Positions 1 to 54,016 of a DNA stretch of 54,016 nucleotides are shown here, one piece after another. A program made the translations under genes and the position numbers. Source of the stretch: Macrostomum lignano (taxonomy: Eukaryota); NCBI GenBank assembly GCA_002269645.1, contig NIVC01003284.1:1-54016 (forward strand), read 5' to 3'. Position 1 is the first letter of the stretch. Each line of letters starts with the position of its first letter. The notes under the pieces are model-generated. The model was not told where the DNA came from, ran no database searches, and saw only the letters and a program-made list of their open reading frames with translations.

Positions 1-789
1 TTTTGCAATCAGAGCTTTTAGTCATATTTGAAGCAAACAATTTATATCCCTGAAATCAGCTTTGCAAGTTCTTTCCAGCAATATAAATTTTTTCTCTCAA
101 AGTTAAAAACTCGAGCAACAGTTTGCGTTTGAAACTTTCTGATTTAAAGCATTGAAATATCGATTGTACGTTCACTGCCTGCTAAAGAGGCCCGCAAGTT
201 TATGCATTGAATTTCAACGTTCAACAAATCACAGGGCTGCCTATTGAAAATTAGAACACAAATCTTTGCGCAATTGTCTATACAGTCAGCCAGTGAGCCA
301 GGGTCCGATTGTACACAGGCAGCCATTTAGAACGCCCCATCCCCCCACTGGAGAGAAAATACACTGCAGAGATAGGGAAAAGTTGTGGCGCAATCACTTG
401 AAATTCATGCAAATTTTCAGCTCCAAGCAGAAAGAGGGGACAATTAAGATTATCAAAGGTCAAGACCGCCGTTTTCTGCTTTTTTGAGGATTTTAGAAAT
501 TAAAATTTCAGAATTAAAATAGCCTATAGCCGACCTCGGATAATTTCCAATCTTCCCATATAAGTTTCAACGCTGAGTTGCCACTATTCAAGGAGGAGTT
601 GTCGAAATGACAGACAGACACACAGACAGACAGACAAACAACACGTCAACTTTAGTATATATAGACGAGTGGAACTCCTCCTTCGGAGGAGAAAGGGGAA
701 GAACTCCATCACCGGAATTCCATTCCCTGAAATATCCATCAACTGAAATTCCATGTCTTGAACCCTATCTTCCAAATCGTCTCCAAATT

Positions 790-1900
790 CTTTACAAAAC
801 CTTTCAAAGACCATAGCTCAAAGACTCTCACGTCTCTCATATCTCCTCTCTCTTCTATTCGCTATTATCGTGACTCTCTTCTCTCTCCTCTCTCTCATCT
901 CATCTCTACCCCTACTCCCTTATTTATCTCTTCTCCCTCGTCTTTCGTTTGTACCTTCTCCTGTCTCTTGTCTCCTCTCTTCTCTCATATCTCTCCTCTT
1001 CACTTCTGTCTCCTGTCTCCTCTCTTCTCTCTTCTCTCTTATCTCTCCCTCTTCTCTCCTTTCTCATATGTCATCTCTCCTTACTTATCTATCGTATCTC
1101 TTAACCTCTCTCTCTTCTCTTTTCTCTCCTATCTGCTTCTCGTTTCTCAAATCTCATATACGCTCTCACACTCTACTTTCTTGTCTCCCATCTTCCTTTC
1201 CTCCTTACCACTATCCCTGTCTCTTCTCTTCTCTCTTTTCTATCTCTCCATTCTCTCTTCTCTCCTCTCCTTTCTCCTTTCATCTTCTCCCCTCTCTTCT
1301 CTAATCTCTAATCTCTTCTCTCTTATGTTCTCACTCATCTCTTTTCTCATCGCTCCTCTCATCTCCTTTCATCGCATCTCTCATCTCTCCTCTCCACACT
1401 ACTTTCCTCTCTTAACTCTCTCATCTCTGATCCTTCATCTCTCTCCTCTCTCGCCTGTCTCTTCTCCTCTTGCTTCTCTGTCCTCTATCTCCTCTCATCT
1501 CTACTACCTTATTTATATCTTCTCCCTGGTCTTTGTCTTTACTCTCTCCTGTCTCCTTTCTCCCCTCTTTTCTCCTCTTTCTCTCTCCTTCTCCCTCCTG
1601 TCTCATCTCTCATCCCTCATCTCATTCTTTCTTTCTCCTCTACTTCCCCTCTCTTCTATTTCCTCTGTACGCTCTTATCCCTCATCTATTCTCTCTCCTA
1701 TCATCTCTCTTGTCTCCCTCTATCTCATATCTCCCTCTCATCTCCTCTCTCCTCTTCTCTTCTCTCTCCTTCGTTCCCGCCTTACTCCCTCTTCTCTCCC
1801 ATCTGTCATGTCTAATCTCTCCACTCAATTATACTCTGTTTTCTATCATCTCATCTCTCTTCTCTTTTTATTCTTCTCTTTACTCTCTTCTCTGACTGAT
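790..1900. repeat. CT-rich low-complexity tract inside Helitron-like unit 2 (related copy at about 3380-4095 in unit 3)
   Basis: Nearly pure pyrimidine + strand. The two tracts share sequence blocks and produce spurious Leu/Ser ORFs. Confidence 0.85.
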
Positions 1901-2296
1901 TGAAGATGCCAAATCCATCAAGATCCTCTCCGCGAAGCAGAAATCTTGTCTGTGCAACTGAAAACCATCGAAATCCTCTCCGTGAAACTGGACTCCTTCG
2001 AAATCCTCTCATTCTTCAACTTAAATCCATCAAAATGGTCTCCATAAAACAGAAATCAATATAAATTATCTCCGCGAAACAGAAATCCTCTCCGTGAAGC
2101 TGAACATCATCGAAATTCTCTCTTCGTGAAACTGAACATCATCGAAATCCTCTCTTCGTGAAACTGAACATCATCGAAATCCTCTCCACGAAACAGAAAT
2201 CCTCTCCGTCAAAATTAAAACATTGAAATCGTCTCCGCTAAACTGGACTCAATCAGTTTTTTTCCGTCAAACAACTTAACTTTCCAGATTCATTGG

Positions 2297-2320
2297 TTAG
2301 GGTTAGGGTTAGGGTTAGGG
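2297..2320 (+). repeat. Interstitial telomeric (TTAGGG)4; equivalent tracts at 4487-4510, 5686-5703, 6914-6931, 8089-8106, 9376-9399
   Basis: Perfect TTAGGG x3-4 at the same position in all six complete units, after a TTCAT(TGG) context. Confidence 0.9.
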
Positions 2321-5300
2321 TTAAACTACGCACAGCTTCGTGTTAAAAGGCACTGATAAAAATATTGAACTAATTGAATCAATTCATTGCGCAACCGATT
2401 TCACAGTCAGTCAGTATCAGTCTCAGTTAAAGTTAACAAAAGCATTGCGCAATCTAAATCAACCCTCCAATACACAGCAGCAGTGAGAAGTTAACCCTCC
2501 CCCAACTTTATCTATTACGTCTCGCAAAACTGAGTACAATTTTGCAGAAAGTTAAAAGTATGGAAATACTTTTTCAAATGCTGTGCTTTTTCTTTTCATA
2601 TTTAAAGCAAACAACTTATATCCCGAACTCAGCGTTGCAAGATCTTTCCAGCAATATAAGTTTCTCCTCTCAAAGTTTAAAACTCGAGGAACAGTTAGCG
2701 TTTGAAACTGTCTGATTTATAGCATTGAAGTATCGAGTGTACGTTCACTGCCTGCTTGCAAGTTGATGCATTGAATTTCAATGTCCAACAAATACACAGG
2801 ACTGCCCATTGAAAGGCAGGAAAACTTATCAGTAGCCATATCATTGCGCAATTATCTATAAAGTCAGCCAGTGAGCCAGGGTCCAAGTGTACACACGCAG
2901 CCACTGAGAACGCTCCCACCCCCCACTGGAAAGAAAATACACTACAGAGATAGGGAAAAGTTGTGGCGCAATCACTAAAAATTCATGCATTTTCAGCTCC
3001 AAGCAGAAAGAGGGGACAATTAAGATTATCAAAGGTCAAGACCGCCGTTTTCTGCTTTTTTGAGGATCTTAGAAATTAAAATTTCAGAATTAAAATAGCC
3101 TATAGCCGACCTCGGATAATTTCCAATCTTCCCATATAAGTTTCAACGCTGAGTTGCACTATTCAAGGAGGAGTTGTCGAAATGACAGACAGACAGACAA
3201 ACAACACGTCAACTTTAGTATATACGAGTGGAACTCCTCCTTCGGAGGAGAAAGGGGAAGAACTCCCATCACCGGAATTCTATTCCCTGAAATATCCATC
3301 AACTGAAATTCCATGTCTTTAACCCTATCTTCCAAATCGTCTCCAAATTCTTTACAAAATCTTTCAAAGACCATAGCTCAAAGACTCTCAAGTCTCTCAT
3401 ATCTCCTCTCTCCTCTCTTTCATCTCATCTCTACCCCTGCTCCCTTATTTATCTCTTCTCCTCGTCTTTCGTCTGTACCTTCTCCTGTCTTCTGTCTCCT
3501 CTCTTCACTCTTATCTCTCCCTCTTCTCTCCTCTCTCATATGTCATCTCTACTCACTTATCTATCGTCTCTCTTAACCCTCTCTCTCTCTTCTCTTTTCT
3601 CTTCTCTCTGCTCTCATTTCTCATATTTCATATACGCTCTGACACTACTTTCTTGTCTCCCATCTTTCTTCCTCCTTTTCACTATCCCCTGTCTCTTCTC
3701 TTCTCTCTTTTCTATTCTCTCCATTCTCTCTTTTCTCCTTTCCTTGCTCCTTTCATCTCTCTCCTCTCTCCTCACTCTCTTCTCCTTTCGCTTCTCTCTC
3801 CTCTCTCTCCTCTCATCTTTACTACCTTATTTATATCTTCTCCCTAGTCTTTCGTCTGTACTCTCTCCTGTCTCCTCTCTCCCCTGCTCTCTCATCCCTC
3901 ATCTCCTCATCTCACTCTTTCTTTCTCCTCTACTCTCCCCTCTCTTCTATTGCCTCTGTACGCTCTTATCCCTCATCTATTCTCTCTCCTATCATCTCCA
4001 ATCTGTCATGTCTAATCTCTCCACTCAATTATACTCTGTTTTCTATCATCTCTTCTCTCTTCTCTTTTCAGTCTTCTCTTTACTCTCTTCTCTGACTGAT
4101 TGAAGATGCCAAATCCATCAAGATCCTCTCCGCGAAGCAAAAATCCTGTCTGTGCAACTAAAAACCATCGAAATCCTCTCAGTGAAACTGGACTCCTTCG
4201 AAATCCTCTCCTTGAAACCTGAATCCATCAAAATTGTTTCCATAAAACAGAAATCAATCATAAATTATCTCCGCGAAACAGAAAGCCTCTCCGTGAAGCT
4301 GAACATGATCGAAATCCTCTCCGTGAAACTGAACACCATGGAAATCCTTTCGTGAAACTGAACATCATCGAAATCCTCTCCACGAAACAGAAATCTTCTC
4401 CGTCAGAATTTAAACATTGAAATCGTCTCCGCTAAACTTGACTTAATCGAATTTTTTCCGTCAAACAACTCAACTCGCCAGATTCATTAGGGTTAGGGTT
4501 AGGGTTAGGGTTAGAACTACGCACAGCTTCGTGTTAAAAGGCACAGATAAAAATATTGAACTAATTGAATCAATTCATTGCGCAACCGATTTCACAGTCA
4601 GTCAGTATCAGCCTCAGGTAAAGTTAACAAAAGATTGCGCAATCTAAATCAACCCTCCAATCCACAGCAGCAGTGAGAAGTTGAACCCTCCCCCCAACTT
4701 TATCTATTACGTCTTGCAAAACTGAGTACAATATTTGCAAAAAGTTAAAAGTATGGAAATAGTTTTCCAAATGCTGTGCTTTTTCTTTTCATAGTTAAAG
4801 CAAACAACTTATATCCCCGAACTCAGCGTTGCAAGATCTTGCCAGCAATATAAGTTTCTCCTCTCAAAGTTTAAAACTCGAGGAACAGTTAGCGTTTGAA
4901 ACTGTCTGATTTATAGCATTGAAGTATCGAGTGTACGTTCACTGCCTGCTTGCAAGTTGATGCATTGAATTTCAATGTCCAACAAATACACAGGACTGCC
5001 CATTGATAGGCAGGAAAACTTATCAGTAGCCATATCATTGCGCAATTATCTATAAAGTCAGCCAGTGAGCCAGGGTCCAATTGTACACACGCCGCCAATG
5101 AGAACGCGCCCATTCCCCCACAGGAGAGAAAATGCACTGGCGACATAGGAAAAAGTTGTGGCGTAATCACTCAAAATTTATGCCAATTTTCAGCTCCGAG
5201 CAGAAAGAGGGGACAATTAAGATTATCAAAGGTCAAGACCGCCGTTTTCTGCTTTTTTAGGGATCTTAAAAATTGAAAATGAAAGATTAAAATAGCCTAA

Positions 5301-8300
5301 AGCCATCCTCGGAAAATTTGCAGTTTTCCCATATAAGTTTCAACGCTGAGTTGCAAGTATTCTAGGAGGAGTTATCGAACTGACATACAGACAGACAAAC
5401 AACGCGTCAACTTTAGTATATACGAGGCCAACTCCTCCTTCGGAGAAGAAAGGGGAAGAACTCCAATCAGCGGAATTCCATTCCCTGAACTCCATCAGCG
5501 GAATCCCATTTTCCAACACCTCTCCGCGCAACAGAAATCGTCTCCGTGAAACTGAACACTATCGAAATCCTCTCCGTGAAACTGAACACCATCGAAATAT
5601 TCTCCGCGAAATAGAAATCCTCTCCGTGAAACTGGACTAAATCGAAATTTCTACGTCAAACAGCCCAGCTCTCAGAATTCATTGGTTAGGGTTAGGGTTA
5701 GGGTTAGAGCTACACACAGCTGCGTGTTGAAAGGCGCCGTAAAAACATTGAACCAATTAAATTGCGCAACTTATTTCTCAGGCAGTCAGTATCAGCGTCA
5801 GTTAAAGTTAACAAAAAGATTGCGCAATCTAAATCAACCCTCAATACACAGCAACCGACCCCCTTCCAATACGCAGTGCAGCTAGAAATTGAACCCCCCT
5901 ACCAACTATTGGGGGGTCGGTCGAACCCCCATTGAACTCCAAAATGAGCAAAATCTTTGCAGAAAGCTAAAAGTATGAAAATCTTTTCTTGAATGCTGTG
6001 AATTTAATTTTCATATTTAAAGCAAAAAACTTATATCCCCGAACTCATCGCAGCAAGATCTTTCCAGCAATATAAGTCTCTCCTCTCTAAGTTCAAAACT
6101 CGAGCAACAGTTAGTGTTTGAAACTTTCTGATTTTAAGCATTGAAATATCGAGTGTACGTTCACTGCCTGCTAAAGATGCTCGCAAGTTTATGCATTAAA
6201 ATGCACTGAATTTCACTGTGCAAAAAATACACAGGGCTTCCTGTTAAAAAACAGAACACAAATAGTTGCGCAATTGTCTATAAAGTCAGCCAGTGAGCCA
6301 GGGTCCGATTGTACACACGCCGCCAATGAGAACGCGCCCATTCCCCCACAGGAGAGAAAACGCACTGGCGACATAGGAAAAAGTTGTGGCGTAATCACTC
6401 AAAATTTATGCCAATTTTCAGCTCCGAGCAGAAAGAGGGGACAATAAGATTATCAAAGGTCAGAATTGCTGCTTTCTGCTTTTTTAGGGATCTTAAAATT
6501 AAAAATGAAAGATTAAAATAGCCTAAAGCCATCCTCGGAAAATTTGCAGTTTTCCCATATAAGTTTCAACGCTGAGTTGCAAGTATTCTAGGAGGAGTTA
6601 TCGAACTGACATACATACAGACAAACAACGCACCACTTTTAGTATTAAGACGAGGCCAACTCCTCCTTCGGAGAAGAAAGGGGAAGAACTCCAATCAGCG
6701 GAATTCCATTCCCTGAACTCCATCAGCGGAATCCCATTTTCCAACACCTCTCCGCGCAACAGAAATCGTCTCCGTGAAACTGAACACTATCGAAATCCTC
6801 TCCGTGAAACTGAACACCATCGAAATATTCTCCGCGAAATAGAAATCCTCTCCGTGAAACTGGACTAAATCGAAATTTCTACGTCAAACAGCCTAGCTCT
6901 CAGAATTCATTGGTTAGGGTTAGGGTTAGGGTTAGAGCTACACACAGCTGCGTGTTGAAAGGCGCCGTAAAAACATTGAACCAATTAAATTGCGCAACTT
7001 ATTTCTCAGGCAGTCAGTATCAGCCTCAGTTAAAGTTAACAAAAGATTGCGCAATCTAAATCAACCCTCAATACACAGCAACCGACCCCCTTCCAATACG
7101 CAGTGCAGCTAGAAATTGAACCCCCCCCACCAACTATTGGGGGGTCGGTCGAACCCCCATTGAACTCCAAAATGAGAACAATCTTTGCAGAAAGCTAAAA
7201 GTATGAAAATCTTTTCTTGAATGCTGTGAATTTAATTTTCATATTTAAAGCAAAAAACTTATATCCCCGAACTCAGCGCTGCAAGCTCTTTCCAGCAATA
7301 AAGTCTCGTCTCTCAAAGTTAAAAATCGAGCAACAGTTAGCGTTTGAAACTTTCTGATTTTAAGCATTGAAATATCGAGTGTACCTTCACTGCCTGCTAA
7401 AGATGCTCGCGAGTTTATGCATTAAAATGCACTGAATTTCACTGTGCAAAAAATACACAGGGCTTCCTGTTAAAAAACAGAACACAAATAGTTGCGCAAT
7501 TGTCTATAAAGTCAGCCAGTGAGCCAGGGTCCGATTGTACACACGCCGCCAATGAGAACGCGCCCATTCCCCCACAGGAGAGAAAATGCACTGGCGACAT
7601 AGGAAAAAGTTGTGGCGTAATCACTCAAAATTTATGCAATTTTCAGCTCCGAGCAGAAAAAGTGTCCAGAGAAGGTTAGGAAATCAGATTTCTGCTTTTT
7701 TAGGGATCTTAAAATTAAAAAATGAAAGATTAAAACAGCCTAAAGCCGATTCCGGAAAATTTGCAGTATTCCCATATAAGTTTCAACGCTGAGTTGCACG
7801 TAGTCTAGGAGGAGATATCCTACAAACAAACAGACAAACAAACAAACAAACAACGCACCAACTTTAGTATTAAGACGAGGCCAACTCCTCCTTCGGAGAA
7901 GAAAGGGGAAGAACTCCAATCAGCGGAATTCCATTCCCTGAACTCCATCAGCGGAATCCCATTTTCCAACACCTCTCCGCGCAACAGAAATCGTCTCCGT
8001 GAAACTGAACACTATCGAAATCCTCTCCGTGAAACTGGACTAAATCGAAATTTCTACGTCAAACAGCCCAGCTCTCAGAATTCATTGGTTAGGGTTAGGG
8101 TTAGGGTTGACAGCTGCGTGTTGAAAGGCGCCGTAAAAACATTGAACCAATTAAATTGCGCAACTTATTTCTCAGGCAGTCAGTATCAGCCTCAGTTAAA
8201 GTTAACAAAAAGATTGCGCAATCTAAATCAACCCTCAAATACACAGCAACCGACCCCCCTTCCAATACGCAGTGCAGCTAGAAATTGAACTCCCCCCACC

Positions 8301-11300
8301 AACTATTGGGGGTCGTCGGTCGAACCCCCATTGAACTCCAAAATGAGCACAATCTTTGCAGAAAGCTAAAAGTATGAAAATCTTTTCTTGAATGCTGTGA
8401 ATTTAATTTTCATATTTAAAGCAAAAAACTTATATCCCCGAACTCATTGCAGCAAGATCTTTCCAGCAATATAAGTCTCTCCTCTCTAAGTTCAAAACTC
8501 GAGCAACAGTTAGTGTTTGAAACTTTCTGATTTTAAGCATTGAAATATCGAGTGTACGTTCACTGCCTGCTAAAGATGCTCGCAAGTTTATGCATTAAAA
8601 TGCACTGAATTTCACCGTGCAAAAAATACACAGGGCTTCCTGTTAAAAAACAGAACACAAATAGTTGCGCAATTGTCTATAAAGTCAGTCAGTGAGCCAG
8701 GGTTCAAGTGTACACACGCAGCCACTGAGAACGCGACCATCCCCCACTTGAGAGAAAATACACTGCCAAGATAGAAAAATTTTATGGCGCAATCACTAAA
8801 ATTGATGCAAATTTTCAGCTCCAAGCAGAAAGAGGGGACAATTAAGATTATCAAAGGTCAAGACCGCCATTTTCTGCTTTTTTAGGGATCTTAAAAATTG
8901 AAAATGAAAGATTAAAATAGCCTAAAGCCATCCTCGGAAAATTTGCAGTTTTCCCATATAAGTTTCAACGCTGACTTGCAAGTATTCTAGGAGGAGTTAT
9001 CCAACAAACACACACACACACAGACAAACAACGCACCAGTTTTAGTATTAAGACGAGGCCAACTCCTCCTCTGGAGGAGAAAGGGGAAGAATTCCCATCA
9101 CCGGTACTCCATTCCCTGAAATGCCATTCCCTGAATCCCATCATCCAACTCCTCTCCGCGAAACTGAACATCATCGAAATCTTCTCCGTAAAAGAGAACT
9201 CCATCAAACACCTCTCCGTGAAACTGACATTCATCAAAATCCCCTCCGAGAAATAGAAATCCTCTCCACCAAACAGAAATCCTCTCCGTCAAAATTAAAA
9301 CATTGAAATCGTCTCCGCTAAACTGGACTCAATCGATTTTTTCCGTCAAACAACTCAACTCTCCAGATTCATTGGTTAGGGTTAGGGTTAGGGTTAGGGT
9401 TAGAACTACGCACAGCTTCGTGTTAGAAGGCACTGATAAAAATATTGAACTAATTGAATCAATTCATTGCGCAACCGATTTCTCAGTCAGTCAGTATCAG
9501 TCTCAGTTAAAGTTAACAAAAACATTGCGCAATCTAAATCAACCCTCCAATACACAGCAGCAGTGAGAAGTTGAACCCTCCCCCCCCAACTTTATCTATT
9601 ACGTCTCGCAAAACTGAGAACAATTTTTGCAGAAAATTAAAAGCATGGAAATAGTTTTTTTAAATGCTGTGCTTTTTCTTTTCATATTTAAAGATAACAA
9701 ATTATATCCCCGAACTCAGCGTTGCAAGATCTTTCCAGCAATATAAGTTTCTCCTATCAAAGTTAGAAACTCGAGCAACAGTTTGCGTTTGAAACTTTCT
9801 GATTTAAAGCATTGAAATATCGAGTGTACGTTCACTGCCTGCTAAAGAGGCTCGCAAGTTTATGCATTGAATTTCAATGTCCAAAACTTCACAGGGCAGC
9901 CTATTGAAAGGCACAGATAATAAAACAAATTGATGGCGCAACCGATTTCACAGTCAGTCAGTATCAGTCTCAGTTCAAGTTAACAAAAAGTTTGCGCAAT
10001 CTAAATCAACCCTCCAGTACACAGCGCCCGACCCCCTTCCACTACGCAGTGGCAGTTAGAAATTGAACCCCCAACTGTTGGGGGGTCGGTCGAACGCCCA
10101 TTGAACCCCAAAATGAGTACAATCTTTGCAGAAAGCTAAAAGTCTGGAAATAGTTTTTTTGATGCTGTGCTTTTAGTTTTTCTATTTAAAGCAAACAATT
10201 TATATCCTCGAACTCAGTGTTGCAAGATCTATTCAGCAGTATAAGTCTCTTCTCTTAACATTTAGAACTCGAAGAGCAGTTAGCGTTTGAAACTGTCTGA
10301 TTTATAGCATTGAAGTATCGAGTGTACGTTAACTACCTGCTTGCTAGCTGATGCATTGAATTTCAATGTCCAACAAATACACAGGGCTGCCCATTGAGAG
10401 GCAAGAAAACTTATCAGTAGCCAAATCATTGCGCAATTATCTATACAGTCAGCCAGTGAGCCAGGGTCCAAGTGTACACACGCCGCCACTGAGAACGCCC
10501 CCATCCCCCACTGGAGAGAAAATACACTGCCGAGATAGGAAAAAGTTGTTGCGTAATCACTCAAAATTCATGCAAATTTTCAGCTCCGAGCGGAAAGAGA
10601 GGACAATTAAGATTATCAAAGGTCAGAATTGCCGTTTTCTGCTTTTTAGGGATCTTAAAATGTAAAAATAAAAGATTAAAATAGCCTAAAGCCATCCTCG
10701 GAAAATTTGCAGTTTTCCCACATAAGTTTCAACGCTGACTTGCAAGTATTCTAGGAGGTACACAGGGCTTCCTGTTAAAAAACAGAACACAAATAGTTGC
10801 GCAATTGTCTATAAAGTCAGTCAGTGAGCCAGGGTTCAAGTGTACACACGCAGCCACTGAGAACGCGACCATCCCCCCACTTGAGAGAAAATACACTGCC
10901 AAGATAGAAAAATTTTATGGCGCAATCACTAAAATTGATGCAAATTTTCAGCTCCAAGCAGAAAGAGGGGACAATTAAGATTATCAAAGGTCAAGACCGC
11001 CATTTTCTGCTTTTTTAGGGATCTTAAAATGTAAAAATAAAAGATTAAAATAGCCTAAAGCCATCCTCGGAAAATTTGCAGTTTTCCCACATAAGTTTCA
11101 ACGCTGACTTGCAAGTATTCTAGGAGGAGATATCCAACAAACACACACACACACAGACAAACAACGCACCAGTTTTAGTATTAAGATAGATAGATAGAGA
11201 GAGATATAGAGAGAGATTTGTGCCCTGTGCGAAAGTTAAAAAAACTCTATTTTAGTTGACAAATAAAAATACTTTTAAATCATAGTTAACAATTGACTTC

Positions 11301-11935
11301 ACGTAATTAGTGCAATCTGAAATAGCGATTTACGTTAACATACTTAACCCATTATTAAGATTAGGTAGTATTGTTTTTCTACGTCATAAAATTGTTAAAT
11401 TTAAAATGGTTGATTCCACGATAAGTATACTATTTTTCTCTTACCCACCTTATCTATAGATTCACCCGTCTGGCTTAGAAATTTTTAATTAGGAACGACT
11501 GCTACATTTACTAATCTTCCTTGTACCCACTTTAGCATTTTATGGTAACCCTCAAAGCCTTTTCAGGCAAAGTTCACTAGTTGATATTAGAGGACTAATT
11601 TATTTTAACATTCTTTAGTTTTGTAGACTGTTAGTGTTAGACAATTAAGCCCTTAAAAGTTCAAAGTGACATGATTTTTCAAGAGTAGACATCGATCCTA
11701 GCTAGTTTCATAGTAAAATCTTTGACTAAACTAAAGAAAAAGCACCCTTATGTAGCTATCCATAAGCAATAGGCCATAGCAGTTATACCAAATATAAATA
11801 TTATCAATTAGGGCCTATTCACATTGTATTTAAGGCACACCATATTTAATACTAGGGCCTAGAGACAAAATCTAAGGCAAATCTATAAGCCTAGTTATGG
11901 CATCAAATGTAAAACCTTCATTGTCCTCAGACCGC

Positions 11936-14900
11936 ATGTCTGCTTTTTGGGAAAGTGAGAAGTCATCACCATGCATTATACCCAGGTATGTTTTTATTCC
12001 AAAAATATTTAGCTTATTTTTTTTAGGTACCATACTAAATTATACTATAATTCTATACTAAGTTACTTTTTATTGTTCTTTATTACATTTGTTAGATTAG
12101 GCCTAGATTAATCTATAAAATACTAATAGGAGAATTCCTAAGTCAATGGGAATGTAATTGACCAAAAAGAATATTAAATGATCCTAGGGATAGTTTTGAC
12201 TGCATTTAGAAATTATATTCTTTTGTAAGGAATTTAAATAGGAGATAAAACTATTAAATAGAATTAGGATCAGGCCTCCCAATGGGGCAGTTGTGTTATG
12301 CTAGTATTTAAAATTAATTGCCAAGGTTTTGTAGCCATTCCAAAAATTAAAACTTTTGTTTCAAAAGGCAAGCACTCAGATTAATCTTTTTTGTCAAGAT
12401 GGTAAACAAGAATGACAACCATTTTTGCATATTTTTGTTAAATATAAAGCTTTCTTTTTTAAAATAATTAGTCTAGTCTTTATCATATGGTTTTTTATAG
12501 CACAATTTTTTGTATTGGCACAAAAATTATCAAGGCCTTCATTATTGCCATTGCCATTTTAATTATTAAATTGCCAAAATGATTATCATTTGTTATTAAA
12601 GTGACTATTACCAAAGTAAACATGTTTTTGACAAAAATTTACATTTTACAAATATTTTCTTTACAAGATTTTACATTCAACCAAGTTAAATGCCCAATGT
12701 ATCATTTTAGCTTCTTTTCTAAATTCTTCTTTAGAATAAATTTTATATAACTAAAATTGCCAAAACCTTTGTAACAGGAATGAGATCTACAGAGTTAGTC
12801 CAGCTAGCCTATAAACCCTCACTGAAGTCTTTAAGTAATATATAATTGACTTCTTCAGGTTTAGGTTAATAAATTAGTTGCAGTTTTGATAAGACTATTA
12901 TTCTGTCTTTTTATGTGTATTTTATAGTGCTGATTTCAAGTTTAAGCTTTATTTTTATGTAGCTTTATATAGCTTAAAGCCAACGCTAATATATATGGAA
13001 GAAATGTTTTAGTATAGAAAGTTTTGATGGGAATTGATTTTACTTTATACTAACCTAAACTTGAATAGAAGCATAGGGACCTATTGAAGATTATATTGAT
13101 TAATTCTAGCCCATACTATATATAAATAAAGCTTGAACTGAAACCTGCCCATCTAAAACTTATATAAAAATTATAATCTTATCAAAACTGCCACTAATTT
13201 ATCAACCTATTAAAGAAATTATTCATTCTTCAACTTTAGAATACTTATACTTTACCTTTTTGTTTTTATAGAAATGTTATAAAATTAGAAGTATTTTACC
13301 AACCTAAACCTGAAGAAGTCCTAAATATGAATTTATAATACAAAATTAATGTGATTTGCAACCTACCAAAATTGTTAATCTTTTAGATGATACTCCAATA
13401 AAAACTAACAATCTTTTTGCTTAACCTTAATTAAAAACATTGGACAAGGGTGGTCCCAATGGTTCCTGCGGTTTAGGCTACTGGTTTTGTCTACTTTAAT
13501 ATTTTTAGTGGATTATCTTGGTAGGTTGCTGCCACCAGGCTCTTGATGTTCCCTAATCCTAAGATATAGTATTTAAAGAACTGAGTCAAGACAACAAATA
13601 AAGTATTTTAAGTTTGACACACAGTTTATAAAAAATGATAATTGATCAAATGTTAATTGCACAAAAGTGTTTTCTTACATTACTTTCCCCTTTCTAAGTG
13701 CTTGGTCAAGACTCCCAGTTTTAAGGCAAGACTCCTCTTAGAGCAATTCTAAGTCCTATTCCCTTATCTCCTTTTACCTTGAATTCCTTTTAATAGAATT
13801 TTTTAAGTTAGAAACTGCACTCGGAAGACAAAGTGGATACTTTTTCCAAGAGCCCAACTGCTCTTTACTACGAGTAATGTAATCCAAAATTTGCAGTGTA
13901 TTTACATAGTAGTGTAAAAGCATATTTGTCCCATGTCTATTTATACCTCTAAATTTTGCCCTACTACACCATGAAACAAGTCATATAGGTATAAGTTTAA
14001 CAATTTTTGTCAGAACCAAAATTTTACTCCTAAGCTATATAAAAAAATAATGAGGTTATGCCTATTGTAATTAATTATATAAATGTATTTGTTTGTTAAT
14101 TGATATTTAAAAATAAAAAATCTAAGTAAAAATCTTTATTGTAGCCTAGAAATAGTTTTGCAAATAATAATCTTCAAAGGCAGATCCAAGGGCCATGGCC
14201 CCTCTCCCCCTTAGCCATGGCCAACAAAATTTAGGCCATATTTTTGGCCTATAACTATGCAAGGTCTATTTCAATATTGGATTATAGTGCTTGGTATAGC
14301 TTGTCCCCCTCTACTTCAATTTCTGAATTCACCTGGGTAGTCTTAAACTCTGTCTACAACAAGAACAATTTTTGTTTTATTGATATTCTACGAGGGTTGT
14401 CCCAAAAATAGTGGGAAAACTGGCAATTGTAACTTTACCCCCTACCCCTTGTTCTAATCATAGGCATAACTTTTGAATGAATTGACATTTTTACTTTAAG
14501 TTGCATCAAATTCAAATATCACAGTCAGCCTCTGTACCAGTTTTCCCGCTATTTCTGGGACAGCCCCTATAGTTAAAAATACTATAAAATTGAAAATAGA
14601 CAAACAGAAATGTTAAAGGGATTTTTTCCTAAAAGTATAGAATTTTTAGTAGTTTTGTAAATATCCTAACTAGCATCAATATTGTTTAATTTCTAACTAG
14701 TAACTCTGGATGAAGACTACATGAAATCTATAGGAGTTATGAAGAACAGTTAAATGACTAAACATCATTTGTTGTTCTGATGTTGGCATGGGGATGATAT
14801 TTAGGTCATTCAAAAAGTACATTATGTTATATCATTAGTATTGCTAACTTGAGCCATCTGCATGACATTTCACTACCCAGGGTGCTGCTAATCCGCATTG

Positions 14901-17900
14901 ATCGCATGTGCGTCTATGCCAACAATGGCGATGAAGCCGGCCCAGTTTACTTGGCCATCCGCATGCATGCTGGCAGCAGGCGCACCCTCAGATCTCAGCA
15001 GATCACTGTGCCAGAGCGGGGTCAGGTGTTCGAGCATCCAATCACTGTGGAGATTCAATATCCGCACGCTATTAAGCGAGATAATCCTTTGCTGATTATG
15101 CTGCAACGGCGTAAGAAGTATAGAAATTTAGGCTTCAAGACAATGGGCCTAGCGCAGGTGAGAGTTTTATTGTTTAAGTGCCTGTTTTCAGCGCTAAGAA
15201 CTTTCGGTCAAATATCCCCAGACGAGTCTGTTAGTCAAATAGACTCAAATATCCCCAGACGAGTCTGTTAGTCAAATGGACTCAAATATCCCCAGACGAG
15301 TCTGTTAGTCAAATGGACTCAAATATCCCCAGACGAGTCTGTTAGTCAAATGGACTCAAATATCCCCAGACGAGTCTGTTAGTCAAATGGACTCAAATAT
15401 CCCCAGACGATTCTGCTAGTCAAATGGACTCAAATATCCCCAGACGATTCTGCTAGTCAAATGGACTCAAATATCCCCAGACGAGTCTGTTAGTCAAATG
15501 GACTCAAATATCCCCAGACGAGTCTGTTAGTCAAATGGACTCAAATATCCCCAGACGATTCTGCTAGTCAAATGGACTCAAATATCCCCAGACGAGTCTG
15601 TTAGTCAAATGGACTCAAATATCCCCAGACGAGTCTGTTAGTCAAATGGACTCAAATATCCCCAGATGAGTCTGTTAGTCAAATGGACTCAAATATCCCC
15701 AGATGAGTCTGCTAGTCAAATGGACTCAAATATCCTCAGATGAGTCTGTTAGTCAGATGGACTCCAATATCCCCAGATGAGTCTGCTAGTCAAATGGACT
15801 CAAATATCCTCAGATGAGTCTGTTAGTCAGATGGACTCCAATATCCCCAGATGAGTCTGTTAGTCAAATGGAATTAAATATCCTCAGATGAGTCTGTTAG
15901 TTCGTCAAATAGAATTAAATATCCCCAGTTGAGTCTGTTAGTCAAATACTATTTACTGGTAAGTTGGGATTGTTGATTAAGTATCCCTTAATAGGGACGC
16001 ATTGCAGTTCGACAATCTCAATGACTCAACTCAAAATTAATGTAACTCATTCAAGCCTCCAAATCTTGAGCTACTTACAATGTTGCAGGTGAATCTGTCG
16101 GACGTGCTCCAGTGCCGCCTGCTGCAGCACCAGCTCGACCTGCTTCCGGAGTCCAGCAGCAAAGTTGACCAGTCCTCTATGTCCGGCAAGTCCTCCTCTG
16201 CCGCCGCCGCGGCCGCTGCAAACCGCCGCCCTGTCGGGTTTCTCCACGTGGTGCGGCTGGAGACGCTGCCACCGCCGCGCGATCTGGCCGCCTGTAGGAA
16301 GGACTTCGCCGCTGCCGTCGCCGGCGCCGTTGCGTCTGGCCGCTGGACAGATGAGGCCATCAGCGATGAGGACGAGACGGACCATGGCGTGGATGAAGAC
16401 GAGGAGGATGAGAAGATTAAGAAGGACGCTGTTAATAAGGTGATGAAAGATACCAGTTGAATTTGTGTCTGTCAGTTACACCTGGTGTGTGTCAGTTACA
16501 CCTGGTGTGTGTCAGTTACACCTGGTGCCTGTCAGTTACACCTGGTGTGTCAGTTACACCTGGTGTGTGTCAGTTACACCTGGTGTGTGTCAGTTACACC
16601 TGGTGTGTGTCAGTTACACCTGGTGTGTGTCAGTTACACCTGGTGTCTGTCAGTTACACCTGGTGTGTGTCAGTTACACCTGGTGTGTGTCAGTTACACC
16701 TGGTGTCTGTCAGTTACACCTGGTGTGTGTCAGTTACACCTGGTGTGTGTCAGTTACACCTGGTGTCTGTCAGTTACACCTGGTGTCTGTCAGTTACACC
16801 TGGTGTCTGTCAGTTACACCTGGTGTCTGTCAGTTACACCTGGTGTCTGTCAGTTACACCTGGTGTCTGTCAGTTACACCTGGTGTCTGTCAGTTACACC
16901 TGGTGTCTGTCAGTTACACCTGGTGTGTGTCAGTTACACCTGGTGTGTGTCAGTTACACCTGGTGTGTGTCAGTTACACCTGGTGTGTGTCAGTTACACC
17001 TGGTGTGTGTCAGTTACACCTGGTGTGTGTCAGTTACACCTGGTGTGTGTCAGTTACACCTGGTGTGTGTCAGTTACACCTGGTGTGTGTCAGTTACACC
17101 TGGTGTGTGTCAGTTACACCTGGTGTGTGTCAGTTACACCTGGTGCCTGTCAGTTACACCTGGTGTGTGTCAGTTACACCTTGTGTCTGTCAGTTACACC
17201 TGATGCCTGTCAGTTACACCTGGTGTGTGTCAGTTACACCTGGTGTCTGTCAGTTACACCTGATGCCTGTCAGTTACACCTGGTGTCTGTCAGTTACACC
17301 TCGTGAATGTCAGTTACTCCTGGTGCCTGTAAGTTACACCTTGTGTCTGTCAGTTACACCTTGTGTCTGTCAGCTACACCTTGTGTCTGTCAGTTACACC
17401 TTGTGTCTGTCAACTACACCTTGTATCTGTCAGTTACACTTGTGTCTGTCAGCTACACCTTGTGTCTGTCAGCTACACCTTGTGTCTGTCAGCTACACCT
17501 TGTGTCTGTCAGCTACACCTGTGAGCCTATCTAATCGCACCCTAAAAGTGAACTCGTATTGAACTATTTCGCTTCTCATTTCAGCCAAAAGAATGGCGCC
17601 AGAAGTTCAAGCTTTTTATGGACGAAAATTTCTCTACCATATTGAAGCTTAAAAAGCTGAAGGGTGGCCAACAGTTTGAGGTGAGCGGAAAATGATACTG
17701 CAGTTTTTGCATTATTTATGATTTACGATTAGTTAGTTCCCTCATCTACTTAGTAAGTATCTAGGGTAAACGGCGAGAGTAACTTCGAATGTTAAAAAAG
17801 CGCCTCGTCATCTAATAAGTTGCTTCAAAAGAAAAATGAAAGTATTATCTGGTCTAATAGTACATTGCGCAGGGTTTGCAGTTGCTACGCAGGCCAGTCC

Positions 17901-20900
17901 CTGTGTATTTTCGTGCTTGCCTAGATGGCTAAATTGAATTGCCCCTTCCCGCTATCCTGTCGTCACTGGCTAGCAAGCAGAATTTGATAGAACGGAACCA
18001 ACCGCTAGGGTTGGGGGGGATTAAATCTGCGCGCTCTCTTTGAGTCCAGTCTAAGTACCCCTTGTGCTGGCTGGCGGACGGCGCAGGGAGAGGCGGGGAT
18101 ATAGGCCTGTGCTAATGGGAACGCGCCCGAGCTGTACTCTCTGATAGACAAGGAAGGATGCGTGTGCGTGCAACTGACGAGAGACGGGCGGCTGGCTGTG
18201 GCTGTCCGGACTTCTCGGACACGCCCGGAGGCGAGAGAATCCAAGGGCCTGGCTTCCGTCTTTGGCTGCAAGCTTAGCTTATCGGGCACGGGGGTTAAAG
18301 ATACGCATTGAAATATCATAGTTACCGACGTCTTAAACGATGTTTTAAGCTTTTTGTCGGTCTTTTGTCGATACTTTAGGTGTTGATGCTTTAATGTGCG
18401 CAATTATCGATACATTCTCTGACTCTTATATCGACCTGACGCCTTAATCGATTGATTTATTATTATTTTAAGCGATAAAGCTATCGATACTTTAAACGAC
18501 GATTGACACTCATCGACACTAACAGACGCAATTATCGACACTTTAATTAATACATCCATCGACACTCGAATCGATGCCTTTATCGACATATTTATACCCT
18601 CAGACACTTTATAAGTAGCACCTTTTATCGACATGTCAAGTGGCACATTTTTCGACACTACCAGCGACATCTTAATCAAACATTTATCGACACTACAAGC
18701 GACATCTTAATCGAATATTTATCGACACTACAAGCGTCATCTTAATTGAACATTTATCGACACTACAAGCGACATATTAATCGATTATTTATCGACACTA
18801 CAAGCGTCATCTTAATTGAACATTTATCGACACTACAAGCGACATCTTAATCGAACAATTAGCGACACTACAAGCGACATCTTAATCGAATATTTATCGA
18901 CACTATAAGCGACATATTAATCGATTATTTATCGACACTACAAGCGACATCTTAATCAAACATTTATCGACACTACAAGCGACATCTTAATTGAACATTT
19001 ATCGACACTACAAGCGACATCTTAATCGAACAATTAGCGACACTACAAGCGACATCTTAATCGAATATTTATCGACACTATAAGCAACATATTAATCGAT
19101 TATTTATCGACACTACAAGCGACATCTTAATCAAACATTTTTCGACACTACCAGCGACATCTTAATCAAACATTTTTCGACACTACCAGCGACATCTTAA
19201 TCAAACATTTATTGACACTACAAGCGACATCTTAATCGAACATTTATCGACACTACAAGCGACATCTTAATCGAACATTTATCGACACTACAAGCGACAT
19301 CTTAATCAAACATTTATCGACACTACAAGCGACGCTACAAGTGTAATCTTAATCGAACATTTATCGACACTACAAGCGACATATTAATTGAACATTTATC
19401 GACACTACAAGCGACGCTACAAGCGACATCTTAATCGAACATTTATCGACACTACAAGCGACGCTACAAGTGTAATCTTAATCGAACATTTATCGACACT
19501 ACAAGCGACATCTTAATTGAACATTTATCGACACTACAAGCGACATCTTAATCGAACATTTATCGACACTACAAGCGACATCTTAATCGAACATTTATCG
19601 ACACTACAAGCGACATCTTAATCGAACATTTATCGACACTACAAGCGACATCTTAATTGAACATTTATCGACACTACAAGCGACATCTTAATCGAACATT
19701 TATCGACACTACAAGCGACATCTTAATCGAACATTTATCGACACTACAAGCGACATCTTAATCGAACATTTATCGACACTACAAGCGACGTCTTTATAAA
19801 ACTTGTATTAACAATTGAAGCGACAACGAGGCATACGGAGTTGTTTTAACACTCGCTGAAGGATTTTAAGACAGGGAGCTCGGGATGATAATTAATTAAA
19901 GGCAGTGAAAAGATCGCTGCTATTTCTCAGTTGCAGAAATGGCTTTCAGGCGGGTTTTAAAGGCCTTCTGCCCTTTAATTAATTATCCTTATTCCTCTTT
20001 TTCCCTTATCCTATCTTCCTGATCTGCCCCTCTGTTGCAAGCTTCCGCGAACCCGCCTATACAATGCATTCGGTTGCATCCTTTTCGCCTTTGACTCTCT
20101 TCCCTTCGACTCCTCCGCTTTAGTGTTCCGCTCCCGTCTCTCCAGCCTCTGTGATTTTTTTCTTTTGCCCTGCCGTTCCCAACTCAACCCATGCCCGTTT
20201 TCTCTCATCGATTTAGTGCCTTTTTCTTATCCCAGATTCAGGTTTTTCTGTTATACCATAACACTAGAAGCCTTATATTGCTACTACCATTAGATCTAAG
20301 TACGATATGTAGCGTGTTTAATAATTTTTATTATCTTCGATAAAACTAGAAACAAAAATGGAGATAAATTTTCGTATAGTGGATGGATATACTAGTTCAT
20401 CAATTGTTTCTGAACTTTCTGAACTTTCTGAATTCTGAGCTTACACATCGAGTGACACATCTATGAGCACATTGAGTGAAATGTCTATGAGCACATTGAG
20501 TGACACATCTATGAGCACATTGAGTGGCACATCTATGAGCACATTGAGTGAAATATCTATGAGCACATTAAGTGACACATCTATAAGCACATTAAGTGAC
20601 ACATCTATGAGCACATTGAGTGACACATCTATGAGCACATTGAGTGACACATCTATGAGCACATTGAGTGACACATCTATGAGCACATTGAGTGAAATAT
20701 CTATGAGCACATTGAGTGAAATATCTATGAGCACATTGAGTGACACATCTATGAGCACATTGAGTGATACATCTATGAGCACATTGAGTGACACATCTAT
20801 GAGCACATTGAGTGACACATCTATGAGCACATTAAGTGATACATCTATGAGCACATTAAGTGACACATCTATGAGCACATTGAGTGACACATCTATGAGC

Positions 20901-23900
20901 ACATTGAGTGACACATCTATGAGCACATTGAGTGACACATCTATGAGCACATTGAGTGACACATCTATGAGCACATTGAGTGACACATCTATGAGCACAT
21001 TGAGTGACACATCCTCAATGGTTAGTAAGCTGCTAAATGGGCAAGCTGAGCTGAGCGGGAGTTGTCACTGTCTCGGCACAAGCCAAAACTTTCACCCCCC
21101 AATCTGTGCAGCTTGACTACCAGCCCGAGCTGCAAAACGAGTCGCTGTGGAACGACCTCGACGACGCGGAGCCTGACTCCGACTCCAGTCTTGACGACGA
21201 CGACGAGCTCAGCGTACAATCGACGCCCAAGCCGAGCCTGCGGCGCTACTTTGGCTCGCAGGTATCCGACTGCGGCAAGCCGCTGGCTTCAACTGCTGCT
21301 GCACCTGGGCTAAAGCAGCACCAGCAGCAGCATCGCCGGTTGCTTGCTGACGAACCCGACACGATGGACGACCCACCAGCGACGGGTCAGTCGTTGTTGC
21401 AGCCTCCAGCGCCGCTACCGCCGTCGCAGCCGACTCTTTCGCCGACGCCGCTGATGTCGACAACGTCATCACAACAGGCGCCGTCGGTGACGGCCCGCGG
21501 CTCTGCTCTGCTACCGTTTGACAATCCGCTGACAGATGTAAGTTTTGCGTTTGCGAGCTAGGGTCATTGCACAGGCGTAGCCAGTGCGGCATGGCGCCCC
21601 TTGGTGCTGGCGCCCCTTGGTGCTGGCGCCCCTTGGTGCTGGCGCCCCTTGGTGCTGGCGCCCCTTGGTGCTGGCGCCCCTTGGTGCTGGCGCCCCTTGG
21701 TGCTGGCGCCCCTTGGTGCTGGCGCCCCTTGGTGCTGGCGCCCCTTGGTGCTGGCGCCCCTTGATGCTGGCGCCCCTTGGTGCTGGCGCCCCTTGGTGCT
21801 GGCGCCCCTTGGTGCTGGCGCCCCTTGGTGCTGGCGCCCCTTGATGCTGGCGCCCCTTGATGCTGGCGCCCCTTGGTGCTGGCGCCCCTTGGTACTGGCG
21901 CCCCTTGGTGCTGGCGCCCCTTGGTGCTGGCGCCCCTTGGTGCTGGCGCCCCTTGGTGCTGGCGCCCCTTGGTGCTGGCGCCCCTTGGTGCTGGCGCCCC
22001 TTGGTGCTGGCGCCCCTTGGTACTGGCGCCCCTTGGTGCTGGCGCCCCAAGTCTGTGTCTATTTCTGTTAAGTCATCGAACCATATTAGCAATCGATCGT
22101 TTCTGCTTGTACAATATATTTTTTAGTTCAGCTAATGCCATTTTATCTCGTTTTTTTTAATTCTAACGAATTAGCAGTGCTGTCCTCAACAGATATGTTC
22201 AATATCGTAAACTAGAACTAGAGACACTAGAGACAAAGAGTACAAAGCTTAGTCACTTTTACTACTGCTACAAATGGTGCTTACTCGGTTAAAAAAGTGT
22301 CCCTAGAAATTTCCAATCCAGAATCAAAGCGCATCCTGACACAGTTTAGATTAGGACCGAGGACTGCGAGACCAAAGATCCCTAACGAGAATAGGACTAA
22401 CCGAAAGTGCCGCCTGGGGGGGTAGAAAGTGAAGTTCACTTCCTGTTTATTATTTATCATAGACAGGGGGCTGTGTGCACCCTGGTGCACTTTTAGCGAC
22501 ATTGTCACAACTGGCAAGAGGCATTGCTGCCCATTCTGCCGACTCCCCTGAGCAGGCACACACTCACACAGGAGTGCACAGCGGTCCTGACTGTATTTAT
22601 CGTCAGGCATGTACACTTCACTGTGCCTTGGGGTTGTGGCCCCAAGGCCGTTGATTGCACGAGCAGAGCCAAGCCGAGATTCCAATTTAGCCTCAAACTA
22701 ATGTGACTGCACTTGGAATCGAGCCTGGGCCGCTGGCACACCAGAGCGCCGCGATGGACCACTGGGCTACGGCCCTCACTTCCTGTTTAAGTGCAGTTGG
22801 ACTTTTATAGTGCTCCCCGTGATAAATGTGAACAGGAAATCTTGGATAAACAGGTTTGCCCCAGAAAATGTTGCATTGGTCTCCGTTTTTTAAAAAGTAC
22901 ATGCCGTACTTCGTCCACAGGCGCCGCCGCCGCCGCCGCCGCAAAATTTGGCACAACATCAGCCGAGGCGGCTGTCTTGCATCACCCCAACTTCCGCCTT
23001 CGCTGCCGTTAGTTTGCCCAATTGCCCGTCCCGTGTAGATTTTAGAATCGCAACAATTTTTATCGCTAATTGGATTTTTCAAAGAGAAAGAAGATTAGTT
23101 CTTTAAATTTTATGTCGCCGTTGAATTGTTTTTAGACTTTTTGATTGCGTTAATTGCATAGTCTGATTTTATATTTCACTGAAAAAATTAGCAAACACTT
23201 ATGGGATCGTTTCAGGAGCTCAAAACTTCACACCGTCCAAAGGCAGAGCCTTTCATAGCCTCGAATCTTCACCTGCTCGAATCTTCACCTGCTCGAATCT
23301 TCACCTGCTCGAATCTTCACCTGCTCGAATCTTCACAGGCTCGAATCTTCACAGGCTCGAATCTTCACCTGCTGGAATCTTCACCTGCTCGAATCTTCAC
23401 CTGCTCGAATCTTCACCTGCTCGAATCTTCACCTGCTCGAATCTTCACCTTCTCGAATCTTCACCTTCTCGAATCTTCACCTTCTCGAATCTTCACCTTC
23501 TCGAATCTTCACCTGCTCGAATCTTCACCTGCTCGAATCTTCACCTTCTCGAATCTTCACCTGCTCGAATCTTCACAGGCTCGAATATTCACATGCTCAA
23601 ATCTTCACCTGCTCGAATCTTCACAGGCTCGAATCTTCACTTGCTCGAATCTTCACAGGCTCGAATCTTCACCTGCTCGAATCTTCACAGGCTCGAATAT
23701 TCACCTGCTCGAATCTTCACCTGCGCGAATCTTCACAGGCTCGAATCTTCGCCTGCTCAAATCAAAAGCTTACCACCCCGAAAAAGTCTTGCTTTATGTA
23801 GTCAGTTCCGCTAGTTGCCAATTTGAACGAAATTCAATCCTTATGAAGTTTCGATCTTATGAAATTCACTGTCTTCGACAATGTGAAATTTCTAGCTTGT

Positions 23901-26900
23901 TAAAGCACCTAAATTGACAATTTCTTGCCAGAGGTATGAATTTTCACTGACAATTTAATGCTATCGTGGATTGGAAAACAGAAGCAATTCAAGACAAAGA
24001 ATCTCTCCGATGCATCTAATTTTAGGACTTGAAAATACAACAATAAATTAAAAATTCAAACAATTAACTTTTGGTAATAAAATTGTTTACAGATCTAATT
24101 TAGTTAGATCATAAATTTTAACTGTTCCTACTGATGGTCTGAGAAAGTTTTTTATGATTGCAAATAATTAATCAAGGTGTTTTTACTTTAATAAGATAGA
24201 TAATCTGCAAGATTTAATTGCTGTATTAATAATTGACTTTCTGTGTAAATTTTCCTAAATTTTAATAACTTATTTTACTGGATTGCATTGCGTCTCAGTG
24301 TGAAAGCTTTAGACAATAAGTACACGGGGCTCTTTTCTAAATTTCTTTTTTGTCTTTTTAGCCGCGCAAGGAGTGCATCGAGGCCGTCCACCGTCTCCAC
24401 GGCGAACCGCTGCCCGAGAGGCTCTGCATTGTCTGCACCGCTGAGGCTGGCGGCCGGGTGAGTGCTCACTCACCTCACCTGAAATCAACCGTCACCTGTT
24501 CACACACTTTACCTGACACCAATCCTCACCTATTCACCCACCTCACCTGACACCAATCCTCACCTGTTCACCCACCTCATCTGACACCAATCCTCACCTG
24601 CTCACCCACCTCACCTGACACCAATCCTCACCTGTTCACCCACCTCACCTGACACCAATCCTCACCTGTTCACCCACCTCACCTGACACCAACCCTCACC
24701 TGTTCACCCACCTCACCTGACACCAATCCTCACCTGTTCACCCACCTCACCTGACACCAACCCTCACCTGTTCACCCACCTCACCTGACACCAACCCTCA
24801 CCTGTTCACCCACCTCACCTGACACCAACCCTCACCTGTTCACCCACCTCACCTGACACCAATCCTCACCTGTTCACCCACCTCACCTGACACCAACCCT
24901 CACCTATTCACCCACCTCACCTGACACCAATCCTCACCTGTTCACCCACCTCACCTGACACCAATCCTCACCTGTTCACCCACCTCACCTGACACCAACC
25001 CTCACCTGTTCACCCACCTCACCTGACACCAACCCTCACCTGTTCACCCACCTCACCTGACACCAACCCTCACCTATTCACCCACCTCACCTGACACCAA
25101 CCCTCACCTATTCACCTACGTCACCTTACACCCCGACTCAATGAATCCCAAGTTCATTTGCCTCTCTCTACACCCACAAGGCGCTATTGGAAGCGCTGCA
25201 GTCGGAGATGAGGCTGCCCTGCGTGCCTACGGCCTCCCCGGCCGACTGCAGGCACGCCATCGGTCACATGGCTGCTGCGCTGGCGCAGACGCCGAATCCA
25301 GCCGGCCGAGCCGGGGCTCCGCCGCCACCGGCGCTGCACAGAATCTGCCTTCTCGGCTCCGATCAGCACGCCAACGCTGTGCTCCGCGCCTACGTGGATC
25401 ATTTCGGCTCCCGACCGCCTGGCTGGCAGTCCCGAGTTCGATTCCACTACGCCCCGTTGCCAGGCGGGCCGACCGCCTGTGCCCAGCTGTGCCGGCACCT
25501 TGCCGGCTGCGACCCCACCTACGCCAAGCTGTTCCACGCAGACGATTGGCGGGACAGCTCGCCTAGCGAGGCGGCGCGTCGGATCTGGCGCTACCTGACT
25601 GGCGCCTCGGGCTTGCTGGGCCTACAAATTGGCGAGGTCATGCTGGCCACCGGCCTGCGCCACGCCGAGTCCTCTGAAGCCTCTGAAACGGCGGCCCAGC
25701 AGCAGCAGCAGCAGCAACAGGCGCCTGGTTCCGCTTCATCCGCCTCAGCAGCGACGTCCGGGTCTGCGGTAACTGCGACGGCAACTGCGGCGTCGGGCTC
25801 GGCGGTAGCATCTTCGACGGACGGGTCTGCGGGAGTCGGCGGTGTCGCTGTCGGTGCCGCGGCATCCGGCTCGATGGACGACACCGACGTAGTGGGGTTC
25901 GCCTCCTGCCCGTTGGGCGCGCAGACTTTCGTGCCGTTCGTTGTTGGGGTTCGCATCGGCCTGGCGGAACATCCGGACAGCGACGGAGAGCAGCAGCACC
26001 ACCAGCTGCACCATCATCACCATCCGCATCATCACCAGACCTCTCCAGCCGCTGGCCACCTTCACGGCTCCGGCACTCCGCCGCAGAGCCCCAATTTGAA
26101 CGACGGCGGCGGCGGCGGCAGCGGCGGCGGTAGCGGCGGCGGCGAGTTTGTGGACCTCCAGTTGGACTACTGGACTGCGGGCAACGAGCGCAAGACCGCT
26201 CTTAAGCCGGCCTTCCGGGCGTTGTACATCAGTCGGCTGGCGCAGCCAGCTGCTGCGGATGACAAAACCTCTGCCTCTGGAGGCCCCAGCGGTGGCGCCG
26301 GAGCGGGTGGCTCGGTTAGCGCTAGAGGCCTCGTCATGACTGTGGTCAATCGGGAGAAAAAACAGAAAAGTGAGCCCTGACTTATCGCCGCTTCATAGGG
26401 TAATCAGCTGGAGTAACTAAGGCTGCATCGGCGCGGCTAATTCGCGCCTCGTCCCCTGATTCGATTTCGTGCGCGGCCGCATTCGTTTGGGACTTGTGCA
26501 GGAAAAATTGGCCGGGGGATTGCTGACGATTGGAATGTCACCCTTTGCGTGTGTATGAGTGCGTGTCTGCATACAGTATTGGCGCGCTTGTATGTGCTTA
26601 AGACAGGAGTCAGCGGAATTTTCCAGAGATACTTAAAAGCTGCTGACTGTACGAGTAGTATTTTGTGCAAAAGTAAACAGCTGGAGCAACTATGACTTTA
26701 CCTGTGTACTAAAATGCCTCGTCATGTAATTAATTTGCAGTAATGCGCCTCGGCAAGAAAGGCAAGGAGACCGAGGGTAAACGCGAAGTTGTAGAAAATC
26801 TATCTAGGCTAATTTGCACTAGCAAGAGCCAGAGTCATCCCATGAAAGGTAAGACAGAAGTCTCATATGTTAATGAAACCTTTTTCCTATTGCTGTGTCG

Positions 26901-27466
26901 TTAGGACTGTCTTAGTAATTTTTGTTCAGTTCATGTGCACTCGTCTTCTCTTTACTCTGTTTTCTCTGCCTCGTCCTCTCTGTCCAGTTCAGTCTTGTTA
27001 TTCTTATCTCTCTCCCTAGCTGCCTTCTGATTGGCTGGCTCTTTAATCTCGTCTCTTTCCCCAGTCGCGCATTCCTACCCCTGCAGGGTGGGCCAATAGA
27101 CACAGCGGGGAGACAAGGCTCGCCTTTTCTGCTACACGTCTACCCCTCCTTTTCTTATCTGCACTCAACCCCAACCCCCCCCCCCCCTAATTTAATGTCT
27201 TATCTATACAACTCGTTTGGGCCCTGAGCCCGCGCAACTTACTAGTACTGTTTTATTACCAATTCCAACTAATACAAATATATAATTCAACGGTTGTCAG
27301 TCTATTCTTCTCTAACACGCTGAAACCAATTCCAGTTGTGGTGGACGGCGTCGACTGGTCTGGTGTGAAATTTTTCCAACTGTCATCGCAGTGGCAAACC
27401 AACGTTAAACAGATGCCAATTGCCGTGTTTCAGGCTGGCAAAACTGCTTCGGCTATGGGCCTTTAA
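11936..27466 (+). CDS. PACS: Phosphofurin acidic cluster sorting protein (PACS1/2 family), about 907 aa; join(11936-11985,14881-15157,16089-16439,17585-17680,21112-21537,24362-24457,25181-26369,26741-26848,27336-27466)
   Basis: All introns are GT-AG with compatible phases, and the exons total 2724 nt. PACS motifs are present throughout: WESEKSSPCIIPR, MHAGSRRTLRS, IQYPHAIKRD, LIMLQRRKKYR, acidic cluster + STPKPSLRRYF, PRKEC, FVPFVVGVRIG, LQLDYWT, SRLICT, DGVDWSGVKFFQLSSQW. An additional upstream exon is possible (acceptor at 11930). Confidence 0.92.
14391..14569. mobile_element. Tc1/mariner-type MITE, 179 bp, PACS intron 1
   Basis: 33-bp imperfect TIRs (CGAGGGTTGTCCCAAAAATAGTGGGAAAACTGG / CCAGTTTTCCCGCTATTTCTGGGACAGCCCCTA) flanked by TA at 14389-14390 and 14570-14571. 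Confidence 0.65.
15207..15947. repeat. 37-bp minisatellite (AAATATCCCCAGACGAGTCTGTTAGTCAAATGGACTC), about 20 copies, PACS intron 2
   Basis: Period read directly from the sequence; copies degenerate at the right edge. Confidence 0.95.
16463..17522. repeat. 20-bp minisatellite (GTCAGTTACACCTGGTGTGT), about 53 copies, PACS intron 3
   Basis: Period of 20 is evident; contains the ACACC-T-GGTGT palindrome; degenerates toward the 3' end. Confidence 0.95.
18640..19790. repeat. 35-bp minisatellite (ATCGACACTACAAGCGACATCTTAATCGAACATTT), about 32 copies, PACS intron 4
   Basis: Period of 35; degenerate precursor-like copies at about 18410-18640. Confidence 0.95.
20444..21012. repeat. 24-bp minisatellite (ACATCTATGAGCACATTGAGTGAC), about 24 copies, PACS intron 4
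   Basis: Period of 24; explains the spurious (DTSMSTLS)n and (VSLNVLID)n ORFs. Confidence 0.95.
21591..22049. repeat. GC-rich 16-bp minisatellite (TTGGTGCTGGCGCCCC), about 28 copies, PACS intron 5
   Basis: Period of 16; very homogeneous copies. Confidence 0.95.
22450..22775 (-). mobile_element. tRNA-derived SINE, 326 bp, with 14-bp target-site duplication
   Basis: The minus-strand head GGGCCGTAGCCCAGTGGT...GGCTCGATTCC has pol III A and B boxes, and there is a short AT-rich tail (ATGATAAATAA). The direct repeat TCACTTCCTGTTTA occurs at 22436-22449 and 22776-22789. Confidence 0.8.
23260..23760. repeat. 16-bp minisatellite (CTCGAATCTTCACCTG), about 31 copies, PACS intron 5
   Basis: Period of 16 with CACCTG/CACAGG/CACCTT variants; explains ORF 23201-23917. 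Confidence 0.95.
24500..25130. repeat. 34-bp minisatellite (CACCTGACACCAATCCTCACCTGTTCACCCACCT), about 18 copies, PACS intron 6
   Basis: Period of 34; fills nearly the whole intron. Confidence 0.95.
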
Positions 27467-28424
27467 ATTGGACTGAATTAGTTACTTAGTGCTCAGTGTT
27501 TGTATCGGTTTTATTTAGCCGTTTATTGTTTAATGTTGTTGCTGCCTAATTGACATTTAATTACCGATGTTTTGGCACATTAGGTCAGGTGTCGTATCTA
27601 GCTATGCTAGGCGGCATTCAATACTGTTGCTATAGAACATGACATACCGTTGACATACCGTCCATACCGTTGGGACATTGCTATGCACATTGAATGTCGC
27701 TGCTGCCTGCTATAGTGGTGCTATGGCAGATAGCGTTGCTATGGTGGACACTAAACAGGCGTTGCTGTGGCGACACTAGATACTGTTGCTATGGGCATTG
27801 GATACCGCTTATATAGGCCTTTCTATATTTGTTTTCGTTCCATTTCTTTTAATAAGTTGCACACATTTTTGACTGTGGCTGCTGCGAAACCATGGTTACT
27901 GTTGCTATGCACAATTGGTCATTGTACTTTTGAGTTTTGATTCTTACAACATTCGCTGCAATTGAATTTTGATAGCTTAAAAAGTACACTTAGACCACTA
28001 TGAGTATCTTCTGTCAGTTTATACCCAGCTCTCGGTTATACCCATTTTTGTTAATTCTTGGCAGTTATAATTTTGTTAATCCAAAGTCGGTGAGTAAATG
28101 CTTGAGCTGTTGTCGTGGCTTTCGTCTGTCTTTCGCTTTCTTTTTTGTGTTTTTTTATTGGACACTTCTGGTGTAGCTTTTGATTTTATCCGTAGCAATC
28201 GTATTGTCGTATTATTTAATTATTCTATTCCCGTGTTGTGAGCGTAGGCTGACTGTTTTTAGTTGAGTTTTAAATCGCTTTTGCTTTTTCTAATTTAGCA
28301 TGCCACAGCGGCTTATAAATTCCCTGCTTCATTTTATACTTGTTGTCGCTTGCCATATAAGGTAAATTAAATTTTTCTGCGCTTTAATTTGCGCTTGGAT
28401 TTTTTGTTATTACTTAAAACATAG

Positions 28425-29005
28425 TTTAGGTCAAAGAGCTAAGTCTAGGTCATAGATAGCTCGGTTTAGGTCATAAATAGTTCAGTTTAGGTCATGGATA
28501 GCTCGGCTTAGGTCATAGATAGCTCAGTTTAGGTCATAGATAGCTCGGTTTAGGTCAGATAGCTCGGTTTAGCTCATAGATAGTTCGGTTTAGCTCATAG
28601 ATAGTTCAGTTTAGGTCATGAATAGCTCGGTTTAGGTCATAGATAGCTCGGTTTAGGTCATAGATAGCTCAGTTTAGGTCATGGATAGCTCGGCTTAGGT
28701 CATAGATAGTTTGGTTTAGGTCATAGATAGCTCGGTTTAGGTCAGATAGCTCGGTTTAGCTCATAGATAGTTCGGTTTAGCTCATAGATAGTTCAGTTTA
28801 GGTCATGAATAGCTCGGTTTAGGTCATAGATAGCTCGGTTTAGGTCATAGATAGCTCAGTTTAGGTCATAGATAGCTCAATTTAGGTCATTTACATCTCA
28901 GTTAAGGTCATAGAGATGGCTCAGTTTAGGTCATAGACATCTCAGATTCTCAGGTAAGGTCATAGATAGCTCAGTTTAGGTCAGAGACATCTCAGTTAAG
29001 GTCAT
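28425..29005. repeat. 21-bp minisatellite (TTTAGGTCATAGATAGCTCGG), about 27 copies, intergenic
   Basis: Period of 21 with a higher-order block duplication (about 28480-28690 vs 28670-28860). Confidence 0.9.
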
Positions 29006-29702
29006 AGATAGCTCAGTTTAGGTTAAATCTTCGTAAAAAATTAATTACCAAAAACTGCATTATGTCGAACGTTTTTCTGTCAGCTTGCGCTGACTCCGCC
29101 ACTTCTACTTACAGTTAAGTGTAATAAAATAACGCACAACTTCAAATTTACCTGGAAGTTGCAGTGTCTGTTATGCAGCAGATACACACACATTCGTTGC
29201 TAGAAAATCTTCTTTACTCAACTGACGGTTGCTTGTGCAATCCTGATTTTTCTAAATGCATTCTATTGTTTAATTTCGAGTGTTTAAAAATAATATTAAT
29301 TTATCTTTGAACTTCTTTGAAACTGAAGATATTTTGTTTGTCAGAATCATCACAAAAAAACGTTTTCCAAGAACGGTACAGCTTCAGTTATAAATCAACT
29401 AAAATTTACATCCAAGGTAATTTAAAAAGTATTTCTTGCTTTTTGAAACAATGGCAACGTACAGTACTAATTATACTAAAGCTATTCAATTCATAATCTG
29501 TTTAAATTGTCTGATTGTTTTTAGCAGCAAATTCAGTTAACATTTGTGTTGTACCCGCTTTGTGTATTGTCGTTCAAAAATTATCAAAAATTTTTATTAA
29601 AATTGTAAAATATAAAAATTATTACAATTGACTGCAAGTTTGTTAATTTGCTATTGTGGAATTTGTTCTTTCTTTCGGTCAGTAGCTGGTTTATAGGCTT
29701 GA

Positions 29703-30128
29703 AATGACACTCCTAGATCCTCTCTGGGTGCTAATGGCACTCTCCCAGATCCTCTCTGGGTGCTAATGGCACTCCCAGATCCTCTCTTGGTGCTAATGGC
29801 ACTCTCCCAGATCCTCCTTGGGTGCTAATGGCACTCTCCCAGATCCTCTCTGGGTGCTAATGACACTCTCCCAGATCCTCTCTGGGTGCTAATGGCACTC
29901 TCCCAGATCCTCTCTAGGATGCTAATGGCACTCTCCCAGATTCTCTCTAGGATGCTAATGGCACTCTCCCAGATCCTCTCTGGGTGCTAATGGCACTCTC
30001 CCAGATTCTCTCTAGGATGCTAATGGCACTCTCCCAGATCCTCTCTGGGTGCTAATGGCACTCTCCCAGATCCTCTCTGGGTGCTAATGGCACTCTCCCA
30101 GATCCTCTCTGGGTGTTAACGGCACTCT
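29703..30128. repeat. 32-bp minisatellite (GCTAATGGCACTCTCCCAGATCCTCTCTGGGT), about 13 copies, just upstream of MRPL27
   Basis: Period of 32; each unit has a CCCAGA/TCTGGG inverted repeat. Confidence 0.93.
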
Positions 30129-30224
30129 CTCAGCTCATTTAACCCAGATTCTAGTCTAGATGCTTAGGCCAATGGTGGGAGCTGGCAATCCAGATCGCTC
30201 ACAACCGATCTACTAAATGCTTGC

Positions 30225-31471
30225 ATGTCTGCTATCGCGAGCCACTGCGGCTGTGCGCTGCGTCGTCTCCTGTTTCTAGCGCCGCTTGCTTCGGCGACAG
30301 CGGCGGCTTATCCCGCTGCCTCCGTCTGCCAGCGGCGCGGCTACCCGGGCGGCGTCAAGAAGGTGCCGGATTTGGAGGATCATCCGAAACGGCGCAAGGG
30401 CCGTCACGTTCACCCGATTCCCAACAGCCAATACCGCGGCTTCACTGTTAACGAGGGCTCCAGGGTAAAACCTTTTTTGGGGCCGATTTGTTTTACCTTG
30501 AAGTCTTCTTTGGAATCTTTTGCTCCTCGCTATGGTCCCCTCAGCTGAAACTTATCACGGTCCCTCAGCTGCACCTCATTATGATTCCTCAGCTGCACCT
30601 CATCATGGTCCCTCAGCTGCACCTCATCATGGTCCCTCAGCTGCACCTTATTCTGATCCCTCAGCTGCACGTCAACATGATCCCTCAGCTGCACCTCATC
30701 ATGATCCCTCAGCTGCACCTCATCATGATCCCTTAGCTGCACCTCATCATGGTCCCTCAGCTGCACCTTATTCTGATCCCTCAGCTGCACCTCATTATGA
30801 TTCCTCAGCTGCACCTCATCATGGTCCCTCCCTCAGCTGCACCTTATTCTGATCCCTCAGCTGCACCTCATTATGATTCCTCAGCTGCACCTCATCATGG
30901 TCCCTCAGCTGCACCTCATCATGGTCCCTCAGCTGCACCTTATTCTGATCCCTCAGCTGCACCTCATCATGGTCCCTCAGCTGCACCTCATCATGATACC
31001 TCAGCTACACCTCAGCATGATCCCTCAGCTGCACCTCAGCATGATCCCTCAGCTGCACCAAATCATGATCCTTCAGCTGCACCTCATCATAGTCCCTCAG
31101 CTGCACCTCATCATGATCCCTCAGGTGCACCCACCTCATCATGGTCCCTCGGCCGAACCGCATAGTACCTAGCTTCCCCTCAACTCACCGCTCCACCACG
31201 CCAGGTGCGAACAAACGACGTCGTGTTGCGCCAAATCGGGCTTCAATTTTATCCTGGCGAGAATGTACGCTTGAACAGGGACAACTGGGACCTCGTGGCC
31301 GAGTCCAACGGCCGTCTGTTGCTGACCACCGAGCTGCTGGATCCGCTGCCGGACAGTCCGCTCTACGAGCTTGTGAAATCTGGCCAGGCATTTGAAAAAG
31401 TTTTTGTGCACGTGGTACGCATGCCGGAAGACGAGCTCAAGGCCGAGTACCAACTGGTGTCGCTTGTCTGA
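30225..31471 (+). CDS. MRPL27: Mitochondrial ribosomal protein L27 (bL27m), 168 aa; join(30225-30464,31205-31471)
   Basis: Arg/Ala-rich presequence-like N-terminus and a phase-0 GT-AG intron. The L27 core reads RGFTVNEGSRVRTNDVVLRQIGLQFYPGENV, and the C-terminus KVFVHVV...YQLVSLV resembles that of animal MRPL27. Confidence 0.88.
30535..31150. repeat. 24-bp minisatellite (CCTCAGCTGCACCTCATCATGGTC), about 25 copies, MRPL27 intron
   Basis: Period of 24; explains the (PQLHLIM)n and (PSAAPHH)n ORFs. Confidence 0.95.
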
Positions 31472-32402
31472 CTGTATTTCGTTGCTACCACAATATCTTG
31501 TTGACTTTGTGCATTAAATATAGCCGCAGAAGGCGACTTGTTTTGCTAAAATGTATTTACATGTACTCGATACGAAGGCTTCACTGCTTTAGTCAGTTTT
31601 TCTTTGCATAACTTATTTCGGCACCTATTATCAATGGTTTAGAAATTCAATGGCTATCTTTGTCCTGGACTATAGTTCTCAGTGTAAGAAAGCTACTTAA
31701 TATATGTAAATTAATTCACTACTGCAGTTGTCTAGTCGTTACTATTTAATTATGAACGATTCATTTGAATGTGCAATCTCGAGCTACATGCTTGTTGATT
31801 TGTTGATTATTTACTTAACAAGCTATGTGGATAGTCATCAAAATACAGTTTTATGCATGTGGATGCAAAAAAATATGAAAACTTAATTAGTACTTAAATT
31901 TGTGCTTGGAAAAGTTTCATGATGGATGTCATTGGTTTTTAAATAGGCGCTACATGCAGTGGTGATAAAATGCAATAATAAGCAAACGTTATTTGATAGT
32001 GTGTATTAGTCCTTTAGATTTATCAATATATGATGAATTTAAATATCTTCGCCACTAAAAATATATCTAAAGTATGTTTACCTAAAAAATCTGGAAAAGC
32101 CGAACTTGTACGCATTTTAACAAACAACACTATACAAGTAATGCAAACGACACAGTTAATCTACTAAATGTAAACAGAAGTCAATGGTATTTTTATTTTA
32201 CTAGGTTTTTTAGATAATATACTTCTGCAGACGGTGCTTAGCAAATTTTTTGGTTGCAGTTTTTTATTACTTTTTAATATTAATTTTTACCATCAGTGCA
32301 GCACAGCAGTGCAGATCTGCATCTTGTCTAGATATAAACTCCTAACTTTTTATTTCGAATTGATTGCCTACATTTTGCGTAATTTAAGCAGCTAATAAAG
32401 AA

Positions 32403-42324
<9,922 letters not shown>

Positions 42325-42930
42325 TAGATAGATGATGATGAATTCTAAACTCTAACTAGTGGGCTTTTTGCTTTGGAATATGATTGAATTTATCAGTTAG
42401 AAAACTCTGCCTATAAATCTGTTACAACTAAGACTATACTATTAGCTATTATTATCATTGTAGTGAATGTATTAAAAAACTCGCTGTGTACGACAAGTGC
42501 AGTGTCAGTTGAAAGAGAAGAGACTTGGAACCAACTGTTTAGAATAATATATACGAGTATCATCTCAACGGACTATAAACTCGAGGGTTCGTATTTTTTA
42601 TCCTTGTGCTAATCTGTTTGTGGTGGAGAAATATAAGCGAGAACAGTACCTGAATTTGCTAACTTTAATTCAACACCTGGATATGTTCTACTGTTAGAAA
42701 TAAAAGTCTAATTATCACATATTAACTTTATTAAGTTGTGCTGGTCTGCCTTTTTCATTTCTATATTTGTGTTTTTATACAGCGCCAAGTTTGATTTTTC
42801 CGGGTCAGACTTTTGGCCATAGACATCCTGAGCGGACTGGCTGCTGTGGGTTTCAACCGGAGAAGAATAGAAGTCAAGGACTTCTTAGTCAACTCGGAAA
42901 GGAAAACTCGCAAATTATGTTGAAAATGGT

Positions 42931-43100
42931 ATCTTCTTTATTGTAGCCGTCATGGCCGTGGGCGCATCCATGTATGCACCAGCTTCCGACATCATTGTCT
43001 GTCCTTCGCTGCTCTTCTTAGCCTGTCCACTGTCCATCCGGTCTATTCTTTCTCTCTTTCTCATACTTGAGCTTTCGTTCCTTGATCTCCATAGATTCTG
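42931..43100 (-). mobile_element. Degenerate 3' remnant of an RTE-like LINE
   Basis: Minus-strand fragments MEIKERKLKY and GWTVDRLRRAAKDRQ*CRKLVHTW resemble C-terminal motifs of RTE-clade ORF2 (recalled, not searched). Stops and frameshifts are present. Confidence 0.4.
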
Positions 43101-43102
43101 AA

Positions 43103-46040
43103 GAAGTTGGGGTGACGCTTGGTCGCCATGATCTCAGCTGTCACTTGAAGCATTGAAGATAGCGCCCCTCAGATAGGTCCCAAAAGTGCTTCTTACGACA
43201 GGTCCCGAGCAGTCGTAGAGTTAAGGTCAACCTTACGAAAGACCATAGACATACTAACGTTTCGAGAAACTACATATAATTAATAACGGTCTGTATGTGC
43301 AGGACTGTCAATGTTAAAGGTTCTGACTGACACCTCCCCCTTCTGTAGTTGTTGTTAAACGATCGGCTAAATTAAAATATGCGATTCGATCGGGTCCGTA
43401 AAAATTGTAAAAAAATCCGAAGAAAGGCAAAACGTTGCAGTTTATCGAATATGGATAGATTTTTTATCGCACAGTTTATTCTTTTAGTGTAATAGAGTAG
43501 TAATTATGTGTAGTTATAGTAGATCATACTAGTAAAAATATAGGTTGATTCTGTATAGAAATATAGCGATTCTTCGACTCTATATAAGAATCAATTGAGA
43601 GAAAAATGTTAAAAAGAAAAAGTAAAAAAGTTTAAATTTTCGATTTTGACAGCAGTTTCGTTTATAAAGAGATGCTTTAATTTTTGTCGTTTAAATGTAT
43701 ATAATTTGTCATAAAAAGCATGTCACATTAAAAACAAAGGGGGGGGGGTTTATAGCTCAAAGTTTAGCTACTTCTAGTAGTAAGATTCTAGAAAGATAAC
43801 TTAATCACTGGCAAAGTCAGAATTTGTGTTATTTGTTTACTGATAAAACACAAATTCCTCAGGACTTTATTGGGTGATACTACGGGCTCGTATATTCAGT
43901 AATATCCCGTAAAAAATTTTTTGTGTTTGATTTATGAGATGAAACGTGCCCTTTTCGGGAGCTATTTTCATAAATTGTATAATTATACACAAATATCCCC
44001 TTCAAAGTGTATGTTTTATCTTCCACTAGTACACAATTTACTTCGAAGAGCAATCAAACTTATCACAATCAAGTTTCTTTTACTTTCGACCGAATTCTCG
44101 CTAAACTTGTTGAGTGCACCTCGGGAAAGGCGCAAAACCAAAACGAAACAAAATATTAGAAATTTCAAGATAAAAAAACTGAAAACTTCTTCCTACCTCC
44201 TAATTTACCCCAGGCCAAGAAGCGTCCCCAGAGTCACTTGCATCCCGCCGGAGTTGTTGCAGGTAACACAGGTAAAATACGAGAGAAAAGTGTACTGTGA
44301 CGACTGTAACGCGACGAGATGTCACGGTAAAAGTCGCCTAAAGAGTCACTTTAAGGCGTTTGATTTTCTAAGACACTGATGAAACGAATCCCAGGTGACG
44401 CAAGTGACTCTAGGACACTTTTATAAATAAATCTGGAACCGTAGAGTCGCATTTCAGGAGTTCTAGAGTTGCTAAACTGCGTAGTGTAGATCTAGACTAC
44501 TAAACTCTAATTGGCCTACTTTTGAGTTAGTAGAGAGTTAATCGCTAACGCAGCGACTTTTCCGTGTCTCGAATATAAAATAGAAAACGATCACGTGACG
44601 CGCGTTTTGTACTCCACACTCGCCTCTTCCGTTGCATTTGAGTCTTAGAATTTACAAGGCAAACTCTGGCCCGTGGGCCTCTCTATCAGGCCCTCACGGA
44701 TCAGGTCCTTCGAAACTTTACAATATAGCCATCCCGCGCCCGCTCAATTGGAATTTATCTTCATTAACTCCTTTTTGTTTTCTCTCCCCTCCTCTAGCCC
44801 GCAGTCATGCATGCGCTAGGTTCTCTTTTGGCCCTTGATCAGGTAATAGAGTTTGTTAACCCCTGTGCTAAAGTCATAAGAGGGTTGTTTGCAATGAGTT
44901 CTTAGCAAATAAAGTCATGTTAACGTTTTCAACGAGTGCTCATGGTGTGCAGAAAGAGCCAGCCACAATAGATATGTCTACCTTCCCATCAGATTCGGTG
45001 TTGCCTCCATCCGTTCCTGAAACTTGCTTAGCTGAAGCAGCTGCATAGCTGGAGCCGCCGCCACCTGGACTGCCCGATGGGCCGCCGGAGCCGCCGCAGT
45101 AGCCACCGCCGCCGCCGCCTCCGGCCTTATTTGGTCCACCAGTTGTTCGGCCTCCACCGCCTCCACCACCGTAGCCACCAAAGCCGCCTCCTGATCCGCC
45201 ATCACCTCCTGCCAAGTTACTTCCAACGGTGCCACACTGGCTGCCCCCGGGTGGAGTTCCAGGTGATTGCCATCCTGCACCGCCGGCGCCGCAGTTATTT
45301 CCGGACGGGTTGCTTCCCGCGTTTCCGGAGCAGCCGCCGGTCGAACTGTTTCCAGGGCTGCCTGTAGCCGAGCTGACGTCTCCTCCGCCTCCTCCTCCTC
45401 CGGCCGCCAGCAGCAGGACGGGACTGCCGCCACTCGTGTAGACGAAAGTGCCGCCTCCTCCGCCGCCGCCATTGCCATCGTTTCCGGGTTTTCCGACAAC
45501 AATAGTCAACGTCTGAGAGCTGTTTAGGATAAAGTGGGCAATTTTTATAGCCCCGTTGCCACCGGCTGCACTTCCGGAACCTCCTTTGGCACCACGCGCT
45601 TCGAACCGATAGCAGGCATTGTCCACAGGGGGCGTGTAGTTCACCGGTGTTCCATGTTGTTTTGAACCCGAGGTTGGCACTGAAAATTTAAATTGACGAT
45701 TCGAAGTTATGCAATAAATATAAATTCATTGGACAACAAAATTAGATGGACGCTGCACTAAAAATACATGTACTTAGTCTTTTCTCTGTAGCATTTTCAG
45801 AGAAAATGCAGCTTGATAAACTTTATAAACTTGATAAACAGACCCTTGATTCATTTGAAATTCGAAATTTCAATTTCAGTATGTAGGAAATTTCTAGCAA
45901 AAAATCCTGAAAAACTGAACATTGAGCTCTGCGGGCGCCCCTGTCTCCCCTGCTGGCGGGGATGTCATCCAAGAGGAGCCACAAGTTGAGCTGCCTGTCT
46001 TTCGTCCAGTTTCGGATAGCTCGTACCTCTTTTTTATTTA
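43103..46040. repeat. Segmental duplication copy A (about 2.9 kb), paralogous to 51176-54016
   Basis: Collinear matching blocks, e.g. 43103 vs 51176, 43275 vs 51620, 43730 vs 52060, 44590 vs 52500, 44940-45680 vs 52847-53588, 45690-46040 vs 53590-54010. Confidence 0.9.
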
Positions 46041-47316
46041 GCTTTAAGTAAGATAGCAATTTTTGTTGGGGGTGATTGAGGGAGTCTCTATGGACGAGCT
46101 CAGAACCAGTGGTTTAAAAACATTTCATCATGGAAAAGTTTAAGCCGTATGACTGCGAGACCATCCTTAAGCTTTTTCTGCGAGTATTTCCAGCTGAAGG
46201 CTCGGTTTAAATATAAACTTTTGCTTCTTAATACTTCCGTATGCTAAAATTCTTTTTATGCCTACCTGTTACTACCATTGGAGCAGGAGTTGTAGTGGTT
46301 GTCGTAGTGGTCGTAGTCGGAGTCGTGGTGGTCGTAGTCGGAGTCGTGGTGGTCGTAGTTGGAGTCGTGGTGGTTGTAGTAGTCGGAGTTGTGGTGGTTG
46401 TAGTAGTCGGAGTCGTGGTGGTCGTAGTTGGAGTCGTGGTGGTTGTAGTAGTCGGAGTCGTGGTGGTGGTCGTAGTCGGAGTCGTGGTTGTAGTCGGAGT
46501 CGTGGTGGTTGTAGTAGTCGGAGTCGTGGTGGTTGTAGTCGGAGTCGTAGTGGTCGTAGTCGGAGTCGTGGTGGTCGTAGTCGGAGTCGTGGTGGTGGTC
46601 GTAGTCGGAGTTGTAGTGGTCGTAGTCGGAGTCATGGTGGTCGTAGTCGGAGTCGTGGTGGTGGTCGTAGTCGGAGTTGTAGTGGTCGTAGTCGGAGTCG
46701 TAGTGGTCGTAGTCGGAGTCGTAGTGGTCGTAGTCGGAGTTGTAGTGGTCGTAGTAGGAGTCGTAGTGGTCGTAGTCGGAGTCGTGGTGGTGGTCGTAGT
46801 CGGAGTCGTGGTGGTCGTAGTTGGAGTCGTGGTGGTTGTAGTAGTCGGAGTCGTGGTGGTGGTCGGAGTCGGAGTCGTAGTGGTCGCCGTCGGGGTCGTG
46901 GTGGTGGTCGTAGTCGGAGTTGTAGTGGTCGGAGTCGCAGTCGGAGTCGAGGTCGTCAGAATTGAACTCGTAGTCGGAGTCACTGACGCAGTCTCACAGT
47001 CTGCTGCGCCTCGCAGCACCTGCGTGTTGCAGGCCGGTCCGCCGCTGTGTTGCCAGAAAAGCAGCAGGTCGCAGCTGTTTCCAAGAATGCATGACCTGTT
47101 GCTAGGCGAGTACTCATACACTGAGCACAGAGTCGTGTTGCTCGCGCATTCGACAGCGCACACTCGAGGATCGGCAACGCCAAGCAGTTTGCGCGGACTC
47201 TCAGCTGCAGTGGCAGCATTGTGGCACAGGTCCGGCCTCTTGTCGAAGACAAAAGATGTACCGTCGGCGAATGAAATCAGCACTGCCAAGGTTATGGCAA
47301 CTTCGTGAAGTGTCAT
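44940..47316 (-). CDS. Secreted protein: signal peptide + PAN/apple-like domain + Thr/Pro mucin stalk + ALK/LTK-type glycine-rich domain, about 596 aa; complement(join(44940-45679,46266-47316))
   Basis: The donor CAG|GTAGGC after 46266 (phase 1) and the acceptor TTTTCAG|TG at 45680/45679 join the two ORFs in frame (1791 nt). There is a hydrophobic N-terminus and the apple-like Cys pattern CAVEC...CSVYEY...CIL, followed by about 230 aa of (PTTTTT)n. GRD motifs: YRFEARGAKGG, FILNSSQTLTIVVGKPG, GGGGGGGTFVY, LLLAAGGGGG, GGGGSSY, DGKVDI. No transmembrane segment. Confidence 0.8.
46290..46960 (-). repeat. Coding minisatellite (18-24 bp units) encoding the PT(n) mucin stalk
   Basis: ACGACCACCACGACTCCGACT-type units; every length variant is a multiple of 3. 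Confidence 0.9.
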
Positions 47317-48120
47317 TCCAAGACGCTGACAGCAGGGCTTGGTTATCGAGGTAGATTGGTAGATGCTTCTAAGCCAGGAAAGTCGCTAAGCCAGTGAGTA
47401 ATTGCAGCTCTAAATATAGTGTCTCAGCTGCATTTTCCTGTTGGCTGGCTGGGCTATCCAGCGAATAGAATTTGTTGTCCTCGTCTCCATGGAAACCATC
47501 CCAAGACAGTAGCTAATTAGCTTCGGAATATAGAGAGAAACTTTGCCTGTCATGCGGCAGTTGAGAGTAAATTGGTGGCATTATAAGCATTCTCGATGAG
47601 ATGATGGCAAGTTGCAGGATGCTGCGGCCAAACGGGCCTCAACTCTGCATCAGTAATCAACTCATTCTGACTCAAGCCGATTTTGGGCGAACAAAGGGAT
47701 TTTTTAACTTTTTTTTACTCTGGTTGTCAGAAAGCTTTTAATGAGCTTACTAAGTATTGCTGCTGAGTAGCTTTTGCAGTTGTGGCAAGCTCAAAATAGC
47801 TTTGTGCTGACTTGTCTTGAGCCTCGACAAGGAAGTGTCTGGATCCGTTTTTAATCTCTATTCGATCTTGATTTCAAATTTTTCGATATAAGTCAACAAT
47901 ATAAAAATGGCCTCGAGATTGTTTCATGAATAAAGTTTTCATTGCACTTCAACATGGAGGAGGAGGTGCGGGGCTCGTGTGGTGTTGGCAGAAGTGCATG
48001 TAGGCTAAGGGTTCTTTGAGTGGAAAGATGCCAATGAAGAAGAGTATGAAGTTTTGTGTTTTTGCTGCTTATCGTTTTGAAGTTGCAGGTACAGGTTTAC
48101 AGGTAATGCATACATGTTGA

Positions 48121-48420
48121 GGGGTTGTAGCCTAGTGGTTAGAGCGTCGGACTCACGACTTGAAGGTCAGGGGTTCGATTCCCGATCCAACTGGAACAAT
48201 TTGCGTCCTTGAGCAAGACACTTACACTATAACTCTGCGTTGCTTCAGTTCACCCAGCTGTAAAATGGGTGCCATTAGCTAGCTGGGGTAATTGAGGGTG
48301 TGTGTGGGACCCCCAGTCCTTGGACTGAACAGCCGTGACCGTAACAGCAATAGCTGCGGCTGAGCTGTCGGTTGCACATCTGCCCATTAGGACAGGAGTA
48401 ATCATATTATAATATTATTA
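48121..48420 (+). mobile_element. tRNA-derived CORE-SINE, about 300 bp
   Basis: A box TAGCCTAGTGG and B box GGTTCGATTCC. 48203-48269 (GTCCTTGAGCAAGACACTT...CTTCAGTTCACCCAGCTGTAAAATGGG) aligns by eye with the MIR CORE consensus. The tail is ATT-rich; no clear TSD. Confidence 0.78.
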
Positions 48421-48965
48421 CATGGAAAATTTTGTCCTATCCTTATAGCGTTTTTCAAGGATTTATCCTTATTATCCTTATAGTGCCACAACCCCTACCA
48501 TCAACTGTAGCTAAGGCTTCATCTTTTACAGTAAGATTTTCTAGCATTTTATTCGATCGAAAACAGTTAATTATAACTATTTGTAATGTGAATAAATTTG
48601 TGCTACAAATGCCAAACGTTTCCAAGCTGAGAAAATTTGAATGAATCTAATTTTTTGTTATAAAATAGCCACACTCCAGGCTTGGCCCCGCACCATAGGG
48701 ACAAACGAGAGGCTCCTGATGGTAGCTCTTCTCCTATTTAGTTAGAAGAGAACCAGACTCCGTCTGGAGCCTTTCATGCTGTCGTCCACTCCAACTCTCT
48801 CGCTGTTTCATTTGCCGTTTAAATTATTAATGAAATCGCATAGCATGGTTGGCTCACGCTTGCTTCCAGTTAAAACCGGCTTTAACAAACTCTTTTTTAA
48901 CTGCCTGAGAAAACCTGGCAAAGTGTGGATGGCTGCTCGGAGCCTGCGCTGTATCAAGCTGATTC

Positions 48966-50785
48966 GAGAAGAGAGGTGAGAAGAGAGGTGAAGAGAGGAG
49001 ATAAGAGGAGAGGAGAGGATAAGAGAGGTGAAGAGAGGAGAAGAGAGGGGAGAAGAGGAGAGGTAAGGGGAGAAAGAGGTGAGGAGAGGAGAGGAGAGGA
49101 GAGGTGAAGTGAGGAGAGGAGAGGGGAGGAGAGGGGAGAAGAGGAGAGGAGAGGAGAAGAGAGGTGAAGAGAGGAGAGGAGAGGGGAGAAGAGGAGAGGT
49201 AAGGGGAGAAAAGAGGTGAAGAGAGGAGAGGAGAGGAGAGGTGAAGATAGGGGAGACGAGGAGAGGAGAGGGGAGAAGAGGAGAAGAGAGATAGGGAGAG
49301 GAGAGGTGAGGGGAGAAGAGAGGTGAGGAGAGGAGAAGAGAGGTGAGGAGAAGAGAGGTGAAGAGAGGAGATAAGAGGAGAGGAGAGGAGAGGTGAAGAG
49401 AGGAGAGGTGAGGAGAGGAGAGGTAAGGAGAGGAGAGGGGAGAAGAGGAGAGGAGAGGAGAGAAGAGAGATGTGGAGAGGAGAGGTGAGGGGAGAAGAGA
49501 GGTGAGGAGAGGAGAAGAGAGGTGAGGAGAGGAGAGGGGAGGAGAAGAGAGGTGAGGAGAGGAGAAGAGAGGTGAGGAGAGGAGAGGAGAGGAGAGGTGA
49601 GGAGAGGGGAGGTGAGGAGAGGAGAGGAGAGGAGAGGGGAGGAGAAGAGAGGTGAGGAGAGGAGAGATGAAGAGAGGAGAGGAGAAGAGAGGTGAGGAGA
49701 GGAGAGAAGAGGAGAGGAGAGGAGAGGGGAGAGAAGAGAGGTGAGGAGAGGAGAAGAGAGGTGAAGAGAGGAGATACGAGGAAATGAGAGGAGAGGTGAA
49801 GAGAGGAGATAAAAGGAGAGGAGAGGAGAGGTGAAGAGAGGAGAGGTGAGGAGAGCAGAGGTAAGGAGAGGAGAGGGGAGAAGAGGAGAGGAGAGGAGAG
49901 AAGAGAGATGTGGAGAGGAGAGGTGAGGGGATGGTATCTCCAACTGCCGCCAATCTCGTGCGGCAGTGCCCAATCCGTCCCTCAAGCTGCGGAGAATCCT
50001 TTTGAACGAAAATCGAAAATATATCCGCGCTCTCACTATGGCCTTCACAGGTCACGGTTGCTTTGCCAGGCACTGTTTCCTCCGAAGTGCCCGCCGGAGC
50101 GAACTCTGCCCTTTCTGCAACCTCGAGAACGAAGACGCCAAGCACTTCGTCTGCTACTGCCCGGCCTTCAACCGAGACCGGCTCAACCACCTCGGGCCCA
50201 ACCCGTCCCTAGACGACGTTTGTCGGCCCGAGAACATCCCACGGCTCATCCGGTTCCTCCGGGCCACCAAGCGAGCCTCCGTCTTCCCCACCGAAGACAA
50301 CGCTGCAGACAGGACCGGCAGACCTCCCTGACCGGCCCCGCGCCCTAGCCTATGCTGGTCTTTCAGGGATTAGCGGAATGGGCGACGCTCGCCTCCCCAC
50401 TGCGTCTTCGGACCGCCCTGCAGCTAAGTCAAGTAAGTCAGAGGTGAGGGGAGAAGAGAGGTGAGGAGAGGGGAAGAGAGGTAAAAAGAGGTGAAGAGAG
50501 GAGAGGAGAAGAGAGGAGAGGAGAAGAGAGGTGAGGAGAGGAGAGATGAAGAGAGGAGAGGAGAAGAGAGGTGAGGAGAGGAGAAGAGAGGTGAGGAGAG
50601 GAGAGGTGAGGAGAGGAGAGGAGAGGGGAGGAGAAGAGAGGTGAAGAGAGGAGAGGTGAAGAGAGGTGAGGAGAGATGAAGAGAGGAGAGGAGAAGAGAG
50701 GTGAGGAGAGGAGAGGTGAGGAGAGGAGAGGAGAGGGGAGGAGAGTAGAGGGGAGGAGAAGAGAGGTGAAGAGAGGAGAGGTGAG
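48966..50785. repeat. Polypurine (GAGAG/GAGGA/GTGA) low-complexity tract, interrupted by a LINE fragment
   Basis: Directly visible; source of the (SPLLS)n ORFs. Confidence 0.95.
49931..50440 (+). mobile_element. 5'-truncated non-LTR retrotransposon (I/R1/LOA-like group) 3' end with TSD
   Basis: ORF 49966-50331 carries the ORF2 C-terminal CCHC motif (FTGHGCF...CPFC..ENEDAKHFVCYCPAF). Short TAAGTCAAGTAAGTCA tail; direct repeat GAGGTGAGGGG at 49920-49930 and 50441-50451. Confidence 0.85.
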
Positions 50786-51175
50786 TGGTCCTTGTACTCT
50801 ACTACTGTTATAGTAAACAGTTAAGCAAATAGGCGAACAGTGAAATTTACGTTGTCAAGACCGCTGTGTCTACAATCTGAACGACCGTGCCTGCTCAAGA
50901 CCGCTCGACTGCGATTACGACTACCCACCCCCGGAATTGAGGACCCGGCAGACGGAGTATCAAAGGAGAAAAGCGACTTGAACAAATCCGTGCAACTTTC
51001 CGGCTTTACGAGTGCCGAGTTAACGAAGGCGGGAATTCAAAGTTCTAGAAACCGCCCATACACCCCCACCAAATTTTCTTTTCTTTGCCCCATCTCACAT
51101 TTTTCCGCGAAAATCAGCCTTTAATAAATTTTCCAAGAAACGAAGTGCCCCGTCCTTCTTCTTCTAATGGTCCTT

Positions 51176-54016
51176 GGAAGTTGGGTTGACGCTTGGTCGC
51201 CATGATCTTAGCTGTCACTTGCAGCATTAAAGAATCGTCCCTCAGATTGATCCCGAGAGCAGTCGTAGAGTTAGGATCATTAACCTTACGAAAGACGTAC
51301 CATAGACATGCGAACATTTCGAGAAACTGCATCTTTCGTAAAGTTGCGATCACTCTTACGCATAGTCAAACTGTGTGGCCATCACAACTTACGTCTATGG
51401 TCCATTGTATCATGCGTAATCTTAGCGATATAAGGTCGGGAGAGTGCTGGCCTGAAGAATAGAAAGTAGTCTGCAGGGCCGCACTGGCGCGCTTGTCTGT
51501 TTTCAGGAGTCAGCGATATGGGTAGAATTGCATGCCCCAGCTAGCGCTGGAATTGTGTGACGATGTCACCGCCGAAGGCGTTGCTCCGCCAAGGTGCCCG
51601 CAACCCTCGTGCAATTGATATAATTAATGACGGTCTGTATGTGCAGGACTGTTAATGTTAAAGGTTCTGACTGACACCTCCCCCCTTCTGTAGTTGTTGT
51701 TAAACGATCGGCTAAACTAAAATACCGTATGCGATACGATCGGGTCCGCAAAAAATTTTTAAAAAATCCGAAGAAAGGCAAAACGGTTCAGTTTATCGAA
51801 TATGGATAGATTTTTTCGGTGTCACACAGTTTATTCATTTAGTGTCATTTAGTAGTAACTATGTAGTTTAGTAGGATCATACTAGTAAAAATATAGCTTG
51901 ATTCTGTATAGAAAATATAGCGATATAAGAATCGATTGAGAGAAAAGGTAAAAACAGTTTAAATTTTCGATTTTGACAGCAGTTTTGTTTATAAAAAGTT
52001 GCTTTAATTTTTGTCGTTTAAATTTATACAGAAAAGAAAGTTTGTTAGTCAGAAAACATGTCACATTAAAAACATAGGGGAATTATAGCTCAAAGTTGAG
52101 CTACTTCTAGTAGTAAGATTCTAGAAAAATAACTTATTTTTCGATGGCTGAACTTGATTTCTCGCTAAACTTGTTGAGTGCACCTCGGGAAAAGGACAAA
52201 TTAGCGAAAAGAAACAAAATATTGGAAATTTCAAGATTAAAACTTAAAACTTTCTACCTCCTAATTTAGTTTTACATGAAATCTGCATATGATATTGAAC
52301 TCCAAATCTCAAGAGCTACAGCTGCACGACTGCTGAGATTAGATTCTACCTGACCCGATGAAAACGGTACCCAGGCCAAGGTCCCCAGAGTCACGCGTCA
52401 CGCAAAAACCGGTAAAAAGGGTTAATAATAGGCAAAAAGTTAGTAGAAAGTTAAGCGCTAACGCAACGACTCTTACGTGACTCTTCTACGAATCTACAAC
52501 GATCACGTGACGCACGTTTTTTGTACTCCACAATCGCCTCTCCGTTGCATTTGAGTTGTTAAAATTTACAAGAGTCACCTCAGCGTTGCTAGAGCAGGTA
52601 GGGGTCGGCAGACTCCCGCCCATGGGTCACATGAATTCCGCAAAGCCTCCTAAACTTTACAATATAGCCATCCCACTATTCTGTTTTCTCCCCCCTTCTC
52701 TGGCCCGCAGTCATGCGCTTAGGTTCTCTTGGTCCTTGAGGTAAAAAGAGTTTGCCAAACCCTGTGCTAAAGTCATAAGAGGGTTGCTTGCAATGAGTTC
52801 TTGGTGAATAAAGTCATGTTAACGTTTTCAACCGGTGCTCACGGTGTACAGACGGAGCTAGCCACGATAGATATGTCTAGCTTCCCATCAGATTCGGTGT
52901 TGCTCCATCCGATCCTGAAACTTGCTTGGCTGAAGAAGCTGCATAGCTGGAGCCGCCGCCACCCGGATTGTCTTCTGCCCCACCGGAGCCGCCGCAGTAG
53001 CCACCGCCGCCGCCGCCTCCAGCTTTATTATTTCCATTTGTTCGGCCTCCACCGCCTCCCCCACCGTAGCCACCAAAGCCGCCTCCTGATCCGCCATCAC
53101 CTCCTGCCAAATTGCTTCCAACTGAGCCACAATGGTTGCCCCCTGGTGAAGTTCCAGGTGATTGCCATCCGGCACCGCCGGCGCCACAGTTGTCTCCGGA
53201 CGGGTTGCTTCCCGCGTTTTGATTGGCCAATCCGGAGCAGCCGCCGGTCGAACTGATTCCAGGGCTGCCTGTAGCCGAGTTGACGTCTGCTCCACCGCCT
53301 CCTCCTCCGGCCGCCAGCAGCAGGACGGGACTGCCGCCACTCGTGTAGACAAAAGTGCGCCTCCTCCGCCGCCGCCATTGCCATTGTTTCCGGGTTTTCC
53401 GACAACAATAGTCAACGTCTGAGAGCTGGTCAAGACAAAGTGGGCAATTTTTATAGCCCCGTTGCCACCGGCTGCGCTTCCGCCGGAACCTCCTTTGGCG
53501 CCACGCGCTTCGAACCGATAGCAGGCATTGTCCACAGGGGGCGTGTAGTTCACCGGTGTTCCATGTTGTTTTGAACCGAGGTTGGCACTGAAAATTGAAA
53601 TTGACGATTCGAAGTTATGCACTAAATATAAATTCATTGGACAACAAAATTAGATGGACGCTGCACTAAAAAATGCATGTACTGTAGTCTCCTGTGCAGC
53701 ATTTTCAGAAACAATGTAGCTTGATAAACTTTTGTGTGCGCCTCGGACACAACAGACCCTAATTGATTCATTTGAAATTCGAAATTTCAATTTCAATATG
53801 TAGGAAATTTCTTGCTAAAAAATCCTGAAAAACTGAAGATTGAAAGTACGATGTTTGAGTCTTTGAAATATGCAAATGGCTTCATGAGCTCTGCGGGCGC
53901 CGCTGTCTCCCCTGCTGGCGGATGTCACATCCAAGAGGAGCCACAAGTTAAGCTGCCTGTCCTTTGTCCAGCTCGATATCTCTTTTTTATTTAGCTTTAA
54001 CTAAGAGAGCAATTTT
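51176..54016. repeat. Segmental duplication copy B (runs off the right edge of the window)
   Basis: Collinear with 43103-46040; contains an extra segment at about 51330-51615. Confidence 0.9.
52847..53587 (-). pseudogene. Paralogous ALK/LTK-type glycine-rich-domain exon with three 1-nt deletions (pseudogene or consensus errors)
   Basis: Same splice acceptor as copy A (53588-53589). One C is missing at each of about 53577, 53358 and 52903 relative to copy A. The other indels are in frame, e.g. the 12-nt LANQ insertion. Confidence 0.7.

Follow-up and report, generated by a model that had tools for sequence, protein, structure and literature searches.

Can the TG (TNF-like plus glycine-rich) domain, which is rarely discussed except as the ligand-binding region of the cancer-relevant ALK and LTK receptors, also form the head of a secreted protein that has no kinase? 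This question is raised by a stretch of 54,016 nt from Macrostomum lignano (contig NIVC01003284.1; hereafter the window), on whose minus strand a Thr-rich and a Gly-rich open reading frame (ORF) follow one another. The original prediction, made from the letters alone, was that an intron joins the two into one overlooked gene, whose product would consist of a signal peptide, an apple-like Cys domain, a stalk of some 230 residues rich in Pro and Thr, and a glycine-rich domain (GRD) of the ALK/LTK type, an architecture believed to be undescribed.

Gene structure and splice junction

In an ORF scan, the first frame runs from 47316 to 46228 on the minus strand, its ATG at 47316 lying 72 nt downstream of an in-frame stop at 47388, and the second runs from 45680 to 44940 on the same strand. 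Their splicing (Table 1) uses the donor CAG/GTAGGC (GT at 46265-46264) and the acceptor TTTTCAG/TG (AG at 45681-45680), and since the coding part of exon 1 comprises 1051 nt, the intron is in phase 1. The resulting coding sequence of 1791 nt stays in frame across both exons and encodes 596 amino acids plus a stop, including 216 Thr, 89 Gly and 54 Pro residues. The exons have a GC content of 57-61%, against 38% for the intron and 42.5% for the window as a whole.

The junction is supported by three observations that agree with one another. The M. lignano gene model A0A1I8GWL7, a public model of a near-identical locus (about 97% identity to the window protein over its in-frame part, by manual count) that is frame-shifted through the stalk, uses exactly the same exon junction: its peptide NSANLGFKTTWN corresponds to a frame-2 reading of nt 1046-1081 of the spliced mRNA, spanning the junction at 1051/1052, and was not found in any frame of the unspliced DNA. 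The stalk at that locus seems to be considerably shorter than in the window gene. A phase-1 intron is also present at the equivalent PAN/GRD boundary of the paralog P0028 (GCA_002269645.1), the only M. lignano paralog for which this boundary intron was checked. Finally, comparison of the GRD exon with that of a tandem copy gave a dN/dS of 0.31, which indicates that this exon is probably under purifying selection. On these sequence comparisons we take the locus to be a real, intact two-exon gene of M. lignano, in which the Thr-rich and Gly-rich frames are joined as first proposed. It also seems to have been overlooked, being apparently missing from the protein databases except as the frame-broken A0A1I8GWL7: a protein look-up with the exact product of the exon-2 ORF returned no gene on record. 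The transposase ORF is likewise absent from the records.

Table 1. Positions of the predicted gene, its protein domains and the neighbouring copy within the window
Feature	Positions	Strand	Remarks
Exon 1, coding part	46266..47316	-	Signal peptide, PAN/apple-like domain and PT stalk; ends in phase 1
Intron, phase-1 GT-AG, 586 nt	45680..46265	-	
Exon 2, coding part	44940..45679	-	Includes stop TGA, 44942-44940
Signal-peptide-like N-terminus, aa 1-19, MTLHEVAITLAVLISFADG	47260..47316	-	Hydrophobicity, AF2 helix, paralog starts
PAN/apple-like 8-Cys domain, aa ~24-110	46987..47247	-	Pfam, paralog identity, Cys pattern
Mucin-like Pro/Thr stalk, aa ~113-343, PTTTTTT/PTTTTTTT repeats	46288..46980	-	TRF and translation
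Putative ALK/LTK-type glycine-rich TG (TNF-like + Gly-rich) domain, aa ~359-590	44961..45656	-	Profile, fold
GRD exon of the tandem second copy	52839..53587	-	Its exon 1 falls past the end of the window

Domains of the predicted protein

No 15-mer of the protein is more hydrophobic than the one in the N-terminal segment (Kyte-Doolittle 1.92). This segment forms a helix at residues 3-15 in the AF2 model, and the paralogs begin with a hydrophobic, signal-peptide-like stretch at the same place. Its n-region has no positive charge. We infer that it acts as a signal peptide. Past this segment no transmembrane (TM) segment was found, the highest 19-residue Kyte-Doolittle mean being 1.23, and a scan of all reading frames of the 54-kb window gave no kinase catalytic-loop motif, nor did the relatives retrieved up to that point (0/180). 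The stop codon lies 8 residues beyond the last GRD strand, and this ending, a Cys followed shortly after the last strand by the stop, is kept in the paralogs P0025, P0028 and P0038. The overall anatomy had been read correctly, including the lack of a TM segment and a kinase.

The Cys-rich domain that follows carries the core motif C-x3-C-x6-C-x2-Y-x-Y...C-x-L (VCAVECASNTTLCSVYEYSPSNRSCIL, aa 52-78), which agrees with the PAN core pattern C-x3-C-x(5-6)-C-x2-[FY]-x-[FY]...C-x-[LI] and whose cysteines are kept in the paralogs. Compared with the N-terminal domains of the paralogs, it shows 34-43% identity for P0028 and P0038 and 22% for PAA57358.1. With Pfam PAN_1 (PF00024), the score straddles the gathering cut-off of 21.4 bits, reaching 23.4 bits for the isolated N-terminus and 20.1 bits for the full-length protein, with positions 14-51 of the 76 in the profile matched. 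The AF2 model of the domain, compared with the PAN fold of a helix packed against an antiparallel sheet, has a pLDDT of only 67; its top Foldseek matches were the HGF N-domain, plasminogen, the apple domains of factor XI and the PAN/apple lectins SML-2 of Sarcocystis and MIC4 of Toxoplasma, a borderline similarity that was not significant (best E 0.058), and a profile search of the PDB placed plasminogen and MIC4 on top, also without significance (E 0.06-0.2). A PAN-only search of 5.8 billion proteins, with a single sequence or with a four-sequence profile, returned no match, a weak negative since that profile failed to recover even the sequences it was built from. The PAN/apple assignment, as judged from sequence and model, is borderline but consistent.

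Nearly all of the Thr residues of the protein (216/596 overall) fall within the stalk, in which TRF detected a repeat with a period of 21 nt (7 aa) and 29.2 copies at 82% matches (46301-46943). The stalk is probably densely O-glycosylated.

For the C-terminal domain, a non-significant Pfam match had been named beforehand as grounds for rejecting the assignment, and PF12810 does score only 8.7 bits (E 2.1), under its gathering cut-off of 24.5 bits; the corrected score is depressed because the composition is very Gly-rich. For paralogs the score is 23.0-24.9 bits, and fragments of other M. lignano GRD paralogs reach 36-41 bits. The assignment is saved by comparisons of profile and fold. A profile built from 21 relatives without the query gave the window protein 85 bits (77 bits for the domain, aa 334-590), with the invariant Gly blocks of the family aligned, and a 22-row family profile that includes the query retrieved ALK, LTK and SCD-2 chains at E values from 9e-34 to 5e-20, the ALK/LTK chains at approximately 1e-33 to 1e-29. 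The AF2 model of the GRD (pLDDT 76.9, pTM 0.81) carries strands at each end, with residues 94-218 assigned neither helix nor strand by DSSP, in keeping with the TG fold of a beta-sandwich and a Gly-rich core that lacks both, and all 19 of its Foldseek matches in the PDB at E <= 1e-3 were ALK/LTK TG domains, with query-normalised TM-scores of 0.50-0.60. From these profiles and the predicted fold, the C-terminal domain appears to be a TG domain of the ALK/LTK type; its identity to ALK in the structure comparison is only about 20-23%. Exon 2 begins about 20 residues ahead of the conserved Y.IEA.GA.GG block, and the N-terminal hairpin segment of about 30 residues (FT.xG..G..GP...) that comes before the first conserved strand is absent from the window GRD and from those of the closest paralogs.

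Paralogs and the tandem copy

The closest relatives are M. lignano proteins deposited as 'Apple domain-containing protein', namely PAA57358.1 (Mlig028980g1), PAA61162.1/PAA91998.1 (Mlig019850) and A0A1I8IMG2, which combine a signal peptide, the same 8-Cys PAN-like domain and a GRD approximately 49-52% identical to that of the window gene, and which likewise end in a Cys and a stop just past the GRD. In Mlig019850 a phase-1 intron separates PAN domain and GRD, as in the window gene. The linker of these paralogs, in contrast, has only 20-30 residues or so, against the mucin stalk of about 230 in the window protein, and they are annotated in databases, where the window gene has no record. For the paralog P0025, tblastn returned three coding blocks, and no model using a single GT-AG intron or two of them reproduced its exact exon structure. 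Within M. lignano this family has expanded and diverged into at least 8 clusters at 50% identity, counting a second subfamily.

The window itself holds a duplicated block (51177-54016 versus 43103-46063), whose second GRD exon has an intact, conserved splice acceptor and carries three 1-bp deletions (near 53578, 53359 and 52904) in addition to in-frame indels. The window gene is, by sequence, a stalked member of a Macrostomum-expanded signal peptide-PAN-GRD family, located within a tandem duplication.

Two records named 'protein kinase' or 'receptor tyrosine kinase' that contain a PAN-like motif and a GRD (P0068 and P0071) were considered as receptor forms and rejected: neither has a kinase domain at E <= 0.01, P0071 is fused to IFT140, and both are treated as chimeric old models.

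Relatives outside Macrostomum and comparison with known systems

Non-kinase surface proteins, many of them bacterial, make up most of the GRD relatives. Outside the Macrostomum family they are also the best ones, at 75-77 bits versus 21 bits for ALK, and non-receptor GRD proteins number in the hundreds (506 clusters). These bacterial and other non-kinase proteins (PF12810/PF21722) resemble the window protein in that their GRD is an extracellular module, placed at the C-terminus or repeated, with PEP-CTERM, T9SS tails, PKD or Ig as partner modules; the prokaryotic ones, however, are giant and surface-anchored, and have neither PAN nor mucin parts. We know of no ligand for any non-kinase GRD. 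Matches to PF12810 of about 270 residues (P0004, P0006 and P0024) were considered as stand-alone GRD proteins; this was rejected for P0004 because it is an ORF-level call on a single exon, that of the GRD, in a PAN-GRD gene of Porites, and P0006 and P0024 may be calls of the same kind.

The exon plan of the window gene recurs in coral. The Porites evermanni model CAH3016673.1 reads PAN-GRD-PAN-fn2-GRD, which looks like two fused tandem genes, and pairs PAN and GRD without a kinase, as the window gene does. Its exon 1 encodes a signal peptide and PAN domain and ends in phase 1, and its exon 2 is the whole GRD, which when read through stops right after ...GDGKVDIKLIK, while the window protein ends in ...SDGKVDISIV.... 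The coral PAN domains are clear Pfam matches and resemble the flatworm domain at the core motif only, homology beyond this motif not being demonstrable. Moreover, the coral GRD keeps the N-terminal hairpin that the window GRD lacks, and there is no PT stalk; in one unit fn2 separates PAN from GRD.

The conserved motifs of the ALK/LTK TG domain (PDB 7N00, 7LS0, 7NX0 and others) are collinear with those of the window GRD and the predicted fold is the same, but these receptors have an EGF-like domain, a TM segment and a kinase, all three missing from the window protein, and the ALK TG domain carries an N-terminal hairpin and a helical insert ahead of the first Gly run, both of which the window GRD lacks. 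A PAN-mucin arrangement is known from LET-653 of C. elegans, in which a mucin-like linker connects PAN domains with a matrix domain at the C-terminus; this module is ZP in LET-653 and a GRD in the window protein. Literature searches for PF12810, for Macrostomum with apple or glycine-rich, and for the paralog identifiers returned nothing relevant, and no paper on the PAN-GRD paralogs. The belief that the architecture was undescribed is not supported, because signal peptide-PAN-GRD proteins without a kinase are in the databases already for both M. lignano (PAA57358.1, PAA61162.1, A0A1I8IMG2) and coral (CAH3016673.1), stalk-less and unstudied.

Proposed function and alternatives

The best explanation of these data, which we regard as moderately probable, is an intact gene for a secreted glycoprotein that acts as a bivalent binder or cross-linker of an extracellular layer. 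The protein would be secreted with its stalk heavily O-glycosylated, and the stalk, if extended, would separate its globular heads by several tens of nm. PAN/apple lectin heads are binders of glycans or proteins, and the PAN head may bind either, as other PAN/apple lectins do, while the TG head would contribute another rigid surface for binding. A pair of binding heads held apart by a rigid glycosylated rod would be a reasonable picture of the predicted protein, which has no recognisable catalytic or signalling domain and could link components of mucus, apical matrix or a gland secretion. The extracellular placement of GRDs in other proteins and the precedent of the lectins SML-2 and MIC4 among the fold matches speak for this reading; the borderline PAN assignment, a PF12810 score far under its cut-off, the uncharged n-region and the possible decay of the gene cluster speak against it.

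Two other readings seem to us unlikely. In one, the protein is a secreted pattern-recognition or defence lectin, its fast-duplicating PAN-GRD family binding glycans of microbes while the stalk displays the heads; the expansion and divergence of the family in M. lignano, a tandem duplication accompanied by decay and the lectins among the fold matches would fit this, but over the GRD exon the dN/dS points to constraint and not to diversifying selection. In the other, which we rate as equally improbable, the flatworm and coral genes with a signal peptide-PAN exon, a phase-1 intron and a GRD exon that ends in the stop would represent one ancient metazoan family of soluble TG proteins, either ancestral to the ligand-binding module of ALK receptors or its sister. 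If so, the free TG head would bind one particular protein, and the stretch that links PAN to GRD would be a hot spot for inserts, receiving nothing, fn2 or a mucin rod.

Still less credit is given to the view that the locus has no function or is not expressed and belongs to a tandem array in decay, its frames open only through recent origin. Because the tandem copy is frame-broken and the only near-identical database model is frame-shifted through the stalk, the gene could belong to a decaying cluster, and the absence of the exact exon-2 product from the records agrees with this; against it, the 1791-nt coding sequence is intact even across approximately 650 nt of repeats, the splice sites are canonical, the GRD exon is constrained, exon GC is well above intron GC, and the stop position is conserved with the annotated paralogs. 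An equally slim chance is left to the Gly-rich head being a structural or material element, that is, a polyglycine-II lattice for surface, ice or mineral contact or self-assembly, and not a binder of one specific ligand. In springtail antifreeze proteins and a phage adhesin, polyglycine-II bundles provide flat surfaces for interaction (PMC12227593), and the region of the GRD model free of DSSP helix and strand fits such a bundle, yet what the model matches is the ALK/LTK TG domain in particular, TNF-like sandwich included, and antifreeze-type two-layer bundles are absent among the matches listed.

The ALK TG domain binds ALKAL cytokines, and the protein had been suggested as a soluble decoy for an ALK-type ligand. 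As such a decoy or modulator, its free TG head would sequester an ALK-type cytokine (ALKAL/Jeb/HEN-1-like) from a flatworm ALK receptor. The predicted fold and the lack of a TM segment and kinase would fit this idea, but it is unsupported and very improbable in view of the low identity to ALK, the lack of a hairpin that ALK and most family members have, nearest outside relatives that are non-kinase and largely bacterial, the hundreds of non-receptor GRD proteins, and an analysis in which no ALK ligand or receptor was seen.

Significance

The secreted bivalent glycoprotein that we favour has no bearing on any long-standing open question, and its function is one that we infer. The locus does correct the database names 'receptor protein-tyrosine kinase' and 'Loricrin' carried by kinase-less fragments. 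Together with the flatworm paralogs and the coral gene, it presents the TG fold as the C-terminal head of predicted-secreted, kinase-less PAN proteins, and the window gene adds a mucin-type stalk to the PAN-GRD pairing. Macrostomum is amenable to RNAi, in situ hybridisation and transgenesis, and such kinase-less TG proteins may serve as tractable models for TG binding outside receptor signalling.

Results

On the minus strand, an ORF opening with the ATG at 47316 (closest in-frame stop upstream 72 nt off) encodes a Cys-rich part followed by a long Thr/Pro repeat, and a second ORF at 45680-44940 is extremely rich in Gly. The original prediction joined the two by an intron, and this junction is real: a donor, CAG/GTAGGC (GT at 46265-46264), and an acceptor, TTTTCAG/TG (AG at 45681-45680), delimit a GT-AG intron of 586 nt, which is in phase 1 because exon 1 contributes 1051 coding nt, and the spliced CDS of 1791 nt reads 596 aa plus a stop. 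GC content is 57-61% in the exons, 38% in the intron and 42.5% in the window, and a 21-nt unit, repeated ~29 times in tandem, makes up the stalk. The gene appears to be unannotated. A TATA-like TATATTTA lies at 47411-47418 (-), ~95-100 nt 5' of the ATG, as a candidate core promoter element.

Independent support for the junction comes from the top database match, the M. lignano protein A0A1I8GWL7 (P0001; automatic name 'Loricrin'), which models a near-identical locus with a broken reading frame. The model covers the final part of the PAN domain, a short stalk translated out of frame (DYDS...) and the first part of the glycine-rich domain (GRD), with ~97% identity to the window protein in its in-frame portion (manual count). 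Translating nt 1046-1081 of the spliced window mRNA in frame 2 gives the A0A1I8GWL7 peptide NSANLGFKTTWN, which spans the junction (1051/1052) and is found in no frame of the unspliced DNA. Moreover, a phase-1 intron of 744 nt separates the two coding exons of paralog P0028 (PAA61162.1; assembly GCA_002269645.1) at the equivalent PAN/GRD boundary, and a tandem second copy of the gene's 3' half retains the acceptor. Confidence in the gene model, taken alone, is high. From PAN domain to junction there are ~45 residues in the A0A1I8GWL7 locus against ~240 in the window gene (46288-46980), the shorter spacer representing either repeat-number variation in the stalk or repeat collapse in the older assembly.

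The four blocks of the second copy are 74-85% identical to the first (82% in the main 1.6-kb block), and the GRD exon is better conserved (~90%), with a dN/dS of 0.31 between the copies in the proposed frame (238 codons). Exon 1 of this copy lies past the window end. Single bases are missing at three places (near 53578, 53359 and 52904), there are insertions of 3 and 12 nt and a deletion of 3 nt, and no single frame of this copy can encode an intact GRD; it represents either a young pseudogene or a fault in the assembly. The remaining features of the window are listed below; its minisatellites, in which several frames hold long spurious ORFs of repetitive sequence, have the appearance of non-coding tandem repeats. 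The transposase is probably Tc1/mariner-like and probably sits inside the ATP-synthase b intron.

Features located in the window besides the two-exon gene
Feature	Position	Strand	Remarks
Second copy of the gene's 3' half (GRD exon and 3' flank)	51177-54016		matches 43103-46063; four blocks
GRD exon of second copy	52839-53587	-	duplicated block
PACS-1-like (phosphofurin acidic cluster sorting) exons	14849-15271, 25187-26380	+	C2_PACS_N and Pacs-1 domains
Mitochondrial ATP-synthase subunit b gene	38380-38859, 41929-42324	+	two coding blocks
DDE_3/HTH transposase ORF	39732-40829	+	intact, 365 aa; between ATP-synthase b coding blocks
Minisatellite arrays	758-1903, 3540-4103, 16457-17562, 20441-21116, 21511-22092
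Minisatellite arrays, continued	23201-23917, 30749-31165, 40983-41855, 48808-50190

An ALK/LTK-type GRD had been proposed for the C-terminus. Against the Pfam model itself (PF12810, ALK_LTK_GRD) the HMMER score was 8.7 bits, short of the 24.5 cut-off and so, formally, a failure on the HMMER check that the original prediction had set. Nevertheless, ALK ectodomains, aligned collinearly, were all that phmmer retrieved from the PDB (E 1.4e-3), the protein scored 85 bits against a profile of 21 relatives made without it, and the 22-row profile including it matched ALK, LTK and C. elegans SCD-2 structures (E 9e-34 to 5e-20). The AlphaFold2 model (pLDDT 76.9, pTM 0.81) shows beta strands at either end, plus a long run free of DSSP helix or strand, and all 19 significant Foldseek matches in the PDB were ALK/LTK TG domains (TM-scores 0.5-0.6). 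Together, these searches and models place the C-terminus in the GRD/TG family, as one of its divergent members, despite the Pfam miss, in line with the proposal. Unlike ALK, it has neither the N-terminal hairpin segment nor the helical insert.

The apple-like nature of the N-terminal domain stands less firmly. It carries the PAN core motif C-x3-C-x6-C-x2-Y-x-Y...C-x-L, and M. lignano paralogs are named 'Apple domain-containing' in UniProt. PAN_1 (cut-off 21.4) scored 23.4 bits when the N-terminus was searched by itself and 20.1 with the full-length protein. The top structural neighbours of the modest model (pLDDT 67), all PAN/apple domains (HGF N-domain, SML-2 lectin, plasminogen, MIC4, factor XI), were not significant (best E 0.058). 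A profile search of PDB sequences gave a similar picture, and PAN is the best, if borderline, reading of this predicted domain. As anticipated, the protein has no TM segment beyond its signal-peptide-like start, and no kinase motif occurs anywhere in the window.

Discussion

An exhaustive HMMER search gave 506 clusters at E <= 1e-3. The closest relatives are the M. lignano proteins P0025 (PAA57358.1), P0028 and P0038 (A0A1I8IMG2; model extended at the N-terminus), each with a hydrophobic signal-peptide-like segment, the Cys domain of the window protein (34-43% identity in P0028 and P0038, 22% in P0025) and a GRD, ending in Cys and a stop a few residues past the last strand; unlike the window protein, they have no stalk. 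A second M. lignano subfamily (P0008, P0013, P0134, P0143, P0068 and others), represented solely by fragments and chimeric models, combines another PAN-like motif (e.g., CLLSC..C..VSL...C.L) with a GRD retaining part of the N-terminal segment (SSGRNGSIQ). Since the DYD-type strings in fragments P0001 and P0031 correspond to out-of-frame PT repeats, more than one paralog probably carries the stalk. Several GRD fragments in the databases (P0008, P0013, P0031, P0143, P0178-P0181 and P0001 of M. lignano, and P0182 of Porites) bear automatic names, including 'receptor protein-tyrosine kinase' and 'Loricrin'; as searches turned up neither a kinase domain nor a kinase motif in them, these names are probably misannotations.

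The kinase catalytic-loop motif was found in 0 of the 180 retrieved relatives. Among the 97 shorter representatives, 52 matched PF12810, and their partner domains were bacterial surface modules, PEP-CTERM, T9SS tails, PKD and Ig among them. The coral Porites evermanni has a kinase-less protein, CAH3016673.1, with PAN_1 (E 1e-13), fn2 and two GRDs. Its exon 1 (signal peptide and PAN) ends in phase 1 before a 778-nt intron, and exon 2 holds a whole GRD. Because read-through of exon 2 meets a stop directly after ...GDGKVDIKLIK, where the window protein ends in ...SDGKVDISIVAGSFCTP, the 841-aa NCBI model (2001-7898 of locus L005, from CALNXI010000045.1) looks like two tandem genes fused, apparently signal peptide-PAN-GRD and signal peptide-PAN-fn2-GRD. 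In the next coding block, an internal Met precedes a hydrophobic stretch. Coral and flatworm PAN domains are alike at the core motif only.

The original prediction pointed to no earlier description of the architecture. Our literature search found no paper on it, but kinase-less PAN-GRD proteins are already in databases from two phyla; the component domains are known, the pairing is deposited yet undescribed, and the novelty of the locus is the mucin stalk between PAN and GRD. It is a speculative extension, with a slim chance of being correct, that these proteins form an ancient family of soluble TG proteins in metazoans, one related to how the ligand-binding module of ALK arose.

The window protein comprises two globular modules with a ~230-aa PT repeat between them, without kinase or anchor. 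Repeats of this PT type carry O-glycans and adopt an extended form, and a stalk length of some tens of nm would follow at ~0.25 nm per residue. PAN/apple domains have glycan or protein ligands, and the TG domain of ALK/LTK is a rigid polyglycine-II (PGII)-based binding platform. Related PGII bundles act as adhesin or surface-binding elements (PMC12227593). A defence lectin seems unlikely among the possible roles, and a structural PGII material is quite improbable. The gene is under purifying selection within an expanded lineage-specific family, and we give a similarly low probability to its being a decaying or unexpressed copy; a decoy for an ALK ligand is very improbable. On balance, we lean towards the protein as a secreted, bivalent glycoprotein that would bind or cross-link components of the mucus, apical matrix or a gland secretion.
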